NCBI RefSeq assembly: GCF_018977255.1
Contig: NW_024704743.1
Coordinates: 28,460,001-28,524,000 of the forward strand
Origin: Callorhinchus milii
Lineage: Eukaryota
Direction: 5' to 3'
Length of the DNA stretch: 64,000 nucleotides
This document shows positions 1-64,000 of the stretch, in pieces. The number at the start of each line of letters is the position of its first letter. Positions within the stretch are counted from its first letter, which is position 1. The notes under the pieces are model-generated. The model did no database searches. It was not told where the DNA came from and was given only the letters and a program-made list of their open reading frames with translations. The position numbers and the translations under genes are program-made.

Positions 1-550
1 GGGATGAGTTTTTAGACGGGCTCTGAAGCAGAGAGAGGGGGCAGGTACCCGGGGTGGGGAGAGGGAAAGAGGAAAGTAACTGAAAGCTGATGATGGTAAG
101 AGGTGGGTGGGAGTGGGGGGGGTGGCATCAAACATGCCAAACTTGATGAAACTAAGGGAGTGGCTGTGGAAGTAGGGTCACAGGAGATCTCAGAGGTAGG
201 TGAGTAAGACTGTAAGGTGAGGATGAGGACAAGAAGTCATTCCACTGGGGGATAGGAAGCCAGTGGATCAGACGATGAGGGGGCTAATGGGTCTGCAGAG
301 TCTAATATGGGTGAGGATGTAGGCTGCAGAGTTCTTGATATTTTGGGGGCACCTTGGGATGGCTGACGACATGAAAGGCACGATATAAATGCAATTTGAT
401 GGTTGTTTTGGAACTTATGTAGGGTGGAACTGGGGAGGCAGGTCATTGGAAAAGTCAAATCTGATTGGGACAAAGGCTGCATGAGGGTTTCAGCTATGTT
501 GAGGGTGAGATAGTAATGTTGTAAGAGATGGAGGAAAGTGGCTTTGTTCA
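1..550 (-). mobile_element. Decayed L2-type LINE 3' fragment
   Basis: Purine-rich on +. Resembles the reverse strand of the L2 3' regions at 15600-16300 and 26600-27100 (e.g. GGCTGCAGAGTTCT...ATTT). Confidence 0.55.
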
Positions 551-1143
551 GTGCCCTGTTTGAAGGAGAGTTGAAAGTACGGGCTCTCTAAGTCGGAGTG
601 AGCAATTGAATGGCATCTGATCCATACAGTTATGTTCTCCTGCCAATTGGCGGCTATGTCCTTTTAACTCAGGTGGTTTACATGCAACAATTGCAGAAAT
701 AAATTAGGCATAACAGTACTGCTCTGAATCTAAATCCCAGTGAATATATACTAATCAAGTACTGGGGTGCATTTCAGGGTTATTTGATCTACATTGAAAC
801 AAGATTACCTGTAAGACAGACCTAGAGTAATATGTGCAGTTATAATCATTTAACCTTAGAATCATGCAAAAGCCGTTGAAATGGGACAGAGGTGAGCAAC
901 TATGATGTTTTAGATGTCAAATTTAATTACAAGCAAATATTAAGAAAATTGGATTTGGAAAAAAGCATCCTATAAAGTGTCCTAATTGAAAATTTTGATG
1001 TTCTGAAGCACGTTGAGTCTGGACGTACATGACTGTAGTGAGATCATACAACCCTTGCAAAGAAAACGTTTAAAGGAATGATGGTGGTATACTGCTCGAT
1101 GATAGATCTGATTGATCTCCATGTGGAGGGTGAATGAAAGATG

Positions 1144-1452
1144 AATAATAATAATAATAATCCTTGCATTTGATATAGCGCTTTTCATGTCTTCTATATG
1201 TCTCAAAGCGCTTTACAGAATATAATGTAAAGTGAATTGACTGTATACTTGTGGGCGAAACACGGCAGTCAATTGTGGACAGCAGTGTCCCACAAACAGT
1301 CGTGGATTGACCAAATTACTATTATTTTTTTTCTTGAGGGATTATTATCAGGCATGTGGGGTAAGGAAACTTGCCCAAGGTTTCGCCCTGCCAGGAATCG
1401 AACCCAGGTCTTTCGCTTGCGAGGCGAGTGCTCTAACCACTGAGCTACAGGA
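1144..1452 (-). mobile_element. tRNA(Ala-like)-derived SINE with L2-type tail
   Basis: Minus strand reads TCCTGTAGCTCAGTGGTTAGAGCACTCGCC... (A box), GGTTCGATTCC (B box), then a tail ending GCGCTATATCAAATGCAAGG(ATT)n. Confidence 0.9.
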
Positions 1453-1847
1453 ATGGAAGTTTGCTGTATTTTTAGTAACTTTGTTACTGATTAACAAAAT
1501 GCTGTAGAATCTCAGGATATCCAATTTTACTAAATTATTTAGATCCAAAAGTAATTTAAAAATGTGTTTTATGTGATGTGCACCTTCACTAATTCATTGA
1601 CAATCTATTCCTCTTGAGATTGGAAATGAAGATACTGGAATTGCTCAGAATATACAGTTCTACAATTACTTCTCCATATACCGTGTGTCCAAAGGCTAAT
1701 ATCGTTCCCCAAAAGAAACGTTATGGATCTGGAATTTTTCTCCCTATTTTTAGTAAATGAAATCGGAAAACAAAACAGAGCAAGTAGTAATCCAAATGTT
1801 CTCTTTTATAAAAACATAACAGTTTTTTTTTCAAGAAGAGTACATAC

Positions 1848-1993
1848 TTTATCAACATTCATTTTCTTGAAGGCTGCCCGTAGGACTTTAAAATTATGGA
1901 TATATTCATGCTCCAGCTTTGCTTGGAATTTGACTTTCTTCAGAACTATGCAGCCCGGAAAAAGCATATCCATAAACTGACAGTATGAAATTC
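1848..1993 (-). CDS. Isolated exon of a MAPRE/EB-family microtubule end-binding protein (calponin-homology domain); functional status unknown
   Basis: 146-nt exon flanked by ...tcaacag| and |gtatgt. Translates (G)[48 protein letters not shown], nearly identical to vertebrate EB1/2/3. Neighbouring MAPRE exons not found in the window; paralogue not resolvable. Confidence 0.85.
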
Positions 1994-3049
1994 CTGTTGA
2001 GAAAACAATCCAAATTTCAGTGAAACCTGAACCAAATGAACATGCTATTGAAATAGAATTATAGAGTGTGGGAAGGACTTTTGTGATTTTGATAATACAT
2101 TTGTTAAAATATGACTGAAGAATAATGGATGCTCAGGAATAATGCCAAGACAGTAATATCATTGTAAAGGCCAGGTGGACATTTTTTGATCATAAGAACA
2201 AAACTATAGCTGTTTATACCATTACCTTAACAATCACATGATTTTAGGCCTTCACATCACCCTCCAGATAGCCACGATGTGATTCCAATAAAGATTTATA
2301 CTTTTAAAGTTGTGTATTATTTAACCCGTTGGGAACAACAATGGCCAGTGTGTTCCATGTAGTTGATATGTGACGGTGTTTATATAGAAAGATTCAAGTT
2401 TATTACATGATAATCATTTTTTTAAGGAAATTATAGTCAGTATATAAAACTTGCAATTGTTGTTAATTGTAAATAGATTTTAAAACTTGTGTTGCACCAA
2501 ATATGTCAAAATATTTTGAAAATTATAAATCAGGAAATCAAAATAAATGCATCCCATCTTGCCTCTTTCAATCTTTTTTAATCTCCTAGATAATATCCAT
2601 ACCACAGATCACTTGTCTAAACAGATGGGCAAACTGCTCTCAGGATTCTATGGAAGACTAGTCTTACATAGAAACATATTCGTGTTCTGGCCAGAAAGAT
2701 GCCATTAGCCAATAGTGTCTGTGCCAATACTATCTTTTTTCTAAAAAAAGCAATCCCACTTTTCAACTCCCTCCATACACCTTAATGTTTCCTTTATTGT
2801 GAGCAGTGTGGGGCAGGTTGTAGCTTATGCAAGATCACAGAACCTTATAAGGATCTCAGAAAACCCATTTACATTGTGTTTGTCAATTTCCATAAGGCTT
2901 TCAAACTTAATGCCTCGTGAAGAAGTTGTAAGCTATGGGCCTACGTGGCTAATATCTTTGGTGTAAATTCCAGTTTGAAGATCAATGTAAGGATTGATGG
3001 GAAATTCACTACAATATGAGATTAATGTATCAAAAGATTACAATGGAGT

Positions 3050-3230
3050 TTGCGTCCTTGGATGGTGATGCTGTCGTTGACTGAGGTGTGGATGCTCTGA
3101 TGATAGAAAATCAGGAAGGCCTCGGTCTTGTTGAATTTCAACTGAAGAAAGTTGACTCTCATCCAGGACTTGCGTCCCAAAACTTTAGCAATGAAAGGCA
3201 AGTTGGAAATCATCCGGAAGTTAACAAGGT
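3050..3230 (-). mobile_element. L2 LINE RT fragments (rearranged)
   Basis: ORF 3022-3234 has ISNLPFIAKVL fused to KSWMRVNFLQLKFNKTEAFLI, two distant L2 RT motifs. Confidence 0.7.
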
Positions 3231-3519
3231 TCAAGGGATAGAGAGTGTTTTTTTTGAGGAGGAATGATGACAGCAGTTTTGCTGAGGAGTGGAACTGGTT
3301 GACTGTGTCAGCCGGCAGGGAGCAGAGTGGGGGGTGTTGAGACAGCAGGTGCTGGTGTTGATGGTTGAGACAGAGGAAAAGGAGACAGGGACAAAGGAGA
3401 GTAGGGTGGGGGCAGTGATAGGAGTTGTGGCAGAAGGATTAGATGGTGTGGAAAGCAAGGGAAGGGTGCTAGGAAACATGGGTGTGGGGAGGAGGAAGAA
3501 CCCAACCGATGTTATCATT

Positions 3520-5100
3520 CATCTACTACACCCCGAAACTCTGGAACCCTCTCCCTCAATCCCTCCGCCTTGCCCCCTCTCTCCCCCTTTTCAAGTCCCA
3601 CCTCTCACCCACCCCCACCGGGCTCCAAGTCAGGCTCTGCAACTGTTAAGCCTTCTGGAACGCTAGCTATAAATGTGAGTTAACGGAGCAAGGGACCTGA
3701 CCAACAAATTCAAGCAAATCTGGAAAAAATTCACATCCCAATAATAGTTTCAAAGTATTTGGATACTGGCCTGGGCTTTACAAACCTGGAGATGTTATAG
3801 AGGTTTCTTATTCCTCTTGTGCATGAAAGCTATATCACAAAACTTTACCAGTTGAACCCAATGTCCACTTGATTGCACCGGAGAGCACAGTTTTACTCCA
3901 TATTTTCAAACTTGTACAATTGAACCTTGCATTCACAATATCTTTGCAGCTGTACTCTTATTAAATTTCCTTACCATTGTAATATATATCTCTCAATCAA
4001 TTCAACACCATACAAGTATCTGCCTACCTCAATAATTTAGCTTTCTGCACTTGAAAGATATTAGCTGTTTCAATCCGATACAATTACTAAATGAAAGTTC
4101 TTTATTTCTATTAACTGATTCTATTAACTAGATTTCTCCAAGGAGTAAATAATTGCTGCATTAATCTCAGTAATTTATGAAAACTTGAACAACATCGTGC
4201 ATTTATATAGGACACTTCACAAAGGATAAGCGGTGTCTGAGTGCTTAAGGGATCTCCCATAACTGATAGTAGGAATAATAATAATCCTTGCATTTGATAT
4301 AGCGCTTTTCACGTCGGGAGGACGTCCCAAAGCGTTTCACAGAACACACTGTAAAGTGAATTGACTGTATATTTGTGGGCAAACGCGGCAGCCAATTGCG
4401 CACAGCAATGTCCCACAAACAGTCGTAGATTGAAAATGACCAATTTATTATTGTTTTGGTTTTGGAGGGATTATTATTAGGCGTGTGGAGTAAGGAAACT
4501 TGCCCAAGGTTTCGCCCTGCCTGGAATTGAACTCAAGTCTCTCGCTTGCAAAGTGAGTGCTCTAACCACTGAGCTACAGGACTCGATAAAGAATACTTTA
4601 TCTAATAGATTTACTGATCTGGTCTTTGAATCATAAGAATGTACAAAACTGGAACCAGATCAGATGGTCCACAGTAGGATGGCAGATGTATGGATTCAGT
4701 GAAACACCACTCCCAGCTCTGGTTCTTGCGGTAAATTGTGAACTGCTATTTGTATTCAGGTTATAAGCAACAGCCCCTTGGAGTTCCTTTCCCTGCCGAT
4801 ACCAGTTTAATGAAAACTAAGAGAACTGAAGTGATGTTTCATGATTGGTCAAGCCTAACATTTATTTTCCAACTCTTATGTCCCTTGTAACATTTCTCAA
4901 TCCACAACACTGTTGTAATATGTAGTTCTTTCATTTAAAAATAAATAAAAATAATTATTAGTATAAAAATATGTATAATATAATTTGTGAGTTTGATATA
5001 GCGCTTGATCATGTCTTCAAGATGTCTCAAATTGCTTGACAAAATACGCTGTAAAGTGAATTGATTGTGTATTTTGTGGGGGCATCGCGGCAGCCAATTG
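3520..5100 (+). repeat. Segmental duplication block (direct copy at about 7545-8835; inverted partial copies at about 45640-46330 and 50620-51250)
   Basis: Long near-identical runs, e.g. GGAGCAAGGGACCTGACCAACAAATTCAAGCAAATCTGGAAAA at about 3687 and 7731, and reverse-complemented at about 46098. Confidence 0.9.
4274..4584 (-). mobile_element. tRNA-derived SINE, full length
   Basis: Complete head and (ATT)n tail. Absent from the paralogous site at about 8325 (TAGGAATACTTT); GAATA on both sides. Confidence 0.92.
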
Positions 5101-5105
5101 CACAC

Positions 5106-5891
5106 AGGTTCGAATAATGACCTGACAATCCAATAAAGGTGGAATAGAAGTTTTATCAACCAAAGTAACAATACAAAACAAGTAAAATACTAATGCCCCT
5201 ACAAGTAACAAAACATATACTACTGGATCGGACCAGTAAGTTGCATGGATTTCAACACTTCTTCTCTCCGCTGGAACTGCTAATTTACTTGCCTAAAGTT
5301 AGGATAGTTAGACTATTTGCCCCACTGTCTTCCCCTTAGATCCCCCAATCAGGGGTCTGCCACGTATGCCTTACATGTGTTAGTATCTTATCTGTTCTTT
5401 GCAGACAACTGGGGTCCCTGAGTAAAAGCAGCCTGCTCATTATTTATCAGCGTGTGACAGCTTGTTTTTCTCCTTCAAAAATCGGTGTCTAAGCCCTGAA
5501 TGGTAGAAACAATTAGGTGGACTGACATGTGTTTAAACAGGACTGGGTTGCTTTGCTTAGGTATGTGGAAAGGTATACCCATTTTCCATCTTATCAGGGC
5601 GAGGCAATCTCTTCTTGTATTGAGAAATCTAGAGTATAACAGGTGCTACTCATGACAGCCCATTCCTCTCTCGAAACCCATGTCTTATCTTGCTCCTTCC
5701 ATTGCAACTAAATGACAGTTAACCTTTAGAGCTAAAACAGCTTATCGAGCAGATTCCTGACATTTTATTCCTTGTCAAAATGAACATTTGTAGCAGCTTC
5801 TCACAGTTTCTATCTTACCTTGGTGCTACAGTCTTATTGTTACATACATGGCGAATATTGATAGATATATATATATAGTTTCCTTGACTAC
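5106..5891 (-). mobile_element. Solo-LTR-like element (terminus clipped); paralogue of 27930-29308
   Basis: GGTTCGAATAATGACCTGACAATCCAA matches the U5-side end of the ERV LTR at about 61915-61945. Other end ...GACTACA (TG on minus). Confidence 0.65.
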
Positions 5892-6840
5892 AACCTTCTA
5901 TAATACGATTTCAAAATCAACCTAAGACCTGCCCCAGCGACTGGTCGGCTCTTCCAAATCCTGATGATGAGCCTTCCTGGCTGGGCTATAATCAGCAGCG
6001 CCCTGGAATACCGTAAACTGATCTGGATCAGGAACCGGAATAGAGACCGCCAGAGGGTTGGCTCAATTCTGACATTCCATTGCAGTTCAGCTCCAAGAAG
6101 ATCCCACTTACTTCCCTCCAAGGAGGATAGTCACTAGTTGGCCATTCGACATGTGACAAGTGCGGGATCGAGACCTCACTGGGTGGATGGTAGGTACAAG
6201 GAACTCCCTGCGAGCTTCCCGGTTGGCAATGTATCTCAGTATGAATGTGCGAGAGCATTGCCACCATCCTCCTGTACCACAGCTCTCATCCCTTCGCATT
6301 GAGCGATGGTTCCACCAGTTGGAGGTACAGAGTTTAAGCACAAGCTGCTTGTCTCTCTGCAGGCAAATCAAGGTGGATTCCAGGCGCTGGACGTACGAAC
6401 GTGAGTTCACAAACTCAGACTCCAGGTAATGTCTTCCAGTAGCTGTCGCCCCAAGCTTCAGAGTTTCCTCTTTGGGCCGTGAGCGTGTGAAATAGGTATT
6501 AAATGAATCCCAGCGTGGAAGAGTTCTGCTTAACAATTGCAACAAACATGCAGAACAATAAAAGTATCTGCCAAAGGTTCTTTGCTGTATTTTACAGACC
6601 ATCATCTACACAGTTACTGTATTGATTCAGAGCATTTGACACAATTGCTTTTGAAATGCTGAGATGTTTCACCATTGCAGACACTGTATCTAATGCAATG
6701 ATTTATTATTATTTGAAATATTATTACATTTTACGGCATGAAAAGACTCATTTAAAAAAGGTAATAAATTTGGTTTCATAAGAAACATATTAAAAAACAA
6801 TAAATATTAGGCACCCGTCCAAAGTAGGGCAGGGCCGTGT

Positions 6841-6880
6841 CACGTGGGGTCCCGGGTGACGTCAGGCCGGCGGTATAAGG
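6841..6880 (+). promoter_or_regulatory. Promoter of serpin copy A: E-box, CRE, TATA
   Basis: CACGTG 6841-6846, TGACGTCA 6857-6864 and TATAAG 6874-6879 in a local CpG-rich patch; homologous to 30326-30365. Confidence 0.75.
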
Positions 6881-8724
6881 AGCCCTGGATCCCGGGGCGG
6901 AGTGACAGACAGTTGAGCGCAGCGCGAGGAGTGTGTGCACAGCGGCTGCAGTCAGTGTGTGCACAGGTGGGGCTGCAGGGACTGCCTTTCTTACCACTTG
7001 ACCTCTCAACTTTTCCTTTCCACTCCACACACTGGCGCTGAGCTGAGCTCCTGCACTGCCCTCCCCGCACGGCTGCTGTTCTTTATTTACAACACGGTAT
7101 AAGTCCGTGATCGCTGCTGGGGTTTGGTTCCGTCATCCTTGCCTTAAGTAATTCATTTGCTAATGTGTGTTGGTGTGCAATTCCTCCCAAGCTGAGCTCA
7201 AGTCTTGTCTCCTTCATGTCTCATGGATTCATGGGTAGAGACCAGGGCTGGGAGTCGTTGTGTTTTTTTTATATATAAAATTGAACTGATTATACAAAAG
7301 GTAATGACAGTTGTGCCTGTTGTCAGTAACTTGGCACAACTTCAATCTTGCAGTTGTTACCAACATTGTAAGTTGGGTTATCAGGTCAATTTGGTTTTCC
7401 AGTTGTTTGGAACTTAATAAAATTGGTCTCAAAGCTATATTTCACCTACAAAATTGTTTAAATTGTTGACTGGCACCGGCCTCCTGCTTGTCCCAATATT
7501 CCAGTCTGTTGACCCTCAGCTCCACCATTGGCGGACACGTATTCAGCTACTACACCCCGAAACTCTGGAACACTCTCCCTCAATCCCTACACCTTGCCCA
7601 CTCTCTCTCCCTTTTCAAGTCCCATCCCCACCCCCCCCACCCGGCTCGGAGTCAGGCTCTGCCGCTGTTAAGCCCTCTGAAACGTCAGCTTGCGTGGAGG
7701 GCACTGTATAAATGTGAGTTGTTGTTGAAGGAGCAAGGGACCTGACCAACAAATTCAAGCAAATCTGGAAAACATTCACACCCCAATAATAGTTTCAAAA
7801 TCTTTGGATACTGGTCTGGGCTTTACAAACCTGGAGGCGTTATTGAAGTTTCTTATTCCTCTTGTGCATGAAAGCTATATCATGAAACTTTACCAATTCA
7901 ACCCAATGTCCACTTGATTGTCATCAGAGAGCACTGTTTCACTCCACATTTTCAAACTTGTACAATTGAACGTTGCATCCGTAATATCTTTGCAGCTGTA
8001 CTCTTATTAAATTTCCTTACCATTGTAATGTGTATCTCTTAATCAATTTAACACCATACAAGTATCTGCCTACCTCAATACTGTAGCTTTCTACAATTGA
8101 AAGATATTAGCTGAAATATTTCAATGCAATACAATTATTAAATGAAAGTTCTTTATTTCTATTAACTGATTCTATTAACTAGATTTCTCCAAGGAGTAAA
8201 TAATTGCTGCATTAATCTCAGTAATTTAACAAAACTTGAACAACACATTGCATTTATATAGTGCCCTTCACACAGGTTAAGCGGTATCTGGGTGCTTAAA
8301 GGATTTTCCATAAGTGAGAGTAGGAATACTTTAACTAATAGATTTACTGATCTGATCTTTAAATCATAATAATATACAAAACTGGGGCCAGATCAGATGT
8401 TCTGCAAATAACAAAAGGATGGCAGATGTATGGATTCATTGAACCTTCACTCCCAGCTCTGGTTCTTGGAGAAAATTATGAACTGCTATTTGTATTCAGG
8501 TTATAAACCCCCTGGAGTTCCTTTCGTGGCGATTACCAGTTTAGTAAAAACTAAAAGAACTGAAGTGATATTTCATGAGTGGTCAAGCCTAACATTTATT
8601 TTTCATCTCTTATGTCCCTTATAACGATTCTCAATCCACAATACTGTTGTATTAAGTAGTTATTTCAATTAAAAATAAATAAAAATAATTATTAGTATAA
8701 AAATATATATGGTATAATTCGTGA

Positions 8725-9066
8725 ATTTGATATAGCGCTTAATCACGTCTTCGAGACGTCTCAAAGTGCCTCACAAAATATGCTATGAAGTGAATTGACT
8801 GTATTTTGTGGGAAAAATGAGGCAGCCAATTGCACATGGCAGTGTAGCACAAACAGTTGTGGATTGAGTGACCAAATTATTATTATTTTTTTGAAGGAAT
8901 TATTATCCTGGAAAAGCGATCTGCCCATCGACTAACAACTGGGTTCCTACTTACTGCTAGGTAAATCGAGGCACTTGGAGTAAGCAAACTTGCCCAACGT
9001 TTCTCCCTGCTAGGAATCAAACCCAGGTCCACGAGTCAAGTGCTCTAACCACTCAGCTACAGGACT
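8725..9066 (-). mobile_element. tRNA-derived SINE (older subfamily with longer body)
   Basis: Head GTCCTGTAGCTGAGTGGTTAGAGCAC on minus; tail GCGCTATATCAAAT. Confidence 0.8.
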
Positions 9067-9959
9067 TCATGTATATTCCACTTTCCTCATGAAAAAACAC
9101 ATCCGTGACTTAAAAAAGAAAAGATGCAAAACTGCTTCAACCCCATTCCAATCTGCAAAAACCCTGTCCTCTTGTTTATTTTTAAACAAATATATTTATG
9201 ATCATATAAAAAATATATCCCATTTGCCTCATGAAGAACATATCTAACAACAAATATACTAGAGAAACCGCAACTGCTTCGATCCCATTACAATGTGCAA
9301 CAACTCCGTCTCCTTATGGCAGCCCCTATTTCTTCACACTTTCCTTAACTGGAGGGACCAGGGCTTCCTCTTTCTAGGATCTGCTGCCTTTATTTGCAGG
9401 GAGATCTTACACTTTTAGGCTAGTCCCAGCTCTGCCATCCCTCACTTACCGAATGGCTCGTCATTATGCCTCACTCCACTGCTTTCTTTCAGTTTGCCAC
9501 AGCCTCCATCAAACCCTCTTGATGAAGGCCGTCCTGTCCATATTATACTCTACCCTGTCCAGGACCTTGAAGAGGATCGAGTACAGAAGCACTCGTAGAG
9601 GGAGCTGCTGCTTCCAGTGCAGTTGCTGCTCCTGTCCCACCCCACGTCCATCATCCCTCACTTCCAGGCTCTTAGGCTTACCCTGTCCTGTGGCTCCAAC
9701 CCACTCTCTCCTAATTCCTCTGCCCTCCTCAGTCGCAAGGGTTGGTTTCCCGCTCCGCTCACCATCGCTCCATCCTCTGTAGCCGCTCTGCTCCCCGCGA
9801 CCGCTTTCCCATTCTTCACATCAGCTTTCTCTTTTCTCTGCTGCTTTCTCACTTTCCTTCACAGCAGCTTTCTCCCCATTCTCCGCCACTTTCTCTCCTT
9901 TGGCCATCACTTTCTCACCTTTCACCTTCTTATTACTGCCAACGTCCATCTGACATGAA

Positions 9960-12215
9960 AGGCGCTAGTCAATTCCACCTCCCACCACCATCTAACCCAC
10001 CTCCATCTCCTTCCACCCCAGGAAAAATCTCCGTCCCCTCCCTCTCGGCTGCCCTGGAATTATCTGAACTCCTTCCCCTCTGGGCTTCCTCCCGCAATGA
10101 CCTATCCTCCTCAGTCACTCTGCTCCACAGCTCCCTCTTCTCCACTCTTGATTCCCTTGCTCCCTTCTCTTCTCACACCATCTCCTATTCATGTAAGTCA
10201 CCATAAGGCACCAGCCATCGCCCTTAAAGCACAGGTGTGTGCCACTGAATGCACCTGGCTTAAATCAAACTTAACGGTCCATTGGCAGACCTGGCTGGAT
10301 CTTATCAAATCTTAACCCTTTCTACTCCCAAGACAATTTTGGAGGCCAAGGACAATCCAGGCTCCTCTTCTCCATCACCAACCAGCTCCTGCACCCATCA
10401 TCTCACGTCTCGCCTATCCTGACTTCAAATGCCAACTGTAAGGCGATGCTGGACTTCCTCGAATCCAAAGTTGAGAGGATCCGCTCAGATGTCTCTACCC
10501 TTCCAGCTGCTGCACCCTCACCATCTCCACCTCTTACCCCAGCCCCTACACACCTCCCTCCCTCCACACCTTCGAACCTGTTTCCCATTCCTCTCTCATC
10601 ACCACTATAAACCGGATGAAACCGACCACCTGTTCCTTCGACCCCATCCCTACTCCTCTCCTTACTTCCCAGCTCAACCTTCTTGCCTCTCTACTCACAG
10701 AAATCATTAACCTCTCCCTGTCCACTAGTACTGTTGCCACCCCATTAAAAAACGCCGTCATCACTCCTATCCTTTAAGCACCCTCCCTGGACCCATATCT
10801 GCTCTCAAACGATCGCCTCATCTCCAACTTCTCTTTCCTCTCCGAGCTCCTGGAACAAGTTGTTGCTTCCCAGCTTTGCTGCTTCCTCTCGCATCACATT
10901 TTTCACGAAACCTAATCAGGTTTCCCTGCCGCTCATCGCTCAGAAACTACCCTGGTCAAAGTGACAAATGACATTCTGTCCATCTGCGACCAGGGATCCC
11001 TTGCTTCCTCGTCCTTCTTGACTTCTCTGCTGCCTTCGAAACCTTCAACCAGTCTATCCTCATCCACCGCCTTTCCCCTCAAACTTCATGGCTCTGTCCT
11101 TGACTGGTTCAGATCGTACCTTTCACACCACCTCAACTTCATCTCCACAAACGGTTTCTCCTCTAGGCCCCTGCACCATCTCGTGTAGCATTCCTTAGGG
11201 CTCTGTCCTTGGTCCCCTCCTCTTCAATATCTGTATGCTCCAACTTGGTCACATCAACCATAGACATGGAGTCAACTTCCACATGTATGTGGATGACACT
11301 CTACCCCTCTGCCTCCACCCTTGACTCCAGGACCACTGCTGTCCTGACAGAATGTCTGTCGAACATCAAGTCCTGGTGAGAGTTAATTTTCTTCAGTTGA
11401 AGAAGGCTTTCCTGATAGGCTCCCATCAGCACCTCCTCACCTCAGATGCTGACAGCATCACCATCCATGCTTGCACACTCCACCTTACTAAGGCAGTCTG
11501 GAACCTTGGCATCTTCTTTCACCCTCAACTATCCTTTCTATTCCCATCTGTGCCATGATCTGCTCTGTCTTCCCCCACCTCTGCAACATTGACCGGCCCC
11601 CGCCACTCTTTCACACTGCAGTCCGCCAAAACCCTCATACATGCCTTCATTGCGTCGAGGCTTCACTATACTAACCCATTGCTCATCGGCCTCCCCAACT
11701 CCTCCCTGCACAGGCTTCAGGTCAGAATTCTGCAGCCCACATTCTCTCCCACACCATGCTGCTAGACCCTATCAGCCCACATCCTCGGCCAACTCCAATG
11801 TCTTCCCATCACACAGAGGATATAGTTCAAGATTCTGGTCCTCAGCTTCAAAGCCCTCTATGGTCTTGCTCCCCCCCTACCTCTGCCACCTCCAACCAAC
11901 TTGCTCATTCCCTCCGCTCAACGGGCTCCGGCCTGCTTCACGTCACCCATCTCGATCTCCCCACTATTGTCATGTGGGCCTTCTGCCCCTATCCTCTGGA
12001 ACTGCATCCTGCAGTCCCTCCACCTCGACCCTTCCCTTGCCTCCTTCAAAGGCCATCTCAATACCCTCCTCTTCAATTTTGATCTCCCTGCTTCGCCCAC
12101 CTGCCTTCCACCCTCCCCAATCCCGAACTCCAGCTCTGGTCCAAAACTCTGTCTGTCCAGTGCCTTGGGACATGCTCTTGACGTGAAAGCCGCTATGCAA
12201 ATGTAATTTTGCTGT
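9960..12215 (+). mobile_element. Decayed L2 LINE ORF2 (RT region and 3' end)
   Basis: Fragments [55 protein letters not shown]. 3' end GTGAAAGCCGCTATGCAAATGTAA. Confidence 0.9.
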
Positions 12216-14225
12216 TATATCAAGTTGTGACTGGCATGTAGACCCACACCAGCCCTGAGTACAATATAATAGTTTGGGGCTTCCTTGAACCAGCGATTAT
12301 AATCTGAGTGGGTGGAATGCAATTGTCCATTTTCTCCTCTTGTGAAGGGTAGAAATATTATCTCTGTTCTATTTGTGTAATTAATATCTATAATGCAATT
12401 TTCTTAGGTAGAGTATATGCTATATCTGCACCACAATTCCAGGAGGGGAAAAAGCTTTAATTCTTCACCTTCTACTTCCAATACCTTAGGATTTCCTTGA
12501 ATCCACTCTGAAATTCTATCAAGCTGAACTCGCAGCAGTTGATTTTTGCAATGAGTCAGATGAAATCAGACAGCAGATCAACGCTTGGGCAGAGGCACAG
12601 ACTGAGGGTAAGCAACTCTGAAATATTTAGGTAATACAAACAATATATGAATGGCTCACTTTCCCATCAGCGAGCAATCTAATGCATTTGTGTCACACAA
12701 TCAGTCATTCACTGGCCAAATGTATCAAGCTATTGTGCCAATATTCCTAGGCATTGGCACCAGACAATCAAGCCCAGATAAAATAGAGTCAGGCACATTT
12801 CATTACGTTTTCTTTTAAGAAAACTTTTATGATAGGAATTCAAAATGGAAGAGAGAAAACACCCTTCTCCTTACAGTAGCAACAACAACAAATTTACATT
12901 GATATAGCACCGCTCATGTCAGGAGGACAACAACAAAATTGCATTAGTATAGAGCCTTTGACGTCTGGAGGATGTCCCAAAGTGCTTCACAGATTTATAG
13001 AGAGCTGGGCAGAATGGGTAAAATTTCCACCACCAATGGTGGAGTAGATAGGGATGGATAGAGCGGGGGACATTAAAGCAAGTCAGCCTTAACTAAGCGA
13101 AGGGAGCTGTTGGGTTGGTAGGTAGAGTTGATGGAGGTCGCAGAGGAATGGTAGTTGGAGGGAAACTTTGGAGGGATTTAAGAGCAAGGACAGGGATCTT
13201 GATTTTGGTCAGCTGGGGAATAGGAAGCGAGTGAGCCGAGATAGGATGGATGGGATAGACTTCCACAGCCTGGTGTAGAGAAGTACATGAGCTGCAGTAT
13301 TCCATATTGTATGCATAGAAGGAGCTGGGGAGATCCGTGAATATTCCAGCCTAGACATGATGAATATGCAAATAAGGAATGTACATAGGTCTTTAAAAAT
13401 GGGAAGAGAAGAAAATCACCCCAGCCTTGTGAGCAACTTGTGAGGGAATGTCACCTGACATCACTGCTTCAACCCACAGACAAAAATGTGAATAATAATA
13501 ATCCTTGCATTTGATATAGCACCTTGTCATGTCGTTAAGACATCTCAAAGCGTTTCACATTAATGTAAAGTGTAGTGACTGTGTACTTTGTGGGTGAATG
13601 CTTGTAAGTTACTACTAAAAGAGCTAATATACTACACACCTTCTGGAGAGGATATTTAAAGCTGTCAATCATAAATGATGTAACTGAATGTGCTTGATTC
13701 CACTTCATCGTTTTATGTTCTGTATTCCATGGATTCTGATTCTTGTGTTTTTTTAAACATGCCCACGGATAAGATCAAGGACTTGTTGGCCCCAAATGCT
13801 ATTGGCAGTCTCACAAAGCTTGTCCTCGTCAATGCCATTTATTTTAAAGGCAACTGGGAGAGGAAGTTTGAAGCTGAAAGCACCCATGAGCGACCTTTCA
13901 AAATCAGCAAGATAAATTGTAAGATGTAATGCTTGGAGATGTATGAATAATCTAGTTGTATGCTTTTTGAAGCCTTCTATAGCGCACTGGCCTACATTGA
14001 AGACACAATACAAACTGCTCATATGTATGAATTTAGGCAAGCTCAATTTTCTTTGCTTCCCTTCCCCAGCCGACTAGTAATTGGGATCAGTGTTGTTCTT
14101 TTTATTATTGAAGTTAGGGCTTGTGACGTGGTGGTTACCTGTCCATAGTAAAGCTAAAGCCTAACTTCTATAGATTTATATTTCACAGTTCTGGCTTGTA
14201 TTTTAACTTTGTACAATTTAGAATA

Positions 14226-15215
14226 CAGTAGAAACCCGGTTTGCAATCACCTCGGTAATCCAGCCACCTCACAATTATGGGCACATTTTCACAGTCTCTG
14301 TCATGGTCTATATTAAAAGATTGGCCGTCTGCTTCAATGAACCGGGCACCTCACTGTACAGGACAACGGTCATCGATTGCAGTCTGCGGCAATAGAAAAG
14401 CGCGGCAGCTACAAGTGCCCTCCTCCACTACAGACACAGAACAAACACTCCCCTTCACTACTAACTTGTACACAGTGCAGGAGTCTCGTGCTGTTTGCTC
14501 GTCGCTGCTCCTGTGGGTGGAGTGGGCTCTGGTTTCTCATGCTCAACACGGGGACTGTTGGGATCGTGGAAGTCATGCAAGCGAGATATGGACTTGGCCC
14601 AGCGCCCCCGGCCTAACCTGAGCTCCTGCGGCCAATCCTTGGTAAGTGCTGTAAACATGTCCTTACATGAGAGAGTGGACTTGATCAAAAATAGTGAGGA
14701 CAAAAGTCATAGACAGTTAGTTGTGATCTATGACATTGGCAGAACACAAGTTGGTGCATTCTCAAAAGGAAGGCTGAATACATGACAGCATTTGAAGAAA
14801 ATTAACAGCCTAAGAGAAAACGTGTGTGTTTGTACTGTCAGTATAAAGACATTGATAAACTGACATAGGAGTGGTTCCAACATGCCCATGGTCTCAATAT
14901 GCCTGTATCTGGCCATAAGATACAGGAGAAAGCACAGAGCTTTGCAGCTTCTCTCGGCCAGACTGGCTTCATGGCATCAAATGACTGGCTTGGCCGTTTC
15001 AAGTCCAGCACAACATTGGGTGAAACAGGTGATGTTGAGTCTGCTATTGTTGACAACTGAAAGGAGAAACTCCCTGAGATTACATCTGGCTATGCACACA
15101 AGGACATCTTTAACATGAATGAATCTGATTGTTTTCAGGGCCTTCCCTGATAGAAGTCTTTCAGTTTGCGGTGATGGCAGCACAGGTGGGAAGAAGTCCA
15201 AAGACTGCATCACCC
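14226..15215 (+). mobile_element. Tigger/pogo-like DNA transposon remnant
   Basis: Starts TA|CAGTAGAAACCC. Transposase fragments SLHERVDLIK...SHRQL...YDIGRTQV (CENP-B-type HTH), ASNDWLGRFK and GYAHKDIFNMNES/RALPDRSL...GGKKSKDCITL. Confidence 0.8.
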
Positions 15216-15584
15216 TCTCTGATGGTTATTTTTGGTGCATATTCCTTTGATTACCTTATCAACCAACATCAACTGTATTGTGCTTCAAGAGAACTTCAAT
15301 GTCTTTGAGATCTGCAATGCTGTTCCTACCATGAACTGGAAACAGCCATCACCTGCAATGTTCCCAGCTTTGTATCAGCATTAGCTTTTGATGAACCTGT
15401 CTGATACAAATGAAACATTTTTGCCCTTTGTTACACAGTGTATCTTGTTACATTGCCAAATGCAGTCAGGCTGATATTTAAATTATTCTTTGTAAGTAAA
15501 GGACTCACCAAACAACTGCAACATACTTGTTTTTGTCAACGAAGATTAGTCAACACATGAGTGATCAGTCCTAGCACAGGTAAA

Positions 15585-17142
15585 CAACAACAGCAACAAG
15601 ATTACATTTGTATAGCGCCTTACACGTCGGGAGGATGTCCCATGGAGCTGGACAGTGTACAGCATCTCAGACCCGAGCTGGGGTCAGGGGGGAGAAGGGG
15701 GGTTAGGGGGATGACCGATGGCATGGTCGAAGAGGAGGATCTTGAGGCGGGACTTGAAGGAGGGGGTGAGGCAGAGTGACTGGGGGATGGAATTCCAGAG
15801 GTTGGGGGCAGAGTGGCTGATGGCTCTCCCGCCAGTGGTGGGGCGAGTGGGTCGGGGAATGTGGAGCAGTCCGGAGCCGGCTGAGCAGAGGGAGTAGGCG
15901 GTTTGGTAGGGAGTTAGGAGGTTGCAGAGATAGGGTGGGGTGAGGCCATGGAGGGCTTTGTAGGTGAGGACCAGGATCTTGAACTAGATTCTCTGAAGAA
16001 TAGGGAACCAATGGAGTCGGGTGAGTATGCGGGAGATGGGGTCGTGGAGTTTGGTGCGGGAGAGGACACGGGCTGCAGAGTTCTGGATTATCTGCAGCCT
16101 GTGGAGGGAGGAGTTGGGAAGGCCGACAAGCAGGGCATTTGCATAGTCGAGTCTGGAGGTGATGAAGGCATGAACAAGAGTTTCAGCGGTCTGAGGGGTG
16201 AGGTAGTGGTGGAGTCGGGCGATGTTATGGAGGTGAAGGAAGGCAGAGCGGGTCATGGCTGGATGTGGGGAAGAAAAGACAGTTGAGGGTCAATCAAGAC
16301 ACCCAGGTTCCTGACTGGCGGTGAGTTGAAGTGTGCAACCATGGAGGTTGATGCTGCTGAAGCCTGAGGTGCAGAGGCACTGGCGCGAGTCAATCAGGAG
16401 GGCCTCAGTCTTGTTCATATTCAACTGTAGGAAAGTTGCCCGCATCCAGGACTTGATGTCTGACAGGCAGTCTGTCAGGACAGCAGTGGTCCTGGAGTTG
16501 AGGGTGGAGGCAGAAAAATAGAGTTGGGTGTCATCCGCATACATATGGAAGTTGACCCCATATCTGCGGATGATGTCACCAAGGGGGAGCATGAAGATAT
16601 TAAAGAGGAGAGGGCCAAGGACAGAGACCTGGGGGATGCCAGACGTGACAGTGTGGGAGCTGGAGGAGAAACCGTTAGAGGCAACAGTGGAAACGGTGAG
16701 AGAGATAGGAATCGAACCAGGCAAGGGCAGATCTGTGAAGATTGAGTAAAGTGGAGAGGCGGTGTATGAGGATCGAGTGGTTGACAGTGTCGAAGGAGGC
16801 AGAGGGGTCGAGGAGGACAAGGAGACAAAGGGGACCCTGATCACAGATGTTCATAATGTCATGAGTGACTTTGACCAGGGCTGTTTCCGTGCTGTGGGCA
16901 GCGTGGAAGCCGGATTGGAGGGATTCAAAGAAGGAATGGCGAGAAAGAAAGGAACGGAGCTGGGACACGACGACTTGTTCCAGGACCTTGGAGAGGAATG
17001 GGAGGTTAGTGATGTGGCGGTAGCCGAAGAGGAGAGATAGGTCCAGGGAAGGTTTTTTGGGGATGGGGGTGATGACGGCTGTTTTTAGGGGGTTGGGAAC
17101 TGAACCGGTGGACAAGGAGAGGTTGATGACGTCAGACAAGAG
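15585..17142 (-). mobile_element. 5'-truncated L2 LINE inserted in a copy A intron
   Basis: ORFs 16675-17139, 16290-16844 and 15984-16256 carry [43 protein letters not shown] and HAFITSRLDYAN. (TTG)n tail. Absent from the inverted paralogous intron at about 55735. Confidence 0.93.
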
Positions 17143-20100
17143 GAGGACTTTCTCTTTTCCTTCCCACTATGACTTTCGTCACATCTTTACAGCTGACTTT
17201 CCGCTCTCAAATGCTTACTTTCACACACGTTCCTGCTCACTCACTTTACCTTGTCTCTTCCACCACATTCATTGCAGTTCAAGCAGTGCGGCCTTGGAAT
17301 GATGTCTCAACAACAACAACTTGCACTTATATAGCGCCCTCCGCGCAGGGTAGGGTCTCAGAGCGCAATCCTTACGTTTTTTCACTTTGGTCTACTCCCC
17401 TCCCTGTTGTGATGCCTTCTGGGTAGTGTAGGATACAGTGTCTGGGACTTGATGCTCTCCTGCAGATAGTTTGTGGTCCCCAGAGAGGCAACAAGGACGA
17501 CTTAATCCTGACACTTGCTTGATGCTCCTCCTGGCTCACTGCAGGGATAGGTGAGAGACCGGGGCCTGGTGTTGGTGTGGGTAAATACTATATTATTCTC
17601 AGATTTACACAGGGTTCAGGACCTAAACCACGACACGATGTCTGTGACCCTCATACAGTTATACAGTATATAATAGTCATTATTCTAAGACTCTGGGTTA
17701 CACAGCACAAATGTCATTCTTTCTGCCCCTCTCCATAAAAGCCCCTGTGATGCACTTCTGCAGGCAGCTTCATTTGATGTTTTTTCTCGGAAGTTCTGTA
17801 AGCGTAATGTTTCAAACAGGTCCAGATGCTTACGAAGTACATAAAGTTCCTTAATTTATACGCTTTGACCCTAATTTTGTAGAGTGTCTGACTGCAAAAG
17901 CACTCCGGAGCAACACAAAATAAATAATAATAATCCTTGTGTTTGATATAGTGCCTTATCCTTTTGCTGAGATGTCTCAAAGCGCTTAATACAGGATTAG
18001 GGCTGAGAATTGACTAAGATTATATTTTCCTTTGATATGACACTGAATATTTTCTGTACCTTTAAAATAATTTTGAAAGTCACTGTTTCCTACATAATCT
18101 TGCAAAGTTAAAGAAATTCAATATAAGAAATAGAACAAAATTTAATTATCAGAGGGAAATAATACCCAAGCTGAAAGGGGAAGAAAAATTGTGTGGTTTC
18201 TCTTTCATCTAGCTTTCTCCCAAGAAGTTAACGATATGTCTTAGGAAATACAAAAAATACACATTACCATGCAAAATGCAAGTCAAGCCACTTATATTTC
18301 CTGGGAAGTGCTGTGAGATTTCTCAACAATGTGGTAAGGCATCAAATTAAAAGATGACAATATTTCTCCTCACCCACATGACAGTTGCCGTATTGACTGC
18401 TACAGTTTGTGTCATTTGCTAAAATTTCCGATGACTTGTACGAGTGCTCTTTTTAGAATGTTCCTGTCGTTAATAAGTCATAAAATTTGTGGATCTCGCT
18501 GTCTGAAGTGTTTATTGAGTCAGAGAGTATAGAAGCATTCAAGAGGAAGCTAGATATTACACATGAGGGAGAAGGGAATAGAAGGGTGTGGAAGGGAGTA
18601 AGAAGTGGATGGAGACTCATGTGGAGCATAAACACCGTCATGAACTAGTTAGACCAAATGATCTGTTTCCATACTGTACATTCCATGTAAATTGCAATAT
18701 TCCAACCCATAGGAACTTTGCTCTGATGAGAGCTACTTGAGAGTGGAGTTTCCACTGCAAGATCATGTTCATTTGGTTACTGGGAAGAAATGTTAAGTGT
18801 AATTTGTAGTTGGAATTTCTGAATTCAATTACGAATCACAGCAATTCAGATCCATTTTCTATCTCAAAAAATTAAATGATACCTTAGTTTTCCAGCTACT
18901 TAAATGTTTGGAGCCTTACTCTGTGAAGAACAATTCACACCTGATGCAAGCAGTCAGCTTGCCCAATGAATTTCCCCATAAATCGTTTCCTGTGTTCTCT
19001 GCAGGTTAATTTAGAATCGCTGATAGTTTTGTCTCCTGTTTGCAGAATGAAACCAAGCCAGTCCAAATGATGCACCAGACGGACAAGTTTAAAACCACTT
19101 ACATTCATGCAGTTGAGCTCGCTATGTTCAGAAAGAACTGAGTATGATCATCATGTTGCCAGATCTAAAAGATGATGCAAGTGGACTGGAAAAAGTAAGT
19201 TGAAGTTTTTTGAAATAATCCCACTGTTAAATGGATTCATTTTGGGAAAATAAATACAGTCTTGACCAAAAAATAATAAATTCAAACGCCAGTCCTGTTA
19301 TCTGTTTCACCCCAATGAAATCCTATCTATCTTGTTTCCCTACTCTATATCCTTAACCTATGTTTAAAATAAAGGTTATAAATATCTTTTTAAATACTGT
19401 TATGTTCTTTGCTTCAATATCTTATTATGTGAGACCATTAGATTCCTTTCTCAGCTTCAGAGGAAACAGTCCCATCTTTTTATGTCTCACCACAAAACTA
19501 CAAACTATATCCTTTCAATCTTGTGCTTCTCCTCTATTGCTTCTGTAAAATGTGGTGCCAAAAGCTACATGGAATGCTTGCAACAGTGTCCTAACTTTTA
19601 GCTGATGTTTCAGCCAATAATAAGCTGTTTTAACCCCTTTTCCCCCTTTTTTAAGCTCAAAACGGCCTGATAAGCTGTTAGACTGTACCAATCCATACAA
19701 AATGGATAATGATGAGATTGTAATGCTCCCTAAATTTAAGATGGAGAACACCTATGGCTTCACCTCAACACTTGGTGGTATGAGAATGGTTGATGTTTTT
19801 GATGTTTCGAAAGCAAATTTCTTGGGAATGACTGAGAAAAATGACCTGAATTTGTCAAAAGTTGTTCACAAAACCTTTGCTGATGTTAACGAAGAAGGTA
19901 CAGAAGCAGCAGCTGCCACAGCAGTTACTATGAGGTTAATGTGTCTAATGATTACAATGGAATTTGTGGCTGACCATCCATTCCTGTTTTTCATCAGCCA
20001 CAACAAAACTCACAACATCCTGTTCTTTGGGAGATTCTCCTCTCCTTAAACACAATGCAAAAAAGCACTAATACAAGCATTAGTTAATAGCTTCACTCTC

Positions 20101-20386
20101 TCGCTTCTTGAAAAATCCTTTTTTTGCACCATTCATACGCTGTTAGAGGGATTTGTAACAAACTTTTGTGTCAGCTCACAACTCTGCTTAAATCGTAAAT
20201 GCCAGCATGTTATGTATTACAACTCTGACTTAATTTCGGGTGTTGTCAAAATATATCATAGAACTATATAGCGCAGAAGGAGGCCATTCGGCCCATCATG
20301 TTTTTGCCAGTGCTTAGCTTCATAGAATCATACAGCACGGAAGGAGGCCATTTGCCCTATTGTGACTTTGAAAAGAGCTATCCAAT

Positions 20387-20825
20387 TCAATCCCATCCCC
20401 TTCCCCGCCCCACCCCCCACCCACTCGTAAACTTGTCATTTGCCAAATAATCATCTACTTCTCTCTTAAAAGTTGTTTTCGAATTGGCTTCCACCACCCT
20501 TTCAGTCAATGCATTCCAGATCAGAACAACTCGCTGTGTGAAAAAATGCCACCTCACATCCTCTCTGTTTCTTCTAACAACTATTTTAAATCGGTGTCCT
20601 CGGGTTACCAACCCACCTGCCAGTGGAAATATTTTCTCCTTGTTCACCCTATTGAATCCACTCATAATTTTGAAAACTTCTATTAAGTCTCCCCTTAATC
20701 TCTCCTCCAAGGAGAATAATCCCAGTTTCTCTAGCTTCTCCTCATAACTGAAGTCTCTCATTCCTGGTACTATCCTGGTAAATCTCCTTTGCACCCTCTC
20801 CAAAGCCTTGACATCCTTCCTAAAG
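20387..20825 (-). mobile_element. CR1 LINE 3' fragment
   Basis: ERVQRRFTRIVPGMRDFSYEEKLEKLGLFSLEERLRGDLIEVFKIM...FFTQRVVLIWNAL. Confidence 0.92.
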
Positions 20826-21039
20826 AGATTGATAGATTTCTAAAGGATAGAGGGATTAAGGAATATGGGGATATGGTGGGTAAATGGAATTAGGTTAGAA
20901 TATCAGCCATGATCTTATTAATTGGCGGGGCAGGCTCGACGGGCCGAATGGCCTAATCCTGCTTCTACGTCTTATGATCTTATGGTCTAAAATGTAATGT
21001 GCAGAACTGAACATCGTACTCTAGCTGAGGCATAACCAG

Positions 21040-21665
21040 CCCCACCGGCTCTCCTCCCACCTCAAACTCCAAGGTTCTGTCCTTGACTGGTTCAGGTCCT
21101 ACATTTCACACAGCGTCCACTTCGTCTCGGCAAACGACTTCTCCTCCAGCCCCCGCACTGACTCGTGCGGCGTTTTTCAGGGCTCTGTCCTCGGTCCCCT
21201 CCTCTTCACCCTCTACATGCTCCCCCTTGATAACATCATCCGCAGACACAGGGTAAATTTCCACATGTAGGCGGATGATACCAAACTCTGCTTCCACCCT
21301 CAAGTATCATCTGCAAACTTGGCAATTGTACTCCCTATACCCAAGTCCAGTTCATTTATATAGATCAATAAACAGTAGTTGTCCCAGTAGTGACCCCTGA
21401 GGGACACCACTGTACACTTCCCTCCAGTCAGAAAAACAACTGTTTGCCACCACTCTCTGCTTCCTGTCTCCCAGCCAGTTCTGTATCCAGGCTGCCACTG
21501 TCCCTTTAATACCATGGGCTTCTATTTTGCTTACATGTCTCTTATGTGGCACTTTATCAAACGCCTTTGAAAATCCATATAAACTACATCAACTGCACTA
21601 CCTTCATCCACCCTCTCCGTTACTTCATCAAAAAACTCTATCAGGTTTGTTAGACATGATTTGCC
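21040..21665. mobile_element. Adjacent L2 fragment (+, about 21040-21300) and CR1 RT fragment (-, about 21301-21665)
   Basis: L2: [17 protein letters not shown]1: WIQNWLGDRKQRV...GVPQGSLLG and AKFADDT. Confidence 0.85.
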
Positions 21666-21936
21666 TGGCCCTTGTGTCCATTAAATATTTTAAAGTTATT
21701 TCGAGAAATGCGTAAAGTCAACTTACTACTTCATCCAGAAGTCAGCACTTCCATCAATGCAGCACTCTTCAGCACAAGAGTTTCAGCCTAGACATTCAGT
21801 GCAAGTCTTGATGTGTCGCTTGACCTGCAACCTTCTGATCTACAACTTTCTCACCCACAGGTGAAAGTGCTACCGACTCAGCTAAGATATTTCAGAAACT
21901 ATTTTGATTGAAAAATGACTGATGTTATATTACATA

Positions 21937-22232
21937 ATAATGATAATAGTCCTTGCATATGACATAGCGCCTTATCTTGTTGATGAGACGTCTCAAAGGA
22001 TTTCCCAGATTATATTGTAAAGTGAATTGAATGTATAAGTCAATTTTGTTTTTGAAGAATTTATTATCGCCGGAAAAGCAATCCATTAATTGACTTATGA
22101 TGGGGTTACTACTTACTGCTAGGTAAACAGAAGCATGTGAAGTAAGGAAACTTGCTCAACATTTCGCCCTGCCTGGAATCAACCCAGGTCTCTCATTTGC
22201 GAGGTGATTGCTCTAACCACTGAACTACAGGA
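21937..22232 (-). mobile_element. tRNA-derived SINE (diverged)
   Basis: Same head and tail motifs as the other copies. Confidence 0.8.
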
Positions 22233-23482
22233 TGTTCAATACAATCAAACTCTGCTATAGATAAAAAAAATTGCATAGATTTCAAAGACAGAATCATGCA
22301 GACTTGTACACAAAGGGATATTTCACCAACACATTAACACCAAAAATGATTCTACACTGAAAATCTGATTAAGAGAGAATTCACGCTGTTATCTAACAAT
22401 ATTACCTAATACTATTCCAAGCTTCATTTGTTAGTTAATGGACAAAGATATGAGTGGAACTAAGCCACGTCACATTACCCTTTCTGTTTCACTGTGTAGC
22501 AACACATTTTCTGTTGACCTTTAGTGTTGTTTGCATGTAATGCTCTTAATGTTACAAAATACAATGGCATAATATTTACTATTACGTGATCCAGATATGA
22601 GAGTATGTTGAGAAATTTTGGACACAAATCATTAAAACTGTTGGCACAAATATGTCTGCATACATTTCTGCAGATTCAGCAAACTCATGAAAATTATATA
22701 CTAAAAGTATACAGATTGTGTTTGTTTGTAAATCTCCGTATGTTCCCCAGATGTTGTAAATTTCACTTTGTCTTAGCCAAGGATGCTATTTTGCCTTATC
22801 ATTTAATATGGCTCAGAATCAGTTTAGAAGTCAAATTACCTCAGTTTTTAAAACAAACCAACTTCCAAACGAAAACAAAACTGAAGATGTTCCACAATTC
22901 TGCACAATCTTAAATTTCAAGACAAAATGGTCTTATAGGCTAAGACGAGATGGAAGTTCCGGCCTCTGATGGCTCCATCGCTACTTTTCATCAATTTGCA
23001 ATCATATTTTAATCATAGCACCTTGACATTGCCAACATGATACAGAGTGAATGCACTTCACAAGAAATCCCATGAATTGCTGTGATTCGCGCTCCCAACA
23101 TTGAAAGGCGCTATAACAAATGCAAAAAAATCACATTATAAATTAGCTGTATTCCAGAAATGTATTTCTATTGTGTTGCTGTTAACAGAACAATTGTAAC
23201 AAACTAGTTGATTTGTCCACGATACACCAGCATGCTTCCCTTGTAGCACTTGGCATTCTTGGCATTTCAAAGATTCAAATAGGAGTGGAGCCCCATTATA
23301 ACACAGTTGTCCAGATCCATCAAATACCAACTCACACTATAATGAGGTTTGTTATCTGCTTGTTATTGCAAGTGACTTCATGTTTACGAGCTGCTAGTGA
23401 CCTCAGAACCATGTTGTGTAACTATTATTTAGTGTGATAAGGGAGTTTTTTTGCCTCATTGGGAGTGTAATGTTTCTTGCAG

Positions 23483-24689
23483 GTGTGTCTTGACATAGAA
23501 TTATTTGTTTTAATAATGTTTATTATGAGAGTTGTTTCAATCCATATTGCATTTTCCTGTTGCTTTTAAATAATTTGACATTTGATCATTGTGTGCTTCT
23601 TGACTTCCTGATTTCCACTGAAACCTGCTTTTTGGAGTACTTTGTCCGATACCTGAGGCTTCTTTGAGAGGAATGGCAATGTTTCCTTTGCATTTGCTGT
23701 CAGTTTGATGAAGCTGAACTAATTCATCCAGCTGTAGCTAATGAAGACAGTAAACATAGTGATGGAGAAAAACAATGGAAAACTATCCCTGGCACTGAAG
23801 GCAATAATAATAATAATAATAATCCTTGCATTTGATATAGTGCTTTTCACGTCTTCTAGACATCCCAAAGCGCTTCACAGAATATACTGTAATGTGAATT
23901 GTCTGTATGTTTGTGGGCGAAAGCGGCAGCCAATTGTGCACAGCAATGTCCTACAAACAGTCGTAGCTTGAAAATGACCAATTTATTATTGTTTTTGGTT
24001 TTGGAGGGATTATTATTAGGCTCTGTGTGGAGTAAGGAAACTTGCCCAAGGTTTCGCCCTCTGCCTGGAATTGAACTCAAGTCTCTCGCTTGCAAAGCGA
24101 GTGCTCTAACCACTGAGCTACAGGACTCCGAAAGGGATATCCATGGGAACATGTGCCACAGGCAGTTCTCAACCTCTCAGCGTGTCACTTTTTAACACCT
24201 GAGGAAGAACAAAGAAAGGACAAAGTTACCGTACACAGTAGCAAATGTGGAATTTTGATAAATAGTAGTAAGTTCTGCCTGGGTGGCCAGTCTCAAATTC
24301 TAGTAGATTATGCAAACTCAGAAGATTCTGACTCTGAATCAGTAGAAGTGCCGGAGTTTAATATTCACAGCCAGGAAGCCAATCCAGTTAATAATAATAA
24401 GATAACTAAACTAGCTAGTGTCAATACAATACAAGATTCAGAAAAAAATGAAATGTAATCTTGATGTAAGAGATCCTGGAAATTTAAGTTTGCATTATTG
24501 TGGTGAAAAGGATGCAAATATTTATGTATTCTTGGGGCAGTGTTTAACAAATCAGTTACGTGTTTGATTGAATTGAAGAAAACTATTGCCAGGTTACAGG
24601 GAAGAAATCTTTTTCCTTATAATGCAATAGCATTGCTAAGACTACTGTTTCAAATTGAAACACTTAGCGGTATTACACTACATGAATAA
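23483..24689 (+). pseudogene. LINS1: Decayed terminal exon of a Lines homolog (LINS1-like), interrupted by a SINE
   Basis: After acceptor tttcttgcag: FNPYCIFLLLLNNLTFDHCVLLDFLISTETCFLEYFVRYLRLL*EEW, then ILVDYANSEDSDSES, then C-terminal CLIELKKTIARLQGRNLFPYNAIALLRLL. These match Lines family motifs. In-frame TGA at 23491 and about 23666, plus a SINE insertion. Confidence 0.85.
23803..24129 (-). mobile_element. tRNA-derived SINE, full length, inside the LINS1-like exon
   Basis: GGAGTCCTGTAGCTCAGTGGTTAGAGCACTCGCTTTGCAAGCGAG head on minus; (ATT)n tail. Confidence 0.92.
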
Positions 24690-24849
24690 ATCCGAATAAT
24701 TGTGTCAATAGTGGAACTGTTGGCTCCATAATCATATGACTGACTCACTGTGTAAAAAAATCCAGTGTTAATTTTTTTCCCTCTTTGATAATGTGAGTTT
24801 TTACTAGTAATAGTAATATTATTAATAATAACAATAATAATGATAATAA

Positions 24850-25045
24850 TCCCTCAAGAAAAAAACCAATAATAAATTGGTGACTTCAATCCATGACTGT
24901 TTGTGGGACACTGCTGTGTGAAATTGGCTGCCGTGTTTCGCCCACAAATATACAGTCAATTCACTTTACAGTATATTCTGTGAAGTACTTTGTGACATCT
25001 AGAATACGTGAAAAGCGCTATATCAAATGCAAGGATAATAATAAA
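24850..25045 (+). mobile_element. Headless SINE body and tail (further tail fragments at about 25410-25508, 33445-33617, 40380-40610 and, on minus, 56300-56478)
   Basis: Conserved body GTTTGTGGGACACTGCTGTG...AATTGGCTGCC...CAGTCAATTCACTTTACAG and tail. Confidence 0.8.
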
Positions 25046-26556
25046 AATAATAATAATTAATCAGTCTTGTTTTGTCACTATGGTTAAAAAGCAATGATAA
25101 AGGATTGAAAATCTTAGGCAAACTTTACCAAGCTTGTGACTTTTCAGAGGTCAACTTTTATCTCCAATTGGGTGGAGAATGTTGTTCATCACATGCTTTT
25201 CCGTATTGAAATGATTTGCATAAGGGTAATCAGAATCTGCAAAATTGTAGAGTTTTTGTCTAACTGTGATGTATGTTATGGGTTAGTCGGTGCAACTTTG
25301 GATACATTTTTATGAGAAAATGATACTACGTATGCCTTAACAATTTCAGTTTTGTATTAAGTTTGTGTAGTTTGTGGGTTTAATAACTATTGGATAAGCC
25401 TTTGAATTATCAGTCAATTCACTTCACAGTATATTCTGTGAAGTGCTTTGCGACGTCCAGAAGACATGAAAAGCGCTATATCAAGCGCAAGGGTTATTAT
25501 TATTATTAAATTGGTTAAGAACTAAGAAATGTGTTTATTACACCTGTTGTTTTCTCGTTAATTTTTGATGCAACTGCAACGTGTTAAACAAAATCATCTC
25601 ATGGGTAATGAACCCGAATTTGCTCAAAGCAGCCTGTGAAACATTGCACACTAACTTGAACAACAAGGAGTGCATTGTATAAGCTGAATAAACATTCAAT
25701 TTTTGCCTGAATGTATTCATTTGTGACTCAGTTGCCCACTCATATCAGAGATGTGCAAACGTGCTCTAAACAGAATAAATTTGTCATTTTGGATTCATAG
25801 GTTTGATTCCTGGTATTCCTGTTATATACCTTGTTATTGAATGCTTGTAAAAACATTACCATAGAAACTGTTTGCATATGGAAAATGTGTCCATTGAATT
25901 CAGCCTTATCTTTGCAGTTGGTTTTTGGCAGTTCTTAAAACAACAATTATAGGTTTATAGCAAAACTGATTGAATTACCTCCAACCCTTCAATTGTTATC
26001 AATTGCTTGTGAAAAAAAGTTACAGAAGACCCAATTTGCATGTGGAAGGTGTGCCCACATGATTCAACATGAATGTTGCCTCATCACTGTGTGTGGAAAC
26101 CCAACTTTAGCACCAAACGTCAAGATACACAACTTAAAAGAAGTGAGATGGGTTTCTCCCCAATAAAGCTCATCTCTACCAATTATGACAGAAAATAAAA
26201 AACAGTGTATACACACACTGCAAAAAAGAAAGATGAGACATCCCAATGTGTATAATGTTATATAAATGTATTTGTTGTTGTCCCAGTTTTGACAGTCTTT
26301 ACTTGCAACTTGTCATAAACAATACACATTTTAAAGAGGAGCCATATGCAAGGAACGTGTTTGCTTACAAACAGCAAAAGATTTACATAGGGCAACAATC
26401 CCCCAAATGAAAAAAATGGTTATTTACTGCATGTCTGTTTGTGGGACTTTGCTGTGTGGAAATTGTCTGCTGCATTTGCCCACGAAACACACAGGTCACT
26501 ACGATTTACAATATAACCTGGGAAAATCTTTGGGACACCTTTCTGCGTGAAAGGTA

Positions 26557-27110
26557 CAACAACAACAACAACAACTTGCATTTATATGGTGCCCTTCAAG
26601 CGGGGAGGTGTCCCGGAGCACTTGATAGTGGCGGAGTCTGACACTGAGCCAGGGGGAGCGGGAGTGGGGAGGTGACTGTAAGCACGATCAAGATGAAAGT
26701 CTTCAGTCGGGATTAGAAAGTGGTGAGGGAGAGACAAGGTGGAGGGATTGAGAGAGAAAGTTCCAATTTTTGGGGGTGTAGTGGCTGAAAGCATGGCCAC
26801 CGATGGTGAAGCGGGAGGGGACAAGGGACAAACAGGAGCTGGAGCCAGCAGAGCGGAGGCAGCGTTTGGTGGAGTGGGGGGGGTAAGCAGGTCAGATAAG
26901 TAGGGAGGTGCAGGGGCATGAAGGGATTTGAAAACACGCGAGAGCATCTTGAAATTGATCCGTTTCGTAATTGGGAGCCAGTGGACACCATGACAAGGAC
27001 TGGTGTCAGTTTGGGTACGAGTTTTGTGTGGGTGAATATCCGAGCGGCAGAGTTCTGAATTAACTGTATATTGTGGAGCTGGAGAGACCAAATGAGGAGG
27101 GCATCAAAAT
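26557..27110 (-). mobile_element. L2 3'-end fragment with (TTG)n tail
   Basis: IQNSAARIFT, HWLPITKRINFKM; tail AGGGCACCATATAAATGCAAG(TTG)n on minus. Confidence 0.85.
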
Positions 27111-27929
27111 AGTTTGGCCATAGACCCACTTCCATCATCCCTCACTTCCAGGCTGTTAGGCTTACCCTGCCCTGTGGCTCCAACCCACTCTCTACTAATT
27201 CCTCTGCCCTCCTCAGTCGCAAGGGCTTCCCGCTCCGCTCTCCTCACCATCGCTCCATCCTCTGTAGCCGCTCTGCTCCCCGCGGCCGCTTTCCCATTCC
27301 TCACATCAGCTTTTTCTCTTTTCTCTGCTGCTTTCTCACTTTCCTTCACAGCAGCTTTCTTCCTATTCTCCACCACTTTCTCTCCTTCGGCCATCACTTT
27401 CTCACCTTTCATCTTCTCATCACTGCCAACGTCCATCTGATATGAAAGGCGCTATGCAGATGTCATTTGTTGTTGTGGTTGTTTCTGCAGAAGCACTGTT
27501 CAGCTTTGCCTTTACTAGCTTTCCCTCTCCTGCCACTGGTTTCCCTCTGATGCTCATGAGGTGGATATCTGACACATGTGGAAACCCATCACAATGCTAA
27601 AGAGTACCCAAAGCAAACTGAGATTTCCATGCATCCCAGAAAATCCCATGGAAATCCCAGAGATCGATTGTTGGAATGGAATGCACAATCTCTCCCTGGA
27701 GGGGCGCATCCTGTTTACCAAATTCCGGAAAGTATTAGATGCAGTTTGGCAAGAGCCAAGACTTGAGCACCCGACATTGTGTGCTATTGTACCGCTGGAG
27801 TCTAACCAATTAAACAGAATAGCTTACCATTGCTAGCACTGTCTGGCAAGTTGTCTCTACGTTTTCCAGGTAGGACCACCCTGCTCTTTAGAGCTTTGGT
27901 TAACAGGAGCTCAGTGGGATGACACCCTG

Positions 27930-29308
27930 TGTTAGGATTTCCGATCCCCAGGTTCGAATAATGACCCGACAATCCAATAAAGGTGTAATAGAAGTTTTAT
28001 CAATCAAAGTAACAAATACAAAACAAGCAAAATACTAATGCCACTACAAGTAACAAAACGTATACTACTGGTTTCGGAGCAGTCAGTTGCAAGGATTTTA
28101 TCATGTCTTCTCTCCGCTGCAACTGCTAATTTACTTGCTTAAAGTTAGGATAGTTATATTATTAGCCCCACATATCCTCCCGTTTGATCCCCCAATCGGG
28201 GGTCTGCCATGCATGTCTTACTTGTATTAGTATCCTATCTGTTCTTTGCAGACAACTGGGGTCCCTGAGTAAAAGCAGCCTGCTCATTATTTGCCTTTGT
28301 CACTTTTCGGTTGGACTATTCAAATGCCATCCTCGCCGGTCTCCCCTCCACTATCTTTCACAAAATCTAGGTCGTCCAAAACTTTGCTGCCCGCATTCTT
28401 ATCTGCACCAAACTCCACTCCACGATAATCCCAGTCTTTGCCAGACTGCACTGGCTGCCTGTCCCAGAGAGGATCAACTTCAAGATCCTTACCCTTGTCG
28501 TCAAATCCCTCCATTCCTCTGTAACCCACTGCCTCTATGACCTCCTCTCTCCTCACAACAGTGCCTGTTGCCTTTGCTCCACTGGGTCTGGCCACATCCT
28601 TATCCCCCAAATCCTCCACTCCACCATCGACGGCCATGCCTTCAGCCATTACACCCCAAGACTCTGGAACTCCCTTCCTCAATCCCTTCTCTACCTATTT
28701 TCAGTTCTCGGTGAAGACCTTTCTTTTCAATCGCGCCTTTGATCACCTTCCTCCCCCTCCACCTGGCCCGGCCCTGGGATCTGTTACTGTGAAGCACTCT
28801 GAGACACTGTCCGGCATGGAGGGCACTATATAAATCCAAGTTGTTGTTGTTGTATTTCTTAGCTCGTGACAGGTTGTTTTTCTCCTTCGAAGGTTGTTGT
28901 CTATCCCTGACTGGTAGAAACAATTAGATGGACTGACATGTGTTTAAAGAGGACTGGGTTGCTTTACTTAGGTATGTTTATAGGTATGTCGGTTTTCTAC
29001 GTTATCAGCATGTCACAGGTTCTTCTTGTATCGAGGAATCTAAGGAGTTCAACTGGTGCTAATCATGACAGCCCGTTCCTCTCTCGAAACTCGTGTCTTA
29101 TCTTGTTCCTTCCATTGCGACTGACTGACCATTAACCTTTAGAGCTAAAACAGCTTATCAAGCAGATTCCTAACATTTTAGTCCTGGTCAAAATGAAGAG
29201 TTTCTAGCAGTTTCTCACAGTTTCTATCTTACCTTGGTGCTACAATCTTATTGTTACATACATGGTGAATATAGATACACACATATATATATAGTTTCCT
29301 TTACTACA
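27930..29308 (-). mobile_element. Solo-LTR-like element related to the ERV LTR, with an internal L2 3' insertion (about 28295-28852)
   Basis: Begins TGTTAGGATTTCCGATCCCCAGGTTCGAATAATGACCCGACAATCCAA versus ERV LTR TGTTGGGATTTCCGATCCCGTAGTTCGAAATATGACCTGACAATCCAA; ends ...TTACTACA. The L2 piece is absent from paralogue 5106-5891. No clear target-site duplication seen. Confidence 0.7.
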
Positions 29309-29639
29309 ACTTTCCATAATATTATTTCAATATCAACCTTTTCTAAGACCTGCCCCAGCGACTGGTCGGCTCTTCCAAATCCTGCTGATGCGCCTTCCTG
29401 GCTGGGCTATCATCAGCAGCGCCCTGGAATACCGTAAACTGATCTGGATCAGGAACCGGAATAGTGACCGCCAGAGGGTTGGCTCAATTCTGACATTCCA
29501 TTGCAGTTCAGCTCCAAGAAGATCCCACTTACTTCTCTCCAAGGAGGATAGTCACTAGCTTCAGAGTTTCCTCTTTAGGCCATGAGCGTGTGAAATAGGT
29601 ATTAAATGAATCCCAGCGTGGAAGAGTTCTGCTTAACAA

Positions 29640-29901
29640 TTAATAATAATAATAATCCTTGCATTTGATATAGCGCTTTTCACGTCGGGAGGATGTCCCA
29701 AAGCGCTTCACAGAACGTACTGTAAAGTGAATTGACTGTATATTTGTGGGCGAACACGGCAGCCAATTGCGCACAGCAATGTCCCACAAACAGTCGTAGA
29801 TTGAAAATGACCAATTTATTATTGTTTTTTTTTGGAGGGATTATTATTAGGCTCTGTGTGGAGTAAGGAAACTTGCCCAAGGCTTCACCCTGTCTGGAAT
29901 T
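29640..29901 (-). mobile_element. 5'-truncated tRNA-derived SINE
   Basis: Inserted in AACAATTGCAAC (empty site at about 6532); truncated within the B box. Confidence 0.88.
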
Positions 29902-30177
29902 GCAACAAACATGCACAACAATAAAAGTATCTGCCAAAGGTTCTTTGCTGTATTTTACAGACCATCATCTACACAGTTACTGTATTGATTCAGAGCATTT
30001 GACACAATTGCTTTTGAAATGCTGAGATGTTTCACCATTGCAGACACTGTATCAAATGCAATGATTTATTATTATTTGAGATATGACTACATTTTACGGC
30101 ATGAAAAGACTCATCTAAAACAGGTCATAAATTTGGTTTCACAAGAAACGTATTAAAAAAAAGAATTTAAACATGAG

Positions 30178-30366
30178 GCACCCGCCCAAAGCATTTTATT
30201 CCCCGCACAGGACGACCGAAACCCGCCCAATTGGGCTGGAACCCGCCCAACCTGGCGCAACATCTCCCACCCCACCCGCCCCCGCCAGGTGACGTCAAGG
30301 AGGGCGGGGCTGGGCGGGGGCGTGTCACGTGGGGTCCCGGGTGACGTCAGGCCGGAGGTATAAGGA
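30178..30366 (+). promoter_or_regulatory. CpG-island promoter of serpin copy B: GC boxes, two CREs, E-box, TATA
   Basis: Multiple CCGCCC/GGGCGG, TGACGTCA at 30290-30297 and 30342-30349, CACGTG 30326-30331, TATAAG 30359-30364. Confidence 0.8.
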
Positions 30367-30421
30367 GCCCTGGATCCCGGGGCGGAGTGACAGACAGTTG
30401 AGCGCAGCGCGAGGAGTGTGT

Positions 30422-30592
30422 GTGCACAGCGGCTGCAGTGAGTGAGTGAGTGAGTGCACAGCGGCTGCAGTGAGTGAGTGCACAGCGGCTGCAGTGAGTG
30501 AGTGCACAGCGGCTGCAGTGAGTGAGTGCACAGCGGCTGCAGTGAGTGAGTGCACAGCGGCTGCAGGCAGTGAGTGCACAGGCTGGGCTGCA
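30422..30592 (+). repeat. 24-bp minisatellite (GTGCACAGCGGCTGCAGTGAGTGA), six cores plus a variant
   Basis: Cores at 30422, 30454, 30478, 30502, 30526 and 30550, variant at 30574. Only one core plus the variant in copy A (about 6935-6978). Confidence 0.95.
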
Positions 30593-30908
30593 GGCACTGC
30601 CTTTCTTACCACTTGGCCTGACAAAACAGTTGTGCCTGTTGTCAGTAACTTGGCACAACTTCAATCTTGCAGTCGTTACCAACATTGTAAGTTGGGTTGT
30701 CAGGTCAATTTGGTTTTCCAGTGGTTTGGAACTTAATGTTTGCATCTTTACCATATAAACCATAAGTGCACCTCCTGCCAGTCTGATTGGAACCTGTTGT
30801 CCACAGGAGTTTGGCAAAGGCCTTCAAACGAAATCATCCTTTTTGAGCGAGATCAGAAGAAAAAGCAAAATGGTATCAAAGTGTGTTTCTTTTTCAGGTT
30901 CCTTGGCG

Positions 30909-33900
30909 ATGGATCCTTTAGGTGTTGCAAATACCAATTTTGCTCTCGAGCTCTTCAAGGAGTTGACCAAAGCTGATCAAAGTGGAAATGTCTTTGTGTC
31001 TCCATTAAGCATATCGGCGGCTCTGGCTATGCTTTATCTTGGGGCAAAAGGCGAAACTGCAGCTCAAATGGCTAAGGCGAGTATGTAATCAAATTAAATC
31101 TGTGTTAAATGTTAACAGCTTTTATATAGAGACTGATCATGTACTGTTTAACTACATGAAAAGATTTGCTTTGCGGCTATTGTAAAGTAATGGAAAGAAG
31201 TACAGAGCAATTCCATTAGAATGTGGGGTTTTGATCCATAAAATGAAAAGTAAGCGAGCGGCACTGCTGTTTCTAAAGACAGTCTGATCCATCTGAAAAC
31301 CTTCAGGCTGACTGTTTTTGTGATGTGAAGGCTGCCATTGTGTTTCTAATTACCCATAGAGCAGCCAAATGATGTTTACCGGCTGCCACATGTGTTGGAC
31401 GGGAAGCTGACCCAAAAATGTGAAATGAATCATCTCAAACTTGGTGGAATCTGTAACATAAACCACTTGCGAAATGCGATGCTATAAATAATAAGAAAAG
31501 CTGGAGCGGATCAAAGAGTTTGAATTAAACTTATCCATGTTGTGATTGTGAAAATCTACTTCAAGTATAGGTAACTTAGATTAATTGTGAAAGTTCATAA
31601 AATCGTACAGCACAAAAAGAGGCCATTCGACCCATCGAGTGTGTGCCGGCTCTTTAAAAAGAGCAATGCAATGTCAATCCCACTCCCCAGACCTTACCCC
31701 ATAACCCTGCAAACCCGTCCTCCTCAAATACCCGTCCACCGCGTTTTTAAAAGGAGTTATCGAATCGGCCTCGACCACCCTTTCAGGCAATGCATTCCAG
31801 ATTCTAACAATTTGCTACATTTAAATATTTCTTCTCACCTCCCCTCTGCTTCTTTTAGATACTATTTTGGATCTGATCTCGAGTCACCAACACACCCACG
31901 AGTGGAAACAGTTTTTCCCTTTCTAACTGAGGAAATCGATTGCTATTTTTATGACCTAAAGTCAGAGCAAAATTCTTTTATGTAATAATTTCAATCCATT
32001 GCATAGCTGATTGACATGGCCTGAAAGATTGGGTGTTTTCTTTCACCAGCAGAGATCAGTATCTCTGCGATTTCTGCATAAAACGGTTGTATAGCTGCTT
32101 GAACTTAATTATATTGTTTAATGTTTCTATTAGAATCATTTACAAGAGTCCTAATAAAGCTACAAAATTGTTTAACACTTATCAATTTTGATATCAGCAC
32201 AGTTGTACAAATTTCGAGAATAAAAGTAAAACGTATTGTGACTGCATTGGACATCAGCCCAGACTGTTTGGAATGGTCCCCTTTCTTCAGTTAAAGTTAT
32301 CCCAAGTCAAATGTGTTCACAAGATCACAGGATTGGTTTGGATGAAGAAGGCCCTTCAGCCGATCTGATTTCCTCCTTCCAGAACACCCATCTACCATCT
32401 CCTCCCCCATCCCCATTAATGCATCAAGCTGCTTTTTGAATGAGTGCAGTGTGCTGGCCTCTACCATCTTTCTTGGCAAACTGCTCGAATCATTGATGAT
32501 CTGCTGCATAAAGAAAGATCTCGTTATCTATCCTGAAATTCCCCTTTACAATTTTACATCTTTATCTTCTTGTTCAGGTATCCAAAGTATTGGTAGTTTT
32601 GGTGCATACTAGAGTATTGATGTGAGGTTATTTTTTTGAGCCCATTTAAAACTTCTGTGTTTAAATCAATCTCAATTGATTTATCCCATTTAATATTTTA
32701 TACACTTCTATAGAGCCCCCCTGAGAAGTCTTCTCTCAAGACTGAAGAGTGCTAACTTGTCTGGTCGGTTACTTATAGCTCATTCTTTTAACAGCCTCTA
32801 GGACTTGGACAGCCCCTTATGTCACGGTGTTGAGAACTATATGCATTACTCTAGGTGCGATCTGATCAGAGCACAATACAACCCTGGTCAGACATCTAGG
32901 AATCTAAACTCAATTGATTTAGCAATGTAACCCAGCATCCTGTTTGCCTTGTTTATTGCTGTCTCCCATTGTTTTGAAATAGCGGAACTGTCAACCAACA
33001 GTTCTACATCTGTTTTGTCCTTCATGAATTCAGTCCCATCCAGGTAGTACAGTACTTGTGTTTCCTATTGTTGTGTCTTCTAAAAACAACCTTGCAGTTG
33101 TTTTGCAATAACAACCAGTCAGGCAAACCTAACCCCTTCTTCATAGAATAGAACTATGTAGTTCAAAGTTGTACACAGTCGAGAGCTGCTGCAGCAAGTG
33201 GAAGTGCAATGCTCTGCTGATGTGGTGGGAATGACTTGAGGTTTGACTTTTGAGAGTTTTTACTCTGCATGTGGTCCAATATCCACCTCAGTCGTCCTTG
33301 ATGATCACAAATTAACTGTAAATGTAAGCGTGAAGAGCAATAACTTTTTAATATTGTCCACCTCCTAAGAGTATCTATATTGAAACAATGCCCAGCCTGA
33401 TTTATTCACCATTTAATGTACTTTATCTTTAAAAAACTAACAATAATAATTTGGTCAATCGATCTACGATCGCTTGTGGGTCACTGCTGAGTGCAATTGG
33501 CTGCCGCGTTTGGCCCACGAACGACACGGTCAAATCACTTGACAGTATATTTTGTGAAGAACTTTGAGGCTGCATGAAGACGTGATAAGGCGCTATATCA
33601 AATCCAAGGATTATTATGTAACAGTGATATTTAATGATATTCCACTATACAAATCATTCATATGTTATTTGTATATAATAGCAACATCAATGCATTGTGG
33701 TTTATTTTATTTCAACTTTCTCAGATAATAACAGCTCCGGGACCAAAATATTTTACTAGGGAAATTTGTTTTGCTCTTTAGATGCCTTCTGTCCAATGGT
33801 GTAAAAGTATGCCCAGTATATTAATGCTTGTTTTCCTTTTTCTATAGGTGCTTCATTTTGATAAAGCACAAGATATCCATTCTGCATTTCAGAAGCTAAA

Positions 33901-36900
33901 TACCGACATCCACAAAGCTGATACTCAATATCTGTTGAAGCTTGCCAACCGTCTCTTTGGGGAGACGACGTACAGCTATCTCCCTGTAAGTTTCTTTTTA
34001 CATTGTTGGACCATGGTAGATAAATGCACCACATGAGGTGGTGCTTCACTGTATAGAACAGAAATGTCCCTGGTTTCAGCCTTTGCCCTCACTCTCTGGA
34101 ATTCCATCCTGGAGTCCCTTCACCTTGTCCTAACTTCGCCTCTTTCAGGGTCTGGCTGAATACCTTCCTGTTTGATCTTCGGTGTTTCTCACACCGCTAA
34201 CCCCTCTGTTCTCAACACCCCAGCTTGGATGCAAACCCTTGATTGTCCAGCACCTTGCAATGCCCTTTGAATGAGAAAAGTGCAATATGAAGACAATTGT
34301 TGTTATTAGCTTTCGTATGCTAGGGGACTGGGGAATAATGGGGAGGAGGATCAGAAGTGTGTAGTTTCTGATTTACTGACAGTTTAGAAGTAATTGATAT
34401 CAGTGCTCTGGATTACAGGAAAGTCTGCAATCCAGCGCACAGTCAACACATGCACAACTGTTCCCTTCGCATTGGCCTACAAAATGTCTGCTCCCTCTCC
34501 AGTAAAACACTCACCATCCAAGACGTCACTGTTGATGAAAACATCGACTTTCTCACCCTCACTGAAACCTGGATCACTTCAGGTGATACCTTCCCTTTGA
34601 TAAAGGCCACACCACACGGCTACACCTTCCATCATACCCCACGACATATTCAAAGTGGTGGTGTAGCTCTCATCTCACAGTCCCCGCTTGGCCTATCCCC
34701 TTACTCCTCTGGAACATTCCCCTCCTTTGAGCATTTTATCCTTTATCACCCCTCCAACCATTCCCTCAAAATTCTGCTTCTCTATCACCCCCAAAACCCT
34801 CTCCCATCTTCATCACCGACATACCCACCCTGCTATTTTGCCTCTTCCTCTACTCCAAACACCTCTTCTTCCTCGGCATCTTCAACCTTCACTTCACACC
34901 CTCCTGCTCTATCTCTGCTTACTTCTCCTCACTTATCTCCTCCCTCAACCTCTCCCTCCACATCTACTCCGCCACACATGTCCATGGTTACCCTCTCGAC
35001 CTGGTGATCTCTCAGGGCCTCACCGTCTTGGACCTCACCATCATTGATAAAGTGATCTCAGACTATCACTCCATCTCCCTTCACTCCTCAATCCCTCTCC
35101 CCACTGCCACCCATCCTTATCCATCTCCACTGGCTTCCAATCACACAGAGGATACAGTTCAAGATCCTGGTACTTACTTTCAAATCCATCCATGCTCTTG
35201 CTCCCCCCCTACCTCTGCGACCTTCTAACCCGTTACCATCCTGCTCGTCCTATCTGTTCGGCGGGCTGTGGCCTGCTTCACATCCCACGCCTCCCTCACC
35301 CCACGTTTAGCGGGTGGGCCTTCTGCCACTCTGCCCCCACCGTCTGGAACTCTATCCCACATTCCCTCCACCTCGCCCCCTCCCTTGCCTCTTTCAAGGC
35401 CCATCTCAAGTCCCTCCTCTTCGACTGTGTTTTCGATCTCCCTACTTTCCACCCTCCCTGATCCCGACTCCCAGCTTGGTTCTGAAACTGTCTGTCCAGC
35501 CCCTTGAGATGTCCTCCCGACTTGAAAGGCACCAAACAAATGTAATTTTGTTGTTGTGATATCAAGTTGTGACTGGCTTGTAGACCGACACCAAACCTGA
35601 GCACCATAAAATAGTTTTGTGCTTCTTTGAACCTGCGATTGATAGCCTGAGTGGGTGGTATGCAATTGGTCATTTTCTCCTCTTGTGTTGGGCAGCAATG
35701 TTGTCTCTGTTCTATTAGTGTAATTAATATCTATACTGCAATTTTTCTTAGGGATAGTATATGCTATGTATGCAACACAATTCAAGTGGGGGGAAAGCTT
35801 TAGTTCTTCACCTTCTACTTCCAATATCTTAGGATTTTCTTGCATCCACCCTGAAATTCTATCAAGCTGAACTCGCGGCAGTTGATTTTCGCAATAAACC
35901 AGAGGAAGTCAGACAGCAGATTAACGCTTGGGCAGAGGCACAGACTGAGGGTAAGCAACTCTGAAATATTCAGGTAATGCAAACAATATATGAGTGGCTC
36001 ACTTTCCCATCAGCGAGCAATCTAATGCATTTGTGTCACACAATCAGTCATTCACTGGCCAAGAAGAGAGAAAACACCCTTCTCCTTGCAGCACCAACAG
36101 CAGCAATTTTACATTGGTATAGCACCTTTCATGTCAGGAGGACATCTCAAAGCACTTCAGAGTTATATAGAGCTGGGCAGAATGCATAAAAGTTCCAGCA
36201 CCAATGGTGGAGTGGATAGGATGGATAGGGCAGGGGACATTGTAGCAAGTCAGCCTTCACTGAGCGAAGGGAAGTTTTGGGTTGGTAGGTAGGGTTGATG
36301 GAGGCCGCAGAGGTATGGCAGTTGGGAAGAGACTTTGGAGGAATTTAAGCGCAATGCCAAGGATCTAGATTTTCATCCACTGGTGGGTAGGAAGCAAGTG
36401 AACCAAGACAGGATAGACTTCCGCAGCCTGTTGTGGAGGAGGACATGAGTTGCAGTATTCTGAATTATCTGTGTAGAAGGCGCTGGGGAGTTCCGCAAAT
36501 GCTGTTTGAATAGTCCAGCCTGGACGAGATGAATATGCAAATGAGGAATTTATATAGGTCTTTAAAAATGGGAAGTGGTGAAAATCGACCAAGCCTTGTG
36601 AACAACTGCTTCAACCCACAGACAGAAATGTGAAGAATAACATGAATAATAATAATAATCTTTGCATTTGATATAGTGTCTTATGTCGTAAAGACATCTC
36701 AAAGTGTTTCATACTAATGTAAAGTGTAGTGATTGAATACTTTGTGGGCGAATGCTTGTAACTTACTTCTAAAGGACCTAATATACTATACACCTTCTGG
36801 AGAGGATATTTAAAGCTGTAAATCTTAATTGATGTAACTGAATGTGCTTGATTCCACTTCATCGTTTTATGTTCTGTGATCCACGGATCTAATTATTTTG

Positions 36901-39900
36901 TTTTTTAAACATGCCCACAGGTAAGATCAAGGACTTGTTGGCCCCAAATATTGTTGACAGTTTCACAAGGCTTGTCCTCGTGAATGCCATTTATTTTAAA
37001 GGCAACTGGGAGAGGAAATTCAACGCTGAAAGCACCCATGAGCGACCTTTCAAAATCAGCAAGGTAAATTGGAAGATGTAATGCTTCAAGATGTATGAAT
37101 ATGATCGAGATATATTCTGTTCAAATCCTGCTATAGCGCACTGCCCTTCATTGAAGACACGATGCAGACTGCTCATATACCTGAATTTAGGCAAGCTCAA
37201 TTTTCTTTCCTTACCTTCCCCAGACACCCAGTAATTGGGATCAGTCTCGTTCTTCATGTTATTGAATTTAGGCCTTGTGACGTGGTGGTTACCTGTCCAC
37301 AGTAAAGCCTCAGCCTAACTTCTATAGATTTATATTTCACAGTTCTGGCTTGTATTTTAACTTTGTACAATTTAGAATACAGTAGAAACCCGGTTTGCAA
37401 TCACCTCAGTAATCCAGCCACCTCACAATTATGGGCACATTTTCACAGTCTCTGTCAAGGTCTATATTAAAAGATTGGCCGTCTGCTTCAATGAATCGGG
37501 CACCTCACTGTACAGTACAACGGTCATTGATTGCAGTCTGCGGCAATAGAAAAGCGCGGCAGCTGCAAGTGCCCTCCTCCACTACAGACACAGAACAAAC
37601 ACTCCCCTTCACTACTAACCTGTACACAGTGCGCTAGACTTCAGGATTCTCGCACTGTTTGCTCATTGTTGCTCCTGTGGCGAGTGGGCTCTGGTTTCTC
37701 ATGCTCAACACGGGGACTGTTGGGATCGTGGAAGCAGTGCGAGTGAGATATGGACTTGGCCCAGCGCCCACGGCCTAACCTGAGCTCCTGCGGCCAATTC
37801 TTGGTAAATGCTGTAAACATGCCACCACTGAAGTTGTCGTCCTTACATGAGAGGATGGACTTGATCAAAAACAGTACCTGCCTGATAAGTGCACTTTTCT
37901 AAATCTTGTTTCCTACACCCTCTCTGATGATTGTTTTTGGTGCATATTCCTTTGAAGGGAGAGGGTCTATTTTCTCTCAGCTTCTCACCAACATCAACTG
38001 TGTTGTGTTTCAAGAGAACTTCAATGTCTTTGAGATCTGCAGTGCTATTTGTACTATGAACTGGAAACAGCCGTTACCTACAGAGTTCCCAGCTTTGTAT
38101 CAGCATTTCCTTTTGATGAACCTGTCTGATACAAATAAAACATTTCTTGTTACATTACAGAATAAAGTCAAGCTAAGATTTAAATTATTAATTGTAAGAT
38201 AAGCTCTCACCAAACAACTGCAACAAACTTGTTTGTGCCAACACAGACTGAAGTACAATTGCTTGAATTCCTCTCAAATTGAGTCACAGTGTAGCCATGC
38301 GGTAAGTGATCAGTCCTAGCACAGTTGAACAGGATTTAATTATCAGAGGGAAATAATATCCAAGCTTAAATGGGAAGGAAAATTGCGTGGTTTCTCTTTA
38401 AAATACTTCATCTGCTTTTCTCCTAAGAAGTTAACTATATATGTTTTTCTGTCTTAGAGAAATACACAAAATACACATTACCTACGAAATACTGTCAACC
38501 TACTCGTATATTCGGTGAAATGCTGTGAGATTTCTCAATGTGATAAGGCATCAAATTAGAAGATGACAATGTTTCCTCTATCCCACATCACAGTTGCCCT
38601 ATTGACTGCTACCGTTTGGAAATTTTAGCAAATAATACAATGACTTGTATTGTATGAGGGAGAAGGGAATAGAAGGATGTGAGAGGGAGCAAGAAGTGGG
38701 TGGAAACTCTTGTGCAGTATAAACACCGTCATGGACTAGTTAGGCAAAATGATCTGTTTCCATGCTGTACATTCCATATAAATTGCAAAATTCCAACCCA
38801 TAGGAATTATGCTCAGATGAGATCTACTTGAGAGTAGAGTTTCCACTTCAAGGTCATGTACATTTAGTTATTGGGAAGAAATGTTAAGTGTAACTTGTAG
38901 TTGGAATTTCTAAATCCAATTACGAATCACAGCAATTCAGATCCGTTGTCTAGCTGAAAAATTAAATGATATCTTAGTATTCCAGCTACTTAAATGTTTT
39001 GAGCTGTACTCTGTGAAGAACAGTTCCCATCTGATGCAAGCAGTCAGCTTGCCCAGTCACACACACAATATTTCTGGATGATGTAACATTTTGCTGATAA
39101 ACATGTGATGTAGATCATACATTTTAGTTTTTATTGATGATGAAGTAAGTTTTGCCGTGATATAATTTCCTTCCACAATGTGCTTTCCCCTTTTATCTTG
39201 CAATCCATTGCCCCATAAATCTTTTCCTATGTCCTCTTTCAGCAAGGTTTGTTTAGAATTGCTGATGATCTTGTTTATGTTTGCAGAATGAAACCAAGCC
39301 AGTCCAAATGATGCGCCAGAAGGCCAAGTTTAACAACACTTACATTCGTGAAGTTGAGACCAGAATCCTTGAGCTCCCTTATGTTCAGAAAGAGCTGAGT
39401 ATGATCATCATGTTGCCAGATCTAAAAGATGATGCAAGTGGACTGGAAAAAGTAAGTTGAAGTTTTTTGAAATAGTACCACTGTTAAGTGGATTCACTTT
39501 GCTTTTGGGAAAAGAAATACAGTCTTGATCAAAAATTAATAAATTCATACACCAGTCCTGTTTTCTCATTTCTGTTTCATCCCCTTATAAAGCTGAATCC
39601 ACACTTTCCCAATGATCAGCTGAATTCATGAACAGAAATGTCTTATACCTAAAATATGTCCAAAATAGGTTTAATTTGCAATATTTGTTCTGAATAACAA
39701 CATGTTGGATTTTCTTAGTTGTTATCTCATCTCTCACCCCTGGTGTGGTTTCAACAACCTGGAAGCAAGTGAGAGGACCTGGGTTCTATTCCCGGCAGGG
39801 CGAAACATTGGGCAAGTTTCCTAACTCCACACGTGTTTGCCTAGCAGTAAGTAAGAAGCCAGTTGTCGATTCCTGGATCACTTCTCTGTGGTACTTGGTG

Positions 39901-41792
39901 CATAATACAACTCATCTCATTCTGACTATCCTTTTAAGTTAGCTTAGAATTAATAGATCCCAAATCGGATCATCAAACAAGATTGTTCTCGTCCACTGAA
40001 AAATGGTTTCAGCTAAATATAAAAATATTATTAACAAGGAAGCAGTTTCAGGATTAACCTGAATAACACAAACAATCTTGTCCTTTAAACTCTGTGGCAG
40101 TTAAGGCAGTGAGGTTTTTATTACTATCGCGGTTGATTTAGCTCAGAGCTCTTATCTATTCTGTAAAACCCTTTGTTTGGTAGCAATGAATGTTTGGCAT
40201 TTGCTGATGAAACTTGGCCCGTGATTACTGAATTAGCTCAGTTTCTGCTGCAGAAAACAATAAAAGCTCTTTCTCATCAGAAATGAATACAACCCAAAGG
40301 CTTTGCTTTACATTGGAGGTCATTATTTACAAAGGGTTTGGGCAGTATCAAAAAGCTGGGTGGGGCAAAACTTTGCTCCTCACGCCTCTTTGTCTAGCAG
40401 TAAATAGGAATCTGGTTGTTCAGCGATTGGCAGATCGCTTTTCGGGGCAATAATCCCTCAAATAAAGAGATAGAGATCACTGAACCCACGTCTGTTTATG
40501 CGCAACTGGCTGTTATATTTCGCCCAGAAAATATACACTCATTTCACTTTGTAAGTATATTGTGTGAAGTGCTCGGAGACATCTCAACGACATGATAAGG
40601 TGCTATTTATTGTTTCTATTAGTATTATTATCAAAAGGCCAATCAAGCCAATGAACCTGGGAATCCAATATAAGCCAGATGACGTTTCTCTTATTTTGCT
40701 CTCTGGTCTGCTGTTTAACATTTTCACCAGCATCTAAAACTGCTCTGCACAAGAGCTTATTGTTGAGGTGATCAAGTGTGCAGTGGATGGGAGAGATCCA
40801 CATTGTGTGTGTTCGCTCCCTCATGGTAACAATCTTTCTTGTTTCTTAGATTCCTTTCTCAGCTTCACGGAGTCCTGTAGCTCAGTGGTTAGAGTACTCG
40901 CTTTGCAAGCGAGAGACCTGAGTTCAATTCCAGGCAGGGCGAAACCTTGGGCAAGTTTCCTTACTCCACATGCCTAATAATAATCCCTCCAAAAAACCAA
41001 AAACAACAATAAAAATTGGTCATTTTCAATCTACGACTGTTTGTGGGACATTGCTGTGCGCAATTGGCTGCCACGTTCGCCCACAAATATACAGTCAATT
41101 CACTTTACAGTGTGTTCTGTGAAGTGCTTTGGGACGTCCTCCCGACGTGAAAAGCGCTATACCAAATGCAAGATTATTATTATTATTCAGGGGAAATAGT
41201 CCCACCTTTTTATGTCTCTCCACAAGACTGCAAAGTACATCCTTTCAATCTTGTGAATCTCCTATTGCTTCTTTAAAATGGCGAGCCAAAAACTACATGG
41301 AATGCTCTCAACTATGAACTAACTTTCATCTGATGGTTCAGACAATAATGAACTGTTTTCAACCTCTTCTCCCCTTTTTTGTTTCAGCTTCAAAATGGCC
41401 TGACTTTTGATAAGCTGTTAGACTGGACCGATCCTGACAAGATGGAAAATGATGAGATCGTTGTAATGCTCCCCAAATTTAAGATGGAGAACACCTATGA
41501 CTTCACCTCAACACTTGGTGGTATGGGAATGGTTGATGCTTTTGATTCTTTGAAGGCAAATTTCTCGGGAATGACTGAGAAAAATGACCTGGTTTTGTCA
41601 AAAGTTGTTCACAAAACCTTTGTTGAAGTTAATGAAGAAGGTACTGAAGCAGCAGCTGCCACTGCAGCTATTATGATGTTACGATGTGCAATGATTAGAA
41701 TGGAGTTTGTGGCTGACCATCCATTCCTGTTTTTCATCAGGCACAACAAAACTCGCAACATCCTGTTCTTTGGGAGATTCTCCTCTCCTTAA
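30909..41792 (+). CDS. Intact clade-B serpin (leukocyte elastase inhibitor / SERPINB6-like), 378 aa; coding exons 30909-31076, 33848-33985, 35833-35950, 36921-37063, 39287-39451, 41388-41792
   Basis: Exons of 168/138/118/143/165/405 nt splice in frame without stops. [16 protein letters not shown]...[11 protein letters not shown]...LANRLFG...[11 protein letters not shown]...[20 protein letters not shown]...[11 protein letters not shown]. No signal peptide. RCL almost identical to human SERPINB6; B1 versus B6 orthology unresolved. Confidence 0.95.
31600..33090 (-). mobile_element. Old CR1 3' fragments in serpin intron (about 31600-31925 and 32310-33090)
   Basis: GGCCATTCGACCCATCG / CCCTTCAGCC terminal motifs; [15 protein letters not shown] on minus. 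Confidence 0.65.
34450..35560 (+). mobile_element. Internally deleted L2 LINE (endonuclease N-terminus joined to 3' end)
   Basis: LQNVCSL...[10 protein letters not shown]...GGVALI (APE endonuclease), then HWLP/WNSIP 3' region and tail GAAAGGCACCAAACAAATGTAA(TTG). Confidence 0.88.
37380..37875 (+). mobile_element. Tigger/pogo-like remnant, paralogue of 14226-15215 with a larger deletion
   Basis: Same TA|CAGTAGAAACCCGG start and position in the equivalent intron. Confidence 0.75.
40869..41187 (+). mobile_element. Full-length tRNA-derived SINE specific to copy B last intron
   Basis: TTCA on both sides; empty sites in paralogues at about 19455, 47915 and 53628. Confidence 0.93.
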
Positions 41793-42179
41793 ACACAATG
41801 CAAAAAGCCACTAATACAAGCATTAGTTAATAGCTTCACTCACTTGCTTCTTTGAAAAATCCTTTTTTTTTGGCACCATGCATATGCTGTCAGTGATTGC
41901 TACCAAACTGTTGTCAATGTCAGTAATCTGATCCTTAATATCACACAGTGGATATTTCATCTTGTCAGATTTCACTGTAAGGAGCACGAAACCCTGGGCA
42001 GGAGATGTGTAAACCAAAGATCTAAAATGTTTTGCTGTGCATTTTTTTTTACAGTGTCTTTGTACAACTTCAACCTTCGTCTAAAATAATAGTAACCTGC
42101 ATTTTATAAGAGTATTGCACGTCCTATCAGTGTTTTAACGTGTCATTTTACATACTATAAATCAATAGTTTGAAGTTGA

Positions 42180-42185
42180 AATAAA
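42180..42185 (+). terminator. Probable polyadenylation signal of serpin copy B
   Basis: AATAAA about 390 nt after the stop, followed by a GT/T-rich downstream element. Confidence 0.65.
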
Positions 42186-42699
42186 ATGATGTTGCTTTTA
42201 ACTTCACTGTTGCTCTGTTTTCTTTCCTAAGCTGTTTTTTAAATCAATAGCAACAAGGGGACTCTGCAGGACACTGATATTGTGCACTGAAGCACTGCCT
42301 TCAAAAAACATATGCTTAAGTTGCACTTGTTTTCCCAGTGGGAATCCTAACAAATATTTGGAGAAAGTGACAAAGGAATTTTATCTGTCTGTAAACAAAA
42401 CTCCCTGCCCTGATATATCCGGCCACTGTATGTGCTTGAGCCCAAATCTAACCCAGAAGAGAACATTGCTAAAGGAGTGGATGACATTTTACATTCCACA
42501 CCATTCAGCTCGTCATCTCGTGGCAATTTTGTGCTATGGAGCATGTTCCCACGAGAAATGACATTGAAACTGTTCAAATTATATATGACCCTTACAGCCA
42601 ATGGAGAAGACTCTAATGCTGTGAATTGAGCTGGATTTGAACTTGTGTCAAGCTGAGTCACCACTATTGCCATTTACTATCAAAACAAAGTGAATCAAG

Positions 42700-43200
42700 G
42701 TAGCATTATGATAGTCAAAATAAGACGGACCTTTAAAGCGGTTCTGGAAGCTTCCTGGGAGCAAGCTAGAACTGCAACAAAGGCAATTTCTGACCAAGTA
42801 CGGCATGAAGCTAGGAAAGTCATCAGAGAAATGAAGCGAGATCAGTGGGCTGCAGATACTCCAACTGCACAAGAACAATCCCAAATCTTTTATCAGCTGG
42901 CTGAAGTCTGTCATCGGCCACGGCTGGAGGGGCCCCTCTGGGCCTGTACCAATGTTGGACAAGTCTGGTGATCTACAACAGACTAATCAGGGTATCCTTG
43001 GGGTCTGGAGGGAACAATACATGGAGTTGACGTCTGACCCAACAGGCCATTGCAGAGACCCATCTGCAGGGAGGCTGGAGGAGCTGGCGGGAGGCATACC
43101 CAGATTGAAGGCCTTATTGACCCAATCCTCTGGGAGGAGCTGGCCTCTGCACTGCGGTTCCTTGACAATAAAATCACCCGCTAGGCCACCTGTTGGGTCA
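42700..43200 (+). mobile_element. Possible RTE-X-like LINE ORF2 fragment
   Basis: ARKVIREMKRDQW and ILGVWREQYMELTSDPTGHCRDP resemble the inter-domain linker of RTE-type LINEs; recognised from memory only. Confidence 0.35.
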
Positions 43201-46200
43201 CGCTAGTCTAGACAGTGACTGCTGCTGGGCTGTTTCAGGTTAATGTCTGTTTCAGTTTCAACATAACCATTTATATTGAGGGGAAATCAATGGGGAGAAA
43301 TTGGGAGAAGAAAATCTGATTGCTTCATATTTCTTTTTCTTATGATTCCCAGCGAAGAACACAACCCAGAAGTCAATTGGTGGGTTACCACTGAACCCTT
43401 GATAAGATCGCTTACCTCAGTGCAAGACAAGTGTCTTTATCTGCGTAGCTCAGATCACCCCTATACCATGTACGTACTCATCTGGCTGTGGCCCTTAGAG
43501 GTTTGCATGCTGGACAAAATCATTATCATTGAGAATTGGCATCAGTACATATAAAAATAACATTGGAGATCAGTGCCTCCTATTGAGACATTAGGTTTAA
43601 GAAATCTTTATGCAAATACATAAGTATTTATGAGCATTGTGTTTTACAATTTCAGCATAATTTTTTTTTGTAGTGCATGAAGTGTATGTCACTGTTTCTT
43701 ATAAGCTGTACGTCCACACAGTGGTCTGTGGTGTGCCATGCACTTAATCATTGTGGTAGACACGAGCAGACGAGTGCTACGGGAACCAGGAGGTGAAGAG
43801 GAGCGGACCGGGGGCAGCGTTTACAGGAGCTGATTCCAGGCCGGCGGATGAGAGAACAACCTTGTCCTGAGCCCGAAGACACGAAGGAGGTTGGAGTGGC
43901 CCGAGCGGAGACCTGCTGCTGAGCCAGCAGGCAACAACCGTCAAGGTGCTGATACCGCGGGTGAGCGGGCGAGGCAGTGACTGGCGTGGGGCTGAGGGTT
44001 CAGTGTTACAAATTGTTGCCTGGTGTCAGTAGACATCTATAATTGTTCTTTTAAGATCTACCAAATACCAACCGCAAAGACGAGGCTGATTTCAATTATT
44101 TCTCAAGTTTTGCAAGCTGCAAAATGTAACATAAATAAAGCAAATCTAGACCCAGGAAGAATTTCTGTGATCTCTAATGTAGCCCTACCAAAACCCAACT
44201 ACACTTTGTTTAAGTTGTGTATCTTCAAGTTTGGTGCTAAAGTTGGGTTTCCACACACACCATGAGCAACCATAATGGTGACTCATGTGGGCACACCTTC
44301 CACATGCAAATTGTCTCTTCTGTAACTTTTTACAAGCAATCAAGAACTATTGAAGGGTTGGCAGTAATGGGTTTTGCAATAGGTTTCACCAACAATTCAA
44401 TGGTTCACCAAAAATATACAGGAATCGAACCTGTGAAGCAGCAACCGTTAGCCAAAATAACAAGTTTATTCTCATGTTGAACATGTTTGCACACATCTGC
44501 TATAAATGGGCAACTGAGCTACAAATGAATAAATTTAGGCAGAATCCTGAAGACTTATGTAGTTTATGCAACACACTAACAAGTTAATGGTCAATGAAGG
44601 TGAGGTTAAAGTCTTTCATGTTTGTATAGCATTGCAACACTGGAAACGAGTGGATTGTGCAATAATTGTTTGACTTGCTAACAATGCTAATTATAGATCG
44701 TACGAGTTCAGTTGTGGAATATGAACTTTATAACAACAGTGAACCTGATAACCAGGAGCAGTAGAGACCGCAATTAATCATGCTGATTGTATCCAATGGT
44801 TGACTCCATCAAAAGATAGTGTTGTTACATTGTGTGGGAATTGAACTTCTTCACACCATTTGATTTCATACCATTGCTCTGCTCAAAGAGCCACCAATAT
44901 TTTGCCCACCTGAGCTCCTCAATCTCCCCAGGCTCTCACTCAGACTCACCGAACCTGTGCGCAACTTCGGTGTCAGGTTCGATCCCCAGCTTTCGTTTCT
45001 ACCCCATATCCGTTCCCTGCTCAGGATCACATTTTTCCACCTCCGTCACAATGCCCGCCTCCATCCATACCTCACAACCAACGCAACCGAAACTCTCACC
45101 CACGCCTTCGTCACTAGAAGCAGTAGCTCTACGGGTGCTGCTGTACTTGATCCTCTTCAAGGTCCTGGACAGGGTAGAGTATAATATGGACAGGATGGCC
45201 TTCATCAAGAGGGTTCGATGGAGGCTGCGGCAAACTGAAAGAAAGCTTGAGATGTGCCTATGTAAATCAAGAGAAAAGGAGGAATGATGTGATCTGTGTC
45301 TCGTACTAGGAGACGATGAAACTAAAAGAGATTGCCCTCCAGAAATACAACAGGAGATTCTGTGTCCCTATGCAATCAAGGCATTTGCAGGAGAGGATCA
45401 ATCTGGACATCAGAGTGGGAGGTGCAGCTAAAACTGCACCCGAAAGGTATCATTCACATACTCTCCCGCTTTAACATTGGGATGTTCAGGGGGACCCTGT
45501 GCACGCCTGAGGTGTAAGCAGAGAGTATCCCAAAAGTGCGAGGCTTATGTATAAATATACAAGTCTCTCCCCATAAAGGGGGGAGCAGTGGAGTGAGGCA
45601 TAATGACTGGCCATTCGGGTTATATATATATTGCTTATAACCTGAATACAAATAGCAGTTCACAATAATGCAGCAATTATTTACTCCAGAAATCCAGTAA
45701 TCGGTTAATAGAAATAAAGAACTTTCATTTAATAATTTTATTGCATTGAAATATTTCAGCTAATATCTTTCAATTGTAGAAAGCTGCAGTATTGAGGTAG
45801 GCAGGTACTTGTATGGTGTTAAATTGATTAAGAGATACACATTACAATGGTAAGGAAATTTAATAAGGGTACAGCTGCAAAGATATTATGGATGCAATGT
45901 TCAATTGTACAAGTTTGAAAATGTGGAGTGAAACAGTGTTCTCTGGTGACAATCAAGTAAACATTGGGTTGAACTGGTAAAGTTTCATGATATAGCTTTC
46001 ATGCACAAGAGGATTAAGAAATTTCAATAACGCCTCCAGGTTTGTAAAGCCCAGACCAGTATCCAAAGATTTTGAAACTATTATTGGGGTGTGAATGTTT
46101 TCCAGATTTGCTTGAATTTGTTGGTCAGGTCCCTTGCTCCTTCAACAACAATTCACATTTATATAGTGCCCTCCATGCAAGCTGACGTTTCAGAGGGCTT

Positions 46201-47309
46201 AAACAGCGGCAGAGCCTGACTCCAAGCCGGGTGGGGGGTGGGGATGGGACTTGAAAAGGGAGAGAGAGTGCGCAAGGTGTAGGGATTGAGGGAGAGTGTT
46301 CCAGAGTTTCGGGGTGTAGTAGCTGAATACGTGTCCGCCAATGGTGGAGCGGAGGGTCAACAGACTGGAATATTGGGACAAGCAGAAGGCCGGTGCCAGT
46401 CAACAATTCAAACAATTTTGTAGGTGAAATATGGCTTTGAGACCAATTTTATTAAGTGTGAATATTGTAAATATATGAAAAATCCAAGTTAATATTTTAT
46501 GGATAACATTGGCCTGGCTTCCTCCTCCTCCCCTGCACCCATGTCTCCTAACACCCCTCCCTTGCCTTCTACAGCACCTACTCCTTTGCCACAGCTCCTA
46601 CCATTGCCTCCGCCCTACTCTCCATTGTCAGTTACACTTCCATTCCTTGTCTGCTGAGCCAACTGATCTCAGCAACCCTGACTAAGGTGGGGACATAGGG
46701 ATCAATTCAATGTCAGAAACAATTCAAACCAGGAGTGCCCGGTATTCCTGTCTGTTGACAGACTAAGCCATCTGGCTCAATGGCAGGACTTAAGCGACTG
46801 GTCACTGGAAGCAGAAATACTTTCCACTCAGCAAATGTTAAGCCTGGATGCCAATGCCCTAATGCATAGAGATGGTCCTTAGTGGACAACACCAACAAAT
46901 TGCATTTATATTGCGCCTTTCACATCAGGAGGACATTGCTAGATGCTGGACAAGCAGCATGTCCAGTCACTTCGCACTGACACTCTTCCTCTGTCCTTCC
47001 GCCTCCCTTTTCTTTCCCCATCTACAGATTGTGCCTAAAGAAAATAGTAAATCAGACGCTCGGCTCGATTCATTTGTATTCCCAGCTATTTTAAATATGC
47101 CGGTTGATTTGGACAAAAATCCAGTTAATTTGGACAAAATGCCACACAGGTCACCGCTGCATCAACTCACTCTGTGTCTCGAGAGGCTCCACTCCGTGCA
47201 CGATCGGCTCCGGGATGGAGATGGAGGAGTCAAAATATGATAGACTGACAACAGACTCCAGCCATTCCCCAGCGACTGTGGACCGTCTTGGCATCTGTTT
47301 GCATCGTGT

Positions 47310-47713
47310 TTAAGGAGAGGAAAAACTCCCAAAGAACAGGATGTTGTGAGTTTTGTTGTGCCTGATGAAAAGCAGGAATGGATAGTCAGCCACAAACTCC
47401 ACTGTAATCATTGCACATCGTAACATCAGAATAGCTGCTGTGACAGCTGCTCCTTCTGTATCTTCTTCGTGAACTTCAACAAAGGTTTTGTGAACAACTT
47501 TTAACAAAATCAGGTCATTTTTCTCAGTCATTCCCGAGAAATTTGCCTTCAAAGCATCAAAAGCGTCAACCATTCCCATAACACCAAGTGTTGAGGTGAA
47601 GTCATAGGTGTTCTCCATCTTAAATTGGGGAGCATTACAACAACCTCATCATTATCCATCTTGTCTGGGTCATTGCAATCTAATAGCTTATCAAAAGTCA
47701 GGCCATTTTGAAG
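47310..47713 (-). pseudogene. Orphan serpin last exon (copy C)
   Basis: 404 nt versus 405 (1-nt deletion at CCCCAATTTAAG). Hinge altered to [11 protein letters not shown]. Intron homology extends only to about 47970. Confidence 0.92.
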
Positions 47714-50449
47714 CTTAAAAAAAAGCAGGAAAGGGAGTAAAAACAGCTTATTATTTGCTGAAACATCAGATAAAAGTTAGGTCACGATTCTGAGCATTCC
47801 ATGCAGTTTTTGGCACTACCTTTTAAAGAAGCAATAGAGGAGATTCAAAAAATTAAAGGGATATATTTTGTAGTTATGCGAAGGAACTTTAAAAGGTGTG
47901 ACTGTTTCCCCTAAAGCTGAGAAAGGAATCTAATGTTCTCTCATGATTAGAAGTTGAAGCAAAGAACATCAGCTAATTGGTCAAAGTGGACCTGTTTACC
48001 AGAACGATGGGAGACAAAATCAACAATGAGCCCTTAAAACATACACTAACTGCCCTTTATAATGAAGCACTTGAAGACTTCCTTCTGACTTGAAAGGTTC
48101 TCTATCAAAAGTAAGGATTAATTATTATTCTTATTTGGGTTATCACAGCAAAGTCACCATGGTCAGTTCCCCATCCCAGTATAAACTAGACACAAACTGC
48201 AGTGTAACATTCATTGAAACAAAACTAAAATATTTATCTTCCTTTTACTAACTCACTTGCAAGAATCTGAGGTCATTAACCTAGTCACTGATCTCCACTT
48301 AGGTCTCTGCTGAGAAAGAGTCAGAGCTTCCAATGGTGAAAGGGAAACATTGACAATCCTGGTCTATGACACTAGATGGAGCATATACTGTAAACTGAAT
48401 TGTCTGTATATTTTGTGGGAGAATGCCATGGAAATGTGAAGTTTAGTCGGATTAAATTATACAGGAGAACCCCATTATAACAACAACAAATCACATTTGT
48501 ATAGTGCCTTTCACATCAGGAGGACATCCCAAGGTGCCAAGTTGCACCTTGGAGGGACTTGGAACAAACAAGTGTATCAGCTCACAACTCTGCTCAAATC
48601 ATAAGTGACAGCATTTTATTTATTATGACTCTGACTTCACTTAAGGCCTTGGGGTGTCGTCATGATATATGCTTGTGTCCGTTAAATATTTTAAAGTTGT
48701 TTTGAGAAATGTGTATTTTAAATTTGTCAATATAAACAGGATACTGGTTTTGTTCTCCCAACTCGAGAAGCCCCGAATCTAATCATTGGGTATAAAATAC
48801 GAAACATGTGACATTTGGCACATTTTATAAGTAAACTATTATAACTTGCTGCTTTGGGTCCATAAGCTCAAACATCACATTCTGATGGGGAGCAGTCAAA
48901 TTGGCCATCACATCGTGGGCACTGTATCGGCCACTAACTTGCAGATCCAATGCACGACTGCTTAATACACAAAAATTGGCTTAGCCTGATATTCTTTACT
49001 TAACTTTACAAATGGTCTTCTTATTAGGTGAGAGCTTGTGCCAGGAAGAAATAAGTAAATATTGAAATAGTATTGGCCAGGCATATTGATAATGTATTAA
49101 TATAATGCTGAGATACAGCTTGTATTTTATCAAGGTCGTATCAAAATAAAACATCACAGAATAGATGCTGTCAAGTTTCCGAATTGTTTTTTATAAGTAA
49201 ACTATGGCAAACGTTTGCAACAGCAAAGTCCCACAAACAGATGTGAGATGAATGAACAATTTATCTGAAGGACATTTGACAATGACAAACAGCTTCTCTT
49301 TTTGAATGGTATCATGAAATCTTCTGCATCCATCTGAAGAACAGACAGATGGGACTCAGCTTAGTACTTCATCCAGAAGTCAGCACCTCCATCAATGCAG
49401 CACTTCGCAGCGCAGGTGTTTCAGCCTAGACATCGAGCACAATTCTTGATGTGGGGCTTTATCTGCAACCTTGTGATCTAATTTTTTTCTAATTCATCTG
49501 GTAGCAACCAGATGGAATTTCCTGCCTCTGATGGCTCCATTGCTACTTTTCATCAATCTGCAATTATATTTTAATCATAGCCCCTTGAATTTTCCAAGAA
49601 GATATCAAGTGAATACACTTTACAAGAAATCCTGTGAAGTGTTGTGTGTCGTGCTGCCAAAATTGAAAGGCGCTATATCAAATGCAAAAAAAATCACACG
49701 ATAAATTAGCTGTATTCCAGAAATGACGATTTCTACTTCTGTATTTCTGTTGTGTTGCTCTTAACAGAACAATTGTAACAAACTAGTCGATTTGTCTACG
49801 ATACACCAGCATGCTTCCCTTGTAGCACTTAGCATTCTTGGCATTCAAAGAATCAAATAGGATTGAATTTAACAATATAGCGGAGTCCCATTATAACACA
49901 TTGTCCAGAGCCATAAAATACCAACTTACACTATGATGAGGTGTGTTATCTGCTTGTTATTATAAGTGACTTCATGTTTATTAGCTGCTAGTGCCATCAG
50001 AACCATGTTGTGAGACCATTCTATCGTCATCCACCGCCTCTCCTCTCACATCCACCTTCACAGCTCTCTCCTTGACTGGTTCAGATCATACCTCTCACCC
50101 CGCCTCCACTTCAACTCCACAAATGGTTCCTCCTCTAGTCCCTGCACCGTCTCGTGCTTCCTGTAAATAAAGGCAACGGAACCCAGAAACAAGGAAGCCC
50201 CGGTCCCTCCACTTGAGGAAAGTGTGAAGAAATAGGTCCGCCACAAGGAGACAGTGTTGTTGCACATTGTAATGGGATTGAAACAGTTGCAGTTTTCCTT
50301 TTTTGTTGTTACGGATGTGGTTTTCATGACGCAAATGGAATATATTTTTTATATGAAAATAAATATATTTGTTTAAAAATAAACAAGAGGAAGGGGTTGC
50401 TGCGGATTGTAACAGGACTGAATCAGTTTTGCGTCTTGTTTTAACGTCG

Positions 50450-50745
50450 TGGGCGAAACATTGGGCAAGTATACTTACTCCAGACGCCTCTGTTTGCATA
50501 GCAGTAATCAGGAACCGATTATTAATCGATTGGCGGATCATATTTCCGGGATAATAATGCCTTCAAAAAAATAATAATAATTTGGTCACTCAATCCACAA
50601 CAGTTTGTGGGACACTGCTGTGTGCAATTGGCTGCTGTGATTCGCCCACAAAATACACAATTAATTCAGTTTACAGCGTATTTTTGTGAATCACTTTGAG
50701 ACGTCTCAAAGACTTGATAAAGCACTATTCAAATTCACAAATTAT
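50450..50745 (+). mobile_element. SINE lacking the tRNA head (inverted paralogue of 8725-9010)
   Basis: GGGCGAAACATTGGGCAAGT...body...GCACTATTCAAAT. Confidence 0.75.
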
Positions 50746-51849
50746 ATTATATATATTTTTACTAATAATTATTTTTATATATTTTTAAATGAAAACTACT
50801 TAGCACAACAGTGTTGTGGATTGAGAAATGTTACAAGGGACATTAGAGATGGAAAATAAATGCTAGGCTTGACCACTAGTGAAAAATCACTTCAGTTCCC
50901 TTTCAATAACTTCAATAACTCCTCCAAGTTTGTAAAGCTCAGGCCAGTATCCAAAGTCTCTGAAACTAATATTGGGGTGTGAATTTTTTCCAGATTTGCT
51001 TGAATTTGTTGGACCTGTTCCTTGTTCCGTTAACAACAGTAACTCACACTTATATAGCGCCTTCTAAGCTGGGCAGAGTCTCAGAGAGCCTAACAGTGGC
51101 AGAGCCAGACTCGAAACCGAGCGGGGGTGGGGAAGGCATCCGTAAACATTGTCGACAAAGAAGGTTTCCAGGTGAGACTTGAAGAGAGGGGGAGTGTGGG
51201 CAAGGCGGAGGGATTGAGGGAGTGTTCCAGAGTTTCGGGGTGCAGCAGCTGAATGCGTGACCTCCAATGGGAGCGGAGGTTGCGAGGGACAAGCAGGAGG
51301 CCGGTGCCAGTCAACAGTTAAAACAATTTTGTAGGTAAAATATGGCTTTGAGACCAATTTTATTAAATGTGGATGTTGTGAATGTATGAAATATCTCAGC
51401 TAATATTTTACAGATAACATCGGCCTGGCTTCCTCCTCCTCCCCGCACCCATGTTTCCAAGCACCCTTCCTTTGCCTTCTACAGCACCGACTCCTTCTGT
51501 CACAGCTCCTACCACTGCCCCCACCCTACCCTTCTTTGTCCCTGTCTCTTTTTCCTCTGTCTCAACCATCAATACCGATACCTGTTGTCTCAACACCCCC
51601 CACTCTGCCCCCTGCCGGTTGACACAGTCAACCAGTCCCACACATCAGCAAAATCACTGTCATCACTCCCCTCCTCAAAAAAAACTCTCTATCCCTCAAA
51701 CCTTGTTAACTGCTGTGCACAATTAGCTTTACAGCATATGCTGTGAAGCGCTTTGAGATGTCTAGAAGACATGAAAAGTCACTATATCAAATGCAAGGAT
51801 TATTATTATATTATTTTATTATAATTATCATTATTACATTATTATTGTT

Positions 51850-53010
51850 AACTTCTGGATCATTTCCAACTTGCCTTTCGTTGCTAAAGTTTAGGAAAAC
51901 ATTTTTGCAAATCAACTTTGCTCAAGCCTTTCCCTCCATGCCCTTCTCGAGCCCCTCTTTCTGGATTCCACCTGCCCACAGCACAGACACATCGCTCGTC
52001 AAAGACGCTGATGACGTCCTCTCTCTGTGACTCGGACTCCATCTGCACTTTTGTCCTCCTGGCCCTATCTACTGCATTCGACACAGTGAAGGACGCTATC
52101 CTACTCCACTGCATCTGCCCTCTCATCTACCTCAGTGGGATCAAACTCGCCTGGTTCGAGTCCTGCCACCATCACTTCACCTCCAGAAATGTTTTTCCTC
52201 GCACCACTGTACAGTTACCTGCCGTGGACCCCAAGGCTCCACCCTTGGCCCCCTCCATTTCCTCATTTAAATTCTCCCTCTCTTTGATATCATCCGCAAA
52301 CGTGAGATAAACTACATAACATTGGTGTCAGGTTCAACCGCAGCTTTCCTTTCTCCCCCACATCCAGTAACTAACCAAGACACCTTCCTCCACCTCCGTC
52401 ACATTGCCTGCCACCGACCTCACCCACACGGCCGTCCAAACCCTCGCACAACCCTTCGTAACCTGCAACCTCGACTATTCCAATGCCCTCCTCACTGGTC
52501 TCCCCAGCTCCACTACCCACAAACTATAACTGATTCAGAAATCCGCCGCCTGTATTCCCACCCTCACTAAACTCAGTAGCTCCACCATCACACCAGTCCT
52601 CTCCAGGCTAACTGGCTCCCTATCATATAATGCATTGATTTCTAGATCCTCTCACTCGTCTACAGATCCCTTCATACCCTGGCACCCGCTAGCTTTCTGT
52701 CATGCTTTGTCCTCCTGGACCTACCTGCTGCACACAGTCGCTCACATTATCATTCTCTTCTCCCTCTCTTCCCTCATCCATCTGTCAGGATGTCTCACAT
52801 TCACAGTCGCAGATCACACCATCCATGGACACAGAATGTCTGTCAGACATCAAGTCCTGGATGAGAGGTAACATTCTTCAGTTGAACATCAACAACACTG
52901 AGGCTCTCCTGATTTTCTACCGTCAGAGCATCCACACCTCAGTCACTGACAGCATCACCATCTAAGGATGCACATTGCACCTTATTAAGCCAGTCCAGAA
53001 CCTTGGCGTG
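51850..53010 (+). mobile_element. Decayed L2 LINE fragments
   Basis: [40 protein letters not shown]. Confidence 0.8.
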
Positions 53011-53024
53011 CTTTTGCATTGTGT

Positions 53025-54049
53025 TTAAGGAGAGGAGAATCTCCCAAAGAACAGGATGTTGTGAGTTTTGTTGTGGCTGATGAAAAACAGGAATGGATGG
53101 TCAGCCACAAACTCCATTGGAATCCTTAAACATTCTACCGTGACCGTAACTGCAGTGGCAGCTGCTGCTTCTGTACCTTCTTCATTAACTTCAGCAAAAG
53201 TTTTGTGAACAACGTTTGACAAATTCAGGTCATTTTTCTAATCCATTTCCGAGAAATTTGCCTACGAATCATCAAAAGCATCAACCATTCCCAAACCACC
53301 AAGTGTTGAGGTGAAGTCATAGGTGTTCTCTATCTTAACTTTGGGGAGCATTACTTCAATCTCATCATTATACATCTTGTCTGGGTTGGTCCACTCTAGC
53401 AGCTTATCAAAAGTCAGACCATTTTGAAGCTTAAAAAAGGGGGGAAAAGAGGCAAGAACAGCTTATTATTGTCTGAAACATCAGATAAAAGTTAGGTCAC
53501 CATTGCGAGCATTCCATGTAGTTTTTAGATCCCCACTTTAAAGAAGCAATAGAGGAGATTTATAAGATTGAAAGGATATAGTTTTTAACTTTGGGGAGAC
53601 ACTTAAAGAGGTGGGACTGTTTCCCCTGAAGCTGAGAAAGAAATCTAATGGTCTCTCATAATTAGATGTTCAAGCAAAGAAATAAATATTTAAAAAGTTA
53701 TTTAAAAAAACTTTAAGGATATAGAGCAGGGAAACAAGATAGATAGGTTTCCATGGGGGAGAAATAGAAGAGAAAACAGGACTGGCATTTGAATTTATTC
53801 ATTTTTAATCAAGACTGTATTTTTTTCCCAAAAGCAAAGTGAATCCACTAAACAGTGGTACTATTTCAAAAAACTTCAATTTATTTTTTGCAGTCCACTT
53901 GCAGCACCTTTTAGATCTGGCAACATGATGATCATACTCAGCTCTTTCTGAACATAGGGGAGCTCAAGGATTCTGGTTTCAACTTCACGAATGTAAGTGC
54001 TTTTAAACTCCTCCTTCTGGCACATCATTTGGACTGGCTTGGTTTCATT
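53025..54049 (-). pseudogene. Serpin pseudogene fragment (copy D): last two exons 54049-53885 and 53429-53025; upstream intron homology to about 56010
   Basis: 165-nt exon with donor GT>AT. 405-nt last exon with two in-frame TAG (AAG>TAG, GAG>TAG). [23 protein letters not shown]. Confidence 0.93.
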
Positions 54050-56479
54050 CTGCAAACAGGAGTAGAAACCTTCAGCACTCTAAACTAACCTTGCTGGCGG
54101 GGAAAACAGGAAAAGATTCATGAGGAAATCGATTGCAAGATAAAAGGTGACTTGTAATTGGATTTAGAAATTCCAACTACAAGTTACACTTAACATTTTT
54201 TTCCAATAACCAAATGTACATGATCTTGCAGTGGAAACTCTACTCTCAGTAGCTCTCATCTGAGCAAAGTTCTTATGTGTTGGAATAAGGCAAGTCACAT
54301 GGAATGCATAGCATCGAAACAGATCATTTGGCCTAACTAATCCATGACGGTGCTTATACTCCACATGAATTTTCATCCACTTCTTACTCCCTCCCACACC
54401 TTTCTATTCCCTTCTCCCTCACGTGTATACCTAGCTTCCTCTTGAATGCTTCTCTACTTTATGACTCAATAACCACTTCAGGGAGCAAGTTCCACAATTT
54501 CGATGACTTATTAAGGACAGGAACATCCGAAAAACAGCACTCGTACAATACAAGGAAATGACACAAACAGTAGCAGTCAATAAGGGAACTGTGATGTGGG
54601 ATAGAGGAAATATTGTCATCTTCTCAATTTAATGCCTTATCACATTGTTGAGAAATCTCACAGCACTTCACAGGATATATGAGTAGATTCACAGTATTTC
54701 GTAGGTAAAGTGTATTTTGTGTACTTGTCTAAGACAGAAAAATATATATAGTTAACTTCTTGGGAGAAAAGCAGATGAAGTACTTTAAAGAGAAACCACA
54801 CAATTTTCCTTCCCCTTTCAACTTGGGTATTATTTCCCTCTGATAATTAAATTTGGTTCTATTTCTTAAATTGAATTTCTCTACCTTTGCAAGAATATGT
54901 AGGAAACAGAGACTTTCAAAATAATTTTAAAGGTACAGAAAATATTCATTGTGGCATATAAAAGGAAAATATAATCTTAGTCAATTCTCAGGGTTAATAC
55001 TATATTAAGCGCTTTGAGACATCTTGGCGACATGATAAGGCACTATATTAAGTGCAAGGATTATTAAGATCATTATTATTTATTTTGTGTTGCTATGGAG
55101 TCCTTTTGCAGTCAGACAGTCTACAAAATTAGGGTCAAAATGTATAAATTAAGGAACATAATGTTCTTCATAAGCACTTGAACCATTTGAAAAATTTCTC
55201 TTACAAAACTTCCCAGAAATTCCTCCAAATAGCACACATCAAATGAATACTCCTGTAGCGGTGCCTCAGGGAGACTCTTATGGGGAGGGGCCGAGAGAAT
55301 GACACTTGCGCTGTGCTACCCAGAGTCTTAGAATAATGACTATTATATACAGTACAGCTGTATGAGGGTCACAGGCACCGTGTGGTGGTTTGGATCCTAA
55401 ACCCTGTGCGAGTCTGAGAATAATATAATATTTACCCACACCAACACCAGGCCCCGGTCTCTCACCTATCCCTGCAGTGAGCCAGGAGGAGCATCAAGCA
55501 AGTGCCAGGATTAAGTCATCCTTGTTACCTCCCTGGGGACCACATACTATCTGCAGGAGAGCATCGAGTCCCAGACACTGTGAACTGCTTGAAATACAAT
55601 GAATGTGGTTGAAGAGACAAGCTCAAGTGAGTGAGCAGGAATGCGTGTGAAAGTAAGTATTTGAGATGGGAAAGTGAGCTGCAAAGATGTGACCAAAGTG
55701 ATATTGGGAAGAAAAAGAGCAAGTCCTCCTCCTGTTTACCTGTGCTAGGACTGATCACCTACATATACCGTATAGCTACACTGTGACTCAATTTGAGAGG
55801 AATTCAAATAATTGTACTTCAGTCTTTGTTGGCACAAACAGGTTTGTTGCAGTTGTTTGGTGAGAATTATCTTACAATGAATAATTTAAATATCAGCCTG
55901 ACTGCATTCAGCAATGTAGCCAGATACACAGTGTAATAAAGGGCAAAAATATTTCAATTTGTATCATACAGGTTCATCAAAAGCAAATGCTAATACAAAG
56001 CTGGGAACTGGCCTCTATCATCCTTCCTGCTAATAACTTGCAACTGTTACTTTCTATCATTTTTGAGGTGCAAATGTGACTGACATCTGATATTTTATGT
56101 GGTCAATCCTTTTGATATTTAATTGACTTGAGCTTAGTGACTGGAAAGTATTCATTTAAGATACTAGTAGACAAGCAAATGGGAGGTTCGGAGACTTTTT
56201 TTCCCACATAGAGTAATTAGGATATGGAATGCCCTGTTGGGAGTACTGGTTGAGGCAGAAGCCAGCTGAGCAGAGGCAGCGTGTGGTGGAATAGGACGCA
56301 ATAATAATAATCCTTGCATTTGATATAGCGCCTTATGACATCTTTGAGACGTCTCAAAGCACTTCACAGAATATAGTGTAAAGTGAATTGACTGTATTTT
56401 GTGGCCAAAATTTGGCAGCCAATTGCGAATAGCAGTGTCCCAAAAACAGACCAGTGACCACAATATTATTGTTTTTTTG

Positions 56480-57817
56480 TATGCAATTTTTGTACCTTGC
56501 CATTTCGGCATGACTGTGATAGAACACAGGTGACCTTTATCTCCTAATGTAAATCCGCATGCGGTAGTTGAGGCCGGGAGCAGTACTCTTGGACATGTCC
56601 AAATGTTTCTTCGTTTATAGCAATGTGATGTATCAGTTAAATGCCATGAACTAGTTACGGTGTTGTAAAGTTCAACAATTGGGACTGAATACTAGGTGAC
56701 TGGCCACCAGTTCTCTAATATGTCTGAGGTTGTCAGATCTGTTCCTTGGTGATCATTGATGGGAGCCTGCTGGCTTCCATATCATCGAGGTAATGTTGTA
56801 ATTTGCTTAGGAATCTGGACATAAGTATTGAGCAAGCGATACCTTTTTGAAAAGGTTACGCTTCTACTTCTCGGCTATGGGCCAATACCAACAAATTAAC
56901 TGAAGAGTTCATCCCTTCTATAACTTGGGAGATACTGATTATGGAATCCACACTCAACAGATCTTCTTTAATAAGATTATCCATGTTCTCCCCTTTTTTG
57001 GAGAGGATAATTTTTAATTGATTTCAGAGGTGGGCCTGGTGACCCATAAGGGTTTCGATGCCAGTTAAAGGCAGCTGTTACCCCGGTGGCTGTTATGCCC
57101 ATCCATTCAGCTACATCCCTTTTTACCCTTGGTGATATTACTGTCCCCATTTGCCCTCCCAAGACTGTACCCTTATTTCTTTGGACGAAATCTCGGAACA
57201 TTTCTTCGCTCTGTAAATTATAAAGGTCCCTCTAAATAGGGTCACAAACGTCCGTGGGCAAAGACACATTAAAATGCAACATGATCGGTATATATTCGTT
57301 CACGATATTGGGATACAACACATCATATAAACGTTCAATCACACGTCCATTTGCTGGTCCTGTAATTAAAGTCGGACATGATGTGTTCTGTGAGGTGACC
57401 GGGATGATGAAAAACAATATTTCTGGGCCGTATGCATAGATTCCTTCTGGATCCTCCACTGAACAGTTGTAATAGCCCTCATAGCGATGAAAAACGTAAG
57501 GAAATATCAGGTCTCGCTCAGTCATGTTGTTGTATCCTCTGTGTGGACCCAACATCGGGACTCCCCACCTTCCAATAGATACGTTACCTGAAGTCATATT
57601 GTGTCTTTGGAAAATTATAGTGGAAGTGTCGTACCCGTCTGTATCGACGGTACAAGTGAGAGTTAACTGGCTTCCCAACTCTACCTGTATCAGTTGGTAA
57701 GGCTGATGGCGATCTGTACCGTAAACCGGTAAGATGGATCATTTCGACCCTCCATGCTGAAAACATATCCGAAGATGAGTATCCCATTGTAGTCATAATC
57801 ATCAGTAATAGGATCAT
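56480..57817 (-). pseudogene. env: env-like gene: signal peptide, Ig-like domain, RVKR furin site, fusion-peptide/heptad region
   Basis: MILLLMIMTTMGYSS (ATG 57817), frameshift near 57740, GSQLTLTC...EGYYNCSV, TAG at 57232, RVKR 57129-57118, DVAEWMGITATGVTAAFN, then shifted GIETL...ACSILMSRFLSKLQHYLDDMEASRLPSMIT. Several N-x-S/T sequons. Confidence 0.8.
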
Positions 57818-57899
57818 TTTCCCCTTATTTCGAGCGCATACCAATTCTCTGAAAATCAAGGATATATCTGTTAGTTTATCAGTTAGTGTAATGATTTCA

Positions 57900-58991
57900 A
57901 TTGGTTAATATGATGCCATTCAGCTGTTTTGTCTCCCCTTTTTCCCGTATATTGGATCAAATATATGGAGGGGCTGATCTTGTCCACAATAGGGAACAGA
58001 CCTTCCACTTTGGTGAGAATGGGTTTTCTCTATTACTGAAGTCCAACACCATGACCATGTCCACAATATTATACTCACATTCTCGTACTTTCTGATCAAA
58101 ATACTTTTTCATTTGTTGTTTGTTTCTTCCCAAATGGTTAGTTACAAATTCATTTGTGTGTTGGATATTTACAAGCATTTTATCAACCTACGCTTCGCTG
58201 AAAGCCCCCTGTATGTTTGAGTTTCCTTCCATAGTTACGCCTGGGGAAGGGGGTTGGAGTAAGTGACCCGGTTGCCTCATTATTCTCCCTGTCATTGCCT
58301 GATACGGGGTCAAACCAGTGGCTGAATGTGTGGTTGATCTAAGCGCCATTAAACACATTGACAGCATTTGCACCCATTTGGGTGGGGTGATCTGCACAAT
58401 TTTTTTTAATAGCATCTTAATAGTCCAGTTTCCCTGCTCCTCTACCCCTGAGGATTGAGGGTGGAATGCTATGTGTAACCGCTGTTTAATCCCCAATAGT
58501 TTGGTGAGGGTTTTAAAAACTTTTGCGGTGAAGTGGCTCCCTTGATCGCTATCGAGAACTATTGGTACTCCCCACCTGCAGATCACCTCACTCAATAGTA
58601 TTCTTGCAACGGTAATTACTGTGGCAGCTCTGACAGGAAAGGCTTCGATCCATTTGGAAAATGTATCTAAATTAATCAGAGCATTTCTGTAGTTGCCTGG
58701 TGCAATGGGCAGGGGTCCGATAAAATCAATTTGAACATGTGTCCAGGGTCCTTCTGCCTCTGGGGCACCTTTTAACAGGGCATGATTGGCAGGTGGACCA
58801 GGATTATGCTGTAAGAAAACCAGACAACGGTTAGCGCGAGTGGTTATATCACTGTTGAGGGTGGGCCACCAAGTGGTGGAGCGTATTTTTGATATTGTTG
58901 AATTTACAGCCATATGTCCCCCAATTGGGTGAGAGTGGAATATTTCAAAGAAATCTTCTGCCATGTCAGGGGGAACGCACACCACACCAGG
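57900..58991 (-). pseudogene. pol: Integrase domain of pol
   Basis: HSHPIGGH zinc-finger part, WTHVQIDFIGPLP, DTFSKWIEAFP, DSDQGSHF, HPQSSGVEE, TGLTPYQAMTGR. Confidence 0.93.
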
Positions 58992-59747
58992 AATTTGTGG
59001 TAAAGGTGCCTTTACATATAACTCCCTGGTCTAACAATGATTGTACCATGTCACGGACATACGGGAGGCTTTCGAGTGGGACAGTATGCTGTTTCGCTGG
59101 TGCATGGGTTGTACCATTTATTTCCTCTTCCTGACCCATTCTCCCACAATCATATTTATGTCGAGCTACAACCTCATCGTATTTGATCAGTAATTGTGAT
59201 ACTTGTGCGTTATCGTGTTTGATGGGCTAGTACATCTCAGGCTTCTTTATAGCTGTTACGGCGAACACATCGGACACAATATGGTGTCCATCACTGCGGG
59301 TTAACGCCCTGCTTTCGGGAATACACAGGCATGAATTAGTGTAATCCACTATCATGGTGTTTTTCTGGAGAACGTCAGATCCTACGATGCCACGTTCCCA
59401 AGGTATGGCAATAGCAGCTGGCTGATCAATTTGGATGGTACTATGTATCTTGTTTCCCAGGTGATAGCAGTATTTGCTAATCTCACTCCCTCTTGGGTGG
59501 AACCATTGAATCCCGTAAGGGAAAACACATCTCCGGTTGCCCCACAAAATGTTTTGGGATGCTTTGAATGGAACAATGTAATGCTGGACCCTGTGTCCAC
59601 TAACATTGTTTGCTCTTTGCCCCACGACAATGTAGCAGTTATAAGGGGTCTATTATCTAATGTTTTTTTAAAATGAATGGGAGTGGAATTCCGTTGAGTG
59701 AGGTTCACGGGAATTCGTACGGTCAATCTTTGGGGGGCTGTCTCGCA
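58992..59747 (-). pseudogene. pol: Aspartic protease and N-terminal stub of reverse transcriptase
   Basis: MLVDTGSSIT and GIVGSDVL protease motifs across a frameshift. Then HKYDCGRM...PAKQHTVP...SLLDQGVI...TTNS (RT start), joining directly to integrase. Confidence 0.85.
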
Positions 59748-61752
59748 TCAGTAAGAGGTCTCAATAACATTCACCTCTCCTTCTACTTCGTTCTCCGCGG
59801 GGGGAGCAGATGGACTGACCGAGACTGATTCTATTCTTGTCATTTTTAAACTTTTGATTATCCGTCACCTTCCAAGTGTTACTATAATAGCCAATTGGTC
59901 AAAGGGAATCTCGGCCAGCTTATCTATAAGCCCGGTGGGTATCTCAGGCTGCTTTTTATCCTGGCGTAGATTGGCCCTTCTATTCGGGCATTCTCTGGCC
60001 CAATGTCCCTCTTCCTGACAGATGTGGCAATTGGACCGACTGATTCCCCTCCAAGGACAAGATTGTCTTGACCCGGGCTGGTTTTTATTTTGATAATAAG
60101 AATGTCTTCTATTCTCATAATTAGGGAAAAAAGGCTCTCTGTTTTTGTTCTCTCTCTGACTCTTGGGTCCTTCTATCTCTTCAACCCAGATCAACCTTTT
60201 TAATCCCCCCTTACTTCCCTCAATCTTGGCCTCTCTATGTCTCAGGCGCTGATAATAAGCTCCGTCAGCAATTTTTATCAAATCCTCCCATTCCATGTCA
60301 TCAGTTAATACTCCCGCTATGACTGATTCGATTTCAGGAATGAGTTTTTGGAGAAATGCCTCTCGGTATCTGTTTGACTTTTCTGCATCTTCTGAGCTCA
60401 CTTCTTCCATTTGTATCTGTTTAAACAGCTCCACTAGCCTTTCATGAAACTCTACTGGGCTTTCGTCTCCTGTCTGCACTGCCTTCCCATATGTCTGGCT
60501 TATGTTCCAGGCTTTTCCTTTTGTTAGCATGGTCTTAACCGCCCCTAAAAACACAGTCCCACCTACTTCAGGCTTCAAACTATTCCGCTGCAAGCGCTTT
60601 TGTACTTTCAACTCGATCGCGCTTAACAGTATCCTTTTAAGGTCTTTTTCCTCCAATTCAAGGTGACAATCTCTAAACAGATTGTATTGCTGATTCAACT
60701 CAGTGGGACAAGTGCGTTCTTTGATCGTGCCGAACTGTTGCACATAAGCCACTACTTCCTCGGGTCTTAGTGCCCGTCTATTTGTCTACTCCTTATCGGT
60801 GGTACCAGAGGCATTATCACTAGAAGACGCCTCTTGCTGGTCTTCCCCATCAGACACCTGACCCCTCGTCTGCATTGGGTGAACCCGGCTCCGAGTAGTA
60901 GTGATGACCGCTACTGACTTTCCTGATTCTTCCTCCCACATATCCGAATATATTTTATCTACTTTGTCTATGGCCGTTTGACATTTCAATTATTCCCAAT
61001 TGTTCCCTCTGTCCTAATGGCGCAAACCATCGCCTGCTTGCCCATTAGCATCTCCTTTAGTTTCTCTATTTCTTTCCCACATTGAGTGTGGTCTATCTCA
61101 GTGGCTGAAGGTCGGTTAATTAAGGTGTTAACTGCTCCATTGGCTGCATTCAACTGGATGCTCATAGTCTCACACTTCTGACTATCCTGCAGCGCTATTC
61201 TCCTTTCTTCATGCTGTTCTCTTCCTAGCTTGGCTCGGCTGATTTCACCTTGCATTATGTGTAGGGTGGAGGTTAATTCTATTATCTTTCTTTCCTGATT
61301 CTCACATACTCTTTCCATGCTCCATAATTCTTCCTCCATGTCCTTTTTGTCTGACAAAGTGATCTTTAAACCCTTTTAGTATTTCTGTCGAGCTGTTTTG
61401 TTTTATTTTCATATCCTCTATTTCCTGGTCCTTACTGTCTTGTAATTGTTTGGTTTTAAGTTTCAGATCCTCTATCTCCGTATCCTTATAATCTCGTAGT
61501 TGTTTTAACTCCAAGGCTTTACACTTGTATTCCCTCAACATCCAGTATTTAAAAAAGTTTTTACATCATTTTCCCCCAATTTTGATGTTACCTACTAACT
61601 TCTTCCTCTAACCATTCTATACCATTTTTCTGGCTCGTTTCCTCATGTATGTCCTCTATTTTTAGGCCTGTTTTCTTGCATATTTTCTCCTCATATTTAT
61701 TCAGCCATTGTTGTAAATTATCTTACAATTTTCACTCTTTCTTGTCAGTCAT
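59748..61752 (-). pseudogene. gag: gag with long N-terminal coiled-coil region, capsid-like core, CCHC zinc knuckle and PSAP motif
   Basis: Fragmented ORFs 61302-61541, 60986-61357, 60786-60989 and 59865-60752. QTGDESPVEFHERL (MHR-like), CHICQEEGHWAREC, PSAPP at about 59799-59813. Putative ATG at 61752. Confidence 0.85.
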
Positions 61753-61872
61753 CTCGACAACAGAATACCCGAGATACCAACAACCACAAGAGCGTGATCC
61801 ACTAAGTGTGCTACTATGTGTGAGTGCGTTTGTCTATCACTTCGAATAAAAAAAAGCCTTGTTGCTTGTCGG

Positions 61873-61890
61873 GTCCCTTCGTGGTGACCA
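61873..61890 (-). promoter_or_regulatory. Primer binding site, tRNA-Arg(UCG)-like
   Basis: Minus strand TGGTCACCACGAAGGGAC, 3 nt after the LTR terminal CA. Resembles the complement of the vertebrate tRNA-Arg(UCG) 3' end (TGGCGACCACGAAGGGAC, from memory). Confidence 0.75.
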
Positions 61891-61893
61891 ATT

Positions 61894-62563
61894 TGTTGGG
61901 ATTTCCGATCCCGTAGTTCGAAATATGACCTGACAATCCAAAATGGTGCAATAATTATTTTATCATAAGACAGTGTGTAAAGAAGAGCATACTACCGGTT
62001 AATCTGCGTAGAACAAAAGTAGAAGAAGATTTCTTGGCTGTCGTCCTGCTCTTGCCCTGGTTTCTCTGGTGTGAAAAACCTTACTTCCCTCCTGCCAGTC
62101 AGGTCAACTGACTTCTCACTCTTTTTCTCCACTAATTATACCCCTTTCTGAACTCTTGCCAGATACCTTTACCCCCCTTACCACTCGTCCTGCATGTACT
62201 CATCCTGATCAATCATTGGCCTGGCGCCAGCCCACCGGTATTGATAAAGTGAGTCTCCATTTTCTTGTCTATTCCTTATCTTCCTAGACCTAACACTTGA
62301 TGTTTTGCAGACCTTTCCTCCAAGTCTAGCTGGTACCCAAGGTTACAATAACACTTAGCAAAGTGCATCTAGAGAGAGGGGAGATAACGGGTGCCATGGT
62401 TCTAGCCTGTGCCACATACCATAATGTCATGTCATAATGTCAAAGAAAACCAGTAAATTTAGATTGTCAAAACCCCCCATTCATGAACCCATATTAGCTA
62501 TCATTTCAAGCTTAATTTCTGCCTTAGTTCTCTATGATTTTTGTTTTAATAATTTTACCCACA
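61894..62563 (-). mobile_element. 5' LTR of the ERV-like element
   Basis: Minus strand TGTGGGTAAAA...CCCAACA; TATA-like GGGGTATAATT at about 62133-62143. The distal boundary (62563) is tentative. Confidence 0.65.
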
Positions 62564-63205
62564 ATGGACGTCAAATTTACTAGAGGTCAAATTTACTTTC
62601 TAACAAAACTTTAGCTTGCTGTTAACCCATCGTCCCACTCAAGTACTCAGCAGGGGGTAGTGTTGCTCTACAAATCAGGGGGTGTCTACACCTTGGGAAT
62701 CTGTTGTGTTGACTTTCTGTTAAACTCTATCCTATGCTCTGAATGTATTTGTAGCATTATAGTCTTAAACAGAACTTTGTCTAGGTCTATGGTGACAGAG
62801 GGTTGGAACGCTTTTTTGAATGTGCCTCTGTATAGAGAGTGGGTATGGACCATGGTACAGATATATGACTCCTATACTGTATTTGTGCTGTCCATGTGGA
62901 ACAAGAAGTAAGAATGATTTGTGATCCTTGATTATATTCAAGAATTATATTGCTGATTCTTAAATGTGGTATAAATTGTCAAAAGATATCACAATGGATG
63001 CCTTACATTGAGATTGTGTCAGGCTGCTCAGTTGATACCATTCACACCTCTGGATCTTAAAGATGTGAGTTGAGTTCCCATGTAGGGTGGTGGAAGTCAT
63101 GGAGTCTGACATTCAGTGTAGTGCTGCGGGTGCCATCCTTTGTATGAGATGTTCAATTGGTCTTTGATTTTATCCTTAAGTCTCCATAATTATACCCACA
63201 ATTGT

Positions 63206-63510
63206 GGAGTCCTGTAGCTCGGTGGTTAGAGCACTCGCTTTGCTAGCGAGAGGCCTGGGTTTGATTCCTGGCAGGGTGAAACCTTGAGCAAGTTTCTTTA
63301 CTCCACACGCCTGATAATAATCCCTCCAAAAAAAAATAATAAATTGGTCATTTCAATCCACGACTGTTTGTGTGACATTGCTGTACGTAATTGGCAGCCA
63401 CATTTTGACCACAAATATACAGACCATTCACTTTACAGTTTATTCTGTCAAGAGCATTGAAACATCTAGACGATGTAAAAAGCCCTATATTAAATGCAAG
63501 GATTATTATT
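63206..63510 (+). mobile_element. tRNA-derived SINE, full length
   Basis: GGAGTCCTGTAGCTCGGTGGTTAGAGCACTCGCTTTGCTAGCGAG...AAATGCAAGGATTATTATT. Confidence 0.9.
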
Positions 63511-63517
63511 AATATTA

Positions 63518-64000
63518 ATGGATGTCAAATTTACTGGTCTTGTATCCTGGGTCACTTTTGCTACCTTTCTTACAAATAGCAGTAACATCTCCCTTTCTCC
63601 AGTCCGTGGCACGCTCCAGGGTTCAGTAATTTGTGCCAGTGTTTCTGCAAATTACTCCCTTAGTTCCTTAAAGATCCTTGGATGCAATTTATCTGGCCTC
63701 TGATATTTATTAACTATAAGTTTGTGTAGCTGTTTGGCAACCATGCTGTTAGTGATGTGAATCATATTGCAACTTTCCTCTGTGACATCCTTGAGTTCCC
63801 TTTCCGGATCAGATTGGTTACCTGTCTGCTCCTTAGTAAAAACTGAAACAAAGAACTTATTTAGCACTATTGCAGCCTGTGCAGCAATAATTGTCATGTC
63901 CTCTCATGATCCCACCTTGAGTGACCATATTCCATCTCTTGCTTTCTTTTTCTCTTGAAGTATCTGAAAAACTTTTTGTCATTATCCTTCACATCTCTTA
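63518..64000 (-). mobile_element. CR1 LINE ORF2 fragment
   Basis: LNKFFVSVFTKE...RPDKLHPRIFKEL, typical CR1 pre-RT motifs. Confidence 0.85.

Follow-up and report, generated by a model that had tools for sequence, protein, structure and literature searches.

Introduction

Gamma-type retroviral envelope (Env) proteins carry an ISD and a CX6CC motif in the TM subunit and a CXXC motif in the SU subunit. Among class Ib fusion proteins, attachment is provided by a separate protein (paramyxoviruses), an inserted receptor-binding domain (RBD; foamy viruses) or an S1 head (coronaviruses). Capture of immunoglobulin (Ig) domains is already known in gamma-type env: Env-Dbi and Env-Per have a SIRP-like IgV RBD, a canonical Ig domain placed N-terminally in SU, which the available text of Hotzel (10.1101/2024.03.17.585361) reads as a host capture. 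We analyzed a 64,000-nucleotide stretch of Callorhinchus milii DNA (the window) that holds an env remnant with an Ig domain in the same N-terminal place. Env-Dbi and Env-Per are mammalian gamma-type envs with a clear SIRP donor (10.1101/2024.03.17.585361, available part), whereas the clade in the window appears to be F-type and has no recognisable donor. CrocERV31 also has IgSF sequence at the env position of an endogenous retrovirus (ERV), but there, in the accessible part of PMC4299795, a whole host mRNA (Nectin3) replaced env; in the window family one domain is fused into a fusion protein.

The remaining comparisons concern the fusion scaffold and the virus lineage. Lokiretrovirus (Loki) Env, as far as the available text of PMC7947760 shows it, shares with the window family, by eye, a signal peptide, a short F2-like segment whose first strand is GPxxG, an RxKR site, a fusion peptide, helices with an L-x-x-G-R-I-P-like motif at their end, a Cys-rich beta region and a C-terminal anchor. 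It differs in that none of the 19 Loki Envs with a visible N-terminus has an Ig domain, and its RT is a separate lineage; the same text reports Loki absent from three cartilaginous-fish genomes. Foamy virus Env, a class Ib protein and our top Foldseek row, adds a receptor-binding module to a retroviral F scaffold, as the window family probably does, but its RBD of ~330 aa is non-Ig and sits inside the F2-equivalent, whereas the window family has a 100-aa Ig domain ahead of a compact F2 of ~90 aa (PMC11468914, available part). CmiERV lineage I, which is snakehead retrovirus (SnRV)-like, shares the pol clade and a similar gag with coiled coil and CCHC. Its complete copy, in the available text of Han 2015 (PMC4422223), differs from the window in its primer-binding site and in its env, which is gamma-type (ISD, CX6CC).

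We found no prior report of an F-type retroviral env bearing an Ig domain in the literature covered, which stops short of SnRV Env, one 2024 foamy structure and a cartilaginous-fish foamy ERV. The literature covered also takes in parts of 10.64898/2026.05.06.723177, 10.1101/2021.11.23.469661, PMC11521997, 10.1101/2023.10.26.564294, PMC8278194, PMC9967133, PMC10072453, 10.1101/2021.11.05.467493 and PMC10699275. Two surveys of fish and shark env, in their accessible parts, were queried with gamma- or beta-type sequences, so the env type described here falls outside them.

Provirus and env gene

Judged from its sequence, the minus strand of the window holds a decayed, dead provirus of an SnRV-like lineage in a cartilaginous fish (Table 1). 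Such a host agrees with the sequences themselves: the closest intact envs come from sharks, and 24 consecutive bases in this genome are identical to an ERV described from the elephant shark. No 3' LTR or other second LTR copy lies within the window. The gag zinc knuckle matches Pfam zf-CCHC (E 1.7e-6). A deletion near 58995, visible as a gap against copies L019, L020, L022 and L024, removed the remaining RT and the RNase H, which is seen in L020 and L022. Two sequencing runs presumed to be RNA gave coverage on the flanking repeat only. A long coiled coil fronts gag at 60989-61700; its Pfam coiled-coil matches are all weak, and it resembles the smc-like ORF of some lokiretroviruses.

Table 1. 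Features of the provirus and the adjoining repeat, in window coordinates
Feature	Position	Strand	Remarks
5' LTR	61894..62416	-	~520 bp, TG...CA; 78-92% match with the LTR 3' of env in L019, L022, L029
Primer-binding site	61873..61890	-	directly after LTR; from sequence; presumably tRNA-Arg-like
gag, broken into pieces	59868..61700	-	coiled-coil region, capsid-like part, one CCHC zinc knuckle
Protease and RT start	58969..59747	-	Pfam RVP E 0.05; RT fragment by comparison with L024
Integrase, zinc-binding and core domains	58191..58990	-	Pfam rve E 2e-13, Integrase_H2C2 E 1e-11
env, signal-peptide-like start	57740..57817	-	hydrophobic; in frame with Ig B strand in copies L020, L022
env, IgSF (V/I-set-like) domain	57400..57696	-	Cys 57654-57652, Phe at usual Trp place, Cys 57465-57463
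env, F2-like segment	57130..57399	-	Cys, GPxNG strand, LHFN strand, Cys, helix; one stop 57234-57232
env, furin site RVKR	57118..57129	-	~90 codons past Ig end; RxKR/RxRR at equivalent place in P0001-P0004
env, fusion-peptide-like segment	57061..57117	-	Gly/Ala/Thr-rich; second frameshift near 57060
env, helical (heptad-repeat) part of fusion subunit	56736..57059	-	stops 57026, 56858, 56735; helices predicted in P0001
env, Cys-rich beta region remnant of fusion subunit	56476..56691	-	tblastn with P0001 and natural pieces of another copy
Short interspersed repeat, 3' part	56300..56476	.	at env truncation point; repeat families D2/D3

The env gene (57817-56476, minus strand) reads signal peptide, Ig domain, F2-like segment of ~90 aa, RVKR, fusion peptide and helices. 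The Ig B strand GSQLTLTC lies at 57675-57652, with Phe 14 residues past its Cys, and the F strand EGYYNC at 57480-57463. The two cysteines are 63 residues apart (V/I-set range 55-75), and the G strand ends at 57400. A first-pass annotation made from the letters of the window had named these strands, the Phe in place of Trp, the signal peptide, RVKR, the Gly/Ala/Thr-rich segment and the helices, and all of them lie where it put them. It had also needed one frameshift and one stop to read the gene. That count holds as far as the fusion peptide; to reach the helical region a second frameshift must be crossed, and this region has three more stops. The frameshifts are near 57738 and 57060, the stops at 57234, 57026, 56858 and 56735. 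A piece is absent near 56680-56730. Because a short repeat truncates the gene at 56476, the window env has no membrane anchor. Contigs from two independent runs bridge the env breaks without extra or absent letters, so assembly error is ruled out as their source.

Full copies of the repeat at the truncation point have a tRNA-Ala-like head. Five tRNA-Ala calls in the window (1383-1454, 4513-4582, 24056-24126, 40872-40941 and 63208-63279) are probably heads of this repeat.

Ig identity

The reading of the segment after the signal peptide as a V/I-set Ig domain, proposed in the first-pass annotation, is supported by several sequence comparisons. The window piece itself falls short of the curated Pfam cut-offs, with Ig_3 at E 3.8e-4 and ig at E 2.2e-3 (ig 18.7 vs 21.8 bits). 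Among its relatives, the copy in L020 passes at 21.9 bits against 21.8, and L073 is over the cut-off (ig 22.9 bits; Ig_3 E 8.3e-6, V-set E 2.3e-5). We also built I-set-like and V-set profiles from 58 distinct host Ig exons of the same genome. The window domain scores 13.9 bits with the I-set-like profile, against 6.1 for the best of 300 shuffles, and 5.0 bits with the V-set profile, exceeding all 300 shuffles. All shuffles are exceeded by nine of ten env Ig domains with the first profile and seven of ten with the second. In the Atlas, the top match of the window domain is a V-set cluster at 0.95 (190/256 features), and 10/10 of the best named matches fall in one clan.

L073 is a distant relative, with 27–30% identity to the window domain. 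Its PDB search (E up to 10) gave 218 matches, of which the best listed are antibody V domains (light-chain), matched over the full length. The window piece has 0 PDB matches by sequence at E up to 10, and whole P0001–P0004, the intact relatives described below, have no Pfam Ig match. Both L073 and L062 show the canonical Cys-Trp-Cys and D-x-G-x-Y-x-C forms. The C-strand Trp is Phe in the window lineage and Trp in L073, L062 and P0001–P0004; its presence in L073 makes the Phe specific to the window's lineage. AlphaFold gave pLDDT 33.8 for the window piece alone and 42.2 for P0001 with a 9-row alignment.

Fusion scaffold

The env is not gamma-type, as the first-pass annotation had said: the ISD and CX6CC pair is absent from the 11 Ig-bearing copies and the four intact relatives, and the latter have no ISD, CX6CC or CXXC. 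The same motif search detected ISD and CX6CC in control loci L079, L081 and L096. A gamma-type env is therefore ruled out. Furin site, fusion peptide and long heptad helices follow one another in the window up to the truncation, and in P0001–P0004 together with a long ectodomain and a C-terminal anchor.

The part of env after the Ig domain is very probably an F-type fusion protein of the Loki, foamy and paramyxovirus kind. By eye, the Loki Env motifs recur in it in unchanged order from one end of the chain to the other, and the authors of the Loki study link their envs to PF00523 (PMC7947760, available part). In all 19 Loki envs with a visible N-terminus (among 20 of the 23 entries), the mature protein starts at the GPxxG strand, which is the segment after the Ig domain here. 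The Ig domain would thus be an extra head before a complete Loki-type F2. The F2-like segment of the window can be aligned to the intact shark and frog envs and, by eye, matches the mature start of Loki Env. Atlas clusters Baculo_F and Fusion_gly (paramyxovirus F) appear at 0.89, which we treat as a lead only.

The F-type resemblance that the first-pass annotation saw after the furin site thus recurs in Loki motifs, Atlas clusters and, weakly, in structure. Foldseek ranks 1–8 are class Ib proteins (foamy Env, measles, HMPV and RSV F; E 0.012–0.05, TM 0.06–0.08), but the matches are weak because the AlphaFold models are poor. Foldseek against viral models gave no usable match, and VIA had nothing informative. 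Pfam gave no PF00523, foamy or baculovirus-F match for any env piece or intact relative, and PDB profile searches with env found no fusion protein. Searches of the same genome with PF00523 and PF12259 had no match anywhere, controls included, and are hence uninformative.

Virus lineage

The pol of the window family groups with SnRV and CmiERV lineage I by RT identities, a tree of RTs from its own genome and a hand count. In the hand count, the RT of L024 has 72/131 identities to SnRV (55%) and 55/131 to Loki-Bsp (42%), and it has the SnRV-type motif after the QY/FTW strand. The window RT fragment is 75–81% identical to L024. Membership in the lokiretroviruses is ruled out on RT. The nearest solved RT is foamy Pol. 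An integrase tree (13 rows) was uninformative.

Loci L079 and L081 have the env motif of CmiERV lineage I; their RT is 59–62% identical to that of the window family and their env is gamma-type. A tree of 32 RTs, all from the same genome and with no reference viruses, groups both with L064, a locus with an F-type env remnant, in one 97/96 clade. Since gamma-type env sits on sister pol lineages, envs have, by these sequence comparisons, been swapped within the SnRV-like pol group. With L096 included, gamma-type env occurs on two pol lineages.

Distribution and intact relatives

Searching the same genome with the Ig piece gave 18 matches at 12 loci, the window included. At each of the 11 other loci the Ig piece adjoins pol or remaining env. 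An independent sample of 17 loci was found with a shark env, mainly through the fusion subunit; many of these lack the env 5' end. We inspected the 5' env of seven sampled loci and found the Ig E–F strand motif in six of the seven distant lineages, by script in L062, L072, L073 and L075 and by eye in L063 and L065; it was not seen in the 5' env region of L076. Elsewhere in the window, across 109,996 translated residues, the script made 0 chance matches.

Three of these loci (L062:3300-3900, L063:5200-5750 and L075:4000-4400) have an extra domain of ~150 aa between signal peptide and Ig domain, giving a two-domain head. The pieces from L062 and L075 have no Pfam match.

A search of 1.84 billion representatives found intact relatives in Chiloscyllium punctatum (739 aa) and the frog Pelodytes ibericus (723 aa). 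Further intact envs come from Scyliorhinus torazame and Heterodontus francisci (754 aa each). The four are GCC29952 (P0001), KAM8960540 (P0002, the frog protein), XP_072333160 (P0003) and XP_067889054 (P0004). Each has a Cys-Trp-Cys segment, a conserved F2-like stretch, a furin site at residues 269–287 and a C-terminal anchor. Their domain order is that of the window env, and their hosts are three shark orders and a frog. Neither the Ig piece nor a post-furin piece had a match in word-based protein searches, and viral-contig scans found no relative. A profile search recovered two relatives out of 8000 candidates; because it missed P0002, the relatives listed are a lower bound.

A local insertion of the Ig segment is ruled out, since related envs keep it: it is present in the 11 other loci, six of seven distant lineages and the intact shark and frog envs. 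The question of whether intact relatives retain the segment, raised with the original observation, is thus answered for three sharks and a frog. The Ig region has dN/dS of 0.29–0.43 in three close pairs (dS is saturated in the other 7/10), which shows that purifying selection acted on the domain when the virus was still replicating. Across these sequences the Ig domain is an old, family-wide trait and not a recent capture.

The shark envs XP_072333160, XP_067889054 and GCC29952 are 85–88% identical across three orders, with one member per species in the clusters. Between two of them, identity is 93% in the fusion subunit, 83% in Ig, 81% in F2 and 70% in the tail. The window's genome has no orthologue of the intact shark env; its best matches are 26–47%.

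Possible host origin

The first-pass annotation had suggested that a captured host Ig domain serves as a receptor-binding or immune-decoy module. The IgSF assignment stands by sequence, but no host donor emerged from the genome, the PDB or a tree. The best host matches have 24–30% identity, and no host locus in the same genome matches an env Ig domain under E 0.05. The PDB chains nearest to env Ig are generic IgSF members (contactin-2, Dscam, titin and light chains), none better than E 0.011. We built a tree of 10 env and 58 host domains, the host side being the top 60 host matches only. In this poorly resolved tree, 9/10 env domains group apart from the sampled hosts and the frog domain is unplaced.

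The best host match of the L073 Ig domain (E 0.48) is L161 (G000:C14:15863232-15863435), a single V domain of the host that ends in a J-like GxG and may resemble NKp30-type receptors. Against L073 it ranks 1 of 59, though it was picked by that same search, and it is a donor lead only.

Discussion

We consider it fairly likely that the window env belongs to an old class Ib (F-type) clade with an IgSF domain between the signal peptide and a Loki-type F2, in which a vertebrate-derived Ig head serves attachment. Under this model, furin would cut the precursor at RxKR and free the fusion peptide. With this peptide, its heptad helices, Cys-rich beta domains and anchor, the C-terminal subunit would then drive fusion as in foamy Env and paramyxovirus F, whose class Ib subunits refold as described in the available text of PMC11468914. 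The N-terminal subunit would remain attached and display the Ig head, which would supply the attachment given by a separate protein in paramyxoviruses and by the inserted RBD in foamy viruses. The Ig domain would have been taken long ago from a vertebrate cell-surface gene and diverged since. That the head is an attachment module is probable, given its N-terminal position and the precedent of the SIRP-derived IgV head (10.1101/2024.03.17.585361, available part).

With the same architecture, the Ig head could instead be an immune decoy or modulator that engages a lymphocyte IgSF receptor or ligand while the F scaffold attaches. Loki envs function without an Ig head; the L073 domain is V-type in look, and the single V domain with a J-like GxG end is its best host match; and an immune-evasion role for captured domains is raised in the available part of 10.1101/2024.03.17.585361. 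However, the domain is retained across very distant lineages and hosts (27–30% between the window and L073), which makes a single host ligand unlikely, and its position is that of the RBD in gamma-type and coronavirus proteins, as far as the available descriptions go. We regard a decoy role as unlikely.

It is quite improbable that this layout is simply the standard, already annotated Env of SnRV and its kin. The pol is SnRV-like, and UniRef labels P0001 'Ig-like domain-containing protein'. Against this, only two relatives turned up among 1.84 billion representatives, and no 94-kDa protein of SnRV type; the SnRV-like provirus described from a shark carries a gamma-type env (PMC4422223, available part); and the literature, in a search that did not extend to SnRV Env itself, has no F-type env with an Ig domain. 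A virus-made beta sandwich or duplicated F domain II with IgSF-like motifs and no host capture is very improbable: scores are low, no donor was found and F domain II has an Ig-superfamily fold (PMC11468914, available part), but L073 and L062 have the canonical Cys-Trp-Cys and D-x-G-x-Y-x-C, the Pfam cut-off is passed twice and antibody V domains match over the whole length.

If the attachment model is correct, an Ig head on a retroviral F scaffold adds another way in which class Ib proteins attach. Env would then have captured an Ig domain twice independently, here on another fusion class than in the SIRP case. With intact natural members at hand, structure and function can be tested directly. 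The conserved, intact shark env gene may be a domesticated env, judging by its sequence, and may have been co-opted as a fusogen or as an immune protein. A still wider reading is conceivable, though we hold it only tentatively: an undescribed ancient env, F-type with a host-derived V-type Ig RBD head, shuffled among pols and spread over chimaera-like fish, sharks and frogs, with a domesticated gene in three shark orders that would be a non-gamma counterpart of syncytin, missed by gamma-based screens.

The frog relative has a further foamy-like feature. The window env has no clear counterpart of the foamy leader-peptide anchor, but residues 1–65 of KAM8960540 form a foamy-like leader, with a hydrophobic helix at 25–44 and a second furin site at 62.

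What the first reader, a model, noticed from the sequence alone, without database searches (positions are those of the whole stretch)
57900..61890. ERV of a deep or unusual lineage (lokiretrovirus-like or spuma/epsilon-related candidate)
Seen: gag opens with about 250 aa of K/E/Q-rich heptad coiled coil and has a single CCHC knuckle. Pol has HKYDCGR before RT and a WTHVQIDFIGPLP integrase. The PBS is tRNA-Arg-like and env is not gamma-type. Inference: this combination does not fit common gamma/beta ERVs or env-less Gypsy elements. It recalls lokiretroviruses, which I remember from lampreys, bony fishes, amphibians and reptiles, so a copy in a probable cartilaginous fish could extend the host range.
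Basis: partly seen in the sequence, partly recalled or inferred. Interest (0 to 1): 0.7.

Follow-up and report, generated by a model that had tools for sequence, protein, structure and literature searches.

The report
Chimaera retrovirus fossil with F-type envelope
This is a dead copy of an elephant-shark endogenous retrovirus whose polymerase groups with an already described snakehead-virus-like lineage and not with lokiretroviruses, but whose envelope carries an antibody-like domain and is predicted to fold like measles/RSV-type fusion proteins, while its closest relatives in the same genome carry an ordinary gamma-type envelope or none.

Summary
The motifs are real; the lokiretrovirus reading is not supported. 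The window holds a broken provirus (minus strand, 62422-56476): most of RT-RNase H is deleted, env is cut short and the 3' LTR is missing. The host is the elephant shark: a sister locus matches the published CmiERV lineage I (SnRV-like) almost letter for letter. RT from sister copies falls inside Retroviridae as sister to CmiERV-I (100/98); grouping with Loki is rejected (AU p=0.027). The window's own integrase agrees (100/100). Snakehead retrovirus itself shows the coiled-coil Gag, single CCHC, HRNDCG motif and in-frame gag-pol stop. The part not found in print is the env: Ig-like head, furin site and a predicted paramyxo/pneumovirus-F fold, detectably related to Loki Env. Sister tRNA-Ser elements carry gamma-type env or none, implying an env swap. 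The scan noted this env type before in two other shark-type genomes. Two side results: true Loki ORFs in this assembly sit on small contigs that look like lamprey contamination (99.5% to a Lethenteron protein); and three shark orders keep an intact 85-88% identical env of this family, a candidate domesticated F-type fusogen.

The parts
61893..62422 (-). 5' LTR, lacking about the first 126 bases of the sister's 669-bp LTR
   Evidence: 92% to both LTRs of the full-length sister on G000:C23; 32 near-full-length LTR matches at 76-100% among 46 matches, 40 of 175 candidates scored
61873..61890 (-). primer binding site, tRNA-Arg(TCG)
   Evidence: 16/18 to host tRNA gene L043 + CCA; 18/18 in three sisters
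59751..61752 (-). gag, broken by stops and frameshifts; start inferred from the ATG at 61752
   Evidence: translations; 79% aa to the sister and 22-25% to CmiERV-I-group gag
61118..61544 (-). K/E/Q-rich, probably coiled-coil Gag segment
   Evidence: K+E+Q 28-35%; heptad periodicity not above shuffles
59988..60029 (-). single CCHC zinc knuckle (NC)
   Evidence: PF00098 E 1.7e-6; best PDB hit MLV NCp10
59748..59750 (-). in-frame TGA between gag and pro-pol (likely read-through site)
   Evidence: stop at the same position in the window and 3 of 5 aligned relatives (2 TGA, 1 TAA; one has a sense codon, one is unreadable); same layout in CmiERV-I and SnRV
59300..59747 (-). aspartic protease, DTG at 59586-59603, frameshifted
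   Evidence: RVP E 0.05
58999..59226 (-). PR-RT linker with HKYDCGR and the first residues of RT
   Evidence: an H-K/R-x-D-C-G type motif is shared by SnRV, frog and coelacanth relatives and was not found in 5 of 5 Loki proteins from the search
58991..58998 (.). junction of an internal deletion of about 1.9 kb (RT, tether, RNase H)
   Evidence: 8-base overlap of the blastn blocks against sisters
57892..58990 (-). integrase (zinc finger with second Cys lost, DDE core, C-terminal part broken)
   Evidence: PF17921, PF00665; motif positions; tree
56476..57817 (-). env, broken: signal peptide 57782-57817, Ig-like domain about 57463-57669, CPxxxxGP start of the F-type core 57355-57378, furin site PRVKR 57118-57132, fusion peptide from 57117; internal deletion near 56670-56684; 3' part with the membrane anchor missing
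   Evidence: PF13927 E 3.8e-4 (20.8-21.3 bits, below the curated cut-off); tblastn to shark env P0288 E 4e-15; 90% DNA to the sister env; 3' part absent from the window and 10 kb on each side
56300..56449 (.). host SINE-like repeat just beyond the point where the provirus breaks off
   Evidence: repeat family D2; many hits in all large-contig loci

Best explanation
This is a dead provirus of a multi-copy, tRNA-Arg-primed endogenous retrovirus family of the elephant shark whose RT and integrase group with CmiERV lineage I (class III, clade Huo, SnRV-like), and whose env has an Ig-like head on a core predicted to fold like paramyxo/pneumovirus F. Shown: LTR-PBS-gag-(in-frame stop)-pro-pol-env-LTR layout in a 9.06-kb sister, with tether plus RNase H in another sister. 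Inferred mechanism of the once-active virus: tRNA-Arg-primed reverse transcription; Gag-Pol made by read-through of the gag stop; Env cleaved by furin at RVKR, exposing an N-terminal fusion peptide and refolding like a class Ib (F-type) fusogen, with the Ig-like head the likely receptor-binding module. Because the frog outgroup element carries the same Ig+F env, the gamma-type env of CmiERV-I is probably the later replacement. This copy can do none of this: RT-RNase H is deleted, env truncated, 3' LTR lost.
For: Host and anchor: L027+L028 reproduces CmiERV_Scaffold 2 of PMC4422223 supplement 1 over the 1.36 kb compared by eye, and its LTR pair differs at 25 of 831 sites against the published 0.033. 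RT tree, 58 rows, 258 columns, LG+G4: Loki 100/100, Retroviridae 100/97, family+CmiERV-I 100/98, plus X. tropicalis 99/96. AU rejects family+Loki (p=0.027), family+gamma/epsilon (1.9e-5) and family+Gypsy (0.024). IN tree with the window's own ORF, 50 rows: window+CmiERV-I group+X. tropicalis 100/100, Loki separate 100/100. SnRV contig L065 (RT identical by eye to the SnRV row of the PMC7947760 supplement) has a coiled-coil Gag, one CCHC, HRNDCG and an in-frame TAG. Env: 22 homologues in 1.84 billion representatives, those with names from sharks, a skate, coelacanth and frogs. AlphaFold2 of the sister env with X at stops (mean pLDDT 66) gives NDV F Z 10.2 (322 aligned, rmsd 23.5), GhV F 9.2, measles F 8.9 and foamy Env 8rm0 Z 8.4 (270 aligned, rmsd 5.6) among 48,161 chains. 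The intact shark homologue (pLDDT 59) gives RSV/hPIV3 F at E 2e-10 to 4e-10 and Nipah F Z 12.0 (287 aligned, rmsd 5.3). BFVD hits include walleye epsilonretrovirus and feline foamy Env. Sisters with a tRNA-Ser-type PBS carry gamma env (2 of 4) or no env (2 of 4). X. tropicalis gene model P0001 joins this clade's pol to a signal peptide+Ig+CP..SGL env start.
Against: SnRV is not recovered as direct sister: unresolved in RT (AU p=0.34, neither shown nor rejected), distant and on a long branch in IN. The SnRV-like label therefore rests on Han 2015's placement of CmiERV-I and on shared anatomy. No true foamy virus RT was in my trees, and the best PDB hits for the RT are foamy PR-RT (109 bits against 80 for MLV), so a foamy-like (CmiFLERV) label is not excluded. 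The env profile scores Loki Env (47-56 bits) above SnRV Env (7-18 bits). Models are moderate (pTM 0.41 and 0.49), rmsd values are large, the Ig head is unmodelled, and Z 8-10 is near the level helical bundles reach by chance. The foamy Env sequence hit of profile A1 (E 2.4e-5) vanished with profile A2. PF00523 was not hit. Trees used LG+G4 without the mixture model. The direction of the env swap rests on one automated gene model.
Confidence: 0.8

Rival explanations
1. It is a lokiretrovirus, extending that lineage to cartilaginous fish.
For: F-type env with RXKR site, fusion peptide and membrane anchor, as described for Loki (PMC7947760); env profile hits lamprey Loki Env at E 1.3e-14, best of 300 shuffles E 0.86; dual RNase H.
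Against: RT inside Retroviridae and AU p=0.027; IN separate from the Loki clade; motif B LPQGFH against CPFGY; CCHC Gag and gag-pol stop, whereas the Loki copy L031 has no CCHC match and one 2200-aa ORF; C. milii was screened and not marked positive in that paper's Table S2.
Confidence: 0.04
2. It is one of the foamy-like CmiFLERVs (clade Tu), whose gag and env were not found in 2017; the env would be a foamy-type env inherited with pol.
For: CmiFLERVs cluster with a X. tropicalis element (PMC5512871 passages), as this clade does; best PDB RT hits are foamy; foamy Env is hit by profile A1 and by structure.
Against: CCHC knuckle, in-frame gag-pol stop and Arg PBS are unlike foamy viruses (features recalled; Lys/Asn PBS); the sister lineage was placed with SnRV by Han 2015; the CmiFLERV accessions refer to an older assembly and could not be mapped.
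Confidence: 0.12
3. The F-type env was captured recently by this family from a lokiretrovirus or a negative-strand RNA virus, and gamma-type env is the ancestral state of the clade.
For: Loki Env is the best-scoring outside relative; env exchange among anamniote ERVs is reported (10.1101/2021.11.23.469661 passages).
Against: Pairwise scores to Loki Env are near zero (6 bits for the family env), so the link is ancient; the same env type sits on the frog outgroup and in coelacanth, skate and sharks; SnRV Env aligns over 292 columns (hhalign probability 78%).
Confidence: 0.15

Closest known systems
CmiERV lineage I of Callorhinchus milii (Han 2015, PMC4422223; SnRV-like)
   Same: Sister group in RT and IN trees; 51% IN and detectable Gag identity; K/E/Q-rich Gag, one CCHC, in-frame TGA before pro, HKHDCG motif.
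   Different: CmiERV-I has a TGGCGTAGTCGGCAGGAT PBS (tRNA-Ser type, recalled) and a gamma-type env; this family has tRNA-Arg(TCG) and an Ig+F-type env.
Snakehead retrovirus (SnRV; contig L065) and clade Huo / class III ERVs (PMC6001957)
   Same: Coiled-coil Gag, single CCHC, in-frame gag-pol stop, HRNDCG, LPQGFH and YVDD, non-gamma env weakly alignable to this env family; Arg PBS (assignment for SnRV recalled; Hart 1996 not held).
   Different: Not resolved as sister; IN only 30% identical and with MLVIN_C; PBS matches this tRNA-Arg(TCG) at only 11/18; SnRV env is 1134 aa and has a further ORF downstream.
Lokiretroviruses (Wang and Han 2021, PMC7947760)
   Same: F-like Env with RXKR site; dual RNase H; env profile homology E 1e-14.
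   Different: RT outside Retroviridae, CPFGY motif, separate IN clade; the copy examined has no CCHC and a continuous gag-pol ORF.
Foamy virus Env and paramyxo/pneumovirus F (PMC11468914; PDB 8RM0, 8OZH, 3MAW, 1ZTM, 6APB)
   Same: Predicted core fold and domain order.
   Different: Sequence identity 7-14%; an Ig-like N-terminal head instead of the foamy leader peptide and receptor-binding domain (recalled); Gag and Pol are not foamy in layout.

Membership tests
Lokiretrovirus | RT falls in the Loki clade, sister to all other retroviruses | tested here: not met
   (AU p=0.027); Loki rows identified by near identity to the Loki-Pma row in the supplement and by the CPFGY motif
Lokiretrovirus | Integrase in the Loki/CGIN1 group | tested here: not met
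   window IN in a 100/100 clade with CmiERV-I, Loki separate 100/100; CGIN1 itself not included
Lokiretrovirus | Env with signal peptide, RXKR, fusion peptide, coiled coil, membrane anchor, similar to Mononegavirales F | tested here: met
   PF00523 itself not hit
Lokiretrovirus | Tether plus RNase H (shared with all retroviruses) | tested here: met
   L017: PF17917/PF17919 and PF00075; deleted in the window copy
Lokiretrovirus | Optional smc gene | tested here: inconclusive
   no extra ORF of 200 aa or more inside the sister provirus, but the copy is degraded and no SMC profile was run
Class III / clade Huo (SnRV-like, CmiERV lineage I) | Pol groups with the published CmiERV lineage I | tested here: met
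   RT 100/98, IN 100/100 including X. tropicalis; anchor verified
Class III / clade Huo (SnRV-like, CmiERV lineage I) | Direct grouping with SnRV | tested here: inconclusive
   AU p=0.34; polytomy; long branch
Class III / clade Huo (SnRV-like, CmiERV lineage I) | SnRV anatomy: coiled-coil Gag, one CCHC, in-frame gag-pol stop, Arg PBS | tested here: met
   heptad periodicity of this family's Gag not demonstrated
Spumaretrovirinae / FLERV | Gag without CCHC knuckle; Pol expressed apart from Gag (recalled) | tested here: not met
   CCHC present; gag and pro in one frame with a single stop
Spumaretrovirinae / FLERV | RT groups with foamy viruses | tested here: inconclusive
   no foamy reference in the tree; best PDB hits are foamy RT
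Gamma/epsilon (class I) ERVs | RT in the gamma/epsilon clade | tested here: not met
   AU p=1.9e-5; reference rows labelled from Pfam domains and host names, not from named viruses
Gamma-type env | TLV_coat with immunosuppressive domain and CX6CC | tested here: not met
   (positive control L028 E 1.5e-10)
Ty3/Gypsy (Metaviridae) | Single RNase H, RT in Metaviridae | tested here: not met
   dual RNase H; AU p=0.024
Odin retrotransposons | RT sister to Loki + retroviruses, cnidarian hosts (recalled; search listing only) | not tested
   no Odin reference obtained; the RT sits inside Retroviridae at 100/97

The most novel reading that the evidence does not exclude
The Ig+F-type (class Ib) env is an ancient retroviral envelope retained across Loki, foamy, epsilon, SnRV and this class III clade and repeatedly replaced by gamma-type env. 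One member was domesticated in galeomorph sharks: an intact 739-754-aa ORF, 85-88% identical in Chiloscyllium, Scyliorhinus and Heterodontus, which would be a captured retroviral env of the F type rather than the syncytin (gamma) type.
Probability: 0.4. Interest if true: 0.75.

Novelty: new variant of a known kind. Interest (0 to 1): 0.45.

Why it matters
The locus does not extend the Loki host range. It does show that an F-type envelope, treated as a Loki hallmark and a foamy-virus surprise, also sits on ordinary class III polymerases, and that sister lineages in one genome differ in fusogen class. That makes the ancestral retroviral envelope a testable question. The two env screens I read used only gamma- or beta-type queries, or required ISD and CX6CC, so they would miss this family and the conserved shark gene. 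The lamprey-like contigs would give a false 'chondrichthyan Loki' in any screen of this assembly.

Tried and rejected
Viral-contig scan with the frog Pol found no relative. Pfam gave nothing for the sister env or, apart from a weak V-set hit in one, for 17 homologues. ESM Atlas gave only a 0.82 unnamed cluster. Profile A2 found no PDB sequence. The Ig piece found no PDB sequence. The word-indexed env search returned 2 proteins and missed its own members, so it says nothing about range. The first FastTree was mis-rooted and was replaced. The heptad test was negative for this family. No 3' LTR or env tail in the window or 10 kb either side. No orthologue of the conserved shark env in G000 (best 35%, 59 of 75 candidates scored). 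Loki on small contigs was rejected as host DNA. Papers not held: Hart 1996, Wang, Chen and Cui 2023 on cartilaginous-fish foamy ERVs, a recalled co-option paper. Any of these may already describe parts of this. Searches that found no description of an Ig+F env on class III ERVs or of the shark gene. bioRxiv supplements were closed. Rows left out of the careful RT tree: 250 Pol proteins had RT coverage, 155 remained after dereplication, and 52 were chosen by hand, plus 6 genome copies.
Full report
Anatomy. The element reads on the minus strand. From 62422 down: a partial LTR (92% to both LTRs of a full-length sister), a PBS at 61890-61873, a broken gag with a K/E/Q-rich N-terminal segment and one CCHC knuckle, a single in-frame TGA at 59750-59748, protease, the HKYDCGR linker and the first residues of RT. 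A deletion of about 1.9 kb then jumps, through an 8-base overlap, to integrase. Env starts at 57817 with a signal peptide, an Ig-like domain (PF13927 E 3.8e-4, below cut-off), a PRVKR furin site and a hydrophobic peptide, and breaks off at 56476 beside a host repeat. The env tail and 3' LTR are absent from the window and from 10 kb on each side. The '250-aa heptad coiled coil' is overstated: about 140 codons are K/E/Q-rich, and my heptad test did not beat shuffles, although it did for SnRV Gag.

Family and host. The integrase search gave 144 matches in G000 (138 of 873 candidates scored), and the LTR search gave 32 near-full-length matches. The best sister (C23) is a 9.06-kb provirus, 90% identical, with LTRs 99.1% alike, an RT with YMDD and a complete but broken env. 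Another sister shows tether plus RNase H. The PBS is 18/18 to a host tRNA-Arg(TCG) gene plus CCA in three sisters and 16/18 in the window. The locus at C15 reproduces 'CmiERV_Scaffold 2' of Han 2015 (PMC4422223; part 1 of 2 of the main text and part 1 of 3 of supplement 1 read). This identifies the host as Callorhinchus milii and gives a named anchor: lineage I, which that paper clusters with snakehead retrovirus.

Phylogeny. Anchors came from tools. P0013 and contig L065 are SnRV, by identity with the SnRV RT row in the supplement of PMC7947760 (parts 1-2 of 4 of the text, supplement part 1 and passages). Loki rows were recognised by near identity to the Loki-Pma row and by the CPFGY motif. 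Other labels rest on Pfam domains and host names. In the RT tree (58 rows) Loki is monophyletic (100/100) and Retroviridae is too (100/97). The family is sister to CmiERV-I (100/98), then to a Xenopus tropicalis element (99/96), inside a weaker frog/coelacanth group (87/89). AU tests reject joining it to Loki (p=0.027), gamma/epsilon (1.9e-5) or Gypsy (0.024), and leave a clade with SnRV open (0.34). The window's own integrase gives the same neighbours (100/100). No foamy RT was available for the tree, and foamy RT is the best PDB hit. Overlap with the CmiFLERVs of PMC5512871 (passages, section 5 and supplement passages), which also group with a Xenopus element, could not be settled. Xu et al. 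2018 (PMC6001957, passages) name the SnRV-related class III group clade Huo and report it in all major vertebrate lineages.

The 'unusual' features are SnRV-type features. L065 shows a coiled-coil Gag, one CCHC, an in-frame TAG before pro and HRNDCG before RT. Its PBS differs from this family's (11/18); its Arg assignment is recalled, as Hart 1996 was not held.

Env. The sister env, read with X at stops, has no Pfam hit but finds 22 relatives among 1.84 billion representatives. Named ones come from sharks, a skate, coelacanth and frogs. Two AlphaFold2 models (intact shark homologue, pLDDT 59; sister env, pLDDT 66) match pneumo- and paramyxovirus F: Foldseek E down to 2e-10, Z 12.0 for Nipah F; in the unbiased wide search NDV F 10.2, GhV F 9.2, measles F 8.9, foamy Env 8.4. 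These Z values are modest and some rmsd values large, but the F-type rows align 263-328 residues where most helical decoys align 70-110 (at most 183). Predicted viral structures add walleye epsilonretrovirus Env, feline foamy Env, baculovirus F and a fish filovirus glycoprotein. By sequence profile the nearest outside relative is lamprey Loki Env (E 1.3e-14; best of 300 shuffles 0.86), then SnRV Env (E 1e-5 to 0.02), while pairwise scores are near zero. A foamy Env hit appeared with one profile and not with another. The foamy-F link is published (PMC11468914, passages), as is the Loki-F link.

Env swap. Four sisters with the tRNA-Ser-type PBS carry gamma env (2) or no detectable env (2), while three loci carry the F-type env. 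The Xenopus outgroup gene model P0001 joins this clade's pol to the start of an Ig+F env. Parsimony therefore makes the gamma env of CmiERV-I the replacement; this rests on one gene model.

Mechanism. Shown: layout, PBS, conserved gag stop, dual RNase H, env domain order. Inferred: tRNA-Arg priming, stop read-through, furin activation and F-like refolding, receptor binding by the Ig-like head. The window copy is inert.

Side results. Real Loki elements occur in G000 only on small contigs among the matches scored. One is 99.5% identical to a Lethenteron protein, and the 12 stretches tested share no repeat with the window, against 25 of 25 large-contig stretches. They are most likely lamprey contamination, which the scan noted earlier for other pieces of this genome. 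An intact env of this family is 85-88% identical across three shark orders and has no orthologue here. The chondrichthyan syncytin screen (10.64898/2026.05.06.723177, parts 1-2 of 4) required ISD and CX6CC and would not have kept it; the anamniote env survey (10.1101/2021.11.23.469661, passages) covered gamma- and beta-type env only. Passages of PMC8278194, PMC13524379, PMC12583693, PMC11521997 and PMC10699275 added nothing on this env. Domestication is untested.

Prior notes. Two earlier reports of this scan reached the same reading on other shark-type genomes. They are not independent support; my reading was recorded before I saw them.

Verdict. Known pol lineage, already catalogued for this host; not Loki; an env variant I did not find in print (searches; three relevant papers not held). 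Novelty: new variant of a known kind. Interest 0.45.

Noticed in passing
G000 contigs C364, C466 (L031), C548 (L032), C556, C771, C909, C1182: Genuine lokiretrovirus ORFs (one 2200-aa gag-pol). All 8 RT matches at 96-100% among 149 scored (839 candidates) lie on small contigs; the next best is 41%. L032 is 99.5% identical over 1524 aa to a Lethenteron reissneri protein. 0 of 12 ten-kb stretches share any repeat with the window, against 25 of 25 large-contig stretches; CpG o/e 0.68-1.00 against 0.40-0.69. Most likely lamprey DNA in the assembly; horizontal transfer is not formally excluded.
   Followed up: yes
P0288 (Chiloscyllium punctatum), P0326 (Scyliorhinus torazame), P0327 (Heterodontus francisci): Intact full-length env of this family, 85-88% identical across three shark orders, the last two colinear without gaps over 754 aa, furin site and fusion peptide kept; no orthologue in G000. 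Candidate domesticated F-type env. Synteny, dN/dS and expression untested.
   Followed up: partly
G000:C23:3699918-3708976 (L021/L022): Full-length, defective sister provirus with 669-bp LTRs differing at 6 sites (K2P 0.009); about 20 million years at the rate assumed in PMC4422223, a rate its author flags as uncertain.
   Followed up: yes
G000:C2:11.41 Mb (L029/L030) and C5:55.63 Mb (L025/L026): Relatives of CmiERV-I in which neither env query matched, with LTR pairs at 99.5% and 96.5%: three env states (F-type, gamma, none) within one pol clade.
   Followed up: partly
IN tree: Loki integrases nest with frog and coelacanth class III integrases (95/89) although their RTs are far apart, in line with the domain shuffling proposed in PMC7947760.
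   Followed up: no
P0295 cluster (Mantella aurantiaca): A 16-member cluster of this env type, 12 of the 15 listed at 677 aa, on large frog scaffolds: probably a recently active ERV.
   Followed up: no
BFVD hits: Walleye epsilonretrovirus Envs (WEHV-1, WDSV) and a fish filovirus glycoprotein match the F-type models at E 1e-8 to 1e-13.
   Followed up: no
window 1383-1454, 4513-4582, 24056-24126, 40872-40941, 63208-63279; 5922-20017 versus 29343-41760: The five tRNA-Ala calls sit at or beside copies of a repeat and are probably SINE heads; the window also holds duplicated blocks about 20-23 kb apart at 82-98% identity.
   Followed up: no
L013/L014 (G000:C1:120.10 Mb): A copy of this family is interleaved with a CmiERV-I-like element and LINE-like sequence.
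   Followed up: no
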